Shown: positions 1 through 64,000 of the stretch, piece after piece
How the letters are laid out: each line of letters begins with the position of its first letter
How positions within the stretch are numbered: the first letter of the stretch is position 1
Source: Bacteroidota bacterium
GTDB lineage: Bacteria; Bacteroidota; Bacteroidia; UKL13-3
Reading direction: 5' to 3'
Assembly: GCA_030680835.1 (NCBI GenBank)
Contig: JAUXUD010000004.1
Span: 32,400-96,399, forward strand
Length of the DNA: 64,000 nucleotides
Notes under the pieces: model-generated
Seen by the model: only the letters and a program-made list of their open reading frames with translations
What the model was told of the DNA's origin: nothing
Databases searched by the model: none
Position numbers and translations under genes: made by a program

Positions 1-525
1 AATGATGGTGTAAATGATGGAATTGACAAATGTCCAAATGTAGCCGGAAGTCCTGCACATTCAGGTTGCCCCGATACCGATAACGATGGTGTATATGATG
101 ATATTGACAGATGTAAAACCATTCCCGGAACTGCAACAAATAACGGTTGCCCTGAATTGAAAAAGGAAACCAAACAATTGTTTCAAAAAGCATTACAAGG
201 GATCCAGTTTGAAACCGGAAAAGCAATTATCAAACCGGTATCCTATCCGATACTCAATTCAATTGTTAAAGTGATGAAAGAAAATCCAAGCTACAAATTG
301 CTGATAGGTGGCCATACTGATAATGTGGGTGAAGATGCCATGAATATGACCCTTTCACAGGATCGTGCATCATCAGTAGCCAATTATCTGATCACAAACG
401 GTGTTGATCCATTAAGAGTGGTTGCAACCGGATACGGTGAATCCTTACCGGTTGACACCAATGAGTCTGTAAAAGGACGCACACGCAACCGCAGGGTTGA
501 GTTTAAAGTTGAATTCCTTCAATAG
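1..525 (+). CDS. OmpA-family outer membrane protein with thrombospondin type 3 (Ca-binding Asp-rich) repeats, 5' end outside window
   Basis: Frame continues from position 1 (NDGVNDGIDKCP...DTDNDGVYDDIDRC repeats) into an OmpA-like C-terminal domain (IGGHTDNVG...NRRVEF). The 157..525 ORF is its C-terminal part. Confidence 0.75.
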   Translation, partial: NDGVNDGIDKCPNVAGSPAHSGCPDTDNDGVYDDIDRCKTIPGTATNNGCPELKKETKQLFQKALQGIQFETGKAIIKPVSYPILNSIVKVMKENPSYKLLIGGHTDNVGEDAMNMTLSQDRASSVANYLITNGVDPLRVVATGYGESLPVDTNESVKGRTRNRRVEFKVEFLQ

Positions 526-553
526 GAGTTTTCATAGGTTAAGTTTTAGTTTT

Positions 554-586
554 AAAAAGGCCTTCCGTTTTGCGGGGGCCTTTTTT
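554..586. terminator. Bidirectional rho-independent terminator between convergent genes
   Basis: aaaaaggcc...ggcctttttt stem-loop with a T-run on the plus strand and an A-run before it, so T-run on the minus strand. It lies between the OmpA stop (525) and the hemerythrin stop (594). Confidence 0.6.
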
Positions 587-593
587 ATGTTCC

Positions 594-1139
594 CTAATCC
601 ATCATCGTCAAATCCCGCCTCAATTCATCGGCAAGTTCTTTCCATTCTTCTTTACGTGCATCCCCCAATTCACGATCCCAATCTAAAAAGCGATGACCTA
701 TTTTTTCCAGTTCTGCCAGGTCGAAAATGCTTTCTGCCATTTGAAATACTTCTTCGTTTTCAACGGCTATATGATTCAGAAGTTCCTCTGTGTATTTTTC
801 AAGCTGATCATGCGCTTTTATATAATCATGTGCATTCAGACTTTGCTCTATGGATTTTATCATTTCGCGAAAATCTTCGTGGTTTTCAAACATTTCTTTG
901 ATGATGCCCTCTTCCAGCATTTCGTTGCGTTTATTCATCTCCGGGAACAGGATTACCTCTTCTTTATAATGATGATATTTATCGGCATAATTTCTGAAAA
1001 ACTGGATGAGTTTGCGGAGCTTGATATCGTATAAATCCGGGTCTCTGTTTATCAGATATTTCAGTTGTTTGGCCACATCTATGGCATTCACGATTACTTC
1101 GTGTTCATCGTATAAAATTTTCATAAATGGATTTGTCAT
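594..1139 (-). CDS. Hemerythrin-like (HHE cation-binding) domain protein
   Basis: 181 aa with spaced His/Glu/Asp pattern (YDEHEVI..., H..YKEEVILFPE..., HEDFREM...) typical of bacterial hemerythrin-like proteins. Last gene of the minus-strand array. Confidence 0.6.
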   Translation of the reverse strand: MTNPFMKILYDEHEVIVNAIDVAKQLKYLINRDPDLYDIKLRKLIQFFRNYADKYHHYKEEVILFPEMNKRNEMLEEGIIKEMFENHEDFREMIKSIEQSLNAHDYIKAHDQLEKYTEELLNHIAVENEEVFQMAESIFDLAELEKIGHRFLDWDRELGDARKEEWKELADELRRDLTMMD

Positions 1140-1146
1140 ATTGTTT

Positions 1147-2079
1147 TTATTTATTATTCAATTCTTCAAGACTTTGCTTTAAATATAAAATCATCATTTC
1201 TTTTCGGTAGGCTCTTGAATAGTAATCATTGTCTACAATTCTTGCTTTTTTAACCGCATCCTGAATGAGTGTTTCTGAGACATCCAGCATGCCTTCAACG
1301 ATTACGGGTTTTGGATCAATACCCCCTATAACTATTTTTATTTTCCCGTTTTGAACCAATGAAACGGCGGTGGTTAACGAGGTAAAATCAACCGCTTCAC
1401 GCGGACGTAATTTTTTGAACACTACTTTAAAGCTGTTGTCAAGAGGTAACATAATGTTTTTGATAATGGCCGTTTTTGAAAGATTTCTGGGGTTGATTCC
1501 ATCTCCGGTATAAATACTTTCCAATGGAATAATTTTTAAACTTTTTTCATCAATGATCTCAAGCTGTGCGTTCATGCTGATCAGTACCGGGGCAGTATCG
1601 GATACAAATTTTGAGAAACAGGCTTTGGTTCCACCGGTTGCGATGCATACTTCCCCATCGCATTTCAGACAGTATCCAACCGACTCACGCCACCAGGCAC
1701 TCTGGTTAAAATAGGTACATCTGTTTTCACATAAAATATTTCCGCCAAGGGTTGCTGTTTTTCTTAGGATGGGTGAAGCAACTTCATTCGCCGCTTTTAA
1801 TAATGCAGGAAATTGTTCTTTAATAATTTCATGTTTTTTAAGATCATCCAGACGAATTAATGATCCTATTTTCAGGAAATGAGTATCAGCATGCACTTCC
1901 TTTAGTATGGCGATACCGGAAAGGTCAATCAAACTTGCTGATTCATCATTTCCCTGAAACCTGTTTACCAGCACATCGGTTCCGCCTGCAATGTATTTAA
2001 AGCTTTGTACATGTTGCTTTGCCAGTGAAAGCGCTGCTTCAATGCTTGTTACCAGATGATATTTATTTTCAGCCATCAT
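1147..2079 (-). CDS. Xanthine dehydrogenase family FAD-binding medium subunit (CoxM/XdhB/HcrB-like) with a Cys-rich inserted loop
   Basis: AGGTDVLV FAD-binding motif. Cysteines at residues 117, 121, 137, 140, 145 and 154 fall within a ~40-residue stretch (LCENRCTYFNQSAWWRESVGYCLKCDGEVCIATGGTKAC) that ordinary CoxM/XdhB subunits lack. Start overlaps the upstream gene by 4 bp. Confidence 0.7.
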   Translation of the reverse strand: MMAENKYHLVTSIEAALSLAKQHVQSFKYIAGGTDVLVNRFQGNDESASLIDLSGIAILKEVHADTHFLKIGSLIRLDDLKKHEIIKEQFPALLKAANEVASPILRKTATLGGNILCENRCTYFNQSAWWRESVGYCLKCDGEVCIATGGTKACFSKFVSDTAPVLISMNAQLEIIDEKSLKIIPLESIYTGDGINPRNLSKTAIIKNIMLPLDNSFKVVFKKLRPREAVDFTSLTTAVSLVQNGKIKIVIGGIDPKPVIVEGMLDVSETLIQDAVKKARIVDNDYYSRAYRKEMMILYLKQSLEELNNK

Positions 2080-4847
2080 TTTTCTTTTAGCAGGTTTAAA
2101 ACATCTTCCGATTTAATGGGGAGTTTGGTAATCCGTATTCCAACCGCATCATAAATTGCATTTGCTATTGCAGGAATCACAGGATGCAAAGCGCCTTCTC
2201 CGCATTCTTTGGCTCCAAACGGACCTTCAGGATCGTTGGTTTCAATAATATTTGTGTGGAAATCCGGAGTGTCGAGAGAAGTTGGGATTTTGTAATCCAG
2301 GAAATTATTATTCATCAATAAGCCATTATAATAACGCATTTCCTCACTCATGGCCTGACCAATTCCCATGTGCCAGGAGCCTTCCAATTGTCCTTCTACT
2401 GCAAGCGGATTTAATGCTTTGCCACAATCATGCGCTCCCCATACATTGAGTATTTTTACATGTCCTGTTTGTTCGTTTACGTTCACTTCGGCTACACAGG
2501 CACCAAACGAATAGGAGGGACTTAAACCCGCGCCGGCACCTTTAAAATCACCACCCAGTTTAGGAGAAATATATTTTCCGCTCACAGAAACAGCACCGCG
2601 GTTTGCAGTTAAAATTTCAATGGCTTCCATCCAGCTCAGGTCTGTACTTTTATCATTGCTGAACACCCTTCCATCCAAAAAGTTGAGTTCATCTGTGGGT
2701 ACATTTTTTGATTTTGAAATGGCAGTGGCTATTTCAGCTCTCAAATTTTCAGCAGCATTTTTTGCAGCATTACCGGCCATAAAAGTTACCCGGCTCGAAT
2801 AGCTCCCCAGGTCAACCGGTGTGAGTAAGGTATCTGCTCCAATTACAAAAATATGATCCATGCCAATACCCAAAACTTCTGCCACAATTATGGCCAGCAT
2901 GGTATCACTGCCCTGTCCGATATCATTGGCACCTGATGTTACCAAAACCCGGCCGTCGAAATCTACTTTTAAATGTACAACTGATTGTGGCAATTCATTC
3001 CAGAAAATAGGCAAGGCACTGCCGCTGATAAAAAATCCACACCCTACGCCAAAACCATGTCCGGATGGCATTTTAGCATGTTTGTTTTTCCAGTTGGATT
3101 GCTCAGCAACTTTTTGAATTGACTCCCTGCTTCCGTTTGAAGTGATGCGGTATTGTCCAACCGTTAAGGTATTCGAATCCAGAAAATTTTTCATCCTGAG
3201 TTCAACCGGATCCATTTTTATCTTATGTGCAATATCATCAATTAAGGATTCAACAGCAAAGCGCGAATTCACCGCTCCATGCCCGCGCATGGCACCACAT
3301 TGAGGTTTGTTGGTATATACCCTATAGGTTCTGAACCCAAAATTATTTAATTTATAAGGAGCTTGCAGCAATACGCCGTTATAGTATGAAGTTACAACTC
3401 CAAAGCTTCCATAAGCACCTCCGTCAATGGCAATATCTGCATCCAGTACTTTTAGTATACCGTCATTATCGGCACCTAACTGAATGGTCATTTGAGAAGG
3501 ATGGCGACCATGATTGGTTAAAAAAACTTCTTCCCTCGACAAGCGTACATGTACCGGTTTGCCTGTTTTGCGTGCGATATACGCTACAATAATCTCATGC
3601 GGGAAGGGATCACCCTTGCCCCCAAAACCACCACCCACATGCGGCTTAATAACCCGTACCCGGTTTAAAGGAACTTCCATTGTTTTGGCAAGGGCTCTGT
3701 GCAAATAATGGGATACCTGCGTTGCGGAAATCATCGTTAAACCATTTTCATCCCAGAATGCCGAGGCGGAATGCGGTTCGGTAAATCCATGGTTCACACC
3801 TTCAAAAGTGAAGTCCATTTTACTCACTACCTCAGCATCTTTTAATCCTTGTTGCTGATCTCCAAAACGCAATTCAGCTTTTTTATGGACATTGTTATTT
3901 TGCTTGCCGTGTTCAGGATGAATTTTTTCATGTTCACCCACATCTTTTAATGAATCTTCAATAGTTAAATATTGCTTTATCGGATTGTATTTTATTTCAA
4001 TCAGCTTACAGGCCTTCAAAGCAATTGCTTCGGTATCGGCTGCCACGGCTGCCACAATTTCACCAATATACCGGGTCTTATGAATCGCTATGGCATTTTC
4101 ATCCTGGGAGATGGGAAGTACTCCGAAAGTAATGGGCAGTTCCTTACCGGTTGCAATATACCTTACCCCCTCTAATTTCATTGCCTTATCCGTATCTATC
4201 CACTCAATTTCTGCATGCGGAAAAATGCTTCTCACAAATTTAACCTGCAAGGCGCCTTTCAGTTTTATATCATCTGTATAATCAGCAATTCCCTGTACCT
4301 TTTTGCTTGCTTCAATATAAGGCCGGCTAACACCCACTGATTTGAGGTTTGCAGATTCCAAACTGTGAACTGTCAACTGTGAACCGTTAACTTCTTTTGC
4401 ATATTCAGCTACTGCCTCAATTATTTTCTTATAACCGGTACATCTGCATAAATTTCCGGATAGTCCTTCCTTAATCTGATCAATAGTAGGGTTGGAGTTA
4501 TGATTCACAAAATCCAGAGCCGTCATTACCATTCCCGGTGTACAAAATCCGCATTGAATGGCCCCTTTTTCTACAAATTTTTCCTGCAATTTATGGAGTG
4601 AACCATCCTGTGAAAGACCTTCAATGGTAGTTATATTGGCTGCATCAAATTTTAATGCAGGCGTAATACAACTGAGCACAGGTTCATTATTTACCAAAAC
4701 AGTACAAGCGCCACAACTGCCTTGTTCACATCCTATTTTTGTTCCGGTTAAACCTGCTTTTTCTCTGATAACGGTTGATAGCATTTCATGTTCTTCAACC
4801 AGGAGATGAAACTGTTTCCCATTTATATTTAGTTCGATTTGTTTCAT
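2076..4847 (-). CDS. Xanthine dehydrogenase family molybdoenzyme, fused [2Fe-2S] small subunit plus molybdopterin-binding large subunit (HcrC-HcrA-like / aldehyde oxidoreductase-like)
   Basis: N-terminus has both 2Fe-2S motifs (CEQGSCGACTV; CGFCTPGM; CRCTGY), followed by ~760 aa of large-subunit sequence (GGGFGGK). 923 aa. Confidence 0.75.
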   Translation of the reverse strand: MKQIELNINGKQFHLLVEEHEMLSTVIREKAGLTGTKIGCEQGSCGACTVLVNNEPVLSCITPALKFDAANITTIEGLSQDGSLHKLQEKFVEKGAIQCGFCTPGMVMTALDFVNHNSNPTIDQIKEGLSGNLCRCTGYKKIIEAVAEYAKEVNGSQLTVHSLESANLKSVGVSRPYIEASKKVQGIADYTDDIKLKGALQVKFVRSIFPHAEIEWIDTDKAMKLEGVRYIATGKELPITFGVLPISQDENAIAIHKTRYIGEIVAAVAADTEAIALKACKLIEIKYNPIKQYLTIEDSLKDVGEHEKIHPEHGKQNNNVHKKAELRFGDQQQGLKDAEVVSKMDFTFEGVNHGFTEPHSASAFWDENGLTMISATQVSHYLHRALAKTMEVPLNRVRVIKPHVGGGFGGKGDPFPHEIIVAYIARKTGKPVHVRLSREEVFLTNHGRHPSQMTIQLGADNDGILKVLDADIAIDGGAYGSFGVVTSYYNGVLLQAPYKLNNFGFRTYRVYTNKPQCGAMRGHGAVNSRFAVESLIDDIAHKIKMDPVELRMKNFLDSNTLTVGQYRITSNGSRESIQKVAEQSNWKNKHAKMPSGHGFGVGCGFFISGSALPIFWNELPQSVVHLKVDFDGRVLVTSGANDIGQGSDTMLAIIVAEVLGIGMDHIFVIGADTLLTPVDLGSYSSRVTFMAGNAAKNAAENLRAEIATAISKSKNVPTDELNFLDGRVFSNDKSTDLSWMEAIEILTANRGAVSVSGKYISPKLGGDFKGAGAGLSPSYSFGACVAEVNVNEQTGHVKILNVWGAHDCGKALNPLAVEGQLEGSWHMGIGQAMSEEMRYYNGLLMNNNFLDYKIPTSLDTPDFHTNIIETNDPEGPFGAKECGEGALHPVIPAIANAIYDAVGIRITKLPIKSEDVLNLLKEK
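2252..2449 (+). other. Six-frame-track ORFs of 60-100 aa that lie antisense within long well-supported CDSs (this span is one of about 80)
   Basis: Examples: plus-strand ORFs within 2076..4847 and 8039..10039, minus-strand ORFs within cusA (26346..30218) and the P-type ATPase (37325..39976), the three short ORFs inside hemB (52361..52555, 52406..52597, 52581..52766), and 497..901 and 693..1034 antisense to the hemerythrin gene. None has motifs or a credible start context, and the sense-strand genes have clear family signatures, so they are called artefacts. Confidence 0.9.
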
Positions 4848-5587
4848 AGATTCATATTTGCTCCAATGTTTTTACCGCCATCCACATACATTACCTGTCC
4901 GGTAATAAATTTTGTTTTTTCATTTGCCAGAAAGGAAACCACATTGGCAACATCTTCAGGTTTACCAATGGTTTTTGTAGGCTGAGCCTGTATGAGTTTT
5001 GTTAGCACGGATGCTTCCAGATTTTGGGTAAGCGGGGTGTCAATCAATCCCGGAGCCACTGCATTTACCCATACATTGTATTTTCCCAATTCCAATGCCA
5101 GCACCCTTGTTAATGCAACCACACCGGCTTTTGATGCCGAATAATTGGATTGCCCCGCATTGCCCAACCAGGCTCTGGAAGCGATATTAATAATGCGTCC
5201 GGAATTTTGTTCTTTCATTACCCTTGCGGCTTCCCGGCACATCATCCAGGTTCCTCTTAAATTAACTGCTATCACCGCATCAAATTCTTCTACACTCATT
5301 TTCCAGATCATTTTGTCTTTGATAATACCTGCATTATTCACAACCACATCAATGGAACCATTTATTTTTTTTGCCGCTGCAAATAATTTCTGAACCGAAA
5401 TCTCATCATTAATATTGGCTTCAATATAATTACTGAAATCACTTCCCATTTCTTTCTCCAGGGCAATGCCGGCTTCTTTATCAACATCAACCAATACTAC
5501 AAAAAAGCCATCGGCCTTTAACTTTGTGGCAATGGATTTGCCAATGCCCTTAGCTGCACCCGTTACTATCGAAACTTGCTTCTTCAT
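4844..5587 (-). CDS. Short-chain dehydrogenase/reductase (FabG/BadH-like, possible hydroxyacyl-CoA dehydrogenase)
   Basis: TGAAKGIGKSIA Rossmann motif, NNAG, and S...Y..ASK catalytic triad region. 247 aa. Confidence 0.7.
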   Translation of the reverse strand: MKKQVSIVTGAAKGIGKSIATKLKADGFFVVLVDVDKEAGIALEKEMGSDFSNYIEANINDEISVQKLFAAAKKINGSIDVVVNNAGIIKDKMIWKMSVEEFDAVIAVNLRGTWMMCREAARVMKEQNSGRIINIASRAWLGNAGQSNYSASKAGVVALTRVLALELGKYNVWVNAVAPGLIDTPLTQNLEASVLTKLIQAQPTKTIGKPEDVANVVSFLANEKTKFITGQVMYVDGGKNIGANMNL

Positions 5588-6374
5588 ATGTTTCAGTTTT
5601 TACCTTTTGTATAATTTCTTTTTGATTTGATACCGCAACAATTTTTGCCACAATACCCAGTGCAATTTCTTCCGGTCCGTTTTGACCAATATCAAACCCC
5701 ATGGGCATATCAACCCGGTCCAATTGTTCTTTACTGCAAATATTGTGTTCAAGGAATCTTTTTTTTGTGATCAATATTTTCCGCATGCTGCCAATCATTC
5801 CCAGGTATGCGGTATTTTGATTGATGCAGTAGGCCAGAATTTCACGGTCGTATTCATGCTGGTGTGTGCAGATAATCACATAGGTATCCGAATCAAACAA
5901 AAGTTTGGAAAAAGCTTCTTTATGGTTCAGGGGAAATTTTTGAATATCGGGGACATCTGTTTTGTCAAGCATTTTGCTGCGCTCATCAATCAGGATGGTT
6001 TTAAATTGTAATTTTTGTGCGTAGAAGGCCACATGGCTTCCAATATGTCCTGAACCAAATACGATTAATTGTTTTTGTGGTTTTTGGGGTTCAATAAAAA
6101 TTTTCATGGTACCTCCACAGCACATATTTTGTTTGAGTAAGGCATAGTCTATTAATTTAGATTCATTTTGCAGAATGAGTTTAATGGCATCGGCGATAAC
6201 CTGCGATTCTACGTTTCCTCCGCCAATGGTACCTGCAGAATCGCCATTTGCCCAGATCAGCATTTTTGCACCTGCTTTCAAAGGTGTTGAACCCGATGTT
6301 TCAACAACCGTACAGAGTGCAAGCTGCTCTCTTTTTTCCAGTGCACATTGCAAAATATTAAACAGGGATTGCAT
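5550..6374 (-). CDS. xdhC: XdhC/CoxI family molybdenum cofactor insertion chaperone
   Basis: N-terminal XdhC_CoxI domain and a C-terminal Rossmann-like domain (LIVFGSGHIGSHVA). Sits next to Mo-enzyme genes. Confidence 0.7.
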   Translation of the reverse strand: MQSLFNILQCALEKREQLALCTVVETSGSTPLKAGAKMLIWANGDSAGTIGGGNVESQVIADAIKLILQNESKLIDYALLKQNMCCGGTMKIFIEPQKPQKQLIVFGSGHIGSHVAFYAQKLQFKTILIDERSKMLDKTDVPDIQKFPLNHKEAFSKLLFDSDTYVIICTHQHEYDREILAYCINQNTAYLGMIGSMRKILITKKRFLEHNICSKEQLDRVDMPMGFDIGQNGPEEIALGIVAKIVAVSNQKEIIQKVKTETYEEASFDSNGCS

Positions 6375-6972
6375 GGTTAAAATATTTTATATAATCTTCT
6401 TCCGTGTTAATATTTGCCAATAGCTTTTCATCGTCAACCGGCACTTCTTCAAAGGAAAACTTTTCAAGAATCACTCTCAGGTCTTCAGAATCCGATTTTA
6501 TTTCTTTGATATGCTGAAGTATTTCTTTTGAAAGTAAAACGGGATGCCCTTTCTTACCCAAATAAACCGGAACCACATATTTACCAGGTTCAATTTTAGC
6601 TTTCATTTGATTGAGTAAACCGGATGTTGTAAATGGATTATCGATATTCTGTATGAAGACTGGAAAAGAATTGTCAATATTGTTTAAGCCCAGTTTGATA
6701 CTGTAAAAGCGGTCGGATACCGGTCTGATATTGCAAACAATTTTTATACTGTTTGCATTAAGATTTTCATGAATTTGTTTTTTCAATTGTTTTATTAATT
6801 GTGAATGGGTAACCAGAACAATATTTTCAATGCCGGCCTGGGTATATTGATAAACGAGATTTTGTATAAAGTTAAATTCGGGATCAAAGGACAACCAGGC
6901 TTTAGGCTGACCCAGTCTTGCGGATTTTCCGGCCATTAAAATGATTGCGCTATATTTATTTTTTACATCCAT
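6358..6972 (-). CDS. mocA: MobA-like NTP transferase, probable molybdenum cofactor cytidylyltransferase (MocA)
   Basis: ILMAGKSARLGQPKAWL nucleotidyltransferase motif. The track ORF 6358..7146 has a hydrophobic N-terminal run that overlaps the upstream gene. The internal Met at 6972 (MDVKNKY) abuts the upstream stop at 6977. Confidence 0.55.
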   Translation of the reverse strand: MDVKNKYSAIILMAGKSARLGQPKAWLSFDPEFNFIQNLVYQYTQAGIENIVLVTHSQLIKQLKKQIHENLNANSIKIVCNIRPVSDRFYSIKLGLNNIDNSFPVFIQNIDNPFTTSGLLNQMKAKIEPGKYVVPVYLGKKGHPVLLSKEILQHIKEIKSDSEDLRVILEKFSFEEVPVDDEKLLANINTEEDYIKYFNHAIPV

Positions 6973-6976
6973 ATGA

Positions 6977-8017
6977 TCAGGTACCCTTATGAGTAAGCGC
7001 GCTGTTGTGCAAGTAGTGGTTGAGAAATAAAACAGAACCAAATAGCAGAAAAGCACCGGTTTGATGCAATATTCCGATAAAGATAGGAACGCCGTACAGG
7101 ATATTGAAAACACCCAGTAAAAATTGAACTCCATAAATGAAGCCAATAAATTTTATCAGATTTTGCAGGGTAGGCGTGAGGTTGTATTTTAAGGATTTAA
7201 AATAAACAAGTACTATAGGGATTAAGACAAGCCATGCCAGGGTTCTATGGATAAACTGAACACCTGCCTGCCCTTCAATAAAATTTTTCCAAACGGGTTT
7301 CAGCAGGGTTACTTCATTTGCTATCCAATTTTCATTCATTTTTGGAAATGCCGGAAACATATAACCGGCTTTTAGCCCTGCAACAAAAGCGCCATAAACT
7401 ATTTGTATGATAACCATTCCCAACAGGATGCGGCTTATATTTTTCATTGAGGAATAATTATCCAATTCTTTTTTAGGATAGAACAAATCCAATGCATACC
7501 AAAATGAAAATCCAAATGCAGCAAAGGCGGTCAACAAATGCAGGGCAAGGCGGTAATGACTTACATGCGGATTTTTTTGCAGACCGCTTTTTACCATAAA
7601 CCATCCGATGAATCCCTGGAGTGAACCGATCAGCAAAAGGATTAACATTTTTTTTATAAAGCCTTCCGGAAATTTTTTTCGAATGAGAAAAAATAAAAAG
7701 GGAATCAGAAAAACCACCCCGATAAACCTGCCGATAAAGCGGTGAATATACTCCCACCAAAAAATATTTTTATAATCCTGGAGGGTGAAATCTTTATTGA
7801 TAATTTTGAATTCCGGTGATTGCCGGTATTTATCAAACTGCAGCATCCATTCCTGTTCATTTGAGGGAGGCGTTGAACCCGTAATGTTCCATTCAACCAT
7901 CGACAATCCCGAATTTGTTAAACGCGTAATGCCCCCAACAACTACCATCACGTAAATTAATATACAACCGCTTAGCAGCCAGTATATAATTAATCTATTT
8001 GATTTTTGTGTCTGCAT
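6977..8017 (-). CDS. ctaA: Heme A synthase homolog (COX15/CtaA family, type 2 without the Cys pair), polytopic membrane protein
   Basis: 346 aa with about 8 TM segments. It carries the EYIHR and HxxLA..H motifs in each half that are typical of CtaA. Confidence 0.55.
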   Translation of the reverse strand: MQTQKSNRLIIYWLLSGCILIYVMVVVGGITRLTNSGLSMVEWNITGSTPPSNEQEWMLQFDKYRQSPEFKIINKDFTLQDYKNIFWWEYIHRFIGRFIGVVFLIPFLFFLIRKKFPEGFIKKMLILLLIGSLQGFIGWFMVKSGLQKNPHVSHYRLALHLLTAFAAFGFSFWYALDLFYPKKELDNYSSMKNISRILLGMVIIQIVYGAFVAGLKAGYMFPAFPKMNENWIANEVTLLKPVWKNFIEGQAGVQFIHRTLAWLVLIPIVLVYFKSLKYNLTPTLQNLIKFIGFIYGVQFLLGVFNILYGVPIFIGILHQTGAFLLFGSVLFLNHYLHNSALTHKGT

Positions 8018-8038
8018 TTAATCGTTTGAATGGTTCAA

Positions 8039-10039
8039 TTATTCGCCTTTATATGCCACTTTTTGTCCTATAGAGGTTAATCCCAGCAAAGCGTCCTGTG
8101 TTTTGAAAATCTCCGGCAGATAAATCAATTCATCTGCGCAACCTTTTGCGTCTTCAATCAGTTTATCGGCAAAATGCAAAGCGATGGGTGCCTTAAACGA
8201 TAAAGTTTTACAAATGCGGTCTGCCTCTTCTTTTGAAATCATGGTGTCATGAACCTGATGGGTTAGCAATTCATTCAGGGTATGATCTTCAAAGAAATTT
8301 TTCACTGCAAGCCACTTATCACTCAGGATGGTTGCCGTTGGTGAAGGTAATGGTAAATTGCCGTACATGAAGCCGTACATTTCTTCCACGCTTATTACCT
8401 GATCAACCAGCCCTATTTCAAAAGCGTCTTTAGCACTCAACATTTTTCCTGTATGAATGAGGTATTTGCTCAAAGCTTTACCAATTCTTCGCGTGCTTCT
8501 TTGGGTTCCACCCAAACCCGGATAAATTCCAATACCGGTTTCAGGAAACGACATACTGGCACCCGGTAATGCAAGAATCAGATCTGCACATAATGCCAGT
8601 TCCAATCCTCCGCCCAGGGCAAGTCCATTCAATACCGCGATTACCTTTTTACTTGAATGGTCGATCAGTTCAAAAACCTCCTGTCCGAAACGGGTAAAAC
8701 GTTCTATATTTTCTATTGACCGGGCTTTCATGTTTTTTACAAAAAATTTTATATCAGCTCCGGCAACGAATGCTTTTCCTGAACCGCATAAAAAGATTTG
8801 TTCAATTTCCATGTCCATATTTGCCTTGCCGAATTTGTCGAGCAACTGATTCATCACATCTTCATTCAGGGCATTCAGGTCTTCGGGGCGTGACATGGTA
8901 ATGATGGCGTTTCTGCCCGATTTTTCATAAGTAACAAATTCCTGTTTCCAGAACGCCTTACCGATGGACAGAGGAATCAATGTATTGTACTTATGGGCTG
9001 TTTTTTCAATCAGTCTTCTGGTTTCCGGCTCTCCGTATTTGTTCATTAACTCAATCGGACCCGCTTTCCATTTCAAACCAATTCTTGCACCCCTGTTTAT
9101 ATCGGTGGCTGAACAAATTTTTTCGTCAAGTAACTGAGAACAAACTAAAAATTCAATCCCCAGCATTTGATCTGCAATTTCGTTTCTGATTTTTTCATCT
9201 GTTAAAATTTCACCTTCCAGATTCCAGGCTTGATTTATTTCTGTTTGGTCAATCAATTTTTCAGATGTTTTATACAGTTCGCCATAAACCTCAAGCGTTT
9301 TTTGAGAATGGCAGGCAATAGGAACACCGGTGGCATTCATCAGGGCGAAGGGACCCATACCGATTCCAAATTTTTCCATACATACCGCATCGATGGTTGG
9401 TATGTTTCCGATGTTTTCTTCCAGCAAACGGCAGGCTTCATTGAGCCAGGGAACAAAAAACCGGTTCACCACAAAGCCGTATGAATCCTTACAGTAAATG
9501 GCATCCTTCCCGGCTAAGAATGCAAATCTTTTTGCGGCATCAAATACCTGCGGCGAGGTTTTTAAATTGGGAATAATCTCAAGCAGGCGATTTTTAGCAG
9601 CATGATAGAAAAAATGCAGGCCAATAAAACGCTCTCGGTTTGTTACATATTCACTTAACTCATTCACCGAAAAAGATGACGTATTGGTAGCGATAATGCA
9701 GGTATCCGATACAACTTTCGACAGGTGTTTAAACAAGTGTATTTTCGCGTCAAAATCTTCAAAGATTGCCTCTATTACAAGATCGCAAATACTTAAATCT
9801 TCTATGTTAGCAGTGCCTGTAATATTTTTCAACGTATGGTTAACCTGGTCTTGTGTAAATACTTTTTTATCAAATCCTTCCTGTAAAGAATTTTTAATAT
9901 TGTTGATTCCTTTTTCTACAAAATCGATGGCACGATCGGCCAGGATTACTGTGAATCCTTCCTGTGCAAACTTTTGAGCCAGGGCTGAACCCATGGTTCC
10001 CGCTCCAATAATTCCAATAATTTTTATTGATCTGTTCAT
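8039..10039 (-). CDS. Bifunctional 3-hydroxyacyl-CoA dehydrogenase (N-terminal) / enoyl-CoA hydratase (C-terminal)
   Basis: N-terminus IGIIGAGTMGSALAQ (3HCDH NAD-binding). The C-terminal ~300 aa is a crotonase fold (GSGKAFVAGADI...GLALGGGLELAL). 666 aa. Confidence 0.75.
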   Translation of the reverse strand: MNRSIKIIGIIGAGTMGSALAQKFAQEGFTVILADRAIDFVEKGINNIKNSLQEGFDKKVFTQDQVNHTLKNITGTANIEDLSICDLVIEAIFEDFDAKIHLFKHLSKVVSDTCIIATNTSSFSVNELSEYVTNRERFIGLHFFYHAAKNRLLEIIPNLKTSPQVFDAAKRFAFLAGKDAIYCKDSYGFVVNRFFVPWLNEACRLLEENIGNIPTIDAVCMEKFGIGMGPFALMNATGVPIACHSQKTLEVYGELYKTSEKLIDQTEINQAWNLEGEILTDEKIRNEIADQMLGIEFLVCSQLLDEKICSATDINRGARIGLKWKAGPIELMNKYGEPETRRLIEKTAHKYNTLIPLSIGKAFWKQEFVTYEKSGRNAIITMSRPEDLNALNEDVMNQLLDKFGKANMDMEIEQIFLCGSGKAFVAGADIKFFVKNMKARSIENIERFTRFGQEVFELIDHSSKKVIAVLNGLALGGGLELALCADLILALPGASMSFPETGIGIYPGLGGTQRSTRRIGKALSKYLIHTGKMLSAKDAFEIGLVDQVISVEEMYGFMYGNLPLPSPTATILSDKWLAVKNFFEDHTLNELLTHQVHDTMISKEEADRICKTLSFKAPIALHFADKLIEDAKGCADELIYLPEIFKTQDALLGLTSIGQKVAYKGE

Positions 10040-10045
10040 TTTTGA

Positions 10046-10819
10046 TTAATTATTAGTCCACTGTGGTTTTCTTTTTTCCAGAAAGGATTGAATCCCTTCA
10101 TTTGCATCATGGGTTCCCATTAAATTGTTTACATAGAGTTGCTCCAGCTGCGGTAAAAAATTACTGAGGATATGATTGAATTTAATTCTAACGGCTTTAG
10201 TAGCGTACCTCAGTGAAGAAGCACTTTTCGGCAAAATGTTTTGTATGATCCATTCATTTACCCCTTGCTCCAATGCAGTTTTATCTTCATACAAATAATT
10301 GAGCAATCCTATGTTTTTAGCTTCTTCCGCACCGATTGTTTTTCCGGTTATAATTAATTCTTCGGCCCGGGCCAAACCAATTTTTTCGGGAAGCAGGATG
10401 GAAGCAGGCGGTGGAAAAACGCCCAGAATAATTTCGGGCTGACCTAATTTTGCTGTTTGATCGGCAAACATAAAGTCGCACATTAATGCGAGCTCCAGTC
10501 CACCACCCAGGCATTGGCCTGAAATTTTAGCCAGGGTGGGAATGGACAAATCGCGAAGGGTATAAAACAACTGATGAAAGGATCGAAGCATGGCAGCGGC
10601 CAGATCTTTCTGGTGCTCCTCTACGCTGGCTCCAAATGAAAAGTGTTTCCCTGCACCCTCAAAAATAATCAGTTTAAGATTGTTTGCTCCGCTAAAGGAA
10701 TACAATACTTTCTGCATTTCTTCCATCATCAAATGGTCGAGCACATTTCCCTTGCCATCATTTAGTAGAATGTGTGCAACCGATTGTTCGAATAAATAAG
10801 ATACTTGTATTTTTTCCAT
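10046..10819 (-). CDS. Enoyl-CoA hydratase/isomerase family protein (candidate dienoyl-CoA hydratase, Dch/BamR-like)
   Basis: 257 aa crotonase with AGKHFSFGASVEEH, GQCLGGGLELALMCD and FxxPE..LG motifs. Confidence 0.6.
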   Translation of the reverse strand: MEKIQVSYLFEQSVAHILLNDGKGNVLDHLMMEEMQKVLYSFSGANNLKLIIFEGAGKHFSFGASVEEHQKDLAAAMLRSFHQLFYTLRDLSIPTLAKISGQCLGGGLELALMCDFMFADQTAKLGQPEIILGVFPPPASILLPEKIGLARAEELIITGKTIGAEEAKNIGLLNYLYEDKTALEQGVNEWIIQNILPKSASSLRYATKAVRIKFNHILSNFLPQLEQLYVNNLMGTHDANEGIQSFLEKRKPQWTNN

Positions 10820-10821
10820 AA

Positions 10822-11922
10822 TTAAACTTTAGCAGTCTGGTATTGCGGTGAAATTTTATGGTGTAATTCTTCATTCCATTCATGACCTTCGGCCAGCAAC
10901 TGACGTAATAAAATAAAATCAACTTCACGGTTTTCTTTCGGACCTTCATTAAAAGCTTTGAACCCGGCTTTGGCTTCACTCATCATATTCAATGCCAGCC
11001 ATTCGCGGCTGCCTTCTTTATTTTTATCCCAGTGTTCCAGTTTAAATTTACGTACCTCACTAATGGTTTTACTCATGCAATTCGGAAAGGTATGCAGGAT
11101 TTTTGCAATCAAGTTATTTACCGATTTATCAAGCATGCTTAAATCGGTTTCAGCATGTGCAATCATTTCTTTTGCTTTTACAAGTGCCTCTCCGGTTTTC
11201 ATCGTTCCAAATGCAAATCTTCCAAATTCATCGGTTATTTTTTCGGTTTGAACCAAAGGATTTGCAATAAATTTTCCATCTACTTTCAGCACGGGAGCGA
11301 TATCTGTAATTACTCCAAAATAATAAGCCTGATGAGCTGTCCAGGGTTCACATAAGGTTAACGACATCATGGCCCGTTCTACACCAACATAGAGTGGAAG
11401 AAAGTCAGTAGCACCACCAATTGCCGCACTGCCATGCTTCGGACCTGCTTGTCCGAACCGTGCCATGTCACTGGCAATGCTAAAATCGCATGCCATTCCG
11501 ATTTCCTGGCCACCGCCGATTCTCATTCCGTTTACCCTGCAGATAACAGGTTTTTCACACATCAGAATGTTAGAAACCATATCGTTAAACAATCTCATGT
11601 ATTGCGAATATTCCTGAGGATTGCCAGAATAATATTCGGCGTATTCCTTGGTATTCCCACCGGTGCAAAAGGCTTTGTCGCCAACGGCTGTGAGCACTAC
11701 AGCCACAATGCTTCTGTCGTTTGATGCTTCCCTGAAAGCCAGGATGATTTCCTTAATGGCTGCTGTGGTATATGAATTAAATTGTTTGGGATTATTCAAG
11801 ATAATCCATGCATTGAATAATTTATCAACGGGCGTTCCATCCTTATCCAGGCATGGGCGTTTTTCGAAAAGAATCTCTTTGAAATCGATGTCAACAAGAT
11901 TGTGATTTTTTAATTCAGTCAT
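10822..11922 (-). CDS. Long crotonase-family protein with ~100 aa C-terminal extension (candidate ring-opening 6-oxocyclohex-1-ene-1-carbonyl-CoA hydrolase, Oah/BamA-like)
   Basis: 366 aa. Crotonase core (AFCTGGN..., VNGMRIGGGQEIGMACDFSIA) plus a C-terminal extension. The length and architecture match BamA/Oah rather than MenB or BadI (~260-285 aa). Confidence 0.45.
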   Translation of the reverse strand: MTELKNHNLVDIDFKEILFEKRPCLDKDGTPVDKLFNAWIILNNPKQFNSYTTAAIKEIILAFREASNDRSIVAVVLTAVGDKAFCTGGNTKEYAEYYSGNPQEYSQYMRLFNDMVSNILMCEKPVICRVNGMRIGGGQEIGMACDFSIASDMARFGQAGPKHGSAAIGGATDFLPLYVGVERAMMSLTLCEPWTAHQAYYFGVITDIAPVLKVDGKFIANPLVQTEKITDEFGRFAFGTMKTGEALVKAKEMIAHAETDLSMLDKSVNNLIAKILHTFPNCMSKTISEVRKFKLEHWDKNKEGSREWLALNMMSEAKAGFKAFNEGPKENREVDFILLRQLLAEGHEWNEELHHKISPQYQTAKV

Positions 11923-11930
11923 ATGTATAA

Positions 11931-12995
11931 TTATTTAAAGTCGGGTGTTAAAACAGAACGTTTGGTATATTTATGTTCGAGTGTATTATTAAAAACTTCA
12001 TTGATTTGAGACATGGGAAAAGTTTCAACAAACTGACCAATTTTCAGTTTATCATCCGCAACGAGTGCAACCACTTCCGGATATAATTCGGGTTTGCATC
12101 CCCAGGTTCCGATGAGCTTGGCATCAAAAGCCATCAGGTTGCTTAAACGCACTTCAACTTTATCCATAGTAAAACCAACGATAGACAGGGTAGAGGCAAA
12201 AGTTACCAGATTAAATGCGAGCTCCTGACCCGGTTTTGATCCGGATATTTCAAATATTTTCCATCCATATTTTGGGGCTTTCAGTTCTTTTGCAATTTCT
12301 TTTACTTTCTCTTTGATGGTTTTTAAATCAAGACCTTTGGTATTTAATGTCGCATCTACGCCATTCAGTTTGGCAATGGCTAATTTCTCATCACTGATAT
12401 CCAGTGCCAAAACTTTTGCACCAAATATTTTGGCAATTTGTGCCCCGTAAATACCCACGCCGCCTACACCAATTACAATTGCAAAATCTCCTGCCACCAG
12501 TTCCGATTTTTTAACAACCTGGTATGGAGTTGAAATCGCATCAGCGATAACAGAGAGTTGTTCCAATGAATATTTTTCTAAAACTTTATCGGGTACCTCA
12601 CATAAATATTTGGAAGGTACTTTTATATGAGAAGCAAATCCTCCGTCAAAATCATTACCAGGCATCAGTTGATTTCTGCATATATTGCTCCGGTCGCTTT
12701 TGCATAAATCACATTCACCACAAGGCAATACCGCGGGTATAATTACATTTTTTCCGATCCATTTTTCATCCCCATCAACCACGGTTCCGCTTATTTCATG
12801 CCCGAGTGTTAAAGGCAATGCATGTTTGGTTTGAACCCCATGATGCCAGAAACTAATGTCGGTATGACAAACTCCGCAGCCGGCAATTTTTACCAGGGTT
12901 TCACCCTCTTTCAATTCCGGCATATCACTTTCTGATAAAACAAATGGCTTATTTAATTCAGTCATTTGCCATTGGTACATTTTATTTTCTTCCAT
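11931..12995 (-). CDS. Zinc-dependent medium-chain alcohol dehydrogenase family (candidate 6-hydroxycyclohex-1-ene-1-carbonyl-CoA dehydrogenase, Had/BamQ-like)
   Basis: GCGVCHTDISFWHHG...GHEISGTV zinc-ADH signature, a structural-Zn Cys cluster (CGECDLC) and GVGGVG Rossmann motif. 354 aa. Confidence 0.6.
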   Translation of the reverse strand: MEENKMYQWQMTELNKPFVLSESDMPELKEGETLVKIAGCGVCHTDISFWHHGVQTKHALPLTLGHEISGTVVDGDEKWIGKNVIIPAVLPCGECDLCKSDRSNICRNQLMPGNDFDGGFASHIKVPSKYLCEVPDKVLEKYSLEQLSVIADAISTPYQVVKKSELVAGDFAIVIGVGGVGIYGAQIAKIFGAKVLALDISDEKLAIAKLNGVDATLNTKGLDLKTIKEKVKEIAKELKAPKYGWKIFEISGSKPGQELAFNLVTFASTLSIVGFTMDKVEVRLSNLMAFDAKLIGTWGCKPELYPEVVALVADDKLKIGQFVETFPMSQINEVFNNTLEHKYTKRSVLTPDFK

Positions 12996-14261
12996 TTATT
13001 TCATATTTATATTTTCAAATAATATTGCAGTTCCTTGTCCGCCCCCAATGCAGGCAGATGCAATTCCGTATTTAACATTTCTCAGATTCATTTCGCGGAT
13101 CATGGTTAATGAAAGTCTTAAACCGGAAGCTGCCAGCGGATGTCCGATTGCAATGGCTCCTCCATTTACATTTAGTTTTTCTCTATCAAGACCCAGTTCA
13201 ATTTCACAACCGATCAGTTGTGCTGAGAAGGCTTCGTTAATTTCAAACAAGCCGATATCTTCAATGTTTAATCCTGTAAATTCAAGCAGTAATTTAATTG
13301 CAGGCACCGGAGCCAGTCCCATTAATTTAGGGTCAATGCCACAGGTAGCTGCTGCAACAATTTTTGCAATGGGTTTTAAACCTTTTGCCTGAACCGTACT
13401 TAAATCGGCCACCACTGCAGCCCCGGAACCATCAACAATACCACTGCAATTGCCCGCAGTTAAAACACCTACTTCCGAAAATACGGTTTGTAATTTAGCC
13501 AGTGATTCAAGGCTGGTATCGCGTATTTGTTCATCAACCCTAAAATCTTTAACAGCTCCCGGCAAGCGAACTTTTCTTGATTTCAATCCTTCTCTTTCGA
13601 AAACTGTAGAATTAATAGGTGTAATTTCATCTTTAAAAATTTCATTTTTTTGCGCATTGAATGCTCTTTGAAATGAAAGATAAGCGAATGCATCACATTG
13701 CTCGCGTGTAATCTGATGTTTTTTGGCAACGTTTTCAGCAGTGAATCCCATGGGATAACCTGCTGCGGTATCATCCAATGCCTCCCATAACATATCTTTA
13801 AACACAGGTCTTCCCAAAGGGTATCCCATGCGGTTTCCAAAACTTACCGTAGGTGCCAGCGACATGTTTTCGGTACCACAACATAAAACCAGTGCGGCTT
13901 TTTTTAAGGTAATTTGTTCTGCTGCCGTAATCAGGGTTTCAAAACCGGAGGCACAAATACGCTGAACCATTAATGAGGGAACTGTAATGGGCAGGCCGGC
14001 ATACAGTGCGATATGTCTCGGTAGAAAATAGGCGTCGCCGGAGGCCTGACCAATATTGGCTATAATGGCCTGATCAATATCATCCGGTTCAACACCCGAT
14101 TTAAGCAATGCAGCTTTTGAAGCGAATATCCCCAGATCAGTCGGTGATACATTAGCAAGGGTTCCGCAAAATTTTCCAAAAGGAGTGCGGATGCCATTCA
14201 CTAAAAAAATATCATCAAATGAGATGGCGATACCTTTTTCTTTATTGTGATAAGATTTCAT
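12996..14261 (-). CDS. Acetyl-CoA C-acyltransferase / beta-ketothiolase
   Basis: 421 aa. Thiolase active-site regions (VQRICASGFETL, NVNGGAIAIGHPLAASG, GIASACIGGGQG). Confidence 0.8.
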   Translation of the reverse strand: MKSYHNKEKGIAISFDDIFLVNGIRTPFGKFCGTLANVSPTDLGIFASKAALLKSGVEPDDIDQAIIANIGQASGDAYFLPRHIALYAGLPITVPSLMVQRICASGFETLITAAEQITLKKAALVLCCGTENMSLAPTVSFGNRMGYPLGRPVFKDMLWEALDDTAAGYPMGFTAENVAKKHQITREQCDAFAYLSFQRAFNAQKNEIFKDEITPINSTVFEREGLKSRKVRLPGAVKDFRVDEQIRDTSLESLAKLQTVFSEVGVLTAGNCSGIVDGSGAAVVADLSTVQAKGLKPIAKIVAAATCGIDPKLMGLAPVPAIKLLLEFTGLNIEDIGLFEINEAFSAQLIGCEIELGLDREKLNVNGGAIAIGHPLAASGLRLSLTMIREMNLRNVKYGIASACIGGGQGTAILFENINMK

Positions 14262-14263
14262 AA

Positions 14264-16111
14264 TTAATTGGATATAGATTCTGAAGTAACTAATTCTTTA
14301 ATGTTGTTTACAAGCCAGTTTTCTTTAGCCAATGTGGCGGCACCATAAGCAACCACAAACTGGGGATTGTCAACGGGATTGATTTCTTTATTAAATTTCT
14401 CACTTAAAATATTACTGATGTATGGATGATGCGCAACCACGCCCCCTATCAGGTAGGTGGGGATATTCGGAAACAGTTTCATTTTAGCAACTTTATTGGC
14501 AATGGAAATATAAATGCCTCTTGCGATATCCTGTTTCAGCATCCCATCAAATACCCATGTCATAATTTCTGTTTTTGCAAACACCGTACAAAAACTATTG
14601 AGCTCTTTATTGTATGAAGAGTGTGCAGCGAGACTGCTCATTTCTTCGATATTGATTTCGGCACGTTCCGAAATTTCCTCAAGGAAAGAGCCCGTTCCGG
14701 CGGCACATTTATCATTCATATAGAAATTGGCAACAAGGTTTTCATTGTTGGTATGAATGATCTTGATGTCCTCACCCCCGATATCAATAATGTTTTTTTC
14801 ACCGGGATAAAACGCTGCCACACCTGAGGCTGCGCAGTTTATTTCTGTTTTAATAATATCGGTTTCGTTAAAATGTTTTCTACCGTAACCGGTTGCACAA
14901 CTGTGTTTAATTAAAAATGCAGCATAGATTGACTTAAGCACATTTTTCATGGCATGCCTGTCTTTATTCATGGTAGGCAGTATATACCTGAACACCGGAG
15001 TGCCGTTCCCGTCAATAACAACAAATTTTGTAAATGCTGATCCCAGATCGATACCGAGGAACCCATTATGCTCTTTATAATAAATGGATGAACGGTTTTT
15101 TTCAAGCAAACCTTTATTGATAATTTTTTTATTCAGTTCATCTTCTACCCCCGGAAACCGGTTCAGTACATTTTTATTGGTCATGGCTTTCACCATATTT
15201 GTAAATGCCAGGTTAAGCGAAGTTTTTACGTAATGTTTTTTCCCGTATTCAACTATTTTCCCATTAAAATAATCTATTTCGGTTGGTCTGTTATTGATCA
15301 GGTCAACAGATAATGAAGGGAAGTGGTCACCTCCTTTTTTCAGGTATTGCATGCATTTTCTTACAAAATCATCCGAAAAGCGAATTTTCTCTTTTTCGGC
15401 AACATCAATGCCTTCGTTAATGATTTGTTCAATCAGTTCTACGGTGTCATCATCAGCCATTGCTTCAGCCATGGTTAGCCTGCCAACTCCGCATAGAGCA
15501 CTCAGTGAGGCATTCAAAATGGTTTTTTCCCAGATCCCTTTAACCAGTTCAAACGAATCCAGTTTATTTGTTTTGAAACCAATGCTGTTTAAGGTATCGG
15601 CCAATAGTTGCGCTTCTTTGGTTCTGTTGTCATCAATTGAACCTACATAATTTGGCGGAGTTACGAAAGATACGCGCACAATATTCGGGGCGCGCATGTT
15701 ACCTGCAAAATTAATAATCATGCGCAATGTTTTTGATTCACCAAACGTTGCGCTGATTAAACTTTCAACATCTATTCCGTTTTGTGCAGAAACCAAAGTA
15801 AGCTTATCTGTATTAATTTGTTCCGCTTCTTTAACAGCTCCAATTGTCTGATAGGATTTTAAAGAGAAGATGAGATAATCAAGATCCTGTGCTCTCATAT
15901 CAACAATCGAATCATATACATTGTCGAAACGGGTGGTTGATACCAAGGCGTTCTCAAGAATAATTCCGTCTTCTCTTACTTTTTTGAGTTTAAAATCATC
16001 TTTGTCGCAGATTGAAACATCGCAACCGGCCTCTTTAAATTTAACAGCGAGAATCATCCCCACAGGACCTAAACCTACAATTCCAACCTTAATTTTTTTT
16101 GTTTTTTCCAT
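14264..16111 (-). CDS. Fusion protein: ketopantoate reductase-like (ApbA/PanE family NAD(P)H oxidoreductase) N-terminal half plus BadF/BadG/BcrA/BcrD-type ATPase (CoA-substrate-specific enzyme activase) C-terminal half
   Basis: N-terminus KIKVGIVGLGPVGMILAVKF Rossmann motif plus an ApbA C-domain. The C-terminal ~270 aa is GIDLGSAFTKFVVID...NDKCAAGTGSFLE (ASKHA ATPase with the cluster-ligand Cys pair). 615 aa. Confidence 0.65.
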   Translation of the reverse strand: MEKTKKIKVGIVGLGPVGMILAVKFKEAGCDVSICDKDDFKLKKVREDGIILENALVSTTRFDNVYDSIVDMRAQDLDYLIFSLKSYQTIGAVKEAEQINTDKLTLVSAQNGIDVESLISATFGESKTLRMIINFAGNMRAPNIVRVSFVTPPNYVGSIDDNRTKEAQLLADTLNSIGFKTNKLDSFELVKGIWEKTILNASLSALCGVGRLTMAEAMADDDTVELIEQIINEGIDVAEKEKIRFSDDFVRKCMQYLKKGGDHFPSLSVDLINNRPTEIDYFNGKIVEYGKKHYVKTSLNLAFTNMVKAMTNKNVLNRFPGVEDELNKKIINKGLLEKNRSSIYYKEHNGFLGIDLGSAFTKFVVIDGNGTPVFRYILPTMNKDRHAMKNVLKSIYAAFLIKHSCATGYGRKHFNETDIIKTEINCAASGVAAFYPGEKNIIDIGGEDIKIIHTNNENLVANFYMNDKCAAGTGSFLEEISERAEINIEEMSSLAAHSSYNKELNSFCTVFAKTEIMTWVFDGMLKQDIARGIYISIANKVAKMKLFPNIPTYLIGGVVAHHPYISNILSEKFNKEINPVDNPQFVVAYGAATLAKENWLVNNIKELVTSESISN

Positions 16112-16160
16112 CAGTTTAATTTTTTGTGTTGAATATCCGATATCCTATTGCTTAAGTATT

Positions 16161-16625
16161 CTACAATGCCTGGATATAATAAATTTCCTCCTCTTTTGAT
16201 TCAAAACCGGTATTGATATTCTGAATGGCCTCCCTGATTATTTTACTCATATTTTCAGAAGAAGGATTTGTATCAATGGAGCTCAGATCGGTATTAATGA
16301 TAATGGAGGCGTTAATTTTTTCTGATGCCGGGTCCAGCTTTGTGTTTACAATTTTTAAGCATCCGGTGAGGCATCTTCCCAGTTCATCCAGGTTACGCGG
16401 ACAAAAACAACCTTCATCCGGAGATAATTTATATTCAGGATTATCCAATAATTTTTTATCCGGAAAAATCAGCGCAATATGATTTTCCCTGCCAGCATCA
16501 CTTAAGGAAACAAACTTTACATAGTGACAGGTATTCTTAATTAATTTTTCAATTTCCAGGGAACTAACTTTTTCTCCGGTTGAAAGTTTAAATACCTGGC
16601 TAAACTGTAAATGATGCATGTTCAT
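16161..16625 (-). CDS. Small protein resembling the C-terminal subdomain of AMP-forming long-chain acyl-CoA ligases; possible gene remnant
   Basis: FKLSTGEKVSSLEIEKLIKN...HIALIFPD resembles the FKLxxGEYxxxExIE...VVPD block at the C-terminus of ACSL/FAA-type ligases. Only 154 aa, with no adenylation domain upstream. Confidence 0.35.
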   Translation of the reverse strand: MNMHHLQFSQVFKLSTGEKVSSLEIEKLIKNTCHYVKFVSLSDAGRENHIALIFPDKKLLDNPEYKLSPDEGCFCPRNLDELGRCLTGCLKIVNTKLDPASEKINASIIINTDLSSIDTNPSSENMSKIIREAIQNINTGFESKEEEIYYIQAL

Positions 16626-16653
16626 AATTACCTGATTTTAGAGGTGAGAAATA

Positions 16654-17874
16654 CTAATGACTATAAACTCCTGAGCTTTCTATTTGCTCGATAAATGTCT
16701 CAATTTTGGTGATACTTTGTCCTTCCGAATAAAAACGCAAATCACATAAATCGCCTTCAATCACCATGGTTGGAATACCCAGGGTTTCCTGGATACGCTG
16801 CGGCATGCCAAACCTCGAATTTGAATTATTTGCACAGGTTTTTGCATCATGAAAAATCATGCCATCGATGCGAAAATCATGCACCAGTTGTGTGAGTATG
16901 GATTGTTTGGCTTCTTCACTTCTGTTAATAAATATTTCGGTATATGCCTGAGCCGATGATTCAAAAGGATTTCTTTCATCGAAAGCATCAAACACCCAGC
17001 TATTACAGTAGGTTGAAGCCACAACAGCTGAGTTGTTATTGATAAATAAATCCGACAATGATCTTAATTTCCCCCAGATGGGCATACCATCCCAGTATAT
17101 TCTTGATTTTTCTTTTTCTAAAAATCCGATTCCTTTTTCTACATTTTCAGTTAATTCTTTTAGTAATGTGATGTAATAGTCTTTGGCAATTTGGGTGCCT
17201 CTTAAAACCACAATCGGACCCATATGTATGGTTGCATCGAAAAAGCTTATTGGAGCCGGACTTTTCGTTGCGGTCCACAAAACCTGTTTCCATAAATCGG
17301 TTGCTTCCTTGCTTAATTTAAGTACTTCCCTGAAACGGTCAATGTCAAATTTTAAGCCGCTCACTTTCTCGCATAATGGAATCAGTGCTTTAAATTGTGC
17401 GGATACATCTTCAATTTCTTCTTTGGTTACTTCGGTAACATGCCGTGGCGGGTTAATTCCAAAAACAGGGCAATTTAATTCTCTTGCAAAATAGCTGAAC
17501 CAATCCTGTACTTCACGGCATTGGTTAGTATTGTAAACAATAATATCGGGTTTAGGCGGACCATTTAATCCATAATGTTCTTTTAAGGGAGTTTGACCGG
17601 TCAGGTATGAGCCGATATCAGCAGTTAAATACGAACAGATATCATTCGAATAACCCAGAATTGCAGATTCAGGAATCAAGTCGTTGGCAGTTCGGGTAGC
17701 TCCCAGTAAAGCTCCATGATTTTCGGGGAAATGTACTTCAAACCCAAATGAACGCAAGAGTTCAGCCGGACCCACACTGGTGCACCAGGCTATTTTTTTT
17801 GAAGGTTCTTTCATACCCAGGAAATAATTTCCCATTATTTCCTTCATTAATTTACTTGTTTGAATTTTATACAT
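16654..17874 (-). CDS. 2-hydroxyacyl-CoA dehydratase / benzoyl-CoA reductase subunit-like protein (HgdB/BcrB/BadD/YjiM family), unpaired
   Basis: 406 aa. N-terminal block IAWCTSVGPAELLRSFGFEVHFPENH... and C-terminal Cys positions are typical of the family. There is no partner A-type subunit adjacent. Confidence 0.6.
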   Translation of the reverse strand: MYKIQTSKLMKEIMGNYFLGMKEPSKKIAWCTSVGPAELLRSFGFEVHFPENHGALLGATRTANDLIPESAILGYSNDICSYLTADIGSYLTGQTPLKEHYGLNGPPKPDIIVYNTNQCREVQDWFSYFARELNCPVFGINPPRHVTEVTKEEIEDVSAQFKALIPLCEKVSGLKFDIDRFREVLKLSKEATDLWKQVLWTATKSPAPISFFDATIHMGPIVVLRGTQIAKDYYITLLKELTENVEKGIGFLEKEKSRIYWDGMPIWGKLRSLSDLFINNNSAVVASTYCNSWVFDAFDERNPFESSAQAYTEIFINRSEEAKQSILTQLVHDFRIDGMIFHDAKTCANNSNSRFGMPQRIQETLGIPTMVIEGDLCDLRFYSEGQSITKIETFIEQIESSGVYSH

Positions 17875-17905
17875 ATTCCGTCATTTATAATTTTTATAAA
17901 ATCAA

Positions 17906-20035
17906 CTATATTTTTATCCTTGCATCCACGGCAAAAGCGCCATCTTCAAATGCCATCACCGGATTTAAATCCATTTCCTTTATTTGAGGAAAATCATTCA
18001 CCAGTTGAGATATGCGAAGTATCATTTCAATAACACTGTGTTTATCTAGCGCCGCTTCCCCTCTTGCGCCATCTAATAATTTTGCAGCTTTTATTGAAGA
18101 TAACATTTCGTTTGCTTCAACCCGCGTTACCGGAGATAATTTGAAAACCACATCTTTTAATACTTCAATATAAATTCCTCCCATACCAAACATTACAAGC
18201 GGTTCCAGATCTTTTTGAGCACTTACTCCAATAACAAGTTCCTTACCACCGGGAAGAAATTTTTGAACCAAAAACCGGAGGTCCTCCTCTATAAAATCTT
18301 CCTTCATTTTTTCAACGGCATACAAAACTTCATTGTCGTTTTTCAGATTTATGGCTACCCCGCCCAAATCGCTTTTATGCACAAGAGATTTCGATTCAAC
18401 TTTTACAACAACGGGATATCCAATTTCTTTCGCAGCTTTTACAACATCTGCCATAGAGTGGGCCAAACGCCAATCGGCAATGGGAATTCCATAAGCTGAA
18501 AGTAAGGTATATACTTGTTCGCTGCTAAGAAATTCTCCGGTAGATTTTACATTATTTAAAATGGAATCGGCTTTTACTTTATCTATATCATTAAAATGTT
18601 TGGGTTCACCAATATGCCGGTTTTGAACCAAATGGTACCTGTATAATGCGCCAAGCGCTTTGGCAGCAGTGGTAGGGAAGCTGTAACAAGGTACACCGCC
18701 ATCTTTCAGGATTTTGGCAGTCTCCTGAAAACGTTCCAGACTCAGGTTGGTCATGAAATTACAAACGATGGGTTTTTTGTGTTGTTGATTTACTTCAACA
18801 ATACTTCTTGCAACCTCATTGGTGTCGGTAAACGGAGCCGTAACAAAATTGATAAAAACCGAGTCAATCTGTTCTTCATTCATCATCACATCCAGCGCAC
18901 TTCTGAAATGAATTCCGCCTCCGGTTGCAACTACATCAACAGGATTTCCAATGCTTGCTTCGGGCAATAATGTTTGTTGTAAGGTTTGTATTGCTTTTTC
19001 AGAAAGAGCCGGAATCTGCATTCCTGCATGAACCAGTTCATCGGTTGCAATTACAGCAGGTCCGCCTGTATTGGTGATGATGCCCACACGGTTTCCCTTA
19101 GGGATGGGTTGTGTTGAAAAAGCTTTGGCAGCCTGACACATTTCTTCTTCATTGGTGAAAGAAAGGATCCCTGTTTTCTCAAAAATTAATTCAGTTGCAA
19201 TATCAACACCAGCAAGAGAACCTGTATGGGAAGCTGCTGCTTTAGCGCCTTCAGCAGTCCTGCCCGATTTCATGGCAAGTATTGGCTTTTTGCGTGCAAC
19301 CACTTTGGCCACTTTCATAAATTCTCCGGGATCATGAAATCCTTCGGTATAAAGTATAATGGCTTTGGTTGCCTCATCGTTACCATAATAATTTAATACC
19401 TCCGAAATAGAAATATCACATGCATTTCCATTTGAAGCATAGTAACGCATTCCAATTTCCAGGTCGAATAAACTTTGCATGATAAAGGCACCTACACCTC
19501 CACTTAAAGCTACAATTGAGATGGCACCAGGCTCCGGAAAAGTAAATGTAAAATCACAGTATGCTTTATAATCCGGATCGGTATTGATGATACCCTGACA
19601 GTTTGGACCAAATACCCGGATTCCATATTCTTTTGCCTTGTTGAGAAAAGCAGTTTGCAATGCAATGCCTTCTTCCCCCATTTCATTAAATCCGGCTGAA
19701 TTAATGATTACTGATTTAATTCCTTTTTTGCCACAATCTTCAATAATCTGAGGAACAAATTTTGAAGGAATAATGATATGTGCCAAATCAATATCATCAG
19801 GCACATCAAAAATAGTTTGATAGGCCTTGATATCCCTTATGCTGGGTTCTTTAGGATTGATGGGATAAATTTTCCCGGTATAACCATAATGTACCAGGTT
19901 TTTAATAATTACATTTCCGATGGATAATTCTTTTGAGGATGCACCAATTATAGCAATCGATTTTGGCTTAAATAAAGTATCCAGTTCGTGAGAAATGTCA
20001 CTTTCAATCAATACTGATTCTTCCTTATAATTCAT
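17906..20035 (-). CDS. Acyl-CoA synthetase (NDP/ADP-forming), fused alpha+beta domains (CoA-binding, CoA-ligase, ATP-grasp)
   Basis: 709 aa. N-terminal CoA-binding Rossmann region (SIAIIGASSKELSIGNVIIKNL), a succinyl-CoA-synthetase-like flavodoxin domain and a C-terminal ATP-grasp domain. Confidence 0.75.
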   Translation of the reverse strand: MNYKEESVLIESDISHELDTLFKPKSIAIIGASSKELSIGNVIIKNLVHYGYTGKIYPINPKEPSIRDIKAYQTIFDVPDDIDLAHIIIPSKFVPQIIEDCGKKGIKSVIINSAGFNEMGEEGIALQTAFLNKAKEYGIRVFGPNCQGIINTDPDYKAYCDFTFTFPEPGAISIVALSGGVGAFIMQSLFDLEIGMRYYASNGNACDISISEVLNYYGNDEATKAIILYTEGFHDPGEFMKVAKVVARKKPILAMKSGRTAEGAKAAASHTGSLAGVDIATELIFEKTGILSFTNEEEMCQAAKAFSTQPIPKGNRVGIITNTGGPAVIATDELVHAGMQIPALSEKAIQTLQQTLLPEASIGNPVDVVATGGGIHFRSALDVMMNEEQIDSVFINFVTAPFTDTNEVARSIVEVNQQHKKPIVCNFMTNLSLERFQETAKILKDGGVPCYSFPTTAAKALGALYRYHLVQNRHIGEPKHFNDIDKVKADSILNNVKSTGEFLSSEQVYTLLSAYGIPIADWRLAHSMADVVKAAKEIGYPVVVKVESKSLVHKSDLGGVAINLKNDNEVLYAVEKMKEDFIEEDLRFLVQKFLPGGKELVIGVSAQKDLEPLVMFGMGGIYIEVLKDVVFKLSPVTRVEANEMLSSIKAAKLLDGARGEAALDKHSVIEMILRISQLVNDFPQIKEMDLNPVMAFEDGAFAVDARIKI

Positions 20036-20064
20036 AACTCATTTTTTTATTCATATTTTTTTTT

Positions 20065-20152
20065 AAACACATAGGCACATAGATTCACATAGGTTTCACA
20101 TAGTAAAATACCCTATGTGAAACCTATGTTTTCCTATTGTGCCTATGTGTTT
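20065..20152. repeat. 88-bp imperfect palindrome built from CACATAG / CTATGTG units, flanked by ~15 bp direct repeats (aatt(t)cataactcat)
   Basis: aaacacataggcacatag..tcacataggtttcacatag|taaaatac|cctatgtgaaacctatgtt..ctattgtgcctatgtgttt. The direct repeats are at 20028..20042 and 20153..20168. Confidence 0.7.
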
Positions 20153-20184
20153 AATTTCATAACTCATACCTCATAACATAATAT

Positions 20185-21021
20185 TTACACCATCACTGCC
20201 TGTTTTTCTTTCAGTCTGATATGCCTGAATCCTCCCCATAAGGCTGCGCCCAATGCACCTGCGTATATGGCATCCGGGTGGGTTTTAATCACATATTTTT
20301 TCCCGGTTTCCAACAATTGTTCTTCTATTGCCTGGATCATTCCGGTATTCAGCGACATGCCTCCTGTTATGATAATCGGTGATTCCGCCTTTAAGGAACT
20401 CAGCAGTTTTATAATCCGGTTTGCAATGGAAAGATGAATGCCTTTGATAATATTGGGAGTTTTGATACCTCTTGAAACCATGTTAATCACATCGGTTTCA
20501 GCCAGTACTGCGCAAATTCCTGATGACAATTCAGGGGCTTCTGCCTGCAACGAAACGGTTCCTACTTCTTCAATCGACAGTCCAAGATAACGCGAAATAT
20601 TTTCAACAAATTGTCCGGATCCCGAAGCACATTGTCCGGTCATTTTATAATCCTGCACGCGTGCATCTGTTGATATTTTGATGGCCCGTACGTACAAAGC
20701 ACCCATATCCACTACTGTTACGGCATCCGGGAAGAAAAAATTGGCCCCTTTTGCATGGGTTGTCATCCCATAAAAATGTCCGCGTTTGCGCTTCACCAGA
20801 TCGCCTTCACCGGTTGATGCCAGATAAGCAATTTCTTCATATTGAAGATTGTTTCTTTTCAGCATGCTTTGAATTAATTCTTCTGCAACCACTGAAGGAT
20901 TCCGCTTTCTGATTTTTTCAGTATGCTTGTCAACGATCTTCGGATTGTTGGAATAATCTACCAAAATAAGTTTGATAAAATTTGATCCCACATCAATCCC
21001 CATTGTATAAAAGTTTTCCAT
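20185..21021 (-). CDS. bcrD: Benzoyl-CoA reductase-like small ATPase subunit (BcrD/BadG family activase-type ASKHA ATPase)
   Basis: 278 aa. MGIDVGSNFIKLILVD... and TGQCASGSGQFVE (Cys pair for the bridging [4Fe-4S] cluster). Fourth gene of the C-B-A-D order. Confidence 0.65.
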   Translation of the reverse strand: MENFYTMGIDVGSNFIKLILVDYSNNPKIVDKHTEKIRKRNPSVVAEELIQSMLKRNNLQYEEIAYLASTGEGDLVKRKRGHFYGMTTHAKGANFFFPDAVTVVDMGALYVRAIKISTDARVQDYKMTGQCASGSGQFVENISRYLGLSIEEVGTVSLQAEAPELSSGICAVLAETDVINMVSRGIKTPNIIKGIHLSIANRIIKLLSSLKAESPIIITGGMSLNTGMIQAIEEQLLETGKKYVIKTHPDAIYAGALGAALWGGFRHIRLKEKQAVMV

Positions 21022-21103
21022 AATTTTTTAATTCTTACTTCTTAATTCTATTTCATATTGTACATTGTTCTCGACTTAGCTCGGACTGACATGCGGTATA
21101 TCT

Positions 21104-21166
21104 TACATTGTACATTGTACATCGTAATTCGTACATCGTACATCGTAAATCGTACATTGTACATCA
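21104..21166. repeat. Tandem array of 9 copies of the 7-bp unit TACATYG (TACATTG/TACATCG/TAAATCG/TAATTCG), with an additional solo copy at 21061
   Basis: Read directly: tacattg tacattg tacatcg taattcg tacatcg tacatcg taaatcg tacattg tacatca. The array runs into the bcrA-like stop codon. Confidence 0.8.
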
Positions 21167-22579
21167 AGCCATTTCTTTTGTTTTCTTCGCATTGGGTAAA
21201 TCGGCATTTATATTTCTTCTGGCAAACATGGCACCTCCCAGAGCTCCCATAAAAATGGAATCTGTGTGAATATTTATTTTGATATGTTCGCCATAATTTT
21301 CTTTTACCAATTGGGTCAGGTATTTAATAACTGCCTGATTTCTGGCAACACCTCCGGTAAAAGTAAATTCGTTAAACACGCCACCCGAGCGGGCTATCAG
21401 CGACATGGCCCGCATGATGATTGCCTTATGCAAACCTCCCAGTATGTCTTCGCGCCGTTCTCCCAGATTGGTTAATTCACGCAATTCGGCACCTGCAAAA
21501 ACGGTACAGGTAGAGCAAATGGTCACTTCTTTTTCAGCCTGCATGGCCATGGGTCCGAGTTCATTTAATGAAATGCTCAGTTCATCTGCAATATATCCAA
21601 GATATCGTCCGCAACCTGCGGCACAACGGTCGTTCATCTGAAAACTGGTTACCAAACCATACTTATCAACCTGAATTGCTTTTGTGTCTTGTCCACCAAT
21701 ATCCAAAACCGTTCTGGTTTCAGGGAAAATGGCATGGGCTCCAAAGGCATGACATAAAATTTCGGAACGGATACATTCCTGAGGGAAGGGCAGGAGCGCA
21801 CGCCCATAACCAGTACCCGTCATATTGGTAATATTGAATTCAAGTTGGGCTATCTTATGAATATGCTCCCGTAACGAATCACTCACATGATAAAATTTCC
21901 CTTTCAGTAAATTAATTTCAGCATCAAAATTTACGCTTTCATCATCCATGTTTTCAGGAAGGTTTTCATATTTTTCCCTTAACACTTCCATGGCTTTTTG
22001 AACCAGTTCAAAAAAATTGAATTCAACTGCCTGGTTTTCGGCCGGACTGATACTCTTGTCCCAAATGGTCATGAGGGGTTCAAATAAGGAGTTGTCGAGT
22101 TTATTTACTTCTTCATTATACAACTCCGAAACGATGTCTCTGAAAAACTGATTTTTTGAACCCAGGTCGCCAAAAATATAGGCATGTTTTATTTTGGGCT
22201 TAATCACTTTTCTGATGTTTCTCAGGTTCTCCAGCATGAGTTCTCTTTTTTCGCCTGTTAAGTAACTGTTGCAGGTTTTTAATAATTCCTCACCCAGTTT
22301 ATCAATCCGGACCTTGAATTGTTCATATTGAAATACACTTTCCAGATCGGAAATATATTTTCTGTACTCAGGATTTAATTCCATATCTTTTTCAAGAATT
22401 TTCTTGAGTATGGAAAAGCGCGCATTGTAAATGGCTTCTTCCCGGGCGATATCAGCTGCAACAGAATAATTGGCACGGGTGTTGGTAATTCCCCTTCCGA
22501 TAATTTCATCCTGATCGTTTATGATTACCGCCTTTGATGTTGTGGAGCCAAGGTCTACTCCTAAATAATATTTATTCAT
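21164..22579 (-). CDS. bcrA: Benzoyl-CoA reductase-like large ATPase subunit (BcrA/BadF family)
   Basis: 471 aa. YYLGVDLGSTTSKAVII... N-terminus and NDRCAAGCGRYLG cluster-ligand motif. It is larger than a simple HgdC activase and sits in third position. Confidence 0.65.
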   Translation of the reverse strand: MNKYYLGVDLGSTTSKAVIINDQDEIIGRGITNTRANYSVAADIAREEAIYNARFSILKKILEKDMELNPEYRKYISDLESVFQYEQFKVRIDKLGEELLKTCNSYLTGEKRELMLENLRNIRKVIKPKIKHAYIFGDLGSKNQFFRDIVSELYNEEVNKLDNSLFEPLMTIWDKSISPAENQAVEFNFFELVQKAMEVLREKYENLPENMDDESVNFDAEINLLKGKFYHVSDSLREHIHKIAQLEFNITNMTGTGYGRALLPFPQECIRSEILCHAFGAHAIFPETRTVLDIGGQDTKAIQVDKYGLVTSFQMNDRCAAGCGRYLGYIADELSISLNELGPMAMQAEKEVTICSTCTVFAGAELRELTNLGERREDILGGLHKAIIMRAMSLIARSGGVFNEFTFTGGVARNQAVIKYLTQLVKENYGEHIKINIHTDSIFMGALGGAMFARRNINADLPNAKKTKEMA

Positions 22580-22646
22580 TTCTTTAAATAATTTCGTTTA
22601 CATGAATTCAATGTTTTCAATTAAATATTGTGTAAATACAATGTGA

Positions 22647-22665
22647 GGGCAGATGCAATCTGCCC
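22647..22665. promoter_or_regulatory. Intercistronic GC-rich stem-loop (gggcagat-gca-atctgccc) between the bcrB-like and bcrA-like genes
   Basis: 8-bp perfect stem with a 3-nt loop, in an AT-rich 119-bp spacer. Confidence 0.5.
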
Positions 22666-22698
22666 CTACCAGTTGTATCATATAAATTAGTTTTCATG

Positions 22699-24003
22699 TT
22701 ATATTTCAGCTTCTACTTGTTTCATAATTATTTTTCTTTGACCCAACATCTGGAAATAGGATTCCAAACGGTTTTTGATATTGGCATATGAGAAATATCT
22801 GGGATCCACCAAATCCGATTCGATAAATCCCACAGGCACTCCCGAGCGTTGTTCAATTTCGCGCATAATCATCAATTGCCCTGCTGAGAAAGAGTTACAG
22901 CTTTTAATGGAATTAATCAAAAATCCATCAGCCTTATATTCCTCCACGTATTTTTCAAGCAAATCAACCCGTTGCGGTAGGTTTAAATTGGTATACACGC
23001 CCATGCAATATTTTGCCAGACTTTCGAGCGGTGCATTCGGATCATGCCGGAAACCCTGATCGTAAACACCCCCTACTTTGGTATAGGAAGAGGCAACGAT
23101 CACAGCACCCATATCATAAAATATTTTCCAGAATTCACGGAAGTTGGTCCAGTTGGGCGGACCTTCAACAACCAGTCTGAATTTCTCTTCCTTTAGCTCT
23201 CCTTCAGGAGTTATTGGGCCTAAACCCAGTCGCATTCTTTCCTGCACTTCTTTCCATAATTCTGTATAGTATTCAACGGCTTCTTCTGTTCCCCTGAAGG
23301 CAGTGAAAATCGGACCGATATAATATACCCCGGCAAAGTATGCATCAATGGGAGATGGAACATGTTTGGCAGACTCCAGAACTTTAACCAATAAATCTTC
23401 TGCTTTTGCAGAATTTACCAGCATTTTAGAAAGCCGTTCCAGATCGAATTTTTTACCGGATACCATTTCCATTTTTGGAATCACTTCCTCATTCATTTGC
23501 TTCACCATATAATCAACCTGGTCCTGCGAAATTTTTCCATCTTCCTGATAAGGTGTATGCAGCATGGCCACAGGCACTCCGGGGTATAAGCGTTCCAGAT
23601 TCTCGAACCACTTTAAAAAGGTAAAACAACCTGTATAACTGAGCAACAATAAATCGGGGGGTGGAAGCTTTTCTCCTGTTGGACCTATATTGCCATTTAA
23701 CATCATACCGATATCGCATTTCACATAGGTACATACATCTTCCGAATAGCCAATTTTTTCGGCGTCTCTGATATAATCCGCAGATTTTTTTCGCATGCCC
23801 GACTGAAGCGCATTGATTTCGGGATATACCGGTAGCATATCAAAGGAAAGAATCAGCTCGGTGAGGTTACCGGGAACAAACGTATAAACCACTTTTTTAC
23901 CCAATTCCGTGGCGGTACTTAATTCCTTAAATTGTTTGGCCAGCATCTCTTTTTGAATGAGCATGCTGTTTTCTTTGATTGCTTCGTGTTGTTCTTTACT
24001 CAT
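22699..24003 (-). CDS. bcrB: Benzoyl-CoA reductase / 2-hydroxyacyl-CoA dehydratase family large catalytic subunit (BcrB/BadE/HgdA-like)
   Basis: 434 aa. The family-typical N-terminal block (VVYTFVPGNLTELILSFDMLPVYPE) and conserved Cys are present. Second gene of the operon. Confidence 0.65.
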   Translation of the reverse strand: MSKEQHEAIKENSMLIQKEMLAKQFKELSTATELGKKVVYTFVPGNLTELILSFDMLPVYPEINALQSGMRKKSADYIRDAEKIGYSEDVCTYVKCDIGMMLNGNIGPTGEKLPPPDLLLLSYTGCFTFLKWFENLERLYPGVPVAMLHTPYQEDGKISQDQVDYMVKQMNEEVIPKMEMVSGKKFDLERLSKMLVNSAKAEDLLVKVLESAKHVPSPIDAYFAGVYYIGPIFTAFRGTEEAVEYYTELWKEVQERMRLGLGPITPEGELKEEKFRLVVEGPPNWTNFREFWKIFYDMGAVIVASSYTKVGGVYDQGFRHDPNAPLESLAKYCMGVYTNLNLPQRVDLLEKYVEEYKADGFLINSIKSCNSFSAGQLMIMREIEQRSGVPVGFIESDLVDPRYFSYANIKNRLESYFQMLGQRKIIMKQVEAEI

Positions 24004-24047
24004 AATAATATTTTTATCATTTTAAACTTTGCTTTCATGTCAACATA

Positions 24048-24067
24048 GGTCAGGTCGCGACCTGACC
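24048..24067. promoter_or_regulatory. 20-bp perfect palindrome ggtcaggtcgcgacctgacc between the bcrC-like and bcrB-like genes
   Basis: Exact self-complement, in a 90-bp AT-rich spacer. Confidence 0.55.
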
Positions 24068-24093
24068 CTACAATATTCCCATTTCCTTCTTTA

Positions 24094-25257
24094 CTACGCC
24101 CAGAGTTTTATTGAATCAGAAAAAGTTCCTGCCTGTTCTTTAATCACTTTAAACTGCCCGGTGTTTTCATGGAACTGGAAATTGATATGGGGAATTCCGG
24201 CCAGGTCGCATTCTTTTTGCATTTCAGGGCGGTCGAGGAGGGCAGGGTCACAAAAACTTGCTGCACAGAAAATAATTCCATCGGCATCTCTTTCCTTAGA
24301 AAGTTTTACCAAACGTTTCCCTTTGGGATTTCCGACATCATAATATGCAGATGAGAAGGTGCTCTGGTTAATGTATGCATCCGCCAATGCTTCCAATGGG
24401 TTGTCTGTTGTTGCATTGATATCACCCTGTATCCAGCGCGATCCCAGCATAAAATCATCTTCTACGATATAGCAGCCTGCCAGTTCAATTGATTTGATCA
24501 AACCTATCGGAGGCTGTTCGCAGAAGGAACCGCTTACTACAATCCGGATATTATCCATGGGTTCACCTCTCTCATTTTGAAGATGTGAGACTACCTGCTC
24601 CAGAATTTCATTGTGTTCCTCAACCGGAATTACTTGCCCGGCTCTGAGAATATAATAGGTTTCCACTGCAGTAAGTTTCCAGGGTGCAGCTTGTCTGATT
24701 TCGTATATTTTCTCGATCAGGAATCTGTTTTTATTATACAATCCGATGGAATGATTGATGGCTTCAGAGGTAATTTTTATGCCATTAATGGCAAACATAT
24801 CATCTATTACTTTTCCAATTTCCTGCTTATAAAAAGTTCCCCCAATATTTGGATCAAAGTTTTGGGGATAATCAAAATAGCGCTGAAATTTTCCTTTTTT
24901 AGAGAGTTTAAACATTCCGGATAAATTGCGCACGCAGTCGCAAATGGCAGGGAACAGGAACCCATCAAACCCATCGAGATTATTATCCAGTGCCATTTCA
25001 ATAATGCCCCGTGGCAGGTGACATATATAAGATTGGTAATAAGCATCTCCTTTAATAATCTGTTTGCGGTCGCCCGAACCCATGATACCCACTGAAATGC
25101 CATTGGCAGCATGTATAATCTCGCGAGGCACATAAATTGGCAGATAACCTACGATAATCCGCTTTGGGTCCTCCGACTTCCATTGTTTGGCTCTTGAAAA
25201 GTTTAAGTCAAATGCCAGTAACTCGCATTCCTGCAGTATTTCTTCTAAGACTTTCAT
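24094..25257 (-). CDS. bcrC: Benzoyl-CoA reductase / 2-hydroxyacyl-CoA dehydratase family subunit (BcrC/BadD/HgdB-like)
   Basis: 387 aa. IIVGYLPIYVPREIIHAANG N-terminal block typical of the B/D-component family. First gene of the operon, with an AT-rich putative promoter region upstream (25258..25454). Confidence 0.65.
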   Translation of the reverse strand: MKVLEEILQECELLAFDLNFSRAKQWKSEDPKRIIVGYLPIYVPREIIHAANGISVGIMGSGDRKQIIKGDAYYQSYICHLPRGIIEMALDNNLDGFDGFLFPAICDCVRNLSGMFKLSKKGKFQRYFDYPQNFDPNIGGTFYKQEIGKVIDDMFAINGIKITSEAINHSIGLYNKNRFLIEKIYEIRQAAPWKLTAVETYYILRAGQVIPVEEHNEILEQVVSHLQNERGEPMDNIRIVVSGSFCEQPPIGLIKSIELAGCYIVEDDFMLGSRWIQGDINATTDNPLEALADAYINQSTFSSAYYDVGNPKGKRLVKLSKERDADGIIFCAASFCDPALLDRPEMQKECDLAGIPHINFQFHENTGQFKVIKEQAGTFSDSIKLWA

Positions 25258-25454
25258 TAAATTTTATATTTATCTGTTGTTGCTAATTGAGTTCTTATTA
25301 AGCTTAATTTCAAGTTGCTTATAACAAAGTGAGTAGATTTTGAGCAGGTTTAGTTTGATGGACGTCAATATTAAAGATGACTTTTATCATGTAGGTTTTT
25401 AAATTTATAGAATAATGATTTTTTTTAAATGAAATTATCTAAATTGCGAACCGA

Positions 25455-25835
25455 TTGAGAAAACCTGTTTCTATATTAGTCTCCTTACTGATTCTGATTT
25501 ATTCAGGTGGATTTTCTTTGTCGTTTGACAATTGCCTGAACCAGCAAACAATTACCATAGGTGCCCATAATGAAAAGTCATGTTGTGGGGATATACCCTG
25601 CAAGGAGGATTGTTGCAATAAAACCGTTATTGTTCTTAAGAAGTTACAGGATAAATATAATCCCCCATCCCAGATAAATAATTCTTCGGTTCAAAATTTA
25701 ATTGTATTTATATATTCTGAACTTAATTTTTCTGCGGAAAATCATTTAAATCAAGGACCTGCATATTTAACCGACAAGGCCCCACCTGACAGGCAACTAT
25801 CTTTAAATATACTTTACAGAACCTTTCTTATATAA
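25455..25835 (+). CDS. Hypothetical small Cys-rich secreted protein (TTG start)
   Basis: 126 aa with an N-terminal signal-like hydrophobic segment and a SCCGDIPCKEDCC cluster. Only ORF in a 700-bp intergenic region. Weak. Confidence 0.25.
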   Translation: MRKPVSILVSLLILIYSGGFSLSFDNCLNQQTITIGAHNEKSCCGDIPCKEDCCNKTVIVLKKLQDKYNPPSQINNSSVQNLIVFIYSELNFSAENHLNQGPAYLTDKAPPDRQLSLNILYRTFLI

Positions 25836-25974
25836 TTTCATCTTTGAATAAGCATGCTTCTATGTTGTAGAAGTGTATGCTTTTATTTTTGCTGCTATTC
25901 ATTGCAATTGCAGCATTCAGGCCTTATTGTCTGAGTATTTATTCGAATAAAATTTATTATTTAAAAACAAAAAA

Positions 25975-26316
25975 ATGAAAAAATTAATGATCGCTATGAT
26001 TTGCATGTTTGCAATCAGTACAACGCTTATGGCACAATCAACTAAAAAAACTGAAGTTTTTAAGGTTTACGGTAATTGCGAAATGTGTCAGGGGAAAATT
26101 GAAGGAGCTTTAAAAAAGAAAGACGGAATCCTCTCAAAAAGCTGGGATACCGAAACAAAAATGCTTACGGTTTCATATGATACTACAAAAATATCACTCC
26201 TAAAAATTAAGCAATTGATAGCAGATGTGGGATATGATACCGACGAAGTAAGAGCCAAAGCTGAAACCTATAATAAGCTTCATAAATGTTGCCAATACGA
26301 GCGACCTAAAAATTAA
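25975..26316 (+). CDS. Heavy-metal-associated (HMA-like) domain periplasmic metal chaperone
   Basis: Signal peptide, then VYGNCEMCQGKIEGAL (CxxC in an HMA-like beta-alpha-beta-beta-alpha-beta context). It immediately precedes the HME-RND pump. Confidence 0.6.
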   Translation: MKKLMIAMICMFAISTTLMAQSTKKTEVFKVYGNCEMCQGKIEGALKKKDGILSKSWDTETKMLTVSYDTTKISLLKIKQLIADVGYDTDEVRAKAETYNKLHKCCQYERPKN

Positions 26317-26345
26317 ATTTATTATTTTGTTAAAACCTTAGTTAC

Positions 26346-29300
26346 ATGTTTAACCGGCTCGTAAAATATTTTCTTGAAAACAGGCTGATTACCTATATAC
26401 TCCTGACTTCATTTGTTGTTTTGGGATTGGTATTTATGCCTTTCGGCCTGAAATCGGATTTCCTCCCGCGTGACCCGATTGCTGTGGATGCCATTCCGGA
26501 TATAGGAGAAAACCAGCAAATCGTGGCTACCGAATGGATGGGACGTTCTCCCAAAGACATACAAGACCAGGTAACCTATCCTTTAACTACTGCACTTTTG
26601 GGGATTCCGGGTGTACAAACAGTGCGAAGTACATCCATGTTTGGCATGTCATTTATCTATATAATTTTCAAAGACAAGATTGATTTTTACTGGAGCCGTT
26701 CACGCATTCTTGAAAAACTCAATTCACTGCCAACCGGTACCTTACCTGCAGGGGTACAGCCTACTCTGGGACCGGATGCGACGGCACTCGGACAAATATA
26801 CTGGTATACCTTAGAAGGTCGTGACCCAAAAACCGGAAAACCCAATGGAGGCTGGAACCCGCAGGAATTGCGAACCATACAGGATTTTTATGTGAAATAC
26901 GGACTCACCACAGCCGAAGGGGTTTCGGAAGTGGCATCGGTAGGAGGATTTGTAAAAGAGTATCAGATTGACTTAAATCCGGAGGCTATGAAAGCATTCG
27001 GTGTATCGGTCATGGATGTGATGAATGCCGTACGCAAAAGCAATCTGGATATAGGGGCCGAAACCATGGAACTGAATAATGTGGAATATATTATACGGGG
27101 TCTGGGTTATGTTAAAAGTCTGGATGACCTTGAAATATCTGTAGTAGCTGTCCGGAATAATACACCGGTTCGCATTAAAGATGTTGCACATGTATCATTT
27201 GGTCCGGCAACACGCCGTGGTGGACTCGATAAAGCAGGTTCAGAAGCGGTAGGTGCTGTGGTAGTAGCGCGTTACGGTTCGAACCCCATGGAAGTAATCA
27301 ATAATGTAAAAGACAAAATAAAAGAAATTGAAGCCGGATTGCCACAAAAAACATTGCCTGATGGTTCTGTTTCTAAAGTTACGATAATCCCATTTTACGA
27401 TCGTACCGGTTTGATAAAAGAAACAATCGGTACGCTCGAATCAGCACTTACACATGAAATCCTCATCAGCATTATTGTCATCATCATATTGGTGGTAAAC
27501 CTGAAGGCATCGCTGATCGTAGCAGGACTGTTACCTATTGGGGTATTGATGACATTCATATTCATGCGCCTGTTTGGTATTGATGCAAATATTGTGGCAC
27601 TCTCGGGTATCGCTATTGCCATTGGGGTTATGGTTGATATTGGGATTGTAGATGTGGAGAACATACTGAGACACCTTGAAATGCCTGAAAACAAAGGCAT
27701 ACGCGGAAAGAAACTGCTTCAGGTAATATATCTTGCAACTACTGAAGTACGGGCTGCTGTGGTAACGGCTATTGCTACAACTATTGTAAGTTTCCTTCCT
27801 GTTTTTGCCATGCAGGCAGCGGAGGGAAAATTGTTTCATCCCCTTGCATTTACCAAAACTTTTGCCCTTTTATCCGCATTTGTACTTGGTATTGTGGTGC
27901 TGCCTACTTTAACACATCTCTTCTTTTCCATTCGTACAAATACCCGAAAGATTCGCAAAATATGGAACTGGGGTCTGATTACAGCAGGAATGTTATTTGT
28001 AATATTCTGGAATGCATGGCCTGCTTTGGCATTAACTTTAATTGGCATCAATAATTTATTGGATCATCGCTGGCCTGAACACAAAAAAGAATATCCAAAC
28101 TTTATCAATATCGCAATTACCGCACTGATTGCGGTATGGTATCTTACCATTGAATGGTTGCCATTGGGAGCCCATAACAGCGCTTTTTCAAGCTTTATTT
28201 TTGTGGGGGTAATCATTGCCCTTATTCTGATCCCACTGATGTTAATGGTGCATTATTATGAACTTATTATTCGCTGGGCGCTGGCAAACAAACGCAAATT
28301 TCTGATTATCCCGGCTGTTACTTTGTTTTTAGGTCTCCTGGCCTGGCAGGGTTTTGAAAACACATTCAGTTTTGCTGCAAACGGAATTGAAAAAGCGGGA
28401 TGGAAAAACTTCAGACAAACTACTTTTTGGCAGAAATCTGTGAAAGGTTTTCCGGGCACAGGTAAAGAATTCATGCCTTCACTAAATGAAGGTTCGTTTC
28501 TGCTTATGCCCACGAGTATGCCGCATTCAAGCATTGAAAAGAATTTGGAGTACATTGAAACACTTGATAAAAGACTCTCTGCAATTCCAGAGGTAGAAAT
28601 TGCAGTCGGTAAATGGGGCCGTGTGAATTCGGCACTCGACCCGGCTCCTGTTCAAATGTTTGAGAATACCATCAATTATCGTTCAGAATATATATTGAAC
28701 GAAAACGGACATCGCATGCAATTCAAAGTGGATGATAAAGGCGCTTATGTATTAAAAAACGGTTCAACATACAATTTTAAAAAAGAAGGATTCAGAGCCA
28801 TTGCATTAGATAGTTTAATACCTGTTGATAATGGAGAATATTTCAGGCAATGGCGACCAGAAATAAAAAGTCCTGATGATATCTGGAATGAAATAGTAAA
28901 AGTAACCAACATTCCGGGCTTAACTTCGGCACCCAAACTACAGCCTATCGAAACCCGCCTGGTGATGCTGTCAACAGGTATGCGTGCCCCAATGGGATTA
29001 AAGGTGTTTGGTCCGGATCTGAACGCCATTGAGTCGGCCGGAATGAAACTTGAACAGGCATTGAAAGATGTACCCTCCATCAAAGCATCAGCTGTATTTT
29101 ATGACCGGGCAGTAGGAGCACCTTATCTTGAAATTAAATTGAACCGGGAAGCCATGGCCAGATATGGAATGAGCGTAAGCGATGTGCAGGAAGTATTGCA
29201 GGTTGCGGTTGGGGGCATGGCCCTCTCTTCATCTGTTGAAGGCCGGGAACGCTTCCCTTTAAGGGTTCGTTATGCACGTGAATTGAGAGATAATCCCGAT

Positions 29301-30218
29301 GATCTCAAACGCATATTGATACCCGGAATGAATGGAGTTCAGGTTCCATTAGGAGAAATTGCAGCTATTGACTATACCCGTGGTGCGCAAATGATACGAA
29401 GTGAAAATACCTTCCTGAACGGATATGTTATTTTCGATAAAAACGAAGGAAAGGCCGAAGTGGATGTAGTAGAAGAAGCAACACAAATATTACAGGAGAA
29501 ATTAAGTTCAGGAACCCTTGTATTGCCTGCCGGGGTATCTTATAAATTTGCCGGCAATTACGAGCATCAACTCAGGGCAACCAAACGGCTGGCAATTGTA
29601 ATTCCCATAAGTTTACTGTTGATATTGCTGTTATTGTATTTTCAATTCAGAACGATTACTGCTTCATTCATTCATTTTTCAGGAGTTTTTGTGGCATTTG
29701 CCGGAGGTTTTATTATGATATGGTTGTATGGCCAGGATGGTTTTTTAAATTTTTCAGTTGCAGGTATCAACATGAGAGAATTATTTCAAATTCATACCAT
29801 TAATTTAAGTGTTGCGGTTTGGGTAGGTTTTATCGCACTGTTTGGCATTGCAACCAATGATGGAGTAATCATGGGTACATACATTCATCAGGTATTTGAA
29901 GAAAAACACCCATCAACCATAAAGGAAGTTAGAGAAGCCGTTGTGATTGCCGGTTTAAAACGGGTAAGACCCGCCATGATGACTTCTGCTGTAGCCGTAA
30001 TTGCTTTGTTGCCCATTTTATCATCTACAGGTAAAGGGGCCGATATTATGATCCCTATGGCCATACCCATGTTTGGAGGAATGGTGATTCAGGTAATGAC
30101 CGTTTTTGTGGTTCCATTATTTCAGGCCATGTGGAGAGAGGGAGCAGTAAACCGAAAAAATAATTCTGCAATTCAAACAATTAATAATGAGGAAAACAAT
30201 GAGATTACCGGTATATAA
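26346..30218 (+). CDS. cusA: Heavy-metal efflux RND permease (CusA/CzcA family) with extended periplasmic insertion
   Basis: 1290 aa with 12 TM RND topology and the GIDANIVALSGIAIAIGVMVD motif. An extra ~150-200 aa lies in the second periplasmic loop. Confidence 0.8.
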   Translation: MFNRLVKYFLENRLITYILLTSFVVLGLVFMPFGLKSDFLPRDPIAVDAIPDIGENQQIVATEWMGRSPKDIQDQVTYPLTTALLGIPGVQTVRSTSMFGMSFIYIIFKDKIDFYWSRSRILEKLNSLPTGTLPAGVQPTLGPDATALGQIYWYTLEGRDPKTGKPNGGWNPQELRTIQDFYVKYGLTTAEGVSEVASVGGFVKEYQIDLNPEAMKAFGVSVMDVMNAVRKSNLDIGAETMELNNVEYIIRGLGYVKSLDDLEISVVAVRNNTPVRIKDVAHVSFGPATRRGGLDKAGSEAVGAVVVARYGSNPMEVINNVKDKIKEIEAGLPQKTLPDGSVSKVTIIPFYDRTGLIKETIGTLESALTHEILISIIVIIILVVNLKASLIVAGLLPIGVLMTFIFMRLFGIDANIVALSGIAIAIGVMVDIGIVDVENILRHLEMPENKGIRGKKLLQVIYLATTEVRAAVVTAIATTIVSFLPVFAMQAAEGKLFHPLAFTKTFALLSAFVLGIVVLPTLTHLFFSIRTNTRKIRKIWNWGLITAGMLFVIFWNAWPALALTLIGINNLLDHRWPEHKKEYPNFINIAITALIAVWYLTIEWLPLGAHNSAFSSFIFVGVIIALILIPLMLMVHYYELIIRWALANKRKFLIIPAVTLFLGLLAWQGFENTFSFAANGIEKAGWKNFRQTTFWQKSVKGFPGTGKEFMPSLNEGSFLLMPTSMPHSSIEKNLEYIETLDKRLSAIPEVEIAVGKWGRVNSALDPAPVQMFENTINYRSEYILNENGHRMQFKVDDKGAYVLKNGSTYNFKKEGFRAIALDSLIPVDNGEYFRQWRPEIKSPDDIWNEIVKVTNIPGLTSAPKLQPIETRLVMLSTGMRAPMGLKVFGPDLNAIESAGMKLEQALKDVPSIKASAVFYDRAVGAPYLEIKLNREAMARYGMSVSDVQEVLQVAVGGMALSSSVEGRERFPLRVRYARELRDNPDDLKRILIPGMNGVQVPLGEIAAIDYTRGAQMIRSENTFLNGYVIFDKNEGKAEVDVVEEATQILQEKLSSGTLVLPAGVSYKFAGNYEHQLRATKRLAIVIPISLLLILLLLYFQFRTITASFIHFSGVFVAFAGGFIMIWLYGQDGFLNFSVAGINMRELFQIHTINLSVAVWVGFIALFGIATNDGVIMGTYIHQVFEEKHPSTIKEVREAVVIAGLKRVRPAMMTSAVAVIALLPILSSTGKGADIMIPMAIPMFGGMVIQVMTVFVVPLFQAMWREGAVNRKNNSAIQTINNEENNEITGI

Positions 30219-31641
30219 AAAAACAGTCCTTGCATTGATTGCAAATTGTTGCTGGTTCATTGCCGGCAGTCAGACGCAATCGGATTCACTTTTCAAATAC
30301 CTTGAAATTGCAGCTAAAAATAATCCAACCGTATTGCAACGATTTGATGAATACCGTGCTGCATTACAAAAAGTACCACAGGTGGGTAGTTTGCCCGACC
30401 CTCAGTTGAGTGTGGGTGTATTTTTACAACCGATGGAACTGATGGCCGGTTACCAGGATGCCAACATCACTTTAATGCAAATGTTTCCCTGGTTTGGGGT
30501 ATTGAAACTGGCAAAAGATGAAATGAGTCTGATGGCAAAAGCAAAATTCGAAACTTTCAGGGATGCAAAATTGCAGGTTTATTATGATGTACAACGTACC
30601 TGGTTTGAGTTGCATAAAGTGAAACAGAACATAAAGGTTTCAGAAAAAAATATTGAGATATTGAGAACCATTGAAAGATTGGCCATTGTTAAATATAAAT
30701 CGGTTCCAACAGGAAATCGTACTAGCGTAAATAACAATACAAGTACAATGGCCACCAACAATAATGCAAATTCCGGATCATCGGGGATGAGCAATATGGG
30801 TGGCAATTCCGGCAACAATTCCGGAACTGTTACCAATCAGGCATCGTCGCCAATGTCTGGAAACAGCATGGGTTCAATCTCAACCGGTTCTGGATTGTCG
30901 GATGTGTACCGGATTCAAATTGAAATCGGAGAACTTCAGAATAATATACAATTGTTAAAAAACCAATGGTCAAGTATTTCAGCCCGGTTTAACAGCTACC
31001 TGAACCGACCCCATCATGCGGTTGTTACGATTGGGGATACATTAATTGCAGATGATTTTAGTCAAGCACTTTTAACATTATCCGATAGTTCCTTAATGAA
31101 CAATCCGATGTTGGGCATGCTTCAATATGAGCAACAATCGCTGGAAGCCCGCAAAAAAATGGTGAATAAAATGGGGTTTCCCATGATTGGATTAGGTGTT
31201 AATTATATGCTGATCAGCAAAAGCGGAATGTCAACTTCACCCATGAACGGAAATGATATGATTATGCCTATGGTAACCGCAACTTTGCCTATTTATCGTA
31301 AAAAATACAGAGCCATGAATGATGAAGCTGAATTATTGAAATCGGCTACCGGGCAGAATTACCAGGCCACGGCCAATGCACTGCAATCAGAGTATTACCA
31401 GGCCACCCAATTATACATGGATGCAAATCGCAGGAGGGTACTTTATGCAGATCAATTTCAACTGGCATCAAAATCACTCAACATTATGTTAAAAAGTTAT
31501 GCTGCATCCGGATCGGACCTCACCGACATTCTCAGGGTTCAGCAACAAACACTTGATTACGAATACAAGCAGACTGAAGCCATTGCCGATACGAACACAG
31601 CTATTGCATGGCTCAACAGATTAATGGCATTAACTCAGTAA
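30187..31641 (+). CDS. TolC-family outer membrane efflux protein with an Asn/Ser/Gly-rich low-complexity insert
   Basis: 484 aa. Signal peptide, two TolC-like repeats, and a ~60 aa N/S/G-rich tract (NNNTSTMATNNNANSGSSGMSNMGGNSGNNSG...). Start overlaps the cusA end. Confidence 0.7.
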   Translation: MRKTMRLPVYKKTVLALIANCCWFIAGSQTQSDSLFKYLEIAAKNNPTVLQRFDEYRAALQKVPQVGSLPDPQLSVGVFLQPMELMAGYQDANITLMQMFPWFGVLKLAKDEMSLMAKAKFETFRDAKLQVYYDVQRTWFELHKVKQNIKVSEKNIEILRTIERLAIVKYKSVPTGNRTSVNNNTSTMATNNNANSGSSGMSNMGGNSGNNSGTVTNQASSPMSGNSMGSISTGSGLSDVYRIQIEIGELQNNIQLLKNQWSSISARFNSYLNRPHHAVVTIGDTLIADDFSQALLTLSDSSLMNNPMLGMLQYEQQSLEARKKMVNKMGFPMIGLGVNYMLISKSGMSTSPMNGNDMIMPMVTATLPIYRKKYRAMNDEAELLKSATGQNYQATANALQSEYYQATQLYMDANRRRVLYADQFQLASKSLNIMLKSYAASGSDLTDILRVQQQTLDYEYKQTEAIADTNTAIAWLNRLMALTQ

Positions 31642-31664
31642 AATAATTTGAAAAACAAACAGTA

Positions 31665-33371
31665 ATGAAAAAGATATTTTCCAACAAAATTTTTCTAACC
31701 AGTCTCATATTAATTATAGGTATTTTTATCGGCTGGTTATTCTTTCATTCACCAAACAAGATTGAAAACAAACCGGGTCAATCCGCAGAAACTGTCAGCG
31801 AAAGCATTTGGACCTGTTCCATGCATCCTCAGATAAGGATGCATGAAGCGGGTAAATGCCCTTTATGCGGAATGGATTTAATTACAGTCAGTCAGAGTGG
31901 TGGAGCTACATTGGATCCCGAATCTATTCATATGACAAAGGAAGCAGCTCAGTTGGCGAATGTGCTTACATCGGTTGTTTCAAAACAAAATCCGGTTAAG
32001 GAAATTCGTCTTTATGGTAAAGTTATGGCAGATGAAAGGCTGTTGCAAAGTCAGGTATCTTATTTACCCGGACGCATTGAAAAACTACTTATAAACTATA
32101 CAGGTGAAACTGTGAGAAGAGGACAAACCCTGGCCGTTATTTATTCACCAGATCTGGTAACGGCGCAACAGGAATTACTTGAAACCGCAAAGTCTAAACT
32201 CGTACAACCTGCATTATACGAAGCCACAAAGGATAAACTTCGTCAGTGGAAAATAAGTGAGAAACAGATTGCATCCATGGAGTATTCGGGCAAAGTAAAT
32301 ACCGATTTTGAAGTGTATGCAAACACAACAGGTATTGTAACCGCAAGACGTGTAAACAACGGAGACTATATTTCGCCGGGTACGGTGCTGTTTGAAGTAG
32401 CAGACCTTTCACGGGTGTGGGTTGTATTTGATGCATACGAAAGTGATCTTCAATTTTTGTCATTAAATCAAACCATATCCTTTACGGTTCAGGCAATACC
32501 CGGTATAAAATATACAGGTACTATTACCTTTATTGATCCGGTAATGAACACCACAACCCGTGTTGCAAGAGTTCGGGTAGAAATTGACAACAAAGACGCC
32601 AAATTAAAACCGGAAATGTTTGTTAATGGTATTGTGCGTGCGAACCTGACTGCATATAAAAACAAGCTGATTATTCCACGCACCGCAGTATTATGGACAG
32701 GAAAAAGATCGGTGGTATATGTAAAACAAAGCGGAAGCGATGAGCCGGTTTTTAAAATCAGAGAAATAGAACTCGGCACGCAGATGGGCAATAGTTATGT
32801 TGTGGAAAGTGGTTTAAATGAGGGTGAAGAAATAGTAACACAGGGTGCATTTAGTGTGGATGCTTCTGCACAGCTCGAAGGAAAGCCGAGCATGATGAAT
32901 CAACAAAGTGAACAGGTTGTTTTACCCGGAATGGAAATGCAACTGAGCACATTATTTAACGAATATATTAAATTAAAAAATGCATTTGTGCAAAGTGATG
33001 TAAAGAAAATAAAGCAAGCGGCAATGGAATTTCAACCCGCACTTGCAAAAATAGATTTGAAACTTCTTAGCGGGGAAACCCATACAAAATGGTTTGAAAT
33101 TTCGGGAAGTATGGACAAACAAGTCAAAAGGATTATATCTTCGGATAATTTAGAAGAACAGCGAAAAGCATTTTCGGATTTCAGTGATTTGTTTTACAAA
33201 TCTGTAAAGGAATTTGGCTTAAAGGAAGGCACTGCTTATTATCAATATTGCCCGATGGCTGATAACGATAAAGGAGCCTATTGGCTCAGTGAAACAAAGA
33301 CAATCCGCAATCCTTACTTTGGTTCAAAAATGATGAATTGCGGGGAGACGAAAGAAACTTTGAAGTATTAA
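31665..33371 (+). CDS. cusB: Efflux RND periplasmic adaptor (CusB-like) with N-terminal metal-binding CxxC pair and a C-terminal DUF3347-like extension
   Basis: 568 aa. WTCSMHPQIRMHEAGKCPLCGMDL, then a membrane-fusion-protein core and C-terminal YYQYCPMADNDKGAYWLS. Confidence 0.75.
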   Translation: MKKIFSNKIFLTSLILIIGIFIGWLFFHSPNKIENKPGQSAETVSESIWTCSMHPQIRMHEAGKCPLCGMDLITVSQSGGATLDPESIHMTKEAAQLANVLTSVVSKQNPVKEIRLYGKVMADERLLQSQVSYLPGRIEKLLINYTGETVRRGQTLAVIYSPDLVTAQQELLETAKSKLVQPALYEATKDKLRQWKISEKQIASMEYSGKVNTDFEVYANTTGIVTARRVNNGDYISPGTVLFEVADLSRVWVVFDAYESDLQFLSLNQTISFTVQAIPGIKYTGTITFIDPVMNTTTRVARVRVEIDNKDAKLKPEMFVNGIVRANLTAYKNKLIIPRTAVLWTGKRSVVYVKQSGSDEPVFKIREIELGTQMGNSYVVESGLNEGEEIVTQGAFSVDASAQLEGKPSMMNQQSEQVVLPGMEMQLSTLFNEYIKLKNAFVQSDVKKIKQAAMEFQPALAKIDLKLLSGETHTKWFEISGSMDKQVKRIISSDNLEEQRKAFSDFSDLFYKSVKEFGLKEGTAYYQYCPMADNDKGAYWLSETKTIRNPYFGSKMMNCGETKETLKY

Positions 33372-33438
33372 TTTTTTTAATGCTTGTGCTTTCATTAAAA
33401 TTTGTCGGTTATTTTTTTAAGTTCACCCGGGCTTTTAT

Positions 33439-34128
33439 TTATGGTGACAATCTTTGTTTGGTCCAACTATGATCTTTTTCAAGATTGTACTGAATCCGGT
33501 CGTGCAGTCTGCTGGCCCTGCCTTGCCAGAATTCTATACAAACCGGAACCAAGCGATATCCTCCCCAATTGTCGGGTCTGGTAACTGCTTTCCCTTCAAA
33601 TCTTTTTTCTATTTCATCCACTTTCTGTTCCAGTTCTGTTCTGTCGCTAATGGGTTTACTTTGAGCCGAAACCCAGGCACCAATTTGACTTCCTCTGGGT
33701 CTGCTGTTAAAATAGTCATCTGATTCTTTAGTAGAAATTATTTCGACAGTCCCTTCAATTCTAACTTGTTTAAAGAGTCCGAGCCACAAAAAGGTCATCA
33801 CCGCAAACTTATTTTCGGCCAGTTCATTTGCTTTTCTGCTGGTATAGTTTGTAAAAAAAGTAAATCCCCTTTCATCAAATCCTTTTAAAAGCATAATCCT
33901 GCCAGATGGCTTTCCGTAGGGCGTTGCAGTTGACAGATGCATAACATTCGGTTCAATGAGTTTATTGTCAACCGCTTCATTAAACCAATCTTCAAACTGG
34001 TCAATGGGATTGCTTTTTAAGGAAGCTTCATCGATGCCATTTGAGATATATTCGTTTCTGAAATTAGAAACCAGTTGCCGTAAGGATTTTTTCTGAAAAA
34101 GATTAATGGTACTTTCTAAAAATTTCAT
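33439..34128 (-). CDS. pdxH: Pyridoxamine 5'-phosphate oxidase
   Basis: 229 aa with PdxH family blocks (MLLKGFDERGFTFFTNYTSRKA; RIEG; WGGYRL). Confidence 0.8.
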   Translation of the reverse strand: MKFLESTINLFQKKSLRQLVSNFRNEYISNGIDEASLKSNPIDQFEDWFNEAVDNKLIEPNVMHLSTATPYGKPSGRIMLLKGFDERGFTFFTNYTSRKANELAENKFAVMTFLWLGLFKQVRIEGTVEIISTKESDDYFNSRPRGSQIGAWVSAQSKPISDRTELEQKVDEIEKRFEGKAVTRPDNWGGYRLVPVCIEFWQGRASRLHDRIQYNLEKDHSWTKQRLSP

Positions 34129-34232
34129 TTGGTCACAAATGTAATAAGTTGCTTAAATAATTTTAAATTTATTGAAAAATAGATTTAAATGCTGGGAATT
34201 TCATTAAACAGTTCACCATTGTGAATTAGAAT

Positions 34233-34862
34233 TTATGTTTGGGGATAAAATGTTACATTGCCGGTAGCGAGTTCATGTAAACCGCCAACAATTCCGATGG
34301 TTCCGTTTTCAATCATTTCTTTTAATATGGGACTGCGTTCTGTAATGGCTTTAATAGTGCGTTTTACATTGATGATGGTTACATTTTCTACAAATTCGTC
34401 ATTGCCTGAATTGCGGTTTTCGGTTGTAAGGGTTTCGTCGTCTACGGCTGGTCTTATTTTGGTAAGCAATGCAGTGAGGTTGCCCATCTCTATATGATCG
34501 CAAGCCCCTTTTACTGCACCACATTTGGTATGTCCCAATACAACAATGATTTTAGCTCCTGCTACTTTGCATCCAAATTCCATGCTGCCTAAAATATCTT
34601 CATTGATGATGTTTCCTGCAATACGGATACTGAGCACATCACCCAGTCCCTGGTCAAAAATCAGTTCGGCAGATGTTCTGCTGTCAATGCAGCTGAGAAT
34701 CACTGCAAAGGGATGTTGCCCGTCGGAGGTTTCGTTTGCCTGTTGCAAAAGGTTGCGGTTTAATTTCAGGTTGTCTATAAACCTTTTATTCCCTACTTTT
34801 AACAGTTCTAATGCCATTGATGGGGTAATAGCAGCCTGCATTTCTTTTGTTAATGTTTTCAT
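34233..34862 (-). CDS. Beta-class carbonic anhydrase
   Basis: SCIDSR and HTKCGAV zinc-ligand motifs. 209 aa. Confidence 0.8.
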   Translation of the reverse strand: MKTLTKEMQAAITPSMALELLKVGNKRFIDNLKLNRNLLQQANETSDGQHPFAVILSCIDSRTSAELIFDQGLGDVLSIRIAGNIINEDILGSMEFGCKVAGAKIIVVLGHTKCGAVKGACDHIEMGNLTALLTKIRPAVDDETLTTENRNSGNDEFVENVTIINVKRTIKAITERSPILKEMIENGTIGIVGGLHELATGNVTFYPQT

Positions 34863-34894
34863 TTTCTATTTGCGTTTTTTTAATTGGTTTTGTA

Positions 34895-36448
34895 TTAAGC
34901 GGGTTCTATAAAATTTATTTTCTCAACGATGATATTTTTGGTTTTAGCATGAACCTCATAATCTTTTATCAGTTCTACCACATCATAAGCAATTGATTTT
35001 GATTTGGCACAATCAATAATCACTTTCGAATGGGCCGGAATACTTTCAAGGGCTTTTATTACACTGGCTTTATTGAAAAATGAAACTTCTTCTGCCAATA
35101 CAAGGTGGTGAACCTCGTGCCCTTCTTCTGTAGTAACCACGTCTTTCATATGATGCGAATTGCGATAGCTGTGACGTAATGTATAGAAGAGTCCCAAAAT
35201 TAATCCGATTCCAATTCCCATTAACAGATCGGTTGCTAAAATAGCTACAACAGTAGCAGTAAAAGGTACAAACTGCTCCCAACCCAATTTATACATCTGT
35301 TTAAAAAGTGAAGGCTTTGCTAATTTGTAGCCTACCATCAATAAAATGGCTGCTAAACTTGCCAAAGGTATTCTATTCAATACACTTGCAATTGTTAAAG
35401 CACTCAGCAGTAGAAAAAATCCATGTAAAATAGCTGACATTTTTGTTTTCCCTCCAAATGAAATGTTAGCAGAACTTCTTACAATAACCTGAGTAACGGG
35501 TAATCCACCTATTAAACCAGAAATCACATTACCCAATCCTTGAGCTTTTAATTCCCTGTTTGTAGGAGTAATTCTTTTGTCAGGATCCATTTTATCGGTG
35601 GCTTCAACACATAACAAAGTTTCTAAACTGGCAACTATGGCCAATACAACTGCTATTTTCCAGACTTCAAAATTTGTTATGGCAGAAAAATCGGGAAAAG
35701 TAAACTGACTGAAAAAACCTTTTATGTCTTCAGGAACAGGAATTCTCACCACCTGATCGGCAGCCAAACTGAAATTGATAATACCGTTTTGATAAAAGAA
35801 ATTCATTACAATGCCAAGGACTACCACAACAAGCGGCCCATTTATCATACCAAAAATTTTATGTTTTTTCATCAATACATTGTCCCATAAAATTAAAAGT
35901 GCCAAAGAGATCATTGCGATAAATAAGGCCCCCGGTGTGAGGAAGTCAATCGCTTTTTTAATTTCAGAAAGTGTATTTTGTCCGTCTACTTGTAAAAATG
36001 CTACCTCTCCGAAAGCACCTTTGTTCCAGCCCAAAGCGTGAGGAATTTGTTTTAAAATGATTAATAGTCCGATGCCGGTTAGCATTCCTTTAATTACCGA
36101 GGAAGGAAAGAAGTACGCAATGAAACCTGCTTTAGAATAGCCTAAAAGGAGCTGAATAATCCCTGCAAGAACAACAGATGTAAGAAACGCTTCCCAGGAA
36201 CCACCGAGTGTGGCAATGGAACTTAAAACAATAACAGCCAAACCTGCTGCAGGTCCGCTTACACCCAGTGGAGAACCACTGGCAACACCTACTACCATGC
36301 CTCCAACAATGCCCGCAATAATTCCGGCAAACAAAGGCGCGCCCGATGCGAGGGCAATTCCCAGACATAAAGGCACTGCCACAAAAAAAACGACGATACT
36401 CGCGGGTAAGTCGTGCTTTAATTCTTTGAATAGTTTGTTCAACTCCAT
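34895..36448 (-). CDS. SulP family anion transporter with C-terminal STAS domain (probable bicarbonate/sulfate transporter)
   Basis: 517 aa. A polytopic SulP core followed by a STAS domain. Co-directional and adjacent to the beta-carbonic anhydrase. Confidence 0.75.
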   Translation of the reverse strand: MELNKLFKELKHDLPASIVVFFVAVPLCLGIALASGAPLFAGIIAGIVGGMVVGVASGSPLGVSGPAAGLAVIVLSSIATLGGSWEAFLTSVVLAGIIQLLLGYSKAGFIAYFFPSSVIKGMLTGIGLLIILKQIPHALGWNKGAFGEVAFLQVDGQNTLSEIKKAIDFLTPGALFIAMISLALLILWDNVLMKKHKIFGMINGPLVVVVLGIVMNFFYQNGIINFSLAADQVVRIPVPEDIKGFFSQFTFPDFSAITNFEVWKIAVVLAIVASLETLLCVEATDKMDPDKRITPTNRELKAQGLGNVISGLIGGLPVTQVIVRSSANISFGGKTKMSAILHGFFLLLSALTIASVLNRIPLASLAAILLMVGYKLAKPSLFKQMYKLGWEQFVPFTATVVAILATDLLMGIGIGLILGLFYTLRHSYRNSHHMKDVVTTEEGHEVHHLVLAEEVSFFNKASVIKALESIPAHSKVIIDCAKSKSIAYDVVELIKDYEVHAKTKNIIVEKINFIEPA

Positions 36449-36473
36449 GTTGTTATTTTTTGGTTAACGGGGG

Positions 36474-36548
36474 CAAAGATAGTAATAGTTTTTTAAATAA
36501 TAGTAATACTATTATAAATAATTGTAAAATTATTTTTCCTATCTTTGT
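36474..36548. promoter_or_regulatory. Operator-like inverted repeat CAAAGATAG...CTATCTTTG with internal near-palindrome aatagtaatactatt, in a divergent promoter region
   Basis: Lies between the SulP start (36448, minus) and the TetR-family gene start (36545, plus). Confidence 0.5.
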
Positions 36549-37264
36549 CGAACGGAATCAGTAAAATAAAAAACAAAACAGAAATGAAGCTACAGTTACA
36601 AATAAAAATGAATGAGGCACTGTACCTCCGCAATCCGGAAGGATCGGAGTTGGGTAAGAACATTATCAAGCATGGTATTCAGTTAATATACAAATATGGT
36701 TTTGAAGTATTTACCTTTAAAAAATTGGCTGAAGATATAGGTACAACAGAAGCGGGCATTTACCGGTATTTTGAAAATAAGCATAAATTTTTGGTGTACC
36801 TTACCTCCTGGTATTGGGGATGGGTTGAATATCAGATTGGTTTTCATACCAACAACCTTAAAGACCCGGCAGTTAAATTAAAAAGAGTGATAAAACTTTT
36901 GGCATCATCTATAGAAGATGATGAACAAACGAGTTATGTAAATGAGAGTTTACTGCACCAAATTGTGATTTCAGAGGGATCAAAAGCATATTTAACCAGA
37001 CAAGTAAACGAAGATAATAAGCAGCATTTTTTTAAACCCTACAAAGATCTTTGTGCCACAATTGGAAATATTATTTTGGAGTGCAGTCCGAAATACAAAT
37101 ATCCAAAATCATTGGCAACTACAATTATAGAAATGGCACATTTTCAAAATTTCTTTATGTATCACTTACCGTCCCTTACTGATTTTGGAAAAAGTAAAGA
37201 AGAGACAGAAGTAATTGCCTTTTTGAATGATCTGGTTTTTTCAAGTTTGAAGAAAATTAAATGA
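36545..37264 (+). CDS. TetR/AcrR-family transcriptional regulator
   Basis: N-terminal HTH (FTFKKLAEDIGTTEAGIYRYFENKHKFL). 239 aa. The true start may be an internal Met (~36581). Confidence 0.65.
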   Translation: MSNGISKIKNKTEMKLQLQIKMNEALYLRNPEGSELGKNIIKHGIQLIYKYGFEVFTFKKLAEDIGTTEAGIYRYFENKHKFLVYLTSWYWGWVEYQIGFHTNNLKDPAVKLKRVIKLLASSIEDDEQTSYVNESLLHQIVISEGSKAYLTRQVNEDNKQHFFKPYKDLCATIGNIILECSPKYKYPKSLATTIIEMAHFQNFFMYHLPSLTDFGKSKEETEVIAFLNDLVFSSLKKIK

Positions 37265-37324
37265 TCCTAAATCTGAGTTTGAGAATAAATAAGTCTAACT
37301 TGTGAATTTATTAAATATATCTGA

Positions 37325-39976
37325 GTGAAATTTTTAAGTGAACTTCCTGCTCATAGCCTGCTGCAAAATGATCTTGCAAAAACTTTCGATGTTAATCCTG
37401 AGCTTGGTTTAAGTGTTGAAGAATCTCAAAGCCGGCTTAAATTATTTGGGAAGAATGTAATCATACAGGAGAAAAAGAAAAATCCGTGGATTATATTCAT
37501 CACCCAATTCAAAAGTTTAATTGTATATATTCTGATTTTTGCGATGGGTTTATCATTCCTTTTTCAGGAATGGCTTGAAGGGATTGCGATTGCCATTGTT
37601 ATTATTATTAATGCTTTTATTGGATTCTACATGGAATTCCAGGCAGATCGTTCCATGGAAAATCTTAAAAAACTGGCTCATATACCTACACGGGTATTGC
37701 GTTCCGGTAAAATAACAGAAGTGAATTCGGAGGAAATAACTCCGGGTGATATCGTTTTTCTTGAAGCGGGGGATGTGGTTCCGGCTGACCTCAGAATTAT
37801 TAAATCATCACAATTGCAGTCAGATGAGTCTTCACTGACCGGGGAATCTATACCTGCAGAAAAACAGGTTGGTCAGGTGAACGAAAATACGCTGCTTGCA
37901 GATCGCAGCAATATGCTATACAAAGGAAGTGCTGTTACCAAAGGCAATGCCTATGCAATGGTTACAGGCACCGGAATGAAAACCGAATTGGGGAAAATTG
38001 CAAGCCTCGTACAATCGGCAGAACAGGCAGTTACCCCATTGGAAAAAAAGCTGGAAGCATTCAGCAAGAAACTGATTAAAGTTACGGTTGTTCTGGTAAT
38101 TATCATTTTTATTGTAGGGTTAATCAATGGGAAGGATTGGCTTGAAATGCTGGAAACATCGATAGCACTTGCAGTAGCTGCTATACCGGAAGGCTTGCCC
38201 ATTGTTGCTACACTTGCGCTTGCACATGGGATGTTAAAAATGGTTAAATACAATGTGATTGTTAAAAAACTATCGGCAGTTGAAACTTTAGGGGGCACCA
38301 ATGTAATTTGCACGGATAAAACAGGAACATTGACACAAAACAAGATTTTGGTAAGTGCCCTTATTACGGCAGTTGAAAAGGCCGATTTACTGCAGGATAA
38401 AAAATTAAATGAAAATAAATCCAATGAAATAATGCTGTATATAGCTGTATTGTGCAATACAGCCAGCATAAGCGAAGATGGTAAGGAATCAGGAGATCCG
38501 CTTGAAACAGGATTATTGAAGTTTGCCATGCAGCAAAACATCCCGATAAAGGAATGGAAAAATAAATATCCTGTAAAGAAAGAAGAACCCTTTTCGTCGG
38601 AAACAAAAATTATGGCTACTTTATGCCAGTCAGAAAATGGATATACCATTTATGCAAAAGGAGCTGTTGAAGAATTGATAAAACATTGTACCCGCTTATT
38701 TACCGGTAATGAGGAAATAAATTTTGAAGAAGCTCAAAAGAAAGAATGGCTAAATGAATCTGAACAAATGGCTGCCTCCGGACTTCGTGTAATAGCCGGA
38801 GCATACAAAAACACGGAAGCAAATGACGGGCTGTTAACAGATGATTTGACATTTGCAGGTTTGTACGGCATGATTGACCCACCCCGGGAAGAAGTATTTG
38901 AAGCGATAAAAGAGTGCAAATCTGCAGGTATACAGGTAATCATGATTACGGGTGACCATCCCGAAACAGCCAAAAACATTGGAGCTAAACTTGGAATTAT
39001 TTCCGACCAGAATCAAGCAGTTATTATTGGCAATGACATGCATGATTATGAGCAATTGAGTGAAAGTGAAAAAGATACCTGGATAAAAACCGCTGTGTTT
39101 GCGCGTGTAAGTCCGAAACAAAAACTGGATTTGGTGACCGTGTTGCAGGACCGGAAATTTGTGGTGGGGATGACGGGTGATGGGGTAAATGATGCACCCG
39201 CATTAAAAAAGGCAGATATTGGCATTGCCATGGGTGAAAGAGGCACGCAGGTAGCACAGGACGTGGCGGATATGATTTTGAAAGATGATTCGTTTTCTTC
39301 AATTGTGCATGCCATAAAACAGGGAAGAATTATATTTGAGAATATCCGTAAGTTTGTTGTTTACCTGCTATCCTGCAATATTAGTGAACTGATAATAATC
39401 GCTTCGGCGGCTATTTTAAACTTGCATTTTCAGCTGTTCCCACTACAAATATTATATATAAATATTATTACGGATGTATTGCAGGCTTTGGCATTGGGCG
39501 TTACGAGAGGGGGTGATTCAATTATGCAACTGCCGCCCAGGAATGCAGATGAACCTATACTCGACAAGCGAAGGTGGTGGGCTGTTATTTATTACAGTAT
39601 AATCATCAGCATTTGTTCATTAGCCGGTGTTTTCATCAGCCATTATACTTCACAACGAATTGAAAGTATTGATGCTGCCATGTGCAATAATGTATTATTT
39701 TATACCTTGATATTCTGCCAGCTGCTTCATGTATTTAATATGGGATCAGGCGATATGTCTTTCTTTAAAACGGAAGTGTTTAAAAACAAATATGTATGGT
39801 ATGCTTCAATGGCTTGCATTGTAATTATTATAGCGAGTTATCTGATTGAACCCATAAGAAAAGTATTAAGTATTTATGCGATGTCACCTGCAGACTGGGC
39901 CATAGCTGCAGGCATGAGTTTCGTTTCATTTTTTATTATTCAATTGTCTCAAAAGTTTAAACTAATAAAGCAATAA
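37325..39976 (+). CDS. Cation-transporting P-type ATPase (P2/P3-type, Ca2+/Mg2+-like), GTG start
   Basis: 883 aa. DKTGTLT phosphorylation site, TGDHPETA, MTGDGVNDAPALKKADIGIAMG and a cation-ATPase N-terminal domain. Confidence 0.8.
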   Translation: MKFLSELPAHSLLQNDLAKTFDVNPELGLSVEESQSRLKLFGKNVIIQEKKKNPWIIFITQFKSLIVYILIFAMGLSFLFQEWLEGIAIAIVIIINAFIGFYMEFQADRSMENLKKLAHIPTRVLRSGKITEVNSEEITPGDIVFLEAGDVVPADLRIIKSSQLQSDESSLTGESIPAEKQVGQVNENTLLADRSNMLYKGSAVTKGNAYAMVTGTGMKTELGKIASLVQSAEQAVTPLEKKLEAFSKKLIKVTVVLVIIIFIVGLINGKDWLEMLETSIALAVAAIPEGLPIVATLALAHGMLKMVKYNVIVKKLSAVETLGGTNVICTDKTGTLTQNKILVSALITAVEKADLLQDKKLNENKSNEIMLYIAVLCNTASISEDGKESGDPLETGLLKFAMQQNIPIKEWKNKYPVKKEEPFSSETKIMATLCQSENGYTIYAKGAVEELIKHCTRLFTGNEEINFEEAQKKEWLNESEQMAASGLRVIAGAYKNTEANDGLLTDDLTFAGLYGMIDPPREEVFEAIKECKSAGIQVIMITGDHPETAKNIGAKLGIISDQNQAVIIGNDMHDYEQLSESEKDTWIKTAVFARVSPKQKLDLVTVLQDRKFVVGMTGDGVNDAPALKKADIGIAMGERGTQVAQDVADMILKDDSFSSIVHAIKQGRIIFENIRKFVVYLLSCNISELIIIASAAILNLHFQLFPLQILYINIITDVLQALALGVTRGGDSIMQLPPRNADEPILDKRRWWAVIYYSIIISICSLAGVFISHYTSQRIESIDAAMCNNVLFYTLIFCQLLHVFNMGSGDMSFFKTEVFKNKYVWYASMACIVIIIASYLIEPIRKVLSIYAMSPADWAIAAGMSFVSFFIIQLSQKFKLIKQ

Positions 39977-40022
39977 AACAGGAATGTTATGCGTGCAATT
40001 TAATGTTTAAAATGTCAGGGCG

Positions 40023-41042
40023 CTACTCTGCTTTTGTTTGCTTCCAGATGGATTTAGCAGGCATAAAACGGTAGGTAAGTCCTGCAGTATAAAAGTATTG
40101 CATGCCTACCTGTGTACCGTTTTGGTATTGATATAATGGGATTTCGCGAAAACCAAATACTGTGAATGATTTGTATGTGTAGCTGACTTGAGGTATGAAT
40201 GAAATTTTATAACCTCCCGTTGAAAAAGGTTCAACACTCAGCAGTGCGGCATTTGCATAGGGTACCAGTTCCATCTTATCAATCCATTCTCCCTTAGTCT
40301 GCAAAGTAATTCCTAATTTTCTAAAAAATGTTTTTCCTGCAAACAATCCAACGCTTGCGTAATCCCCAAATTTTTCACCCAATGAATTCCATCCTTTTTT
40401 TACATACAATGCATTGGCAAAAACTCTGAATTTTGCCTTTTTGTATTCTCTGAACGCAAAGCCATAAAAAATAAAATCGGTTGAACCGGTGGTTGGCTGA
40501 ACGGTAGGGGGTGAGATGGAATAGAATTTACCTATTGAAGGATCATCAATGATAAGGGTTGAGTCGCAATACTTGCCAACAGGAATTTTTATTCCCAAAC
40601 CCAATGTAAATTCGGTATGATGTTTTTCATCTGTTTTATCATACACATCATAGCGTGGAAAGATGATTATATCGGATATTCCTGAAGAAGTTTTTGTATT
40701 GTAAATATTCTCAGGATTCAATCCAACCAGGGTTTTATCCAAAAAATATCCTCCTTCAAGCGAAAGCGTCAGTTTTTCGGTGAGGCCATAAGCCAGTCTT
40801 AAATACAGGTAATTGCTGCTTAAATTTTTAAGGAGTGAAGCGGTGTCTTTATCGCCGGAAAAGAATTTATTGGAACTCGAATATTGGTAGTTTCCACCTA
40901 TTTCAACCTGACCTTTAAGCAAAACGCCCTGAGAAGTTCCACCGGCAATCGGACTGCCGCTGCCACCCGAGCAACACCCCTGAGAAAAAAGGGATTTGTT
41001 GGTAAACAGAAAAACAAGCAGAATTAAGGCGAAATGTTTCAT
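40023..41042 (-). CDS. Predicted outer-membrane beta-barrel protein (hypothetical)
   Basis: Signal peptide (MKHFALILLVFLF), then alternating amphipathic beta-strand-like segments and a CCSGGSGSP motif. No specific family recognised. Confidence 0.4.
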   Translation of the reverse strand: MKHFALILLVFLFTNKSLFSQGCCSGGSGSPIAGGTSQGVLLKGQVEIGGNYQYSSSNKFFSGDKDTASLLKNLSSNYLYLRLAYGLTEKLTLSLEGGYFLDKTLVGLNPENIYNTKTSSGISDIIIFPRYDVYDKTDEKHHTEFTLGLGIKIPVGKYCDSTLIIDDPSIGKFYSISPPTVQPTTGSTDFIFYGFAFREYKKAKFRVFANALYVKKGWNSLGEKFGDYASVGLFAGKTFFRKLGITLQTKGEWIDKMELVPYANAALLSVEPFSTGGYKISFIPQVSYTYKSFTVFGFREIPLYQYQNGTQVGMQYFYTAGLTYRFMPAKSIWKQTKAE

Positions 41043-41058
41043 GCAGGAAACAAAATAA

Positions 41059-41832
41059 TTATCTTGCAATATTGAATCTGATTAATTGTGAATACTCACC
41101 TGCATTCAATTTCAGGAAATAGACGCCATTACTCAGGGTTTCAATATTAATTAGTGTTTCGTGATTTCCTGCACTGAATCTTTCGGGTTCAAGCGACTTG
41201 ATTTTTGCACCGAGTATATTGTAAATTTCGAAGTTGATTTCTGTTTTCTGGTTTAAAACAAACGTCACTGAAAATTTATCAACCGCCGGATTCGGATAAA
41301 CGGATAAGCGGAAGTCGGCATTTTTCTCCTCAATTGCGGAGCTAATCAATGCGGCATTAATTGCATTTGTGAGATTTGTGGCATTCAATCCGTTATTTTG
41401 CCTGAATTTAATTGCATGATTGGCCCCACTGAAAACCATGATGGTTGGCATACCGGGACTATAATACGACTCATTTTTGACTGTAGAACTTGAAAACTGA
41501 ACAACAGATCCCATTCCGTACGGACTGGCCCAGGTATTTAAGGATGAACAACTGTTATTTCCGTCAATCAGATAAAACAATACTTTACCCGGATTTGTAC
41601 TGGCATAGTTTTTTACAACATTGTTTGCGGAAACCGATGGGCTCACGCATGAGCCACATGGATGTACCATCGAAACTACAATTACTTTCCCTGCATTGAG
41701 TTCCGAATACAAATTATGGGATACGCTGGCGCAATCGTTGGCAGTAAAATCAGCAGCAGTGGTTTGTGCAAAAGCTGTTAAACCGCAAAACAGCAGAACA
41801 ATTGAAAAGTATATGTTTTTTTTCATAATCAT
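41059..41832 (-). CDS. T9SS C-terminal-domain secreted protein with CxxC (thioredoxin-like?) motif
   Basis: Signal peptide and a VHPCGSCV motif. C-terminal Por sorting domain (SVYPNPAVDKFSV...YNILGAKI...GVYFLKL). Confidence 0.55.
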   Translation of the reverse strand: MIMKKNIYFSIVLLFCGLTAFAQTTAADFTANDCASVSHNLYSELNAGKVIVVSMVHPCGSCVSPSVSANNVVKNYASTNPGKVLFYLIDGNNSCSSLNTWASPYGMGSVVQFSSSTVKNESYYSPGMPTIMVFSGANHAIKFRQNNGLNATNLTNAINAALISSAIEEKNADFRLSVYPNPAVDKFSVTFVLNQKTEINFEIYNILGAKIKSLEPERFSAGNHETLINIETLSNGVYFLKLNAGEYSQLIRFNIAR

Positions 41833-42039
41833 TAATTAAATGCAACTTATTCAAAAGTAATACAATTGATTTATTCTGCAAGTTATTTTTAGTTTAATAT
41901 CAGTATTTTTACAGAGTTTTTATAAGAAATCAGTACAATTGTAAATTCGAAGTCAAAAATACAAACCGAAATACATCAATAACATGACTTGCATCAATGT
42001 TTCGAATCAATTAGATTTGTTTTTTTACCCGTAAATAGT

Positions 42040-42450
42040 ATGAGAAGAATACTTGCCCTAACACTTGCTTTTCTGATGCTCGCTTTATCATTTAGAGTGG
42101 GCGTGGCTGTTCACTTATGCGGAGGAAAACTGGTTCAAACCAAATGGGTGATTGGTTATGGAAAGGCAGGTTGCGGAATGGATGAACAAAATGACAGATG
42201 TGAAAAACAATCTTCTGCTGTTTTGAATAAACCACCCTGCTGCGTCAATGGACTTCAGCAAATAGCCAGCGACGATTACCAATCTGCAGGCAAGCTTATT
42301 CAGTATTTTTTTGGATATAATGTTGAATTTATACAAGCCAATATCGTTTCCTCCGGGCATGACAATGAAGTTGAACGTTTAATTTTTTATAGACCACCAC
42401 CGGGTCTTTCCGCTGTCTTTCTTCCTTTTATCAGGGTTTTTCTGATTTGA
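42040..42450 (+). CDS. Hypothetical secreted protein
   Basis: Signal peptide MRRILALTLAFLMLALSF and several Cys. No recognisable domain. Start taken at an internal Met of the 41989 ORF. Confidence 0.3.
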   Translation: MRRILALTLAFLMLALSFRVGVAVHLCGGKLVQTKWVIGYGKAGCGMDEQNDRCEKQSSAVLNKPPCCVNGLQQIASDDYQSAGKLIQYFFGYNVEFIQANIVSSGHDNEVERLIFYRPPPGLSAVFLPFIRVFLI

Positions 42451-42598
42451 TATTCATAATAAACTACACAACCAGGCTTTAAAACAGACATGGGATGGGT
42501 ATGTTTATCAGATTGTACAATTTTATGTGCAATCCTTTTATAAGGGTAAATTAAATTACCCGGGATACTATCATAAAATACATTTAAACTTAAAAAAC

Positions 42599-42910
42599 AT
42601 GAAAAAATTAATTAAATCTTTATGCATACTCTTTATCGGAGTTATTGTATTTTCAAGCTGTACCAAAACCCCAATGGCTTGTTGCAGCCTGCCTGAAACA
42701 GGAACTGTTGGACAATCCATCAGTTTTAATTCTACCTGCAGTACCAATGCAAGTAAATACAAATGGGACTTTGGTGACGGAACCAGCACAACGGATGCAA
42801 ACCCAACTCATATTTATACAGTAGCAGGAACTTATACAGTGAAACTGATGGCGATGAGCAGCAACGAATCTAAAATGAGTGAGACCTCTAAAACCATCAA
42901 AATTCAATAA
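42599..42910 (+). CDS. PKD-domain lipoprotein
   Basis: Lipoprotein signal (LFIGVIVFSSC) and a PKD motif (KWDFGDGTSTTDANPTHIYTVAGTYTVKL). Confidence 0.6.
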   Translation: MKKLIKSLCILFIGVIVFSSCTKTPMACCSLPETGTVGQSISFNSTCSTNASKYKWDFGDGTSTTDANPTHIYTVAGTYTVKLMAMSSNESKMSETSKTIKIQ

Positions 42911-42920
42911 TACATTAACC

Positions 42921-43334
42921 ATGAAATATGCATTCATTTTTATAATCATATTACTGGCACCTAATTTTCCTTTTTCAACTGCGGGTAATCAGGGCACAGA
43001 AAAAGGATGGGTAGCACCTCCCGATGCCGACAAAGTTTCGAATCCATTAATGCGGAGTGCTATTTCTGCTACAGAAGGAAAAAAAATCTATATGCAAATA
43101 TGTGTGGTGTGCCACGGAGACAAAGGCAAGGGGGATGGAATAGGCGGGTTGGCACTAAATCCACGACCTGCAAATTTCTCGTCACAGAAAGTGCAGGTAC
43201 AAACAGATGGCGCCATTTTTTGGAAAATTACTGAGGGGCGACCACCCATGGCAAGTTACAAAACCATTCTCACCGAAACACAACGCTGGCAACTGGTTAA
43301 TTTTATTCGAACATTTAATTCATTAAAAAAATAA
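42921..43334 (+). CDS. Class I c-type cytochrome (monoheme)
   Basis: Signal peptide, a CVVCHGDKGKG heme-binding CxxCH and a distal Met region (PPMAS). Confidence 0.65.
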   Translation: MKYAFIFIIILLAPNFPFSTAGNQGTEKGWVAPPDADKVSNPLMRSAISATEGKKIYMQICVVCHGDKGKGDGIGGLALNPRPANFSSQKVQVQTDGAIFWKITEGRPPMASYKTILTETQRWQLVNFIRTFNSLKK

Positions 43335-43337
43335 CAC

Positions 43338-44561
43338 ATGAAAACAAAATTGATTTTAATCGCTTTTTTTATTTCGGGTATCAATCTATTGCAGGCTCAG
43401 GATAGCACGCAAGCACAGATTCAAAGTATTAAAGATGAAATAGCTATCATAAAGAAACCTGTTCAGACTCATTTTATGCTGAGGGGATTTACACAATTTG
43501 GATTTGATGCTTCTGATGAGAATATAAATTTTAACATGACCTCATTTAATCCGGTTTTATTATGGAGACATGGAGATCGTTTTTTGATTGAAGCGGAGCT
43601 TGAAATGGAATACATGTCCAACCAGTTTGAAATCAATCTCGGTTACGCAAATGCATCTTATATAGTAACAAAAGGATTGGTAGTAAGAGCCGGAAAATTT
43701 TTGATACCTTTTGGTACTTTTGGAGAACGTTTTCATCCTTCCTGGGTCAATAAATTTGCTTCCCAGCCACTGGGTTTCGGGCATGACGGGATTGCTCCAT
43801 CCGGAGATTTGGGGATTGAAGTGAGAGGCGGATTCCAGTTGGGAAGTTCAAAATTAAACTATTCATTGTATGCAGTAAACGGACCCAGAATTAAAGATGG
43901 TACCGAAGAACCTGAGGAAGCAGGTATGCTGATGTTTAAAAACGAAACCGAGAATAATAACAACAAAGCAATCGGTACACGGATTGGTATCTTGCCCTTA
44001 TCAAACTCCTCATTGGAAATTGGGTTATCTGCATATTATGCAGCTCCCGGTTCTAGTCATTCACCTTTTGAAGGAGATCCCCTGAATGAAGATTTGAACT
44101 ATGAAAATGTGACTGCAATGTTAACAGCTGTTGATTTGTCCTATGTTAAAATAATCAGTCCCTTAATGGGCATTATTGATATTAAAGGACAATACAGTTT
44201 ATCGAATATAAGTAATGCTGTTTATTATAATCCTGAAGATACCAGTCGTTATACCTTTACCAATGAAAGTTCGGCATATTATGTGCAAATGGCATACCGA
44301 CCGGCATTGGCAGAAAATCAGATTTTAAAAAACTTTGAAATTGCGGGCAGATACTCGGCTTATACAACACCTGTTGGTTCTCTATGGGCTGATAATAAAT
44401 CGCAGATAACAGTGGGTTTAAACTACTGGTTAAGCTGGAGAACAGTTATAAAAGCAAACTATCAGATAAATGAAAGTTCTATGTCGGGAGGGCATGGTAT
44501 GTCGACTATGACCGGGGGAAATGGAAGCATGTTTCAATTGCATATAGCGGCTGGATTTTAA
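43338..44561 (+). CDS. Putative outer-membrane porin (phosphate-selective porin O/P-like)
   Basis: 407 aa. Signal peptide, an N-terminal coiled segment, then a beta-barrel-like sequence ending in a C-terminal Phe. Confidence 0.45.
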   Translation: MKTKLILIAFFISGINLLQAQDSTQAQIQSIKDEIAIIKKPVQTHFMLRGFTQFGFDASDENINFNMTSFNPVLLWRHGDRFLIEAELEMEYMSNQFEINLGYANASYIVTKGLVVRAGKFLIPFGTFGERFHPSWVNKFASQPLGFGHDGIAPSGDLGIEVRGGFQLGSSKLNYSLYAVNGPRIKDGTEEPEEAGMLMFKNETENNNNKAIGTRIGILPLSNSSLEIGLSAYYAAPGSSHSPFEGDPLNEDLNYENVTAMLTAVDLSYVKIISPLMGIIDIKGQYSLSNISNAVYYNPEDTSRYTFTNESSAYYVQMAYRPALAENQILKNFEIAGRYSAYTTPVGSLWADNKSQITVGLNYWLSWRTVIKANYQINESSMSGGHGMSTMTGGNGSMFQLHIAAGF

Positions 44562-44581
44562 AATATTAATAATAATCAGAC

Positions 44582-44854
44582 ATGAAAAAATTAAATTATA
44601 TACTCGGAATTATATTCTCCGTATTTATTTCTGTAATTGCATTGCAAAGCTGTACTACTTCTAAAGCTGTGATCACCGGCAAATCAGGCGCACAACTTTG
44701 GGGCGAAAATTGTGTGCGCTGCCATAACAGTCCTTCACCTGTTGATTTTACGGATGAAGAATGGAAGACCATTGGATTGCATATGCAGGTGCGGGCAAAT
44801 CTGACCAAAGAAGAAACAGAAAAAATAATTGAATTCCTAAGTTCAGCTAATTAA
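44582..44854 (+). CDS. Small c-type cytochrome-like lipoprotein
   Basis: Lipoprotein signal (ALQSC) plus CVRCH heme-binding motif. 90 aa. Confidence 0.5.
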   Translation: MKKLNYILGIIFSVFISVIALQSCTTSKAVITGKSGAQLWGENCVRCHNSPSPVDFTDEEWKTIGLHMQVRANLTKEETEKIIEFLSSAN

Positions 44855-44884
44855 TAATTTGTTTTGTTCCCCTTAGTTCCTTAG

Positions 44885-44925
44885 TTTCTTTGTAGCCCTG
44901 AAGCACTCCAGTTGCTACAAAGAAA
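44885..44925 (+). terminator. Rho-independent terminator-like hairpin after the cytochrome/porin gene group
   Basis: tttctttgtagc / gctacaaagaaa 12-bp stem with a 17-nt loop, further extendable with mismatches, followed by a short T-run. Confidence 0.5.
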
Positions 44926-45036
44926 CAAAGGAACAAAGAATTTTATATGTCGTTTTGGTGTAATTTTAAGTTGGCAAGAGTGCAAGCATGAAAGTTATTT
45001 ATATATTTGAGTTGAACCATAATCTAATAAAATACT

Positions 45037-46515
45037 ATGCGTAAATTAATACTGCTTATATGTTTCATTTTATTTGTATGCAATTTTTCCAATGCACAAT
45101 CAAACATTAGCTGGAATACAAGCATGAATATTGCAACGAGTTCGTCGGGCAATATGCACCCCCGCATGACGCTGGACGGAAAGGGTAATCCGCTTGTAAT
45201 CTGGGGCAGGATGTCGGATGGCGCAGTTTTCATTTCACGCTGGACGGGAACTATGTTTGCTACGCCTGTAAAGTTAAATCCTGCATGGTTAAAGGTTGCC
45301 TCGGCTTCGTGGATGGGACCTGATATTGCTTCTAAAGGGGATACGGTTTATGTAGTTGTAAAACGAACCCCGGAAGCAGCCGATACCAATTATATTTATA
45401 TTATGCGTTCATTTGACGGAGGCATGTCATTTTCTGCGCCGGTGCGTGTAGATAATATTGGTGACAGTATCTCACGTTTCCCAACGGTGAGTGTGGATGC
45501 TTTGGGCAATCCACTTGTGGCTTTTATGAAATTCAATTCTTCATTTCTGGATTCAAGATGGGTGGTTGCAAAATCAAGCGACTATGGCGTAAGTTTTTCA
45601 AAGGATGTTAAGGCAAGTGGTTATAGCGGAGCAGCCGCAGAGGTATGCGATTGTTGCCCGGGTGCCATTGTAACGTCCGGTTCTGTTTCGGCGGTGGTTT
45701 ACCGCGATAACCTGAGTAATATTCGCGATATATGGACAGGAATTTCAAGCAATAACGGCATCTCATTTAACAGAGGTTTTGCGGTAGATAAAACAAACTG
45801 GTTCCTGCAGTCTTGTCCGGCCAGTGGTCCGGATGCGGTGATTGTTGGAGATTCATTGTACACTGTTTTTATGAGCGGTGCAAGCACAAAAAATCGCATC
45901 TATTTAAGCAGGACTTCAATTAGCACAGGTATTGTAAATTCGGTTTCAACAACTAGTAGCAACATTGCTTCATTGAACCAGCAGAATTTTCCGCGTATCG
46001 CCACCGATGGGGTTGCGGCAGCTATTGTATGGCAACAAAGTGTTGGCGGTGTAGCACAGCTTCCAGTTACTTTTACAAACGATATTAGCAAAGGATTTCC
46101 GCTTGTTTATGATACCGTTGATTTGGTTAATATAACCAATATGGATATTGCAATGGCCAACGGTAAAATTTATGTTATATGGGAAGATGACAATTCGGGA
46201 ACTGTAAAATTTCGAAGTGGAACCTATAAGCCATTGAATACAGGAAACGCCAAAATAGTAAAAAGTGAACCGATTGAATTCAGATGTTTCCCGAATCCGG
46301 CGAGTGATGTTTTGAATATCGTTTCTCCTGTTGAAGGCCGGTATGTTTTAAACCTCTTTAATGCCTTGGGTGAAAAAGTATTTACAATGGAATCAGAATC
46401 CAGCCAAAGCATTGAATTGGCAAATTTTCCTAAGGGTATTTATTTTGTTCGGTTGATCCAAACGAATGATATAGAAAGCACCCAGGTGTTCACACAAAAG
46501 ATTATTAAGCAATAG
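45037..46515 (+). CDS. BNR (sialidase-like) repeat protein with T9SS C-terminal sorting domain
   Basis: Repeated S-x-D-x-G-x-S-F motifs (SFDGGMSFS, SSDYGVSFS, SNNGISFN) and a Por tail (FRCFPNPASDVLNI...GIYFVRL). Confidence 0.65.
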   Translation: MRKLILLICFILFVCNFSNAQSNISWNTSMNIATSSSGNMHPRMTLDGKGNPLVIWGRMSDGAVFISRWTGTMFATPVKLNPAWLKVASASWMGPDIASKGDTVYVVVKRTPEAADTNYIYIMRSFDGGMSFSAPVRVDNIGDSISRFPTVSVDALGNPLVAFMKFNSSFLDSRWVVAKSSDYGVSFSKDVKASGYSGAAAEVCDCCPGAIVTSGSVSAVVYRDNLSNIRDIWTGISSNNGISFNRGFAVDKTNWFLQSCPASGPDAVIVGDSLYTVFMSGASTKNRIYLSRTSISTGIVNSVSTTSSNIASLNQQNFPRIATDGVAAAIVWQQSVGGVAQLPVTFTNDISKGFPLVYDTVDLVNITNMDIAMANGKIYVIWEDDNSGTVKFRSGTYKPLNTGNAKIVKSEPIEFRCFPNPASDVLNIVSPVEGRYVLNLFNALGEKVFTMESESSQSIELANFPKGIYFVRLIQTNDIESTQVFTQKIIKQ

Positions 46516-46605
46516 GATCTATTGAAAGTCGGTTATTTATAGTCTGTGTTTTCAAATATAACATTCTAATCGAACTAATAATTTGTTACAATTGATTGTT
46601 TTTTT

Positions 46606-47210
46606 TCTTTTTGCTTGATCAAAAAGAAACAAAAAATCAAGACTTATTTCTGCACCTTGCACTTGTAAAAAAGAAATGTTTTGCCACGCAGCCCAAGCCG
46701 CAAGGCCAACCGTTGCGACTGATAGGCCTTGCTCGAGGGCCGCTTGCACAAACCAGCCGCACACATTTCTTTTTAACAATTGCTGGCGGCACCGAAATAG
46801 GTCGGTCCTTAATTTCCTTTTGTTTAGGTGGTAAAAATTAGGAGGCATTAATAACATTTTTCTTGCATAATAACGCTATCAAGTAATTCAATCTATTAAA
46901 TTCGGTTTGAATAATTTTTTAGGTTCCACCAATAACCCTACAATTCATATAGTGCATTGACTAAAGGGAATTGTTCAAATTTAGAAGTCTTCAGGACCGA
47001 CCTATTACAATAACGCCTGCAAATGTTAAAAGATTGGCCAGTAAATAATCATTCAATTAAAGCAAATGTAGCAGACCTTGAGCAAGGCCTCTTAGTCGCA
47101 TCGATTGGCCTTGCGGCTTGGGATGCGAGCCAAGGCCAAGCTTTTTTACATTTGCCAGTTAATGTAATAAGTCTTGATTTTTTGGGTACCTTTTTGATCA
47201 AGCAAAAAGG
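46606..47210. mobile_element. Non-coding foldback / MITE-like element: ~200-bp imperfect inverted arms (46606..46808 and 46994..47210) around a 185-bp spacer
   Basis: Hand alignment of the left arm with the reverse complement of the right arm gives matching blocks: ctttttgcttgatcaaaaag, aaaaaatcaagacttatt, tgtaaaaaag, cccaagccgcaaggccaa, aggccttgctc, aataggtcggtcc. No transposase ORF. The mirror-image ORFs on both strands are artefacts. Confidence 0.6.
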
Positions 47211-47426
47211 TACAAAATAATCAAATGTCACAAATCATTACTTTATACGAAATGTCACTTCGAAAGCCATAAAACAAATTTACTCAGCATTAGTTCAAAC
47301 TATTGAATAAATGGACATACCCTAAATATGATTTAGAACGTTACTAAATAAGTGGCACTCAACATTTTGGTTAGGAAATCAAATAAAATTATATATACCT
47401 TAGTTCTTTATTAAAAGTATTGAAAC

Positions 47427-48014
47427 GTGAAAAAACTAAAACCTACCTATCTTCTCCTTATACTTTTTGCAACTTTTTCCCTGCACAACTGCAAAAAGGA
47501 TAACAACAATACCAAGTGCGGAGGCGATAAATATTATTATTATTTAAGTGAGCCAGCTAAATCCAAGGTGCCATATTCAGGAACGGATACACTTGTTTTT
47601 GTCAGCAACAATCATGATACCGCAGTTTGTATGGGACAAGGGAAAAAACAATTTTATGTCACATCATCCTTTTATGCAAATCCTGATTGTCCTCCAAATA
47701 CCGATTACTATGAGGCTTTTAATTACAAGTTTATAGACAAAAACGATAAGTTAAATTTAGAAATTAATTTATATAAAAATGATGGATATGTTTCTGAAGT
47801 GATGGATATGAACATCAATTCAACCAGATTGTATCCGATTAATTTAATTTATATGTATGAGTGGTATTATAATGATTCTGTATCAACTAATATGAGACAA
47901 TACAAAACGTTCAAACTAAATTTTGGATTAGGAAATATCGTACATTATAACTTGATGAAAGGAATAATACAAATTCAATCTAAAATAAATGTCTGGACTC
48001 TTTCTGAAAAATAG
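47427..48014 (+). CDS. Hypothetical lipoprotein
   Basis: Lipobox-like N-terminus (LLILFATFSLHNC). No domain recognised. 195 aa. Confidence 0.4.
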   Translation: MKKLKPTYLLLILFATFSLHNCKKDNNNTKCGGDKYYYYLSEPAKSKVPYSGTDTLVFVSNNHDTAVCMGQGKKQFYVTSSFYANPDCPPNTDYYEAFNYKFIDKNDKLNLEINLYKNDGYVSEVMDMNINSTRLYPINLIYMYEWYYNDSVSTNMRQYKTFKLNFGLGNIVHYNLMKGIIQIQSKINVWTLSEK

Positions 48015-48284
48015 AAAGGTAAATAAATAAAGTTGCTCAGCAGGAAATAGTTTAGTGTAGGACTCTATAGCACTCAGGTTTTTGCATGACAATAATCATA
48101 ATAAAATAAGTTTACATTTTGGTGACAATTGAGCAATGAAGCATGATTGAGGGGTTAAAATGCTGATTTAAAATAGCTGAGCGGCTTTTAAAAATGCTGC
48201 ATAAGAGAATGAGATGCGTTTGAATTATCATATTTAGGTAAGAATGTATATTATCATTTTTTCAATTCGTATGCAGCTACATCT

Positions 48285-48304
48285 TTGCGCATGTAAACGC
48301 AAAC
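48285..48304 (+). promoter_or_regulatory. Inverted repeat TTTGCG-N8-CGCAAA ending 2 nt before the hemA start codon
   Basis: ctttgcgcatgtaaacgcaaacc ATG. It overlaps the translation-initiation region. Confidence 0.35.
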
Positions 48305-48305
48305 C

Positions 48306-49571
48306 ATGATCTCAAATTGTTTCGTAATAGGCTTTAATCACCACCATGCAGATGTTTCTGAACGGAGTTATTATGCAATTTCAGAAGAACAAAAGCTAAG
48401 TATCTTTCAGGAAGCAAAGGAAATTAATTTCCCGTCTCTGGTAATTATCAATACCTGCAACCGGACAGAAATATTTGGTTACGGGGATATGGAAACAGCC
48501 ATAAAATTGTATGCCAAACATACGCTGAATGATTTTATCCTGAAGGATAAAATGATGAAATTGACAGGCAGAGAAGCCATTGACCATATGTTTAAAGTGG
48601 GCTCGGGTCTGGATTCCCAGATTATTGGCGACCTTGAAATACTTGGGCAGTTTAAAAATGCTTTTCATACGGCCAAAAAACACCATTTGCTCAACGGATA
48701 TTTTGAAAGGCTTGCCAACCATTGCGTTCAGGCCTCCAAAGAAATACGCAGCAATACGGAATTATCGGGTGGAACCATTTCATTATCTTATGCAATCGTA
48801 AAATTTTTAAAAGACCGGGATTTTATCAGGGATAAAAAAGTGCTGATCATCGGAGCCGGTGAATTTGGTAAGGGCATTGCACAAAATATTAAAAGTCATT
48901 TTCCGCTTGACAAACTTTATTTGAGTAACAGAACAGAAAGTAAAGCCAGGATCCTGGCCGAAAAATTATCGTGTAACTGGTTTGATTTTAAAGAGATTCC
49001 AACAAGAATCAACGATTTTGATATTATCATAACTGCAGTAAGTAATGCAAAAAATTACCTGGTTGAACACAACATGATTGTTAATGGAAACAGGAAATTA
49101 TTCTTTGATATGTCGGTACCCCGGGCCATTGACCCATCCTTGAATAGCGGAGAAAACGAATTGATTACCGTGGACGATGCCTCAAGTTTGATCAATCACA
49201 ATATAGAAAACAGAAAGTCTCAGCTCCCCCTGGCACTTGATATTTTAAATAAACACCTGGCTGAATTTATACAATGGAGTGAAATCTATGAAAAATCGGA
49301 TTCCATTAAAACATGGAAAAGTTTAATCGTTCAGCTCAGTATGGAATGTCCGCATATTAACAATTTGGAATCTCATGAAAAGACGCGGATTATTGGTAAG
49401 CGTATGTCGCATTTTGCAAACTATGTGAAGTCGAAAAACAATTTGCCTAAAGAACCAGAAAAAATAATTGACTCTTATCTTTTTGAAAATCCCGGTACTT
49501 TTAAGTGTAAAACAAGCTTTCATACATGTGAAGTTATTAATAATTGCAGGTCATGCTCAGGAACATATTAA
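48306..49571 (+). CDS. hemA: Glutamyl-tRNA reductase
   Basis: TCNRTE active-site motif and GAGEFGK Rossmann motif. 421 aa. Confidence 0.85.
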   Translation: MISNCFVIGFNHHHADVSERSYYAISEEQKLSIFQEAKEINFPSLVIINTCNRTEIFGYGDMETAIKLYAKHTLNDFILKDKMMKLTGREAIDHMFKVGSGLDSQIIGDLEILGQFKNAFHTAKKHHLLNGYFERLANHCVQASKEIRSNTELSGGTISLSYAIVKFLKDRDFIRDKKVLIIGAGEFGKGIAQNIKSHFPLDKLYLSNRTESKARILAEKLSCNWFDFKEIPTRINDFDIIITAVSNAKNYLVEHNMIVNGNRKLFFDMSVPRAIDPSLNSGENELITVDDASSLINHNIENRKSQLPLALDILNKHLAEFIQWSEIYEKSDSIKTWKSLIVQLSMECPHINNLESHEKTRIIGKRMSHFANYVKSKNNLPKEPEKIIDSYLFENPGTFKCKTSFHTCEVINNCRSCSGTY

Positions 49572-50479
49572 TAGGCACCCGCGAAAGTGAACTTGCAGTA
49601 TGGCAGGCCGTTTTTATAAAGGGATTGATTGAAAAAACAGGCAACAACTGTGAGCTTGTTTACATAAAAAGTGATGGAGAGCAAGACCTGGTTTCTCCGC
49701 TTTATGAAATGGGGGTTCAGGGCATATTTACCAAAACATTGGATGCTGCATTGTTGAATCATAAAATTGACATTGCGGTTCACTCTTTAAAGGATGTCCC
49801 TACGCAATTGCCGGAAGGATTGGTGTTGGCAGCTACCCCAGAACGCGGAAACCACAAGGATGTTTTGGTATATAAAAACGAAGGAGATTTGCCTGAAGCT
49901 CGTGAAAATTATATAATCGCCACAAGCAGTTTAAGAAGAAAAGCACAATGGTTAAACAGGTTTCCATCGCACGAAACCGAAACCTTGAGGGGAAATATAA
50001 ATACCCGCTTGCAAAAACTCATTGAAAACCAAAATTGGAATGGTGCATTATTTGCGCATGCCGGTATTGAACGGATTGATTTAAAAGTTCCTTATAAAAT
50101 AGAATTGGACTGGATGCTCCCTGCACCAGCTCAGGGTGCATTGGGAATTGTTTGCAGAAAGGATGACCCAGAAATCCTGGAAATATGCAAGACCTTAAAT
50201 CATGATGACACGCAGCTTGCAACACGGACTGAAAGGAATTTTCTCAGGGAATTAATGGGAGGATGCACCATGCCGATTGCTGCCTATGCACATGTATTGA
50301 ATGGCAATCTTGTTTTTAAAGGAAATGTATTAAGCATTGATGGAAAGCAAAAAGCGGAGGTTCAATTAGAAGTTAATATAGAAGATGCAAAATTTGCCGG
50401 AGAAAAAGCGGCTCAGCAATTAATTAATAATGGGGGAGCTATTATATTAAAAACATTTCAAAAAAACCGGAATTTCTAA
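49544..50479 (+). CDS. hemC: Hydroxymethylbilane synthase (porphobilinogen deaminase)
   Basis: IGTRESELAVWQA N-terminal motif. The true start is probably a few codons downstream. Confidence 0.85.
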   Translation: MQVMLRNILIGTRESELAVWQAVFIKGLIEKTGNNCELVYIKSDGEQDLVSPLYEMGVQGIFTKTLDAALLNHKIDIAVHSLKDVPTQLPEGLVLAATPERGNHKDVLVYKNEGDLPEARENYIIATSSLRRKAQWLNRFPSHETETLRGNINTRLQKLIENQNWNGALFAHAGIERIDLKVPYKIELDWMLPAPAQGALGIVCRKDDPEILEICKTLNHDDTQLATRTERNFLRELMGGCTMPIAAYAHVLNGNLVFKGNVLSIDGKQKAEVQLEVNIEDAKFAGEKAAQQLINNGGAIILKTFQKNRNF

Positions 50480-50482
50480 AAA

Positions 50483-51181
50483 GTGGGAAATAAACTCATT
50501 CATATTGCATGTACCCGATTTTTAGAAAAATCCCATAAAAGCGAAGCCGAAAATAAAGGCATCCGGATCCATGATGATTCTTTTGTAAACATAACATTTC
50601 CTGATCAACCCTTGTTGGTTCAGACCTTGCGGGATAATACCTTTCCATTGATTTTTACCAGTTCTTATGCGGTAGCGGCTGTTGCCAGACTGGTAAAAAA
50701 ATATGCAATAAAATTAATAAACAACAATGCCTTTTGTATAAGTGGGAAAACAAAAACTGCGGCACTTGAAAATGGATTTATGATTATGGCTGATGCACCC
50801 AATGCTTTGAAACTGGCAAATGAAATTATTTTAAGCAATGTAAAAGAAGTGCTTCATTGCACAGCAAATATCAGAAGGGATGAATTGAGAGAACAGCTTC
50901 AACATGCCGGTATCACATTAAACGAATTGGAAGTATACCATAAGCAAATCATATCAAAAGTTGTGGAGGACTTTAATGGGGTGATGTTTTTTAGTCCATC
51001 GCAGGCAGATGCTTTTTTACAATTAAATAAACTCATGCCGGAGGTTCCTGCTTTTTGTGTGGGATCAACCACAGCCAATCATCTGGCCGAATTAAATCAT
51101 TCAAATATCATCATATCAAAAACTGCGAGTGAGCAGGATTTATTAACAGAAGTTTTTAACTATTATAATCAGCATACATGA
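50483..51181 (+). CDS. hemD: Uroporphyrinogen-III synthase
   Basis: 232 aa, HEM4-like size. Sits between hemC and hemE. Confidence 0.6.
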
Positions 51182-52206
51182 CAACAGCGCACTTATTTAT
51201 AAAAGCACTTAAGGGAGAAGAGGTAGAACGTCCACCCGTTTGGATGATGCGCCAGGCAGGCAGGTATTTACCGCAATATATTGAATTGCGGAAAAAATAT
51301 GATTTTTTTACCCGCGTTCAAACCCCGGAACTTGCTGCAGAAATTACCATACAGCCTGTTGACATTGTGGGAACAGATGCAGCGATTCTGTTTTCCGATA
51401 TCCTTGTGATCCCGCAGGCAATGGGACTTGAGGTTCAAATGATAGAAAGCAAAGGTCCTTATTTACCGAAAACAATTGCATCAAAATCGGATATGGATCA
51501 GTTAATTGTAACTGAAGCTTCTGATCAGTTACAATATGTTTACGATGCCATTCGCTTAACAAAAAAATTATTGAATAACCGGGTTCCATTAATTGGTTTT
51601 GCAGGAGCACCCTTTACCATTTTATGTTATATGGTTGAAGGAAAAGGAAGCAAAACTTTTGATAAAGCAAAACAATTTTGTTTTTCACAACCCGAACTGG
51701 CGCATCAGTTATTGAATAAAATTACCGATGTAACCATTGCGTATTTAAAGAAACAGGTTTTGGCCGGAGCCGATGCCATTCAGGTGTTTGACAGCTGGAG
51801 CGGATTGCTTGCTCCCGGTGATTTTAAATTATTTGCACAACCCTATCTGGAAAGAATTGCCAATGAATTAAGCTCTTTAATACCCGTAATTTTATTCCCC
51901 AAAGGAAGCTGGTATGCTTTACCGGATTTATCAAAATCATCTGCTTCGGCTTTAGGTATTGATTGGTGTATTGAACCCAAACTGGCCAGAGAACTCACCC
52001 ATAATTCCATTACGCTTCAGGGTAATTTTGATCCTGCAAAATTGTTATTGCCGATACCGCAATTACAGGAAGCCGTAAAACAAATGATCGATGAATTTGG
52101 AACTCAAAAATATATTGCAAACCTGGGGCATGGCATATTACCCAATGTTCCGGTTGAACATGCCAAAGCTTTTGTTGATGCAGTTAAGAACTATAAAAAA
52201 CATTAA
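51178..52206 (+). CDS. hemE: Uroporphyrinogen decarboxylase
   Basis: [14 protein letters not shown] signature. Confidence 0.85.
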
Positions 52207-52211
52207 AGACA

Positions 52212-53180
52212 ATGATTTACCGCCCAAGAATTTTACGCCAATCGCCTGCCATCAGAAATATGGTAACTGAAACCAGGCTCACGCCAGCAAATTTTATTGC
52301 ACCTTTATTTATTGTTGAAGGGGAATCTGTGAATGAAGAAATCAGTTCCTTACCGGGTTATTACAGAAAAAGTCTGGACATGACCTTATTGGAAGTTGAA
52401 GCTTTATGGTCGTTGGGAATACAATGTGTGTTGTTGTTTATCAAATGCAAAAATGCCTTGAAAGACAATGCCGGTACGGAAGCTTTAAATGCGCAGGGAC
52501 TCATGCAACGCAGCATCCGTGCCATCCGGAATGTTTGTCCGGAAATGTGCATCATGACGGATATAGCCCTGGATCCTTTTTCAAGTTTTGGTCATGATGG
52601 AATTGTATCGGGCAATGAAATCGTAAATGATGCCACCGTTTCTGTACTTGCAAAAATGGCTGTCAGTCATGCCGAAGCAGGGGCCCATTTTGTGGCACCG
52701 AGCGATATGATGGATGGAAGAATTGGTGCCATCAGGCAGGCGCTTGAAACGGCAGGATTTCATCATACCGGAATTATGAGTTATAGTGCAAAATATGCTT
52801 CGTGTTTTTATGGTCCGTTCAGAGATGCGTTGGATTCGGCACCCGGATTTGGAGATAAGAAAAGTTATCAGATGAATCCCGCCAACCGTTTGGAAGCGAT
52901 TAAAGAGGTGAGATTGGATATTGCAGAAGGAGCAGATATTGTTATGGTAAAACCTGCCTTATCGTACCTCGATATTATACGTGAAGTTAAAAATGAAGTA
53001 GTGGTACCGGTAAGTGCATATCATGTAAGTGGTGAATATGCCATGATTAAAGCAGCTGCACAAAAGGGATGGTTAAACGAACAGCAAGCTATGATGGAAA
53101 CCACATTATCCATTAAAAGGGCCGGTGCAGATTTAATCGCAACGTATTTCGCAAAAGACATCGCAAAATTAATTTCCTAA
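52212..53180 (+). CDS. hemB: Porphobilinogen synthase (delta-aminolevulinate dehydratase)
   Basis: SAYHVSGEYAM and VKPA active-site Lys regions. Confidence 0.85.
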   Translation: MIYRPRILRQSPAIRNMVTETRLTPANFIAPLFIVEGESVNEEISSLPGYYRKSLDMTLLEVEALWSLGIQCVLLFIKCKNALKDNAGTEALNAQGLMQRSIRAIRNVCPEMCIMTDIALDPFSSFGHDGIVSGNEIVNDATVSVLAKMAVSHAEAGAHFVAPSDMMDGRIGAIRQALETAGFHHTGIMSYSAKYASCFYGPFRDALDSAPGFGDKKSYQMNPANRLEAIKEVRLDIAEGADIVMVKPALSYLDIIREVKNEVVVPVSAYHVSGEYAMIKAAAQKGWLNEQQAMMETTLSIKRAGADLIATYFAKDIAKLIS

Positions 53181-53197
53181 AATAAAAGTAAAAAGGT

Positions 53198-54487
53198 ATG
53201 CAGGCAATTACTCAATATCAGAACAGCACAAAACTTTTTGAACAGGCGAAACTTTCCATTCCGGGGGGCGTAAATTCACCGGTACGGGCCTTTAAAAGTG
53301 TTGGAGGAAATCCTATTTTTATGCAATCGGCAAGTGGGGCACATTTGTTTGATGCCGATGGAAATAAATACATCGATTATATAAATTCATGGGGGCCGAT
53401 GATATTGGGTCATTGTCATCCCGATGTGGTGAATGCGCTTGTAAAAAGAGCTTCAGAGGCCATATCGTTTGGAGCACCCACCGAATCAGAAACCTTAATG
53501 GCGGAGTTAATCAAATCGATGGTTCCCAATATCGACAGTGTTCGTTTGGTAAGCAGCGGAACCGAAGCCTGCATGAGTGCACTGCGTTTGGCCAGGGGAT
53601 ATACCGGCAGAAATAAATTTATAAAATTTGATGGTTGTTATCATGGACATGCAGATGCTTTTTTAGTAAAAGCGGGTAGTGGAGTAGCAACTTTAGGCAT
53701 ACAGCATGTACCGGGTGTAACCAAAGGTGCATCTCAAGATACCCTGATCGCAGCGTATAATAATCTGGAAGAAGTAGCCGATTGGTTTCAGAAATATCCT
53801 GCAGAAATAGCGGCTATTATTGTTGAACCCCTTGCAGGCAATATGGGTTGTGTTTTGCCTGAACCGGGATTTTTAGAAGGATTAAGAAAGCTATGTGATG
53901 CCCATGGTGCCTTATTGATATTTGATGAAGTAATGACCGGCTTCCGTTTGGCAGCAGGTGGTGCGCAACAGGTATATGGTGTAAATGCAGATATTGTTAC
54001 CTATGGGAAAGTAATCGGCGGAGGCATGCCGGTGGGTGCATTTGCAGGCAAATATGAAATCATGAATCATATTGCACCTGCAGGAAATGTTTACCAGGCG
54101 GGTACCCTTAGTGGAAATCCCATGGCAGTGGCTTGTGGTTATACTACTTTATCTATTTTAAAAAACAATTCGCAAATCTATTCAAACCTGCAACAAAAGG
54201 GAATGCAATTAAAATCGGGTATACAGGAATTGTTGTTAAAAAAAGGAATCGAACATAGCATCAATCAAATGGGAAGTATGATGAGTGTACATTTTGGTGC
54301 ACATAAAGTGACTGATTTTGAAACCGCCGCAGCATGTGATACAACTACGTTTAACCGCTTTTTTCATCATATGCTGAACCATGGAATTTACCTGCCCCCT
54401 TCGGCATTTGAAAGCTGGTTTTTAAGTGATGCCTTATCGGAAAATGATATTGAAAAAACCCTGGATGCAATACGGAAATTTAGTTAA
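53198..54487 (+). CDS. hemL: Glutamate-1-semialdehyde 2,1-aminomutase
   Basis: Class III aminotransferase; FDEVMTGFR, YGKVIGGGMPVGA. Confidence 0.85.
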   Translation: MQAITQYQNSTKLFEQAKLSIPGGVNSPVRAFKSVGGNPIFMQSASGAHLFDADGNKYIDYINSWGPMILGHCHPDVVNALVKRASEAISFGAPTESETLMAELIKSMVPNIDSVRLVSSGTEACMSALRLARGYTGRNKFIKFDGCYHGHADAFLVKAGSGVATLGIQHVPGVTKGASQDTLIAAYNNLEEVADWFQKYPAEIAAIIVEPLAGNMGCVLPEPGFLEGLRKLCDAHGALLIFDEVMTGFRLAAGGAQQVYGVNADIVTYGKVIGGGMPVGAFAGKYEIMNHIAPAGNVYQAGTLSGNPMAVACGYTTLSILKNNSQIYSNLQQKGMQLKSGIQELLLKKGIEHSINQMGSMMSVHFGAHKVTDFETAAACDTTTFNRFFHHMLNHGIYLPPSAFESWFLSDALSENDIEKTLDAIRKFS

Positions 54488-54498
54488 ACAATATTTTT

Positions 54499-55863
54499 AT
54501 GGATGAACAATTGCCCGGCCTTTTAAATAAATATGATGTCCCCATCCCCCGGTATACCAGCTACCCAACGGTTCCGTATTGGGAATTCGAACATTTTAAT
54601 ACAGATGTTTGGAAGGAGGCTTTGCTTGATACGTATAAAAATGAAAAGGGTGAAATCTGTATTTATATTCACCTTCCTTTTTGTGAAAACCTCTGTACTT
54701 TTTGCGCCTGTACAAAACGCATTACAGTTAACCACAATGTAGAAACACCATATATCGAAAGTGTATTAAAAGAATGGAACCTGTATAAAAACCTTTTTCC
54801 AAACAAACCCATTATCAGAGAAATTCATTTGGGTGGAGGTACCCCTACTTTTTTTAGTCCTGAACACCTGGTTGAATTAATTAATGGAATTGTAAAAGAT
54901 TGTACAATCCCTGATGACCATGAGTTCAGTGTTGAAGTGCATCCCAATTTCACCAAAAAGGAACATTTAGTTGCATTGGCATCGGTTGGTTTTAACCGGA
55001 TCAGCATGGGCGTTCAGGATTTTGATCCTGTGGTTCAATACGTAATAAACAGAAACCAGACCTTTGAGAAAACAAAAGAAGTGGCAGACTGGGCCAGGGC
55101 AGCAGGATTTGAAAGCATTAATATTGATTTGGTTTATGGGCTTCCCAAACAAACAGTAGCCAGTGTTGAAAATACAATCAAGCTCATTAACGAATTGAAA
55201 CCGGACCGGATTGCCTTTTATTCGTATGCCCATGTGCCTTGGAAGAGCAAGGTTCAACGAAGGTATACCGATGATGATTTACCAAAGGCATCGCAAAAAT
55301 GGGATATGTATCATAAAGGAAGGGAGTTGCTCACTGCAAATGGATTTGAAGCCATTGGCATGGATCACTTTGCTTTGCCGGATGATAAACTATTAAAAGC
55401 AGCGGCAGCAGGTAAAATGCACCGTAATTTTATGGGGTATACCACCACACAAAATAAATTGATTATCGGACTTGGGGCTTCGAGTATCAGCGATGCATGG
55501 GGAGCTTTTGCACAAAATGAAAAGGAAATTGAAGCCTACCAGGAACGTGTAAATAAGGGCGAATTTCCCTTAGTTAATGGTCATAAACTGAATGAAGAGG
55601 ATTTGATACTACGGAAAAATATTCTTGAATTGATGTGTACCGGCACCACGCGCCTGGATGAAAACAAATTGGATAAAGATTTTGTTGAGATGGCGTTCAA
55701 TAAACTTAAATTGCTGGAAGCGGATGGACTGGTAAAAATAGCGAGAGATAGAATTTCTGTTACGGATAAGGGTTCCATTTTTATCCGCAATATCAGCGCA
55801 GCGCTGGATGCGAGAATGGCACTTCAACACATGGGTAAAAATGTTTTCAGCAAGGCAATCTGA
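54499..55863 (+). CDS. hemN: Oxygen-independent coproporphyrinogen III oxidase (radical SAM)
   Basis: CENLCTFCAC (CxxxCxxC). 454 aa with a HemN C-terminal domain. Confidence 0.8.
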   Translation: MDEQLPGLLNKYDVPIPRYTSYPTVPYWEFEHFNTDVWKEALLDTYKNEKGEICIYIHLPFCENLCTFCACTKRITVNHNVETPYIESVLKEWNLYKNLFPNKPIIREIHLGGGTPTFFSPEHLVELINGIVKDCTIPDDHEFSVEVHPNFTKKEHLVALASVGFNRISMGVQDFDPVVQYVINRNQTFEKTKEVADWARAAGFESINIDLVYGLPKQTVASVENTIKLINELKPDRIAFYSYAHVPWKSKVQRRYTDDDLPKASQKWDMYHKGRELLTANGFEAIGMDHFALPDDKLLKAAAAGKMHRNFMGYTTTQNKLIIGLGASSISDAWGAFAQNEKEIEAYQERVNKGEFPLVNGHKLNEEDLILRKNILELMCTGTTRLDENKLDKDFVEMAFNKLKLLEADGLVKIARDRISVTDKGSIFIRNISAALDARMALQHMGKNVFSKAI

Positions 55864-55876
55864 CAAATTATATTAA

Positions 55877-56896
55877 ATGGCAACAAAGGCAATATTACTG
55901 GTTAATTTAGGTTCTCCCGATTCCTATGAAGTTCAGGATGTAAAAAAGTATCTGAATGAGTTTTTAATGGATGAAAAAGTAATTGATATTCCATATCTCC
56001 CGAGATTACTTTTGGTTAAAGGCATTATCGTTCCGTTCAGGTCGCCTAAAAGTGCTGCCAAATACAAATCCATCTGGACAAGCAACGGCTCGCCCCTGAT
56101 TCACCATACCCGGCAGCTCACGGCTTTGGTTGCAAAGCAATTGGATATACCTGCTTATATGTGCATGCGTTATGCCAATCCGGATCCCGAGTCGGTGTTA
56201 AAAGAAATCCATATCGAACATCCCGATTTAAAAGAATTGGTTGTTTTACCCTTGTATGCACATTATGCCATGAGCAGTTATGAAACCGCTTTGGTTCATG
56301 TAAAAAATGCTTATAGTAAAGGTAACTATGCCTTTAAATTTCATGCTGTTCCTCCTTTTTATGAGCACCCTGCCTATATTAATTCGTTAAGCGAAAGTAT
56401 CCGTCCGTTTCTGAAAAATGAATACGACCATTTGCTGTTTAGCTACCATGGAATTCCAGAACGGCATATTAAAAAAACGGATATTACACATAGTCATTGT
56501 TTAATGCAGGCCGACTGTTGCAACCAAAATTCGAAAGCGCATTTTTATTGTTACAAACATCAGGTAAAGGAAACAAGCCGGCTGGTGGCAAAACAATTAC
56601 ATTTACCAGCCGATAAGCACAGTTTTTCTTTTCAATCACGCCTGGGACAGGACAAGTGGCTCAAACCCTATACAGCAGGCTTACTAAAGGAGATGCCGGC
56701 TAAAGGAATTAAAAAACTGCTGATTGTTTGTCCTTCTTTTGTGAGCGATTGTTTAGAGACACTGGAAGAAATAAACATAGAAGGAAGAGAATTATTTATG
56801 GAGGCGGGTGGAGAATCTTTTGAACTGATACCTTGTTTGAACACAAATCCCGAATGGATAAAAACAATATCTGTATTATACAATGAAGTAAGTTAA
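55877..56896 (+). CDS. hemH: Ferrochelatase
   Basis: 339 aa with ferrochelatase family blocks (LLVNLGSPDS, LYAHYA, FSYHGIPERH). Confidence 0.8.
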   Translation: MATKAILLVNLGSPDSYEVQDVKKYLNEFLMDEKVIDIPYLPRLLLVKGIIVPFRSPKSAAKYKSIWTSNGSPLIHHTRQLTALVAKQLDIPAYMCMRYANPDPESVLKEIHIEHPDLKELVVLPLYAHYAMSSYETALVHVKNAYSKGNYAFKFHAVPPFYEHPAYINSLSESIRPFLKNEYDHLLFSYHGIPERHIKKTDITHSHCLMQADCCNQNSKAHFYCYKHQVKETSRLVAKQLHLPADKHSFSFQSRLGQDKWLKPYTAGLLKEMPAKGIKKLLIVCPSFVSDCLETLEEINIEGRELFMEAGGESFELIPCLNTNPEWIKTISVLYNEVS

Positions 56897-56901
56897 AGCA
56901 A

Positions 56902-57432
56902 ATGGATTTTTTATATATCAAAGCGATACATATTATTTTTGTAGTAACCTGGTTTAGCGGCATGTTTTACCAGGTGCGTTTATTTATATACAACCGCGAA
57001 GCAAACGATAAAACGGAACCCGAAAAAAGTATCCTTCAAAATCAGTTTAACATCATGATTAAACGTCTTTTGTTTGGTATTACCTGGCCATCGGCGGTAC
57101 TAACCTTAATAATGGGTTCGTGGTTGCTGTATATTTATCCTGCCATTCCACTGTGGTTGTACATAAAATTTGGACTGGTAGGATTGCTCTTTATTTATCA
57201 ATACACACTTCATGTAATTTACAAACAGCAGGCAAATAATATTTTTAAATACACCAGTACCCAATTGCGTTTATGGAATGAGGTGCCAACAGTTTTTTTA
57301 TGCACCATAGTTGTGCTTGCTGTGGTAAAGCAAAGCATGAGTTGGGTATATGGGTTGATTGGGATTGCGGTTTTAATTATACTCTTGTTTACTGCCATTA
57401 AAATTTATAAGAATTTGAGAGGGGGTAAGTGA
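56902..57432 (+). CDS. hemJ: Protoporphyrinogen IX oxidase, HemJ (CopD-like membrane protein) family
   Basis: 176 aa membrane protein. The N-terminus KAIHIIFVVTWFSGMFYQVRLFIY matches the HemJ family start. Confidence 0.6.
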   Translation: MDFLYIKAIHIIFVVTWFSGMFYQVRLFIYNREANDKTEPEKSILQNQFNIMIKRLLFGITWPSAVLTLIMGSWLLYIYPAIPLWLYIKFGLVGLLFIYQYTLHVIYKQQANNIFKYTSTQLRLWNEVPTVFLCTIVVLAVVKQSMSWVYGLIGIAVLIILLFTAIKIYKNLRGGK

Positions 57433-57510
57433 GGGTAGGAGTGGATGAGGGTAGGAGGGTAAGAGGGTAGGAGTTTAGGATGGTATGAGGGGGAGAAAGG
57501 AAGAGGGGAA
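57431..57510 (+). repeat. Purine-rich tandem repeat: 3 copies of a 16-bp unit (GAGGGTAGGAG + 5 nt) followed by a degenerate G/A tract; multiple GGG runs
   Basis: gagggtaggagtggat gagggtaggagggtaa gagggtaggagtttag gatggtatgagggggagaaaggaagaggggaag, directly after the hemJ stop and between convergent genes. Confidence 0.75.
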
Positions 57511-57585
57511 GAAAAATACATGTCAGTTCGAGCGTAGTCGTTAACTAATCAGGGTTGCAATAAAACCCAAATGCTTAACTAATTT

Positions 57586-58944
57586 TCAATCCTGTTTTAA
57601 CAGTTTCTGTGTTTTAATGGTGGCAGCATTTTTATCTTTAATGTGAACCAAATATATGCCAGGATTGAGGTTACTGATATCGGCTGCGGAGCTACCTATG
57701 GTTGTATAATTTATACACTGGCGTCCCTGCAAATCGATGATATTAATAAAATATTCCTCAGCAAAAGGTAAATCTATCCTGAGTTCATCTTTTGCAGGAT
57801 TTGGGAAAATTGATATTTCAGGATATTTGGCGCTGCTATCTATGTTGCCAGATGCATCGGTTTTAAACAGATAAGCTCTATTATGTGAGAATAATGGATT
57901 CGTCCAATTTTGTACGAGTCCTGAACCGTAATATCCGCCATCGGCAGCTTGCGACACACTTAAGATGACAGTCCTATCTCTGAAAACTTTACGCCATTCC
58001 ACTTTAAAATTACTGTCGAGTTTAATCAGGGAAGATCCTGCTAAAATAAATCCATTATCACGTGTAGTTGCAAAAGAAAAAATATTTTCATTATAATCAA
58101 TATCTTTAATTCCAACGTAATCCCCATTCTGATTAAATTGAATTACTCCATTTCTAAATTCATGAAGGTTGGTAAAAAAGAAACTATTAAATATATAAAA
58201 ACTTCCATCTTTCTCAATCACATCCCAAAACATTGTTTGAAATCCACTATCTCCTTCACCAAACTTTTGTTCTTTTATTATTTTTCCGGAATTATCTGTT
58301 TTAACAGTAAAAATAAAAGGCGAAGTTAAAATGGTATAACTATTAAGTCCAAAGATCAGGAACCCGCTTTTATCTTTTAATTCAAATAATTTTACTGTAC
58401 TTCCATAATTTTGTTTGAGGGCAATTTCCGTTTTACCCAGGACATCACCATTTAAGCCCCTGAATTCAATAACTGGATGGAAAACGGAATCTGAAAAGTC
58501 CCGGCTGCCATAAGTTAAAAGTTGATTCTTGTATAACTGCCCATAGAATTTATATGCATTACAATCAGTGCAGAAGGTTTGTTTTTTAACCATTCCATTT
58601 TGGTTTAAATTAAAAAGAATATTACCAGTCTGCCCACCATCTCCCAAAACATAAAAAGAACGACCCTTATCCAGAGTAATAAAATCATACAAACGATTTG
58701 AGGGGCTTAGCGTCCATAATAAAGTGCCAAACCTGTTAAATTTTAATAAACTTTGTGACGTTTGAAAACGATACTCCAAAACAAAAAAATCGCCAGTTGC
58801 GGTTTCCTGTATTTTAAAGTATTCATTGTAAACTTCGGGGTCATCAGGGGAAATCCATTCAAAAGTCTGTGCCTCTGTTTTATTAATTGATAAACAAAAC
58901 AGGATGGAAGTAAATATGATTTTTTTCAAAAACCACTTTTTCAT
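57586..58944 (-). CDS. T9SS C-terminal-domain secreted protein (hypothetical, repeat-rich)
   Basis: Signal peptide and a C-terminal Por sorting domain (ISIFPNPAKDELRIDL...IDLQGRQ...GIYLVHIKD). Confidence 0.6.
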   Translation of the reverse strand: MKKWFLKKIIFTSILFCLSINKTEAQTFEWISPDDPEVYNEYFKIQETATGDFFVLEYRFQTSQSLLKFNRFGTLLWTLSPSNRLYDFITLDKGRSFYVLGDGGQTGNILFNLNQNGMVKKQTFCTDCNAYKFYGQLYKNQLLTYGSRDFSDSVFHPVIEFRGLNGDVLGKTEIALKQNYGSTVKLFELKDKSGFLIFGLNSYTILTSPFIFTVKTDNSGKIIKEQKFGEGDSGFQTMFWDVIEKDGSFYIFNSFFFTNLHEFRNGVIQFNQNGDYVGIKDIDYNENIFSFATTRDNGFILAGSSLIKLDSNFKVEWRKVFRDRTVILSVSQAADGGYYGSGLVQNWTNPLFSHNRAYLFKTDASGNIDSSAKYPEISIFPNPAKDELRIDLPFAEEYFINIIDLQGRQCINYTTIGSSAADISNLNPGIYLVHIKDKNAATIKTQKLLKQD

Positions 58945-58975
58945 GATGCAATTTACCTGTTTTTACAATTAAAAA

Positions 58976-59014
58976 AATAACCCCTGACAACAATCATGTT
59001 ATCCGGGGTTATTC
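58976..59014 (-). terminator. Rho-independent terminator for the 59060..62569 gene
   Basis: aataacccc / ggggttatt stem. On the minus strand it is followed by a T7 run (plus strand caattaaaaaaa). Confidence 0.55.
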
Positions 59015-59033
59015 ACTCGTTTTTTATTTTCTT

Positions 59034-59049
59034 CCCGATAGCTATCGGG
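59034..59049. promoter_or_regulatory. 16-bp perfect palindrome cccgatagctatcggg immediately after the stop of the large T9SS gene
   Basis: Exact self-complement. Confidence 0.5.
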
Positions 59050-59059
59050 ATCCTACTTC

Positions 59060-62000
59060 CTAATTCGCCCTAATCACTTTATAGGAAAGGCTTTCATTGC
59101 CCTGAGAGATAATTACAAAATATACACCTGAGGCGAGTTTATCAAGCTCGTTTATACTGTATTCGTTATTGCCGTTTATGGTTTCAAATGATTTGCTTAG
59201 TAAAATCCGGCCTGCCATATCCATTAACTTAATGCTGGTTGTTGCAGCAGTGGCAGAATGAATTTTTATTGTTAAATCTTTTGTAAACGGATTGGGTTCA
59301 ACGCTTGCATTTAATGTATTTAAATTGTTTTCAATATTTACGTTGATAATATTCGAATAGGTTTTGGTTCCGTTAAAATCGTACTGAGCCAAACGATAAA
59401 ATAAAACCGAGCTGTTATTCAATTTGGCAAATGAATATGCATTTTCATCTGTTTGATTATATTCCGTTAGGGTATTGCTATTGCCCTGGCCTTTTACTTT
59501 ATTGCCAATGGCATCAAAATATTTGCTACCTGCCGAGCGTTCAACGATAAAATAATCATTATTCATTTCACTTGCGGTAATCCAGTTGAGTTTAACTGCA
59601 TGCGTTGATTTTGTGCCTGAAAATGAAAGCAGTTCAACCGGTAAGGTTCCTGCACCCGTTCCGCTTCCCACTGTGAAAGGTGAAAATGCGGTAATACCCG
59701 AGCGGGATTGCACATAAGGATTGGTACCAGCTGGAGCGCCCGCATTTCCCGACGACCATGTGCTACCAGTATAACGTGCAATATAACTTTGACTGCGGTT
59801 AAAACCTGCCATTTCATCGGTACCATTCCACTGGGCTGTTACCGTTGCATTGCTGCCACCTGCAGTGGATTCATTGATGATCCAGCTTCGGTTCACAGCA
59901 TTAAATAACACTTTACTTCCGGTAGGTGTTGAGCCTGTGTACGTATAAGTTACACTATCAATAACCCGCACACTAAAATGATCGGCTGTGCCGGTATTAT
60001 TAATTGTTATAGGATTGTATGAACTATTTCCAACAGGGAATAAAACGGCACCTGTTCTTTGTCCTGAACCAATATTTTGTATGGTTAAGTAGCCTGCAGT
60101 TCCATTACTGCAAACATAACGGGTAAATGTGGCGCCTGTAATTTTTGATGCAGTTCCATTAAGGGTTAGGTTATTTCCATTTAAATTCAGGTTGCCGTTG
60201 GTAAAAATTAATGAATCGGTGATAATGGCATTTCCGTTTAATGATACGCCTGCAGCATTTGCTACTTCAATCCGTGCATAACTGGTTCCTGAAATGGTTT
60301 GCGCTGAAGAGCCTGTAAATGCAATGGTTCCGTTGGTATGGCTCAAGGTACCATTTACGATTAAATTGCCATCCATTGACAAAAATGAAGCTGCATTATT
60401 CAATGTTAAAGTGGCACCTGTACCGATTGTAATATTATTTGCAGTATTAAATGCATTGCTAATTACCGGCATGTTTGAAGGGCCTGAACTGATACTCACA
60501 TCATCGCTGGCAATGGGTACACGTGAGCATCCCCAGTTGGAGGGCAATGTCCAGGATGTGCTGGTACCCAGCCACGCATTGGTATTGTTTACGGTTATTT
60601 GAACAGCTGCTGATGTATCACTGTTAACAGATATTGCCACACGTCTGAACCAGGTTGTAGCTGTTAAGGATGCTGGCTGATAATTCTGCGTTGTATTGGT
60701 TCCTGCCGCTGCTGAAAAACCTGTTGTTGCATTTGTGGTTGAACTTAACCACAAATAGGTAAAAGCTCCCGTACCTCCTGAGGGTATTGAGCCATTGAGT
60801 TGATTGGGAACAGAATTGGAACAGATGGATTGTGCTCCCGAAATGGTATTTGAAGTGACAGGTGGAACCGGGTCAACAGTACATTCGATCATGGATCGTC
60901 CGTTATATTGCTGATTGGGTGCAACAGCTGCTCCTGTTGGAAAATAATAACTTACTTCAGGCCTGGGCGGGTAGCTAGTAGTTCCATCACCTTCGCTCTG
61001 GTATATGTTTAAGTAAGAACCTGGAGTTGCCGTACTTGTAATTACATTAATCCCCGCATAAAAATTGGTATTTGTAATTACCGGCTGCGGAGATAGGATG
61101 GGTAAGGTAACATAAGATCCCATATCGGAACTGCCTAAATTATAAGTTGCTGAAGTACCCACAATGGTATTTGTTGAATCGATAACAACTCCTGTTATGG
61201 GAACTCCCACCGCATTTGAATTGGCAGGAATAAAGAATCGTACATTGGTAATCAGGCGTGAACCGCTCACCTTGTATTTACAGGCATAAATCTGAACAAT
61301 GCTGCCATTGGAACCGGCGAATGACCGGGTAGTATCAGTGTATCCCAGATTTCGGTTGCTTACCGACATGCTGTATGAATATGAATTATTGGTAAGGTTG
61401 TCATCAGACGGAACCGAAATGGTTAAGAGGTTTGAACCGGTATTGGCAGGAGTATATGCAGGGAAACTCACAATGGTACTGGTTCCCGGTGCCAGGTAAC
61501 TAATGGTACTGGTTGTGGTATAGGTATTTGTGCCGCTTACCGTAAGTGTTACTACCAAACTGGTTTGTGCATTCAGTCCCGGATTGGTAATTTTAGCAGT
61601 GATGGAATCACCCACAAAAGCAGGGATTGCTACTTTACCCATGGATCGTACTTCAACCACAGCAGCATCATTATACACAACCGGACCAAAATGATAAACC
61701 CTTCCGATATCCGGTGCAGGACGTGAAGTAACTACATTGTTGCCAAAATTAAGTGCATTCACCGTATAGTTTCCAAGGGGTGTACCGGTGCTTTGCGAGT
61801 TGGGAGTTGCGGAACCCCATGCAACAGCAGAGCCTTTGGTTACCGTGAGACAGCGTGCGCCCGTTGAAGAATTGTTTCCCTTAATTCCACATGCCCCAAA
61901 GCGAGCCTGTGAGGTATTTGCAGAAGACACCCAGCGACCGTAAACGAACTCTATGGCATTGGTGCCTTCAAATAATTTTAACTGAAAATTGATAGTATCA

Positions 62001-62569
62001 TATTGTGTATAAATAGGAGCGGGAGATGCGCCCTGGGTAGTAATAAAAAGATATTTATCACTCAGGTTTTTCCATTGAATGGTGCAAACCTTTGTACCCG
62101 GTGAACCGGTTGTAGAAACTCTGAAATCTGCTGTTCCGGTTCCGAGTGAAGTGCTGCTTAAATTGCAGGGCCATAAATTATTTCCCATTGGAAATATCAG
62201 GCTCGTATCTTCGGGATACGTTGAATTAAACGGACCTCCCAGAGGGGGCTGGTTGTAAGCGCTGAAGTTCATATTGGTATCGGCTGATACCAATCCGCTT
62301 CCCAGTTTAATAAAACCATCCACATACATGGTAAATGAATCGTAAGCGGATGAATTAAAGTTAAACGTGAACCCAATGGGTAAAGCCGCCACAGAGTGAC
62401 CACTGTCGTTGTGGGTCATGGTAATTGCAGTACCTGTTGTTCCCAAATCAACATACGTACTTGAAAATGTACTGAAGCCTGCCTGCAGATAATTAAGCTG
62501 GGCAGTACCCATTTTTACCGTTAACAGAAGCAGACCTAAAATAAAATAGTTAGTAAGTTTTTTTTTCAT
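59060..62569 (-). CDS. Large T9SS cargo protein (adhesin/Ig-like repeat surface protein, hypothetical)
   Basis: 1169 aa. Signal peptide, Thr/Ser/Gly/Asn-rich beta-repeat sequence, and a C-terminal Por domain (SVEPNPFTKDLTIKI...MDMAGRILL...GVYFVIISQ). Confidence 0.65.
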   Translation of the reverse strand: MKKKLTNYFILGLLLLTVKMGTAQLNYLQAGFSTFSSTYVDLGTTGTAITMTHNDSGHSVAALPIGFTFNFNSSAYDSFTMYVDGFIKLGSGLVSADTNMNFSAYNQPPLGGPFNSTYPEDTSLIFPMGNNLWPCNLSSTSLGTGTADFRVSTTGSPGTKVCTIQWKNLSDKYLFITTQGASPAPIYTQYDTINFQLKLFEGTNAIEFVYGRWVSSANTSQARFGACGIKGNNSSTGARCLTVTKGSAVAWGSATPNSQSTGTPLGNYTVNALNFGNNVVTSRPAPDIGRVYHFGPVVYNDAAVVEVRSMGKVAIPAFVGDSITAKITNPGLNAQTSLVVTLTVSGTNTYTTTSTISYLAPGTSTIVSFPAYTPANTGSNLLTISVPSDDNLTNNSYSYSMSVSNRNLGYTDTTRSFAGSNGSIVQIYACKYKVSGSRLITNVRFFIPANSNAVGVPITGVVIDSTNTIVGTSATYNLGSSDMGSYVTLPILSPQPVITNTNFYAGINVITSTATPGSYLNIYQSEGDGTTSYPPRPEVSYYFPTGAAVAPNQQYNGRSMIECTVDPVPPVTSNTISGAQSICSNSVPNQLNGSIPSGGTGAFTYLWLSSTTNATTGFSAAAGTNTTQNYQPASLTATTWFRRVAISVNSDTSAAVQITVNNTNAWLGTSTSWTLPSNWGCSRVPIASDDVSISSGPSNMPVISNAFNTANNITIGTGATLTLNNAASFLSMDGNLIVNGTLSHTNGTIAFTGSSAQTISGTSYARIEVANAAGVSLNGNAIITDSLIFTNGNLNLNGNNLTLNGTASKITGATFTRYVCSNGTAGYLTIQNIGSGQRTGAVLFPVGNSSYNPITINNTGTADHFSVRVIDSVTYTYTGSTPTGSKVLFNAVNRSWIINESTAGGSNATVTAQWNGTDEMAGFNRSQSYIARYTGSTWSSGNAGAPAGTNPYVQSRSGITAFSPFTVGSGTGAGTLPVELLSFSGTKSTHAVKLNWITASEMNNDYFIVERSAGSKYFDAIGNKVKGQGNSNTLTEYNQTDENAYSFAKLNNSSVLFYRLAQYDFNGTKTYSNIINVNIENNLNTLNASVEPNPFTKDLTIKIHSATAATTSIKLMDMAGRILLSKSFETINGNNEYSINELDKLASGVYFVIISQGNESLSYKVIRAN

Positions 62570-62741
62570 AGCGTTTTACATTTATAATACAGAGTTAGTA
62601 AAAAGTATTGAAATGAAATACTATTTTTTTTAAACAGATAATTTAATCTAAAAATCATCAGGTAAAAAAGTATTTTCTATAATATTGTAAAAACCAATTC
62701 ATCATCTCATACTTCATTCCTCATACTTCATACCTAAATAT

Positions 62742-63215
62742 ATGAAAGAACATCATTACAAAGCAAAAATAACCTGGACCGGCAATATAGGAGAAGGCAC
62801 AAGGAGTTATCAAACATATAGCCGCAACCATATCATCAGCATTACGCATAAGCCAGATATATTGGGTTCATCCGATCCGGTTTTTTTGGGCGATATAAGC
62901 AGGTACAATCCTGAGGAAATGCTGGTGGCATCTTTGTCAGCCTGTCATATGCTCTGGTATTTACATCTTTGCAGCGAAAGGCATATTGTTGTTGTTGATT
63001 ATGCAGATCATGCTACCGGTACAATGATCGAATCAACGGATGGGGGAGGCCGGTTTAAGGAAGTTATTCTCAACCCAATTGTAATGATAAATAATCCGAA
63101 ACAAATTGATTTGGCAATTTCAGTTCATAATGATGCGCATCATAAATGTTTTATTGCAAATTCATGCAATTTTCCGGTAATTATTCATCCTGTTTGTCTG
63201 GTTCAGGGAGCATAA
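62742..63215 (+). CDS. OsmC/Ohr family protein (peroxiredoxin-like)
   Basis: NPEEMLVASLSACHMLWYLHLC is the family-typical Cys-containing helix. 157 aa. Confidence 0.65.
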   Translation: MKEHHYKAKITWTGNIGEGTRSYQTYSRNHIISITHKPDILGSSDPVFLGDISRYNPEEMLVASLSACHMLWYLHLCSERHIVVVDYADHATGTMIESTDGGGRFKEVILNPIVMINNPKQIDLAISVHNDAHHKCFIANSCNFPVIIHPVCLVQGA

Positions 63216-63309
63216 AAAATTAACATGAACCAATCCAATAATTGAATTATTAAAGTTTTCATAATAGTTCATAAAGTCTCGAATTTTTACCGGTTTCAGA
63301 CGAAACAAA

Positions 63310-63819
63310 TTGGCCGATTTCCTAAATTTGAATACACAAATAATCAATACGATTATGAATGATTCATTAAGAGTTGGTCAGTTTATGACCAGTAATATTG
63401 TTGTTGGAAGCCTGCAAAGTAAATTAAGCGATATCATATTTTTTTTCACCAAAAACAGAATAAGGCATTTGCCTATTACAAACAATGAAGCATTGGTTGG
63501 AATGGTGAGTACCACTGATATTTTAGAACTAATTCAGCAAAAATTAGAATCAAATGAATGTTTTACATTTGACACTTTGAATAATCAAATAAATATAGAA
63601 CAAATCATGAGCAAAAACCCTGTTTCGGTTCAGCCTGATACGCCAATAAGTGATGCGTTAAAGATAATGCAGGATGAAGAAATTGGTGCATTGCCTGTTA
63701 CCGAAAATGGGAATATTGCAGGTATAATTACCAGGAAAGATCTGGTGGACATTTTTTCTAAAGAGTTAAATCCCCCGCATATTGCATATACCATTGAAAG
63801 TCCGGGTTATGGAATTTAA
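63310..63819 (+). CDS. CBS domain pair protein
   Basis: Two CBS-like segments (HLPITNNEALVGMVSTTDI; ALPVTENGNIAGIITRKDL). Confidence 0.6.
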   Translation: MADFLNLNTQIINTIMNDSLRVGQFMTSNIVVGSLQSKLSDIIFFFTKNRIRHLPITNNEALVGMVSTTDILELIQQKLESNECFTFDTLNNQINIEQIMSKNPVSVQPDTPISDALKIMQDEEIGALPVTENGNIAGIITRKDLVDIFSKELNPPHIAYTIESPGYGI

Positions 63820-63911
63820 AATTTGCAGAGATTCGGGGATATTATCTGAATCCTGATATAAAATATTTTCACTTCGCCTATATTTGGCAAATAAAGAGTG
63901 TGAAAATAAAG

Positions 63912-64000
63912 AATGATTCAGGATATAATAAAAGCCCAATTAGCTAATGCCCTTCAACAGCTTTACAAGGCGGATGCGGGTTCACAGGGAATTGTAATTG
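63912..64000 (+). CDS. 5' end of a CDS running off the window (possibly an aminoacyl-tRNA ligase N-terminal domain)
   Basis: ATG then MIQDIIKAQLANALQQLYKADAGSQGIVI in open frame to the window end. Too short to assign. Confidence 0.2.

Follow-up and report, generated by a model that had tools for sequence, protein, structure and literature searches.

A single reading frame in a Bacteroidota genome joins a PanE/ApbA-type 2-oxoacid reductase, through a linker of about 35 aa, to an HgdC/HadI-type [4Fe-4S] ATPase (activase), and this protein, FUS, is a genuine gene fusion and not an artefact, with an architecture that is widely conserved and not rare. The gene was recognised by its ORF and domain searches at 14264..16111 (minus strand, as for every feature given below) of the window, the 64,000-nucleotide stretch of DNA that was analysed. 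Together with HGDx, a lone HGD-D subunit, and a CoA ligase, FUS may form a self-contained module that takes a 2-oxoacid by way of an (R)-2-hydroxyacid and its CoA ester to an enoyl-CoA, probably carrying arylpyruvates through cinnamoyl-CoA to benzoyl-CoA. This reading is the one that gives every conserved gene a role, and we favour it tentatively, at a little short of an even chance.

FUS runs from ATG to stop as one uninterrupted frame of 615 aa, and NCBI already holds an identical 615-aa protein from a 119,940-bp contig of a Bacteroidota MAG. In Pfam, ApbA covers residues 9-149 (E 2.5e-19), ApbA_C 191-310 (E 2.1e-28) and BcrAD_BadFG 352-595 (E 6.2e-38), while the NCBIfam models TIGR00745 (apbA_panE, at subfamily level) and TIGR00241 (acyl-CoA dehydratase activase) score 156.8 and 174.3, with cut-offs of 141.35 and 125.4. 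Both halves are intact and under constraint. In the ApbA/PanE half (aa 1-315; 15167..16111; alignments and PDB matches), the GxGxxG motif is found as G13, G15 and G18, and N111, K196, N200, S266, D270 and E278 do not vary even in relatives of only 39% identity. We take K196, E278, N111, N200 and S266 to be the counterparts of E. coli PanE K176, E256, N98, N180 and S244. PF02558 and PF08546 are both matched, the catalytic Lys and Glu are kept, and so are the Asn and Ser that bind substrate, in line with a ketopantoate-reductase fold, and the AF2 model has a pLDDT of ~90 over residues 10-200. The earlier note had raised the possibility that the ApbA catalytic residues were lacking; they are intact and invariant.

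The best PDB matches of this half are 2ew2 (80 bits), 8wl1 and 3wfi, of which 2ew2 and 3wfi are Enterococcus PanE-type proteins and 3wfi is presumably D-mandelate dehydrogenase; E. coli PanE is absent from the matches at E<=0.001. These matches point to the PanE-family D-2-hydroxyacid dehydrogenases, such as Enterococcus D-mandelate dehydrogenase and Lactococcus PanE/D-2-hydroxyisocaproate dehydrogenase, with which the half has in common an H-[FY]-P-S-[LM]...D...TEID[YF]xNG stretch and a K-x-x-x-N motif, although the similarity is only 67-80 bits and the ApbA half, unlike them, is fused to an activase. The PanE family is known to include D-2-hydroxyisocaproate and D-mandelate dehydrogenases (bioRxiv 10.1101/2024.01.05.573888).

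The linker (aa 316-349; 15065..15166; alignment) is kept across the Bacteroidota and missing in the Marinimicrobia protein P0122. Since AF2 gives a pLDDT <50 at residues 279-322 and a pTM of 0.50, no fixed orientation is expected between the two domains. The activase half (aa 350-600; 14312..15064; TIGR00241 and PDB matches) carries the DLGS phosphate-1 (355-358) and GGEDIK motifs and the cluster cysteines C469 (NDKCAAGTG) and C508 (NSFCTVFAK), both invariant down to 39% identity, so that the complete activase with a CAAGTG motif described earlier is indeed there. Its best PDB matches are HadI 4eht (134 bits), DCCP-R 7yyl_E and HgdC 1hux, and its predicted properties are those of an ASKHA-fold activator in which each monomer supplies two cysteines to a [4Fe-4S] cluster that bridges the dimer.

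A tblastn search seeded on ApbA-domain patterns returned 345 relatives of FUS, and the best 80 of the 345, which were kept, are all full-length fusions (80/80). The best 120 database relatives are 66-100% identical with both domain sets present. Genome loci with FUS occur in Bacteroidota, Ignavibacteria and Chlorobiota MAGs, and protein searches extend the range to Calditrichota and Marinimicrobia, which answers the question of taxonomic spread put by the earlier note and upholds its single PanE-activase ORF, with no stop or frameshift between the halves. Its view of the architecture as novel holds to the extent that our literature search found no published description of a PanE/ApbA-activase fusion, but with 345 relatives, routinely named in the databases, the protein is not rare.

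The usual name of these relatives is '2-dehydropantoate 2-reductase', which, with the TIGR00745 score, would suit an ordinary ketopantoate reductase of pantothenate/CoA synthesis, fused by accident or for co-regulation; alternatively, the ORF could be a frameshift or assembly artefact, as a small shift at the junction separates the fused from the split state in Marinimicrobia. The equivalog PanE models all score far below their cut-offs (e.g., NF005091, 108 vs 252), the fusion and conserved linker recur in those 80 best genome matches from many independent assemblies, with one Marinimicrobia sequence found on 98 contigs, and at the loci examined the gene has thiolase on one side and HGDx on the other, never a pantothenate gene context. 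Conservation thus largely refutes either version, and we consider them highly improbable. In the Marinimicrobia contigs L094, L095, L104 and L125, the ApbA and activase parts are separate, overlapping genes. These split versions are Rosetta-stone evidence for the module, and because they exist, the fusion itself is dispensable. In a divergent clade (P0123, P0391), FUS is present with no HGD-D or BCR gene nearby.

HGDx is a 406-aa lone alpha-type HGD-D subunit (16654..17874; Pfam, NCBIfam, PDB and AF2) that matches PF06050 (HGD-D) at E 9e-60 and has HadB alpha as its best PDB match (171 bits). The two align end to end and share three cluster cysteines as well as the glutamate of the PE motif; the canonical cysteines C80, C119 and C347 align with those of HadB and with BcrB C91, C126 and C369. 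HGDx is 28% identical to the BcrB of the window (hhalign probability 100%) and gave no significant match to BcrC. The AF2 model (pTM 0.84) has a TM of 0.86 to HadB (3o3m_A), 0.84 to MbdO and 0.84-0.87 to the catalytic alpha subunits overall, against 0.75 to DCCP. It scores 221 on the HadB equivalog (cut-off 750), 161.6 on BcrB TIGR02260 (cut-off 486.55), 80.9 on TIGR03191 (cut-off 448.6) and 54 bits on the double-cubane model NF040772 (cut-off 350), and thus stays below the equivalog cut-offs that mark a class I benzoyl-CoA reductase catalytic subunit. With an HGD-D fold, three cluster cysteines and a predicted open iron site, HGDx is, judged from its sequence, of the catalytic alpha type (HadB, HgdA, BcrB) and neither HgdB (beta) nor YjiM (double-cubane), and the HgdB/YjiM-like label first given to it has to be abandoned. 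No beta partner for HGDx was found within 10 kb at ~130 loci, where the only beta-type gene is the BcrC of the reductase. Across 76 orthologues, three extra cysteines are invariant (C31, C290 and C377, giving the series 31/80/119/290/347/377), although in Marinimicrobia a valine replaces C377, and a second site with all three cysteines is therefore not universal.

The extra cysteines raise the possibility that HGDx and the activase half are instead an ATP-dependent two-component reductase, DCCP/DCCP-R-like or a minimal BCR, whose substrate would be a different CoA ester, or some small molecule, from the aromatic pathway, with the ApbA half reducing a keto group of the substrate or product. By AF2 model comparison, the invariant C31 and C290 occupy the same strand ends as the distal ligands of the [8Fe-9S] cluster in DCCP and BzdN (PMC11971306; PMC7317905). 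DCCP and DCCP-R (Carboxydothermus; E. coli YjiM/YjiL) are likewise homodimers from two genes, one of HGD-D fold and one an activase-type ATPase (PMC7317905), and this two-component layout resembles the present one, as do the cysteines at the ends of the first N-terminal-domain strand and of a C-terminal-domain strand, which compare with C31 and C290. The HGDx model also fits the BCR catalytic subunits about as well as it fits HadB, and the module is nearly always linked to an operon for a ring reductase. However, the 7-Cys motif of DCCP (CX19CX18-19CX29CX166-170CX32-34CX32C) is missing from HGDx, where only the C1-like and C5-like positions are common, the double-cubane cut-off is not reached, and the fold is nearer to the catalytic alpha subunits than to DCCP. 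The HadB model gives HGDx a better score than the BcrB model does (221 vs 162 bits), the activase is of the single domain type and nearest to the dehydratase activator HadI, no candidate substrate accounts both for the conservation of the ligase and for the 2-oxoacid-type residues of the ApbA half, and the operon is already equipped with a full BCR, often together with a 4-hydroxybenzoyl-CoA reductase. Such a reductase is unlikely in our estimation.

On one side of the trio of ligase, HGDx and FUS lies a four-subunit benzoyl-CoA reductase, and on the other lie Dch/Had/Oah and beta-oxidation genes. The Thauera-type class I reductase genes (NCBIfam) are bcrD (20185-21021), bcrA (21164-22579), bcrB (22699-24003) and bcrC (24094-25257); TIGR02260 scores 700 (cut-off 487) and TIGR02263 460 (cut-off 421), and BcrA and BcrD are best NCBIfam matches, yet below their own cut-offs. 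The downstream operon genes (8039..14261; Pfam/NCBIfam) encode thiolase (12996-14261), Had (11931-12995), Oah (10822-11922), Dch (10046-10819) and a 3-hydroxyacyl-CoA dehydrogenase/enoyl-CoA hydratase fusion, HadhEch (8039-10039), with TIGR03201 at 467 (cut-off 339), TIGR03200 at 584 (cut-off 464) and gaps of 0-8 bp between genes from FUS through Dch. A 4-hydroxybenzoyl-CoA-reductase-like molybdenum enzyme (1147..4847; NCBIfam), consisting of a fused gamma+alpha (2076-4847) and a beta subunit (1147-2079), scores 803 on TIGR03194 (below the cut-off of 995) and 202 on TIGR03195; such an enzyme adjoins the operon in 20 of 134 loci. HGDx is directly upstream of FUS in 106/110 loci. In the window, the two belong to the same cluster with a single dehydratase subunit, as the earlier note had it, but are not directly adjacent, for a 154-aa ORF (16161-16625) lies between them. 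Translational coupling of the trio is seen in L001 and L092, where stop and start codons overlap or abut, and in Marinimicrobia the same trio adjoins a divergent four-subunit BCR-like enzyme.

With all four BCR genes present in 65/71 loci and the module genes directly downstream of bcrCBAD in the same operon, HGDx and FUS might be accessories of that reductase, either as an alternative substrate-binding subunit with BcrC or as an electron-input or repair device, the ligase then being a benzoate-CoA ligase. HGDx is a paralogue of BcrB, and of BzdO and MbdO in the other class I BCRs (BcrCBAD, BzdNOPQ, MbdONPQ), all of the same superfamily, and BcrC is the sole beta-type HGD-D protein nearby. On the other hand, class I BCRs are stable complexes of two different HGD-D and two different ATPase subunits, whereas the module has a single activase domain and brings its own ATPase. 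The proteobacterial Thauera-type BCR is known to work with BcrCBAD and ferredoxin alone. An ApbA fold implies hydride transfer, and no Pfam flavin or one-electron cofactor family scored above cut-off in the ApbA half. Identity profiles correlate at r=0.82 for HGDx-FUS, 0.82 for FUS-thiolase and 0.87 for FUS-HadhEch, compared with 0.51-0.58 with the Bcr subunits, which reach 0.93-0.97 among themselves. In L010, L012, L014 and L016, HGDx is 84-86% identical and the Bcr subunits 61-72%, and between Bacteroidota and Marinimicrobia, HGDx is 54-57% identical and the BcrC-like proteins only ~33%. HGDx, FUS and thiolase/HadhEch vary as a block apart from BcrCBAD. An accessory role is accordingly improbable, and the electron-input device for the adjacent BCR proposed in the earlier note, a reductase that has two ATPase subunits of its own, finds no backing.

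The neighbouring ADP-forming CoA synthetase was correctly recognised from the start, as a 709-aa ORF at 17906..20035 (Pfam/NCBIfam; PDB 8wzu, 4-hydroxybutyrate-CoA ligase, 482 bits). A ligase is upstream of HGDx in 89/92 loci, and in most related loci the slot is filled by an AMP-forming ligase of 585 aa (58 loci, against 31 with an ADP-forming one). This displacement of one ligase type by the other in the same slot suggests that the module includes CoA activation. With 59 bits to 2v7b, compared with ~100 bits to ligases of the oxalate, feruloyl and fatty-acid types, the ligase is by these scores not benzoate-CoA-ligase-like. The ORF between HGDx and FUS, r154 (16161..16625; alignment and a weak Pfam PF23562 match), is a free-standing 154-aa AMP-binding C-terminal subdomain that matches residues 423-557 of the 585-aa ligase of related loci at 40% identity, with five invariant cysteines (C33; C73-x-C75-x9-C85-x3-C89), and it is found in 30/31 ADP-forming-ligase loci and 0/58 AMP-forming-ligase loci. 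The loci carry no CoA-transferase gene and have the AMP- or ADP-forming ligase in its slot. The classical loci L135-L142 have both alpha and beta genes, and in L135-L139, ligase, activase, alpha and beta genes share one operon, so that a ligase standing in for a CoA-transferase has precedent.

The Had system of Clostridioides difficile (LdhA, HadA, HadI, HadBC) and the related Fld phenyllactate (FldH, FldA, FldI, FldBC) and Hgd 2-hydroxyglutarate (HgdH, GctAB, HgdC, HgdAB) systems follow the same logical chain that we infer for the module, from a 2-oxoacid reductase through CoA activation to a ketyl-radical dehydratase with an ATP-dependent [4Fe-4S] activator. The closest likeness is to the Had system of (R)-2-hydroxyisocaproyl-CoA dehydratase, with HGDx resembling HadB and the activase half nearest HadI. 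Unlike these systems, the module has no beta subunit and an alpha-type subunit with 2-3 extra invariant cysteines; its reductase, joined to the activator in one protein, comes from the PanE/ApbA family instead of the D-2HADH family; a ligase takes the place of the CoA-transferase; and the genes are carried by facultative FCB bacteria as part of an operon for aromatic-ring reduction, rather than by an amino-acid-fermenting Firmicute. The compact reductase/activator/dehydratase module envisaged earlier gains from the best PDB matches of its parts, which lie in Had or D-2-hydroxyacid-dehydrogenase systems, but physical fusion is no necessary part of it and its function stays a prediction.

From the observed gene structure, domains, residues, synteny and conservation, the catalytic steps, oligomeric state, cofactor content and substrate of the 2-oxoacid to enoyl-CoA module can be proposed as follows. 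The ApbA half would reduce the free 2-oxoacid to the (R)-2-hydroxyacid with NAD(P)H, and the ligase (ADP-forming in the window, AMP-forming in most relatives) would make the CoA thioester. HGDx, probably a homodimer with the usual three-Cys substrate cluster and a second Fe-S site from the extra cysteines, would dehydrate the thioester by ketyl-radical chemistry. The radical cycle would be started by one ATP-energised electron from the activase half, acting as a homodimer with a bridging [4Fe-4S] cluster. Because the module lies in a benzoyl-CoA operon and co-evolves with thiolase and hydratase/dehydrogenase, the most likely substrates are phenylpyruvate (from Phe) and 4-hydroxyphenylpyruvate (from Tyr), giving cinnamoyl-CoA or 4-coumaroyl-CoA; beta-oxidation of these would then yield acetyl-CoA together with benzoyl-CoA or 4-hydroxybenzoyl-CoA. 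A HisC-family aminotransferase (TIGR01141 above cut-off) is found within the operon in two independent arrangements.

Several points weigh against the proposed scheme. The module has no beta-type gene of its own, and to our knowledge all characterised 2-hydroxyacyl-CoA dehydratases are alpha/beta heterodimers. The extra cysteines of HGDx resemble those of double-cubane proteins, which are so far known among reductases (BzdN, DCCP) and not among dehydratases, and the ligase could be the lineage's plain benzoate/4-hydroxybenzoate ligase, leaving HGDx and FUS with no assigned substrate. The aminotransferase is seen in just 9/134 loci, and the valine at C377 in Marinimicrobia and the P0123/P0391 clade also count on this side. 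If the dehydratase reading is true, the module may constitute an undescribed route for phenylalanine and tyrosine into the anaerobic benzoyl-CoA pathway of Bacteroidota and their relatives.

The fusion is encoded by an uninterrupted reading frame of 615 codons (14264-16111, -), in which Pfam places ApbA (residues 9-149), ApbA_C (residues 191-310) and BcrAD_BadFG (residues 352-595) domains with E-values from 2.5e-19 to 6.2e-38. The protein also passes the curated NCBIfam cut-offs for TIGR00745 (apbA_panE; 156.8 against 141.35) and TIGR00241 (acyl-CoA dehydratase activase; 174.3 against 125.4), and the single frame and these matches bear out the coordinates and domain calls of the earlier note. 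Every gene from 594 to 25257 lies on the minus strand. The bcrD, bcrA, bcrB and bcrC genes of a Thauera-type class I benzoyl-CoA reductase (BCR; 20185-25257, -) are followed in transcription order by a 709-aa ADP-forming acyl-CoA synthetase (17906-20035, -), the 406-aa HGD-D protein HGDx (16654-17874, -), a 154-aa ORF termed r154 (16161-16625, -) and the fusion; r154 thus stands between two genes that had been described as direct neighbours. On the 3' side of the fusion, with gaps of 0-8 bp, come thiolase, Had, Oah and Dch genes, and then a 3-hydroxyacyl-CoA dehydrogenase/enoyl-CoA hydratase fusion. A promoter and terminator scan of 7900-26400 gave counts no higher than the shuffled expectation, and the remaining genes of the window (metal efflux, haem synthesis, T9SS-tagged proteins) are unrelated to the operon, although the T9SS tags assign the contig to Bacteroidota.

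An identical fusion protein is already present in NCBI. Its 120 best database relatives, mostly from Bacteroidota MAGs and usually named '2-dehydropantoate 2-reductase', are 598-634 aa long and 66-100% identical, and all have both domain sets. A genome scan with one genome per species gave 345 relatives, and the best 80, which were kept, are all full-length fusions of 61-84% identity, nearly all from MAGs of Chitinophagales, Flavobacteriales, Saprospiraceae, Cytophagales, Sphingobacteriales, Ignavibacteria and Chlorobiota. Remoter fused relatives occur in Calditrichota and, at 45% identity, in Marinimicrobia, one sequence of the latter being present on 98 contigs. Clustering at 50% identity puts the full-length fusions into about four clusters, the others being stand-alone PanE-like proteins, stand-alone activases and large activase-dehydratase fusions. 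Down to 39% identity the ApbA half keeps GxGxxG, N111, K196, N200, S266, D270 and E278, the last six of which we take to correspond to N98, K176, N180, S244, D248 and E256 of E. coli PanE, and the activase half keeps DLGS, GGEDIK and the cluster cysteines C469 and C508. The fusion proposed in the earlier note is therefore genuine: since the frame is unbroken and the family alignment keeps the ApbA residues, there is neither a stop codon at the junction nor a loss of the ApbA catalytic residues, and a frameshift or assembly artefact as its origin was rejected in view of the conservation across relatives. An ordinary PanE, as the database name has it, or an artefact is a very improbable account of the protein. 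The AF2 model has two confident domains without a fixed relative orientation (pTM 0.50), with residues 279-322 below a pLDDT of 50. A divergent clade, 36-39% identical to the window protein (L085:1164-2993, and L087 and L088:1165-3003), lies near ribosomal protein genes, with NifU and a class V aminotransferase on the opposite strand; no HGD-D, ligase or BCR gene was found near the fusion in these three loci, and the neighbours of the P0123/P0391 members of this clade were uninformative.

The best PDB matches of the activase half are HadI (134 bits), the double-cubane cluster protein (DCCP) ATPase DCCP-R and HgdC, the BCR ATPase subunits being less close. For the ApbA half the nearest matches are PanE-type proteins of Enterococcus, 2ew2 (E. 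faecalis) and 3wfi, the latter presumably the D-mandelate dehydrogenase of E. faecium, and E. coli PanE is absent from its PDB matches at E<=0.001. D-2-hydroxyacid dehydrogenases are documented among PanE-family members, and D corresponds to R, the configuration needed by ketyl-radical dehydratases.

The strongest evidence on the module of CoA ligase, HGDx and fusion is its gene context, for which the ORFs of 134 fusion-bearing loci were scored against a panel of window proteins. Of the 110 loci that extend far enough upstream, 106 have HGDx immediately before the fusion, HGDx is itself preceded by a CoA ligase in 89 of 92, and the complete set of four BCR genes is found in 65 of 71; the apparent absence of HGDx from one locus, L098, was rejected as an ORF-overlap effect of the filter. 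Two mutually unrelated enzymes fill the ligase slot: 58 loci have a 585-aa AMP-forming one, and 31, the window among them, have the 709-aa ADP-forming one. Lying between bcrD and the HGD-D gene, this slot has seen non-orthologous displacement of the operon CoA ligase. The ADP-forming enzyme (17906-20035, -) is 4-hydroxybutyrate-CoA-ligase-like (482 bits to 8wzu). The AMP-forming one is FadD-like. Against oxalate, feruloyl and fatty-acid ligases it scores about 100 bits and against 2v7b 59 bits, and by these scores it is not benzoate-CoA-ligase-like. In AMP-ligase loci the ligase, HGDx and fusion genes abut or overlap (L001: 7039-8796, 8783-10000 and 10001-11872). A HisC-family aminotransferase, above the TIGR01141 cut-off, occurs inside the operon in two arrangements: downstream of the fusion (after it in Maribacter loci, close by in a Parvicellaceae locus) or, in Marinimicrobia, at the start of the operon. 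Aromatic-amino-acid aminotransferases belong to this family. Gut and fermentation metagenome contigs (L135-L139) carry classical operons with an AMP-forming ligase, an activase and alpha and beta subunits, and a ligase can thus stand in for the CoA-transferase in ordinary heterodimeric systems.

The r154 ORF is present in 30 of the 31 loci where the ADP-forming enzyme replaces the AMP-forming ligase and in 0 of the 58 others, which implies that this Cys-rich domain has a function outlasting the catalytic role of the ligase. It is a conserved ORF of 147-173 aa, a free-standing copy of the C-terminal subdomain of AMP-forming ligases (PF23562) that begins directly after the hinge ('RKDRIFKLS') and lacks the A10-like lysine stretch 'TPSMKVAPK'. 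Its five invariant cysteines, C33 and C73xC75x9C85x3C89 (CHYV; GCFCPR-x7-G-x-C-x3-C), form a motif that recurs in full-length ligases, Marinimicrobia among their sources. The domain possibly binds metal, or docks to HGDx or the fusion.

In Marinimicrobia the trio comes after an enzyme that shares about 33% identity with BcrC and BcrB and has ATPase subunits of about 268 aa. Its assignment as Bzd-type was dropped, and because it scores below the NCBIfam cut-offs for the Bcr and Bzd models alike, it is called here a divergent four-subunit BCR-like enzyme. Marine contigs (L089-L095, L104 and L109) carry the complete benzoyl-CoA-type operon, which consists of the HisC-like aminotransferase, the BCR-like enzyme, the trio, Had, Oah, Dch, an SDR, a thiolase and a 4-hydroxybenzoyl-CoA-reductase-like enzyme. 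In four loci ApbA and activase are encoded by two distinct ORFs that overlap (L094:2704-4459, L095:8994-10749, L104:10001-11711 and L125:81-1798), with '...EEKNNG*' overlapping 'MDDYFLGIDLGS' at the junction; in the closely related contigs L089-L093 and L109 they are fused, and some Marinimicrobia fusions have no linker. The two states reflect either repeated fusion and fission or single-base assembly differences at the junction. Read from sequence, this looks like a Rosetta-stone case, in which the functional link of ApbA and activase would be old and their covalent joining optional.

Other neighbours of the window operon deserve mention. A 4-hydroxybenzoyl-CoA-reductase-like molybdenum enzyme (1147-4847, -; with its accompanying genes 1147-7146, -) has its [2Fe-2S] gamma and Mo alpha subunits fused in 923 aa and a separate beta subunit, its alpha part scoring 803 bits against TIGR03194, below the cut-off of 995. 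Beside it are an SDR and XdhC-like and MobA-like maturation genes. The 262-aa MobA-like ORF (6358-7146, -) is listed from a TTG codon and shares 170 nt with the 3' end of a haem A synthase-like gene (6977-8017, -); the true start of the MobA-like gene is probably an internal Met ('MDVKNKYSAIILMAGKS'). Hemerythrin-domain proteins recur in or beside BCR operons (594-1139, -, in the window; L001:14025-14438; and L073), which may reflect oxygen sensing or protection; the hosts of these hemerythrin-flanked, oxygen-sensitive operons also encode haem A synthase for aerobic respiration.

The earlier note had taken HGDx for an HgdB/YjiM-like protein, but PDB matches, NCBIfam and AF2 superposition all place it with the alpha-type, HadB/BcrB-like subunits. 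It aligns end to end with HadB (171 bits), which in 2-hydroxyisocaproyl-CoA dehydratase is the catalytic alpha subunit, and more weakly with MbdO and BzdO; identity to the window BcrB is 28%, and a comparison with BcrC gave no significant match. Its AF2 model (pLDDT 79.7, pTM 0.84) superposes best on HadB (TM 0.86-0.87), followed by MbdO (0.84), BzdO, DCCP (0.75) and beta-type subunits (0.70-0.74). C80, C119 and C347 align with HadB cysteines and, by hhalign, with C91, C126 and C369 of BcrB, and are the predicted canonical three ligands of the substrate-binding [4Fe-4S] cluster, which BzdO ligates through Cys95, Cys128 and Cys380 (PMC11971306). A Cys-x-x-His motif, considered as diagnostic of BCR-type catalytic subunits, is absent from the window BcrB and was dropped.

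Three further cysteines, C31, C290 and C377, are invariant in 76 HGDx orthologues. These positions are Ser, Pro and Ala in classical alpha subunits, those of L135-L139 included, and none is Cys in BcrB; the Marinimicrobia orthologues retain C31, C290 and C135 and have valine for C377. In the AF2 model each such cysteine lies 0-4 residues past the C-terminal end of a beta strand, where the cluster cavity of the HGD-D fold is sited. C31 closes the first N-terminal-domain strand, immediately ahead of the P-x-E helix, as do the first cysteine of DCCP ('fCvyvPEE') and Cys36 of BzdN ('mCtytPEE'), and C290 comes after a C-terminal-domain strand, as the 'eetC'/'ddqC' cysteine does in DCCP and BzdN. 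Exclusion of the canonical BzdO triad assigns these two DCCP and BzdN cysteines to the distal cubane of the [8Fe-9S] cluster. The equivalence is drawn from motif and secondary-structure position, because hhalign aligned HGDx with the BcrC family only weakly and in part (probability 30%). We infer that HGDx may carry a second Fe-S site within one polypeptide, which would account for the absence of a beta subunit; a homodimeric HGD-D protein with a homodimeric activase has a precedent in DCCP and DCCP-R. The same double-cubane-like cysteines favour HGDx and the activase being an ATP-dependent reductase, an alternative that we consider rather unlikely; HGDx is not a member of DCCP. A homologue search with HGDx returned close orthologues only, and the six-Cys pattern is known here from this operon context.

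HGDx and the fusion might also be accessory or alternative subunits of the BCR, beside whose genes they lie. HGDx is not a BcrB or BzdO equivalog, and proteobacterial BcrCBAD requires ferredoxin alone. When per-gene identities to the window counterparts were correlated across the loci of the genome scan, a crude measure, the four Bcr subunits correlated at 0.93-0.97 and a second block emerged with HGDx, the fusion, the thiolase and the hydratase/dehydrogenase (HGDx-fusion 0.82, fusion-thiolase 0.82, fusion-hydratase/dehydrogenase 0.87). Against the Bcr subunits HGDx and the fusion reached only 0.51-0.58 and the thiolase 0.34-0.38. Four loci (L010, L012, L014 and L016) have HGDx 84-86% and thiolase 83-85% identical to those of the window, with Bcr subunits at 61-72%. 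Crude as it is, this two-block pattern speaks against HGDx and the fusion being reductase subunits that co-evolve with the others; they travel with the beta-oxidation genes, and a role as BCR subunits is improbable. Compared with L005, L006 and L009, the same four loci appear as mosaic operons (ligase-HGDx-fusion-thiolase block 75-86%, bcrCBAD 61-72% identical), which suggests that the reductase and module blocks have been exchanged by recombination.

In the chemistry that we favour, the ApbA half would use NAD(P)H to reduce a 2-oxoacid, giving the (R)-2-hydroxyacid, the ligase would convert this to its CoA thioester, and HGDx would dehydrate the thioester by ketyl-radical chemistry after receiving one ATP-driven electron from the activase half; the enoyl-CoA product would then be hydrated, oxidised and cleaved by the hydratase/dehydrogenase and thiolase of the operon. 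This sequence is redox-neutral and gives every conserved gene a role, and its likelihood falls a little short of even. The module would work like the Had, Fld and Hgd systems, but their defining beta subunit and CoA-transferase are absent. The operon setting, the aminotransferase and the frequent presence of a 4-hydroxybenzoyl-CoA reductase nearby make phenylpyruvate and 4-hydroxyphenylpyruvate the best candidate substrates, which would yield cinnamoyl-CoA or coumaroyl-CoA and then benzoyl-CoA or 4-hydroxybenzoyl-CoA plus acetyl-CoA, although aromatic substrates are a tentative assignment. Equally speculative is the full picture, in which HGDx would be the first ketyl-radical dehydratase made of a single kind of subunit, as a homodimer, with a substrate [4Fe-4S] cluster and a second, double-cubane-like site on the same chain, served by a reductase-activase fusion and a ligase with a Cys-rich domain, in an oxygen-independent route from Phe/Tyr through arylpyruvate, aryllactyl-CoA and cinnamoyl-/coumaroyl-CoA to benzoyl-CoA. 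Conversion by phenyllactyl-CoA dehydratase to cinnamoyl-CoA and on to benzoyl-CoA has only been hypothesised, in a sulfate reducer (PMC13416013, 2026), and a full-text literature search turned up no account of the fusion or of a lone HGD-D subunit linked to a BCR.

The module would fit best among the archerase-dependent radical enzymes, as a system common in FCB-group MAGs and consistently mis-named. The archerase architectures known to us, in which ATP-driven electrons serve ketyl-radical chemistry, are few, namely alpha/beta dehydratases, four-subunit benzoyl-CoA reductases and homodimeric double-cubane proteins. A fourth would be this module, built on a single alpha-type subunit that has additional cluster ligands and whose activator would be fused to or translationally coupled with the enzyme supplying the dehydratase precursor. 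It is kept in the benzoyl-CoA operons of abundant environmental FCB-group bacteria of lakes, groundwater, sludge and ocean oxygen-minimum zones, and we know of no cultured model or biochemical study for this operon context. If the proposal is true, the apparently mis-annotated '2-dehydropantoate 2-reductase' of these operons would be explained, and Bacteroidota, Ignavibacteria and their relatives, and marine Marinimicrobia, would possess an unrecognised route that takes aromatic amino acids to benzoyl-CoA anaerobically, shorter and carbon-conserving, bypassing phenylacetyl-CoA alpha-oxidation.

Follow-up and report, generated by a model that had tools for sequence, protein, structure and literature searches.

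A probable class I benzoyl-CoA reductase of the Thauera/Rhodopseudomonas type encoded in an uncultured Bacteroidota genome

We found that four adjacent genes in the MAG of an uncultured member of the Bacteroidota most probably code for a class I benzoyl-CoA reductase, an ATP-dependent heterotetramer of the BCR type known from Thauera and Rhodopseudomonas. The genes lie in a 64-kb stretch of DNA, analysed as a whole and hereafter called the window, within a larger set of genes on the same strand.

Family assignment of the four-gene set

Four minus-strand ORFs fill positions 20185-25257 exactly and follow each other in the order bcrC-B-A-D; in the ORF listing, all ends and lengths are precisely those claimed in an earlier note on this DNA. 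The set comprises a bcrC-like gamma subunit (24094..25257, 387 aa), the putative electron-transfer partner of the catalytic subunit, a bcrB-like beta subunit (22699..24003, 434 aa), the putative substrate-binding catalytic subunit, and two ATPase subunits, one bcrA-like (alpha; 21164..22579, 471 aa) and one bcrD-like (delta; 20185..21021, 278 aa). BcrC and BcrB matched the Pfam family HGD-D (E values of 5e-67 and 5e-66), while BcrA and BcrD matched BcrAD_BadFG (1e-68 and 5e-55), in each case far beyond chance. The three intergenic gaps measure 90, 119 and 142 nt (median gaps in related loci are 38, 30 and 18 nt), and a search of these gaps for terminator-like sites found none, so co-transcription of the four genes is likely.

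To assign the proteins we used the NCBIfam equivalog models with the curated cut-offs of NCBI as yardstick. BcrC scored 460.2 bits against TIGR02263 (cut-off 421.15) and BcrB 700.1 bits against TIGR02260 (cut-off 486.55). The top match of BcrA was TIGR02259, colinear over model positions 3-432 at 439.6 bits and below the cut-off of 578, and that of BcrD was TIGR02261, aligned over the full model at 301.9 bits and below the cut-off of 312.85; for the two ATPases, these models lead all others by more than 130 bits. The HMM comparison with BcrA-D that the earlier note had proposed thus returned a Bcr model as top match for every subunit, two of them above and two below cut-off, and supports the note's claim of a class I benzoyl-CoA reductase of the Thauera/Rhodopseudomonas type. 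Far lower scores were obtained for the four proteins with the Bzd-type models TIGR03190 (102 bits, cut-off 454), TIGR03191 (84 bits, cut-off 449) and TIGR03192 (138 bits, cut-off 380) and with the HadB and HadC models NF052455 and NF052456 (193 and 160 bits against 750 and 700).

Like BcrCBAD of Thauera aromatica and BadDEFG of Rhodopseudomonas palustris, the set has four subunits in the same gene order, with two HGD-D proteins and two unequal ASKHA ATPases, the alpha subunit carrying a large insert. It differs from both in its Bacteroidota/Ignavibacteria host and separate sister clade, in the length of BcrA (471 aa, where the model has 432 positions) and in the sub-cut-off scores of BcrA and BcrD. 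BcrB is 67% identical to its Rhodoplanes counterpart, and in a neighbour-joining tree 26 Bacteroidota BcrB sequences form a clade sister to 15 proteobacterial ones, with 61-67% identity between the two clades; all other relatives are at most 60% identical. At least 80 species-level MAGs from Bacteroidota/Ignavibacteria carry the gene cluster, and the C-B-A-D order is seen in 62 of 80 related loci, the remaining loci being cut by contig ends. Databases already annotate related Bacteroidota/Ignavibacteria genes automatically as benzoyl-CoA reductase subunits; in the literature we found neither a paper dedicated to this cluster nor a cultured or assayed member of the Bacteroidota BcrB clade.

Metal-cluster ligands and subunit architecture

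In BzdO of Aromatoleum sp. CIB (BzdNO structure 8s02), the catalytic [4Fe-4S] cluster is bound by Cys95, Cys128 and Cys380 (PMC11971306). These positions and Tyr97 of BzdO align with Cys91, Cys126, Cys369 and Tyr93 of BcrB, while Glu62, located in a conserved YPEIN motif, is equated with BzdO Glu65 from its position in that motif. All five residues are invariant or nearly so across 54 BcrB-like sequences, and by alignment BcrB holds the three predicted Cys ligands of an open-site [4Fe-4S] cluster together with the Glu and the putative thioester-binding Tyr. The position of BzdO His131 is occupied by Phe129; because Phe is also found in MbdO and in Rhodoplanes BcrB, we read this substitution as a difference of type and not as a defect.

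BcrC, whose nearest solved relative is MbdN (2e-58), has Cys79, Cys106 and Cys336 at the three Cys positions common to MbdN, HadC and BzdN. BzdN, in contrast, has a six-Cys site for an [8Fe-9S] double cubane, and its three further Cys positions are Pro, Met or absent here. Since only three of the BzdN positions are kept, BcrC is expected to carry a single cubane and no [8Fe-9S] double cubane. The earlier note had named missing cluster ligands in the 387- and 434-aa subunits as an observation that would speak against its reading; the alignments indicate that they are retained.

The note had likewise considered that the 471-aa ATPase might be a duplicated, HgdC-like fusion. This does not hold, as Pfam places a single BcrAD_BadFG copy over residues 6-453, MbdQ (the best solved match of both BcrA and BcrD) aligns to BcrA in two parts, residues 3-55 and 251-461, and the intervening segment, compared with BcrD, gives no meaningful match (E = 8). 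BcrA is thus best described from its sequence as one ASKHA fold interrupted by an insertion of ~195 aa (residues ~56-250), with the motifs DLGS, DIGGQD and TGGVA present. In BcrD the phosphate-2 motif is degenerate, with DMGALY departing from DxGGQD, a variant kept in all 61 of the 61 Bacteroidota orthologues checked.

Residues C131 and C170 of BcrD align with Cys127 and Cys166 of HgdC, which we take to be cluster ligands in the 1HUX structure, and the corresponding pair in BcrA, C319 and C358, lies within the same motifs. The earlier note had assigned each ATPase a Cys pair within a single motif. Both motifs are present, CAAGCG in the 471-aa protein (C319-C323) and CASGSG in the 278-aa protein (C131), and each holds only the first of the two ligands. 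The two Cys that each ATPase is predicted to contribute to a subunit-bridging [4Fe-4S] cluster are C319/C358 in BcrA and C131/C170 in BcrD.

Among solved structures, the 3-methylbenzoyl-CoA reductase MbdONQP (MBR type; PDB 9g87, 9gai, 9gal and 9gba) is nearest to each of the four subunits (E values of 3e-60, 2e-58, 2e-62 and 1.5e-35). It shares the three-Cys sites in the O/B and N/C subunits and the Phe at the BzdO His131 position, whereas its two ATPases match each other in size (269 and 273 aa) and have no alpha insert. BzdNOPQ, which represents the BZD type, shares the catalytic Cys, Tyr and conserved Glu, and differs in the His131 position and the double-cubane site. We rejected the BZD/MBR (Azoarcus/Aromatoleum) type for the present set given the low Bzd scores, the unequal ATPases of 471 and 278 aa and the presence of only three of the BzdN Cys.

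The surrounding gene cluster

Downstream of bcrD, all on the minus strand, lies a string of genes for aromatic degradation. The less ordinary features of the locus are found here, outside 20185-25257: an ADP-forming synthetase, a conserved lone HadB-like subunit together with a PanE-activase fusion, and a window devoid of a ferredoxin gene. The arrangement differs from that of T. aromatica and R. palustris in that bcrD is followed here by a CoA ligase or an ADP-forming synthetase and then by the HadB-like and PanE-activase genes.

The first of these encodes an ADP-forming (NDP-forming) acyl-CoA synthetase of 709 aa (17906..20035; Pfam CoA_binding_2, Succ_CoA_lig, Ligase_CoA_2 and ATP-grasp_5), with its best NCBIfam match, below cut-off, to an ADP-forming 4-hydroxybutyrate-CoA ligase model. 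A 154-aa protein (16161..16625), with a weak match to AMP-binding_C_3, corresponds to the C-terminal domain of the relatives' AMP-forming ligase: in 38 loci it can be aligned to the C-terminal end of ligases of ~580 aa, with C33, C73, C85 and C89 invariant and C75 96% conserved. A BadA-type benzoate-CoA ligase is not present. The synthetase is present in the 15 related loci whose AMP-forming ligase is truncated, and only one locus with a near full-length ligase carries it. This pattern suggests that the ADP-forming synthetase replaces the usual AMP-forming ligase and is a candidate for the CoA-activating enzyme of this cluster variant.

Between these two genes, a lone HadB-like (alpha-type) HGD-D subunit of 406 aa (16654..17874; HGD-D, E 9e-60) has HadB as its best match in both NCBIfam (220.8 bits) and PDB (3e-49). 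It retains Cys, Glu and Tyr where the alignment places the catalytic residues of BcrB, has no beta-type partner gene in the cluster, and is found in 41 of the 43 related loci with enough flank. In 36 of the same 43 we found the gene at 14264..16111, which encodes a 615-aa fusion of a PanE/ApbA 2-oxoacid-reductase-like domain with a third activase ATPase (ApbA + ApbA_C + BcrAD_BadFG). The fusion exceeds the cut-off of the activase model TIGR00241 (174 bits against 125.4) and has the cluster Cys C469 and C508; its 120 best homologues share this domain arrangement without exception, and those that carry an organism name all come from Bacteroidota.

The string continues with a 421-aa thiolase (12996..14261; Thiolase_N and Thiolase_C; TIGR01930, 391.8 bits against 240.55) and with genes of the Thauera-type Dch/Had/Oah pathway, which adjoins the four genes as it does in T. 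aromatica. These encode the 6-hydroxycyclohex-1-ene-1-carbonyl-CoA dehydrogenase Had (11931..12995; TIGR03201, 466.7 bits against 338.65), the ring-cleaving 6-oxocyclohex-1-ene-1-carbonyl-CoA hydrolase Oah (10822..11922; TIGR03200, 583.6 bits against 464.45) and a Dch-like cyclohexa-1,5-diene-1-carbonyl-CoA hydratase (10046..10819; best match TIGR03189, 223.4 bits, below the cut-off of 292.5). They are followed by a 666-aa 3-hydroxyacyl-CoA dehydrogenase/enoyl-CoA hydratase fusion (8039..10039; Pfam 3HCDH_N, 3HCDH and ECH_1).

At 4844..7146, Pfam identifies an SDR, an XdhC-type Mo-cofactor chaperone and a MobA-like nucleotidyltransferase, accessory genes of a Mo enzyme that are co-located with Hcr-like genes in related loci. 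The 4-hydroxybenzoyl-CoA reductase-like (HcrCAB-like, in short Hcr-like) Mo enzyme itself (1147..4847) consists of a 923-aa fusion of the [2Fe-2S] and Mo subunits and a 310-aa FAD subunit; the best match of each region is an Hcr model (TIGR03194, 803 bits, cut-off 994.55; TIGR03193, 166 bits; TIGR03195, 202 bits, cut-off 404.55). The FAD subunit has a Cys-rich insertion (LCENRC...GYCLKCDGEVC...ACF). A hemerythrin-domain protein (594..1139; Pfam Hemerythrin) is the last gene of the co-directional string, and in 16 related loci the 1.5 kb upstream of bcrC contain a homologue.

The Thauera-type cluster has the form bcrCBAD-fdx with korAB, that is, a ferredoxin gene beside bcrD and a linked 2-oxoglutarate:ferredoxin oxidoreductase. 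Here, by contrast, no fdx follows bcrD: no ORF with a ferredoxin CxxCxxCxxxC motif was found anywhere in the 64-kb window, nor a 2-oxoacid:ferredoxin oxidoreductase (OFOR/KGOR) among its annotated ORFs. This linkage is an accessory feature of the cluster and no defining trait of the enzyme. Among the relatives, the cluster may end with a KorAB-type 2-oxoacid:acceptor oxidoreductase (L084/L085) or have a NifJ-type PFOR nearby (L029); either could be a source of low-potential electrons.

Proposed reaction and alternative readings

Borrowing the mechanism from the characterised family, we propose that a low-potential ferredoxin would reduce the [4Fe-4S] cluster that links the two ASKHA ATPases of unequal size, and that ATP hydrolysis would lower the potential of the ferredoxin-derived electron. 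The electron would then pass to the three-Cys [4Fe-4S] site of BcrC and on to the three-Cys catalytic [4Fe-4S] cluster of BcrB, where benzoyl-CoA would be converted to cyclohexa-1,5-diene-1-carbonyl-CoA in a Birch-like reduction, with the conserved Glu62 and Tyr93 helping to deliver protons and to bind the thioester. The dienoyl-CoA product would be passed to Dch, Had and Oah and further to beta-oxidation, and the Hcr-like Mo enzyme may funnel 4-hydroxybenzoyl-CoA into the pathway. The sequences themselves show the gene content, family membership, ligand conservation, clade position and synteny, while activity, substrate, electron donor and co-transcription are inferred. Several observations weigh against the reading: the sub-cut-off scores of BcrA and BcrD, the degenerate phosphate-2 motif of BcrD, and a window in which neither a ferredoxin motif, a 2-oxoacid:ferredoxin oxidoreductase nor a BadA-type ligase is found.

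It is conceivable, if unlikely, that we are dealing with an aryl-CoA reductase of the BCR type that physiologically acts on another or a substituted aryl-CoA (methyl-, hydroxy- or halobenzoyl-CoA, for instance, or a compound with a different ring system). The sub-cut-off scores of BcrA and BcrD and the limited identity of the clade to proteobacterial BcrB would fit such a substrate, and there are class I enzymes whose specificity is altered or broad; MbdONQP, with its solved structure, is named for 3-methylbenzoyl-CoA. However, BcrB and BcrC exceed the cut-offs of models made for benzoyl-CoA reductase, and the clade stands beside the proteobacterial one as its sister and not outside it. The neighbouring Dch, Had and Oah serve to process the dienoyl-CoA product that has no ring substituents, and benzoyl-CoA would be supplied by the Hcr-like enzyme. 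We consider it quite improbable that the enzyme follows BadDEFG of Rhodopseudomonas, where a four-electron reduction yields cyclohex-1-ene-1-carboxyl-CoA and the BadK/BadH/BadI route follows: the ring-opening enzyme matches Oah and reaches only 122.9 bits with the BadI model, and Had fits the Thauera-type dehydrogenase model above cut-off, even though badDEFG and bcrCBAD share subunit architecture and gene order and our HMMs do not distinguish Bcr from Bad.

A 2-hydroxyacyl-CoA dehydratase with a single activator was rejected on the HadB/HadC scores and on the two different ATPase genes. That the set instead forms a dehydratase with a heterodimeric activator, and no reductase, is scarcely credible. 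The proteins do belong to one superfamily: HadBC, the 2-hydroxyisocaproyl-CoA dehydratase, and its activator HadI (3o3m, 4eht) share the three-Cys sites and the activase fold, HadB and HadC come second among the relatives of solved structure, and the same cluster holds a third activase and the 406-aa subunit closest to HadB. The four-gene set is nevertheless far closer to the Bcr than to the Had models, and it has two distinct ATPases, one with a BcrA-specific insert, in the bcrCBAD order; the 2-hydroxyacyl-CoA dehydratases known to us have one homodimeric activator.

Taken together, a class I benzoyl-CoA reductase is our preferred reading, an enzyme of a well-known type that uses ATP to dearomatise benzoyl-CoA in the absence of oxygen. 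The cluster around it, in an uncultured Bacteroidota genome, is a large, widely conserved aromatic-degradation set with some unexplained extra genes.

Family assignment and cluster ligands of the four bcr genes

The four-gene set was recovered in the ORF listing with exactly the ends and lengths that the earlier note had claimed. All four ORFs lie on the minus strand: a bcrC-like ORF (25257..24094, 387 aa) and a bcrB-like ORF (24003..22699, 434 aa), both with the Pfam domain HGD-D (E 5e-67 and 5e-66), are followed by a bcrA-like ORF (22579..21164, 471 aa) and a bcrD-like ORF (21021..20185, 278 aa), both with BcrAD_BadFG (E 1e-68 and 5e-55). Using the NCBIfam models, we found that the 387-aa protein scores above the cut-off of the BcrC equivalog (460.2 bits, cut-off 421.15) and the 434-aa protein above that of the BcrB equivalog (700.1 bits, cut-off 486.55). 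The ATPases score below the cut-offs of the BcrA model (439.6 bits, cut-off 578; query 4-453 on model 3-432) and the BcrD model (301.9 bits, cut-off 312.85), although these models are their clear best matches; both cut-offs were presumably set on proteobacterial sequences. None of the Bzd-type models (84-138 bits) or HadB/HadC models (160-193 bits) comes near its own cut-off. With BcrB and BcrC formally passing and both ATPases matching the Bcr models best, these results support the proposed Thauera/Rhodopseudomonas-type class I benzoyl-CoA reductase (BCR), and the four genes are predicted to encode the Thauera type.

The catalytic subunits were compared with the solved Aromatoleum subunits, in which BzdO holds the catalytic [4Fe-4S]-OH2 site (Cys95, Cys128 and Cys380 with Glu65, His131 and Tyr97) and BzdN an [8Fe-9S] double cubane on six Cys (PMC11971306). 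Residues C91, C126, C369 and Y93 of the 434-aa protein align with Cys95, Cys128, Cys380 and Tyr97 of BzdO, and E62, judging from its position in a conserved YPEIN motif, would be the equivalent of Glu65. His131 of BzdO is replaced by Phe129, likewise a Phe in MbdO of the solved 3-methylbenzoyl-CoA reductase MbdONQP and in Rhodoplanes BcrB. Across 54 BcrB-like sequences, the catalytic positions are invariant or nearly so. Of the six BzdN Cys positions, the 387-aa protein has just three (C79, C106 and C336), which are also those found in MbdN and HadC, and for this reason a double cubane in BcrC was rejected and a single cubane is expected. For the Thauera enzyme three [4Fe-4S] clusters have classically been reported, a count that a single cubane in BcrC fits. 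Because the Cys ligands are conserved in both the 434- and the 387-aa protein, a loss of the BCR cluster ligands, which the earlier note had named as grounds against its reading, did not materialise. A PDB search returned no solved structure of this BCR type, and a search of the open-access literature yielded no publication describing the MbdONQP structure.

The Cys-pair motifs ascribed to the two ATPases are both present, but in each ATPase the motif covers just one of two cluster ligands, the first: alignment to Cys127/Cys166 of the HgdC activator places the ligand pairs at C131/C170 in the 278-aa protein and at C319/C358 in the 471-aa protein. A tandem duplication in the 471-aa ATPase was rejected: one Pfam copy is spread across residues 6-453, MbdQ (269 aa) matches at residues 3-55 and 251-461, and the 200 residues in between do not resemble the 278-aa ATPase (E = 8). 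These results rule out the duplicated HgdC-like fusion that had been set beforehand as refuting. The 471-aa protein is the insert-bearing alpha subunit that sets the Thauera type apart from the Azoarcus type, whose solved ATPases MbdQ and MbdP measure 269 and 273 aa. In the delta ATPase (20185-21021), the phosphate-2 motif at residues 104-109 reads D[ML]GAL[YF] in 61 of 61 Bacteroidota orthologues, whereas BcrA, MbdQ, HadI and HgdC have DxGGQD at this position; the variant may point to asymmetric ATP handling between the two ATPase subunits.

A divergent clade in Bacteroidota and Ignavibacteria

Bacteroidota marks are found in the window (T9SS sorting domains, CusB with DUF3347, GC of about 39%), the exact proteins are present in NCBI under a Bacteroidota MAG, and the contig is seen in SRR13727518 as well. 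Scanning the GTDB species genomes yielded 400 BcrB relatives, the best 80 of which are 80-94% identical and come almost all from Bacteroidia, Chitinophagales, Flavobacteriales, Saprospiraceae or Ignavibacteria MAGs of groundwater, lakes (some stratified), peat, wastewater and wastewater plants. Among 1.8 billion representatives of 50%-identity clusters, the nearest to BcrB is 64% identical, and its relatives are proteobacterial and named benzoyl-CoA reductase subunit B by NCBI and JGI; the Rhodoplanes BcrB is 67% identical to the 434-aa protein.

With proteobacterial MAG sequences that NCBI and JGI name BcrB as references, a neighbour-joining tree of BcrB separates the Bacteroidota and proteobacterial sequences into reciprocally monophyletic sisters. 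Identity is 84-98% within Bacteroidota, 81-100% within the proteobacterial group and 61-67% between the two; all other relatives are at most 60% identical. The clade is a second, divergent lineage of this BCR type. In a plasmid collection searched in protein mode, relatives reached at most 27% identity, with no sign of plasmid origin.

The enzyme type is well known, and automatic annotation has already labelled many of the relatives' genes as BCR subunits. What is new is the uncharacterised Bacteroidota/Ignavibacteria clade, already recognised by public annotation pipelines; we found no dedicated account of a class I BCR from either group in the open-access literature.

Spacers and the surrounding gene cluster

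The C-B-A-D order is kept in 62 of the 80 related loci. The bcr spacers of the window, at 24004-24093, 22580-22698, 21022-21163 and 20036-20184, are unusually long (90, 119, 142 and 149 nt; relatives' medians 38, 30 and 18 nt) and are expanded by repeats. The filler consists of heptamer tandem arrays and GC-rich hairpins, also present in the closest relative, the MAG locus L002, and looks like REP- or MITE-like intergenic elements. The heptamers are GTACATC, in 10 copies, and TCATAAC, with an array at 21096-21165 in the 142-nt spacer; the hairpins are GGGTCAGGTCGCGACCTGACC and GGGGCAGATTGCATCTGCCC, plus a long one ahead of the synthetase gene. L002 carries, for example, (GGTAATT)x8-hairpin-(GGTAATT)x8, and most relatives have short spacers. 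A terminator scan gave no terminator-like site in any of the spacers separating the four bcr genes, whose predicted co-transcription is likely. A sigma-70 scan found 45 sites against 58 in shuffled sequence and is uninformative, as Bacteroidota promoters are outside the scope of the method; its only near-match, read with the same restriction, is TCACTTTG, 75 nt upstream of bcrC. Scans of the window for tRNAs and Rfam families found nothing.

Every called gene from 25257 down to 594 is encoded on one strand. Beyond bcrD the string runs through an ADP-forming acyl-CoA synthetase, a lone HadB-like HGD-D subunit, a 154-aa protein, a PanE-activase fusion and a thiolase, continuing with Had, Oah, a Dch-like hydratase and a dehydrogenase/hydratase fusion, and ending with CtaA, a MobA-like protein, XdhC, an SDR, a Mo enzyme resembling 4-hydroxybenzoyl-CoA reductase (Hcr) and a hemerythrin. 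In NCBIfam, Had (466.7, cut-off 338.65) and Oah (583.6, cut-off 464.45; BadI model only 122.9) score above their cut-offs and the Dch-like hydratase below (223.4, cut-off 292.5). The lower pathway is Thauera-type, not Rhodopseudomonas-type. The Hcr-like enzyme (1147-4847) has a best match of 803 bits, with all its scores under the equivalog cut-offs. A single 923-aa protein combines its [2Fe-2S] (gamma) subunit with its Mo (alpha) subunit, and its FAD subunit has a Cys-rich insertion, of the kind that distinguishes HcrB as a [4Fe-4S] loop.

The hemerythrin-domain protein (594-1139) accompanies the cluster, 16 related loci having a homologue on the upstream side of bcrC, and could serve in oxygen sensing or scavenging for the oxygen-sensitive reductase. 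A heme A synthase gene (CtaA/COX15, 6977-8017) stands amid the otherwise anaerobic aromatic-degradation string, and a complete heme biosynthesis operon including an oxygen-independent HemN-like gene lies at 48306-57432; together they suggest a facultative lifestyle. Diverging from bcrC on the plus strand (25455-33371) are a small Cys/His-rich ORF without family match, an HMA-domain protein and a CusA/CzcA-OEP-CusB heavy-metal efflux system, which appear unrelated to the BCR cluster.

A six-frame motif scan found no ferredoxin in the window, nor is a 2-oxoacid oxidoreductase found there. In the related loci L084 and L085 (18197-21056), the cluster ends with a two-subunit, KorAB-like 2-oxoacid:acceptor oxidoreductase (TIGR03710, 631 > 483), of the family that includes Thauera KorAB; both loci have oxidoreductase genes at the position taken by CtaA/COX15 in the window. 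In several other loci a gene for a NifJ-type PFOR lies upstream of bcrC, at a distance of a few kb (e.g. L029, 3070-6645). For this genome, the donor system is one that we infer.

Ligase replacement and the extra module

The more novel material, a ligase replacement and a conserved extra module, lies outside 20185-25257. In 38 related loci (e.g. L028, L021 and L084), a FadD-like AMP-forming ligase of about 580 aa follows bcrD. The window and 15 other loci keep only the C-terminal part of about 155 aa as a separate ORF (here 154 aa, 16161-16625, minus strand) and have an ADP-forming synthetase instead (17906-20035, minus strand), with one exception each way. The 154-aa ORF has four invariant Cys and a fifth that is 96% conserved, in the motif GCFCPR..EL..CL.GC. 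To our knowledge, no ADP-forming activation step has been described for this pathway.

The extra module comprises the lone HadB-like alpha-type HGD-D subunit (16654-17874, minus strand), which has no beta partner, and a PanE/ApbA 2-oxoacid-reductase-like domain fused to a third activase ATPase (14264-16111, minus strand). Among the 43 loci with enough downstream flank, the former occurs in 41 and the latter in 36. The lone subunit, which resembles HadB most closely, has retained Cys, Glu and Tyr at the catalytic positions. Each of the best 120 homologues of the PanE-activase protein has this fusion too, and those that bear an organism name are without exception from Bacteroidota; in databases the fusion is labelled only '2-dehydropantoate 2-reductase'. 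Two 'Maribacter' MAGs have a HisC-family aminotransferase between the fusion and the thiolase (L082 10382-11398 and L083 7139-8155; TIGR01141, 298.5 > 276.55), which hints at an amino-acid-derived substrate.

The combination of aminotransferase, 2-oxoacid reductase, CoA activation, dehydratase-type subunit and activase resembles the clostridial aryl-lactate/2-hydroxyacid dehydratase route. We hypothesize that the extra genes could feed Phe/Tyr carbon to benzoyl-CoA and 4-hydroxybenzoyl-CoA, which would explain the absence of a BadA-type benzoate ligase. Alternatively, the module may be tied to the lower pathway through glutaconyl-CoA or 2-hydroxyglutaryl-CoA. The Phe/Tyr hypothesis can be extended to a scheme that we regard as rather improbable, in which bcrCBAD is one half of an undescribed Bacteroidota-specific pathway and a second radical enzyme of the BCR/HAD superfamily, made of the lone HadB-like subunit and the PanE-activase fusion, is the other. 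Partnered by a CoA ligase or the ADP-forming synthetase, and in some genomes by the HisC-family aminotransferase, this enzyme would convert Phe/Tyr-derived aromatic 2-oxo or 2-hydroxy acids to cinnamoyl-CoA or coumaroyl-CoA. These would be shortened by the hydratase/dehydrogenase and thiolase of the cluster to benzoyl-CoA or 4-hydroxybenzoyl-CoA for BCR and Hcr. The first step of such a route would be an ADP-forming activation that saves energy.

Anaerobic ring reduction by class I BCR is known from work on facultatively anaerobic Proteobacteria, and Bacteroidota and Ignavibacteria usually figure as degraders of polymers and proteins. With a complete benzoyl-CoA pathway cluster conserved in at least 80 species-level MAGs, an abundant phylum would join the anaerobic mineralisers of aromatic rings, and the attribution of bcr markers in metagenomes would change because the clade is only 61-67% identical to proteobacterial BcrB. 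If the Phe/Tyr scheme were true, the role of BCR in these widespread protein degraders would be in the anaerobic breakdown of aromatic amino acids, along a route that differs from the phenylacetate route of Thauera and Aromatoleum.

Follow-up and report, generated by a model that had tools for sequence, protein, structure and literature searches.

The 695-bp inverted repeat at positions 46561-47255 of the window, by which we mean the whole 64,000-nt stretch of DNA that was analysed, is probably an old copy of a non-autonomous transposon (MITE), composed of two diverged units arranged tail-to-tail and belonging to an apparently undescribed family with a wide distribution in Bacteroidota. In favour of this assignment are a multi-copy family, relatives with TIRs and TSDs, a recurring two-unit layout and the lack of coding potential, whereas a subterminal module far better conserved than the TIRs, which is unusual for a MITE, stands against it. 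The preliminary description of the window, in which this region appeared as a single foldback element, is extended here by the unit structure, the family and the conserved module.

Overall structure of the element

The element is located between the gene of a T9SS-sorted protein (45037-46515) and that of a small hypothetical lipoprotein (47427-48014), the latter standing upstream of hemA, hemC, hemD and hemE. The inverted arms of the preliminary description (46606-46808 and 46994-47210) are present at that place. Three gap-free inverted segments pair 46630-46744 with 47070-47184 (115 nt, 79%), 46573-46636 with 47180-47243 (64 nt, 81%) and 46771-46812 with 46990-47031 (42 nt, 81%), and when 46560-46830 is aligned with gaps to the reverse complement of 46975-47255, the mean column identity is 83%, with indels of 2, 5 and 7 nt. 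The arms had been drawn too short, as the similarity reaches ~45 nt further out on each side and ends at the borders of the element, outside which the sequences are shuffle-like (local score of 16 vs a shuffle mean of 19.9). Similarly, a unique centre exists, but it is placed at about 46816-46987 and spans ~172 bp rather than the proposed 185 bp. The sequence blocks listed earlier as shared are all exact in both arms, each with two matches in the window compared to 0.07-0.14 expected by chance, and none occurs a further time in the 64 kb. The features of the element are listed in Table 1.

Table 1. Features of the inverted-repeat element and its two units, in window coordinates
Feature	Position	Strand	Sequence or basis
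Whole element (two tail-to-tail units and unique centre, 695 bp)	46561..47255	.	Arm alignment
Left unit, outer leader	46561..46603	+	Resembles right leader; not kept in wider family
Left P1 hairpin	46604..46629	+	TTT-CTTTTTG / loop CTTGAT / CAAAAAG-AAA; MFE fold, family stem covariation
Left A-rich linker and tail	46630..46641	+	CAAAAAATCAAG; ATCAAG complementary to P1 loop
Left long imperfect hairpin X	46641..46804	+	GACTTATT...AATAGGTCG; includes GCC-GCAA-GGC side hairpin
Left post-hairpin GTCCT motif	46805..46815	+	AATAGGTCGGTCCT, exact in both arms
Centre, AT-rich (GC about 0.30-0.32)	~46816..46987	.	Unrepeated
Right post-hairpin GTCCT motif	46988..46997	-	AATAGGTCGGTCCT, exact in both arms
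Right long imperfect hairpin X	46998..47173	-	Fold z-score and base-stem duplex
Right A-rich linker and tail	47173..47185	-	CCAAAAAATCAAG
Right P1 hairpin	47186..47213	-	GTAC-CTTTTTG / CTTGAT / CAAAAAG-GTAC; exact 20-mer
Right unit, outer leader	47214..47255	-	Arm alignment

Each arm is a copy of a ~255-nt composite unit that folds on its own, and the element is not one foldback with 200-bp arms, as viewed earlier; such units are also found singly, head-to-tail in arrays and head-to-head. The unit consists, in this order, of a 10-11-bp U/A-rich hairpin (P1) with the invariant CTTTTTG-CTTGAT-CAAAAAG, an A-rich linker, the hexamer ATCAAG complementary to the hairpin loop, an imperfect hairpin of 165-175 nt (X) and GGTCC. 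The exact 20-mer of P1 lies at 46607-46626 in the left unit and at 47190-47209 in the right one, and the lower P1 stems of the two copies differ by compensatory changes. Homology across the wider family begins only at P1.

The left arm alone is predicted to fold at -75.3 kcal/mol (fold z-score -5.6) and the right arm at -82.3 kcal/mol (fold z-score -6.7), both into a layout of a short hairpin followed by the long imperfect one. The duplex at the base of X is more stable than in shuffled sequences, with -22.4 vs -13.8 kcal/mol on the left and -25.6 vs -12.7 kcal/mol on the right. Between the arms, six of the 60 consensus pairs are changed on both sides, two on one side, and none is broken; moreover, a GCAA tetraloop is kept in both. 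The opposite strands of the arms fold equally well or better. A coding function of the arms is ruled out by the frame-breaking indels of 2, 5 and 7 nt, together with an amino-acid identity in the shared frame that is close to what neutral DNA divergence would produce. The mirror-image ORFs noticed earlier on both strands do exist, and they are artefacts, as had been supposed, since the lengths of the indels between the arms are not divisible by three.

A 45-nt module conserved across the family

A metagenome scan with the exact outer 20-mer CTTTTTGCTTGATCAAAAAG was used to gather relatives, and gave at least 129 module instances in at least 120 contigs. Among the matches listed, the host contigs range from 0.27 to 0.59 in GC content; SusE and TonB-receptor genes neighbour the module in some contigs, which fits Bacteroidota. 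The 20-mer is absent from IMG/VR. Homology of the relatives to the window is confined to a module of ~45-55 nt, so that the outer ~45-nt module is kept across the family but the arms as a whole are not.

The module is composed of three covarying base pairs, CTTTTTG, the loop CTTGAT, CAAAAAG and then (C)AAAAAATCAAG. Among the matches listed, 99 of 123 instances have the tail, which was not in the search pattern, no more than 22 nt away from the hairpin; in some further copies an optional hairpin of 40-55 nt separates P1 from the tail. The three base pairs next to the invariant 20-mer use several pair types and are paired in 93-95 of the 111 unique instances listed, compared to 48-72 in shuffles. 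For P1, 70 double-change cells were counted vs 19.2 in shuffles, none of 500 shuffles reaching as high a value; the P1 stem thus shows the covariation that the preliminary description had proposed to look for among homologues. Diverged modules, collected with a covariance model, have compensatory changes in the upper stem, such as CTTTTTT/AAAAAAG and CTTTTTC/GAAAAAG. A helix between the 5' flank and the A-rich tail was rejected, as covariation stops at the fourth base pair.

The P1 loop is exactly complementary to the hexamer of the tail. One loop-tail position, the one left free by parsing, covaries, being U:A in 75 instances, C:G in five, A:U in two, U:G in one and another combination in seven. 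The variants include CTTGAA/TTCAAG at loci L117 and L090 and CTTGAC/GTCAAG at L075, L073 and a second L055 locus, with L134 as an exception. With moderate confidence, based on sequence complementarity and on a signal carried by one position, we propose that loop and tail could pair within a single strand, as a pseudoknot or as an alternative helix. In addition, the hairpin loop is flip-flopped between L104 and L121. The module may act as an RNA pseudoknot, a single-stranded DNA signal or a terminator. Covariation alone is no proof of RNA function, because DNA palindromes can also acquire compensatory changes through mutation templated by the hairpin.

Long hairpins and arrangement of the units

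The long hairpin always starts right after AATCAAG, and it differs in sequence between subfamilies, forming many unrelated classes. Class A (G[GA]CY...RGG[CT]CG, then GTCC; 127-219 nt) has at least 28 members including both window arms, and GGTCC comes after X in many of these relatives; other classes have hairpins of ~137 nt and ~52 nt, and class C units end in a stem and a T-run on the unit strand. Among the matches listed, the long hairpin of the window has its greatest similarity to L046 (z 7.9), from which it differs by compensatory changes at three base-stem pairs, and then to the L052 group (z 4-5); its own subfamily comprises its two arms and the distant L046. When one genome per species was scanned with the inner 18-mer CCCAAGCCGCAAGGCCAA, no other copy of this subfamily was revealed, and the 37 loci that matched were dismissed as chance matches in unrelated, mostly GC-rich contexts.

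Convergent (tail-to-tail) module pairs like that of the window element, 320-700 nt apart, are found in about 20 loci among the matches listed, usually with one module more diverged than its partner. Head-to-tail arrays are present at L068 (3.6 units of about 360 bp), L089 (five copies in 4.3 kb), L134 and L073, and one head-to-head pair was seen among the matches listed (L095). Moreover, several subfamilies are dispersed as single units that are 96-97% identical and bounded precisely by the feet of P1 and of the long hairpin, without a TIR. TIR transposition is no explanation for these single units. It is a rather unlikely, more speculative idea that the module and the hairpin that follows it constitute a new self-propagating nucleic-acid motif, of RNA or single-stranded DNA, for which TIR-MITEs are just one carrier. 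This motif may belong to a new class of small RNA that processes itself or recruits proteins and is arranged like pistol, or it may be a new hairpin-guided nicking site in single-stranded DNA. It would account for single units that end at the feet of the hairpins, for the head-to-tail arrays, for the flip-flopped loop and for a module that hardly varies across hosts.

Several of these features are RNA-like, and a hairpin-forming regulatory RNA was among the candidates of the preliminary description. The unit would then be primarily a structured RNA (small, cis-acting or self-processing) made of P1, a loop-tail pseudoknot and a variable hairpin, with MITEs and arrays as its vehicles. The covarying P1 stem and the loop-tail complementarity, one position of which covaries in several lineages, speak for such an RNA; so do the optional hairpin insert, of a kind typical of RNA families, the GCAA tetraloop of both window arms, the terminal stem and T-run of class C units, the head-to-tail arrays, and a conservation of the module that exceeds that of transposon ends. 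However, the Bacteroidetes -7 promoter motif (TAnnTTTG) is enriched neither upstream nor downstream of the units, and their orientation relative to neighbouring genes is variable. Searches against Rfam 15 gave no family in the region, the window or 27 related loci, either at the gathering threshold or with E up to 10; a covariance-model match of the module to Flavo-1 was not significant (16.7 bits vs a threshold of 42, E 2.4). In addition, the pseudoknot covaries at one position only, and hairpin-templated mutation of DNA could also yield compensatory changes of this kind. Two weak strand tests point to the other strand, the opposite-strand fold being more stable in 33 vs 18 cases and the P1 mispairs comprising 12 C:A vs about 4 G:T. 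Altogether, we regard a primarily RNA unit as unlikely.

The opposite strand of each unit has the long hairpin and then CUUGAUUUUUUG, and with this U-tract a tail-to-tail pair would face transcripts from either side. A host bidirectional terminator or insulator, which would stop transcripts from both sides between the T9SS-protein and lipoprotein/hem genes and is compatible with a transposon origin, nevertheless seems very improbable to us. The base of the hairpin (GGCY/RGCC) is indeed followed by a U-rich run, the opposite strand shows slight extra stability and tolerance of wobble pairs, and the units are biased to gene 3' ends, with 20 between convergent genes vs 7 between divergent ones. 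By contrast, unit orientation relative to the neighbouring genes is not fixed, about a third of these genes facing the wrong way for a terminator; a hairpin of 165 nt is far longer than needed; and P1, the most conserved part, lies beyond the U-tract and would stay untranscribed. A terminator consensus scan, whose simple scoring is limited to stems of 20 pairs, did not flag the units and marked one minor site only.

Transposition of relatives

Support for the MITE assignment comes from relatives with TIRs and TSDs. The elements at L052, L055, L113, L130 and L056 are ~79-90% identical and have sharp ends in unrelated flanks. Those at L052, L055, L113 and L130 are 693-713 bp long with 30-bp TIRs, formed in the L052 group by GGCTGTATTTTATTTTGATGTGCTGGAAA and its near-complement; for the L052, L055 and L113 elements the TIR sequence is given as GGCTGTATTTTATTTTGATG. 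Exact 8-bp TSDs flank the elements at L052 (TACATACC), L113 (CATCTTAT) and L055 (ATCATGTT), whereas the TSD of the 709-bp element at L130 is approximate (ATAAAAATA vs ATAAAATA). These four are bona fide MITEs. Their interior begins with about 65 nt, the module, a hairpin and a central hairpin closed by GGCCGGTCCCT/AGGGACCGGCC, and continues with an inverted hairpin, a diverged inverted module and another 65 nt or so. This is the layout of the window element at nearly equal size. A long-range helix between both tails of a single RNA, which RNAalifold predicted for the L052 group, had no covariation support (covariation term +2.1) and was rejected.

L101 represents a second type, a 502-bp element with a single unit, the TIR GGGTGTACGACAAAT and the TSD TTTTTTAA; an element of the same type at L044 has a collapsed long hairpin. 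Exact 8-bp TSDs are thus found in four of the five TIR elements (L052, L055, L113 and L101, the TSD of L130 being inexact). Among the 91 testable instances listed, a clean TIR with TSD occurs in two subfamilies only.

The window copy and the search for an associated enzyme

The preliminary description had offered a MITE or foldback relic as one candidate, with copy number and TSDs as the means of recognising it. This is the best fit, given the many relatives in metagenome contigs and the TIRs and TSDs of elements with the same layout, but the window copy itself has neither a TSD nor a sharp terminal repeat beyond its arms. Its flanks read CAAATATA and CACTTCGA, and no better register was found. 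At 695 bp and with no transposase gene, the window element is similar in size to the 693-713-bp MITEs of the L052 group; its inverted arms are 83% identical as far as 46561 and 47255, compared to the sharp 30-bp TIRs of the relatives. A terminus at 46542-46552, which matches the L130 end at 10 of 11 positions, was discarded, as the outer flanks are dissimilar and give no TSD. Homologues of the downstream lipoprotein, compared in search of an orthologous empty site, are 38-56% identical and not syntenic. In the source sample, both Logan contigs break off precisely at the two modules (46606 and 47203), as is expected of a multi-copy sequence, which suggests that the sample holds further copies.

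We propose that the window copy would have arrived by cut-and-paste, through a transposase supplied in trans that makes 8-bp duplications, and would have decayed after insertion; it is probably immobile. A role in cis, in single-stranded form, may be the reason why the hairpin body has been kept. This body might act as a transcribed RNA, and on the opposite strand the hairpin followed by CUUGAUUUUUU would block read-through of transcripts; otherwise, it might serve the mobilising enzyme as a folded DNA signal.

The ten ORFs flanking the element contain no recognised transposase domain, in agreement with the preliminary description, and no recombinase domain either. The 147 ORFs neighbouring the modules match 176 Pfam families, none of which is present in more than three ORFs, and the ORFs between distant module pairs are ordinary genes with no autonomous element among them. 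TIR scans of IMG/VR for an autonomous partner gave chance matches only, and BLAST searches of phage and plasmid collections gave no match to the element. Promoter-like sites are at chance level (5 vs 4.6 expected). An invertible promoter (inverton) was rejected on this count, together with the lack of -7 motif enrichment and of a flanking recombinase domain. For the recombination hot spot, another of the earlier candidates, there was no specific evidence.

The enzyme searches also bear on a REP/REPIN-like mode of spread, in which the hairpin and its single-stranded tail would be a recognition and nicking site of an HUH (Y1) enzyme and units or doublets would move as single-stranded DNA. The module resembles such a site in its conserved upper stem and loop, covarying foot and conserved 3' tail at a sharp homology boundary; the inverted doublets recur, single units are dispersed without TIR or TSD, and the loop is flip-flopped between L104 and L121. 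In Bacteroidetes, RAYT subclass 2.6 has flanks with "atypical secondary structures", including a 122-nt hairpin, but its published sequences are unlike the module (PMC6006769). The module also has no GT[AG]G foot, and the Y1 (RAYT) domain is absent from the Pfam families seen in more than one of the 147 neighbouring ORFs. REP families are usually species-specific, whereas the module is nearly invariant across contigs of GC 0.27-0.59. Moreover, in at least two subfamilies the elements with TIRs and TSDs point to another mechanism, one that acts on double strands. Hence we consider REP/REPIN-like spread very unlikely.

Comparison with known repeat families

Bacterial MITEs are non-autonomous TIR elements, such as Correia and ERIC/IRU. 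They are the closest known kind to the present family. Their defining features are seen in relatives, and the window copy shows some of them (inverted arms, small size, non-coding) but neither a TSD nor a parent element. Like MITEs, the elements are small (0.5-0.7 kb), non-coding and intergenic, with fold-back inverted repeats and dispersed copies in unrelated flanks, and the L052-type and L101-type relatives have TIRs and 8-bp TSDs. However, the strongest conservation lies in a subterminal 45-nt module common to subfamilies with different TIRs, and the body consists of long hairpins whose structure is kept while the sequence varies. Units are also found singly or in head-to-tail arrays, the window copy is without a TSD, and no parent transposon was found.

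MITEs are very abundant in Bacteroidota and have been catalogued in bulk (PMC11602168). If the element is only a MITE, it adds one more member to a very common class, mainly with value for annotation, as it accounts for the 0.9-kb gene-free gap, for spurious ORFs and for assembly breaks in Bacteroidota MAGs. Less ordinary is a near-invariant module in at least 120 environmental contigs of very different base composition that is absent from Rfam. A signal so conserved inside selfish DNA usually marks a site where an enzyme or a fold acts. Identification of the role of the module could reveal how a large share of Bacteroidota intergenic repeats is mobilised, or a new RNA motif.

Compared to REP/BIME/REPIN sequences, which are mobilised by RAYT (Y1 HUH) enzymes, the family shares a short conserved hairpin core, inverted doublets foldable into a long hairpin, an intergenic position often after genes, and compensatory evolution of the stem. 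It differs in the lack of a GTAG/GTGG foot, in a unit and doublet 5-10 times longer, in a module kept across very different hosts, and in that no RAYT was found nearby. The intergenic mosaic elements of Neisseria (NIMEs) are variable segments bounded by 20-bp dRS3 palindromic repeats in intergenic arrays. They appear likewise to have a short conserved palindromic repeat bounding variable non-coding segments, but their sequence and host are different; moreover, a long hairpin forms the variable segment here, and the A-rich tail of the repeat is complementary to the loop of the same repeat.

The pistol ribozyme has a 6-nt hairpin loop paired downstream, an A-rich linker and a variable hairpin after the pseudoknot strand. 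Despite the lack of a P2 helix, of the conserved pistol nucleotides and of an Rfam match with E up to 10, and despite a much longer P1 and a much shorter linker, the elements of the module appear to follow the same order, an analogy that we take as a lead rather than as membership.

Source-sample contigs end at the modules of the window element

Each unit combines a long hairpin with a conserved module of about 45 nt, made up of a short hairpin (P1), an A-rich linker and a tail complementary to the P1 loop; the window element is two such units placed tail to tail. Two Logan contigs of the source sample SRR13727518 (loci L228 and L002) carry the flanking genes of this element, and their ends coincide exactly with its left and right modules (window 46606 and 47203); the inter-module stretch is absent from both. 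The only Rfam model overlapping the window module is Flavo-1, with a non-significant score of 16.7 bits against a threshold of 42 (E = 2.4). No such match was reproduced in the related loci. The DUF805 RNA motif (RF03081) shares contig L141 with a module, at a non-adjacent position.

Features of the related contigs and of the window
Feature	Location	Strand	Remarks
Flavo-1 overlap	window 46584-46648	+	
DUF805 RNA motif	L141:1982-2050	-	78.8 bits
Head-to-tail array	L068:4040-5330		3.6 units of ~360 bp
tRNA	L068:2636-2717		
Module cluster	L089:145-4343		five same-strand copies
3' module	L104:7303-7369		loop CTGCTC
3' module	L121:820-886		loop GAGCAG
3' module, L052 type	L055:4400-4467		
Optional insert, ~52 nt	L055:3938-3990; alignment A5 columns 555-606		element reverse-complemented in L052, L130, L113, L056
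Second MITE type	L044:3102-3215		
Second MITE type	L101:3156-3657		

Rearrangements within related MITEs

In the L104 and L121 elements, which are otherwise 84% identical, the hairpin loop of the 3' module is inverted in one relative to the other; this looks like a flip-flop of the hairpin loop. In 3' modules of the L052-type MITEs, CATGA[CT] loops accompany [AG]TCTAG tails, and a minus-strand module of L154 combines a loop and a tail of the same forms. These changes are correlated yet not Watson-Crick compensatory, because two of the six loop-tail positions are left unpaired.

The optional insert (AACTTAGCG.AGCG..CTCATG...AAAAATAAG...) adjoins the 5' module in some copies of the L052-type MITE and in others lies beside the 3' module, itself reverse-complemented; it is also present in L148, an unrelated subfamily. 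L044 and L101 represent one MITE type, sharing the terminal inverted repeat GGGTGTACGA.AAAT. L044 has lost the long hairpin of ~320 nt by a deletion that spares the initial 14 nt of the 5' arm.

Compact units, arrays and host range

Class C units (L133, L134, L141, L146 and L152) are compact: counted from where the module begins, they measure about 105-120 nt. On the unit strand they end in a GC-rich stem followed by a T-run, which gives them the look of short, terminated transcripts. In L134 the unit is followed, some 160 nt further downstream, by another one that has diverged.

The array in L068 repeats a non-coding unit of module, 185-nt hairpin and spacer; it is flanked by an msrA-GAF gene on one side and the gene of a TonB-dependent receptor on the other, starting mid-hairpin and ending just short of the next expected P1. 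The L089 copies are spread over a very AT-rich stretch of 4.3 kb, interspersed with thioredoxin and DsbD genes, and L073 has at least four module copies within 2.1 kb.

Through the contigs with class B units (L147, L149, L053, L145 and L151), the module family may reach beyond Bacteroidota. The flanks of these class B units are rich in further short tandem repeats, including GATTCACTGATC.ACCGAT and CTCTTTCTGTTTC.CGCT.
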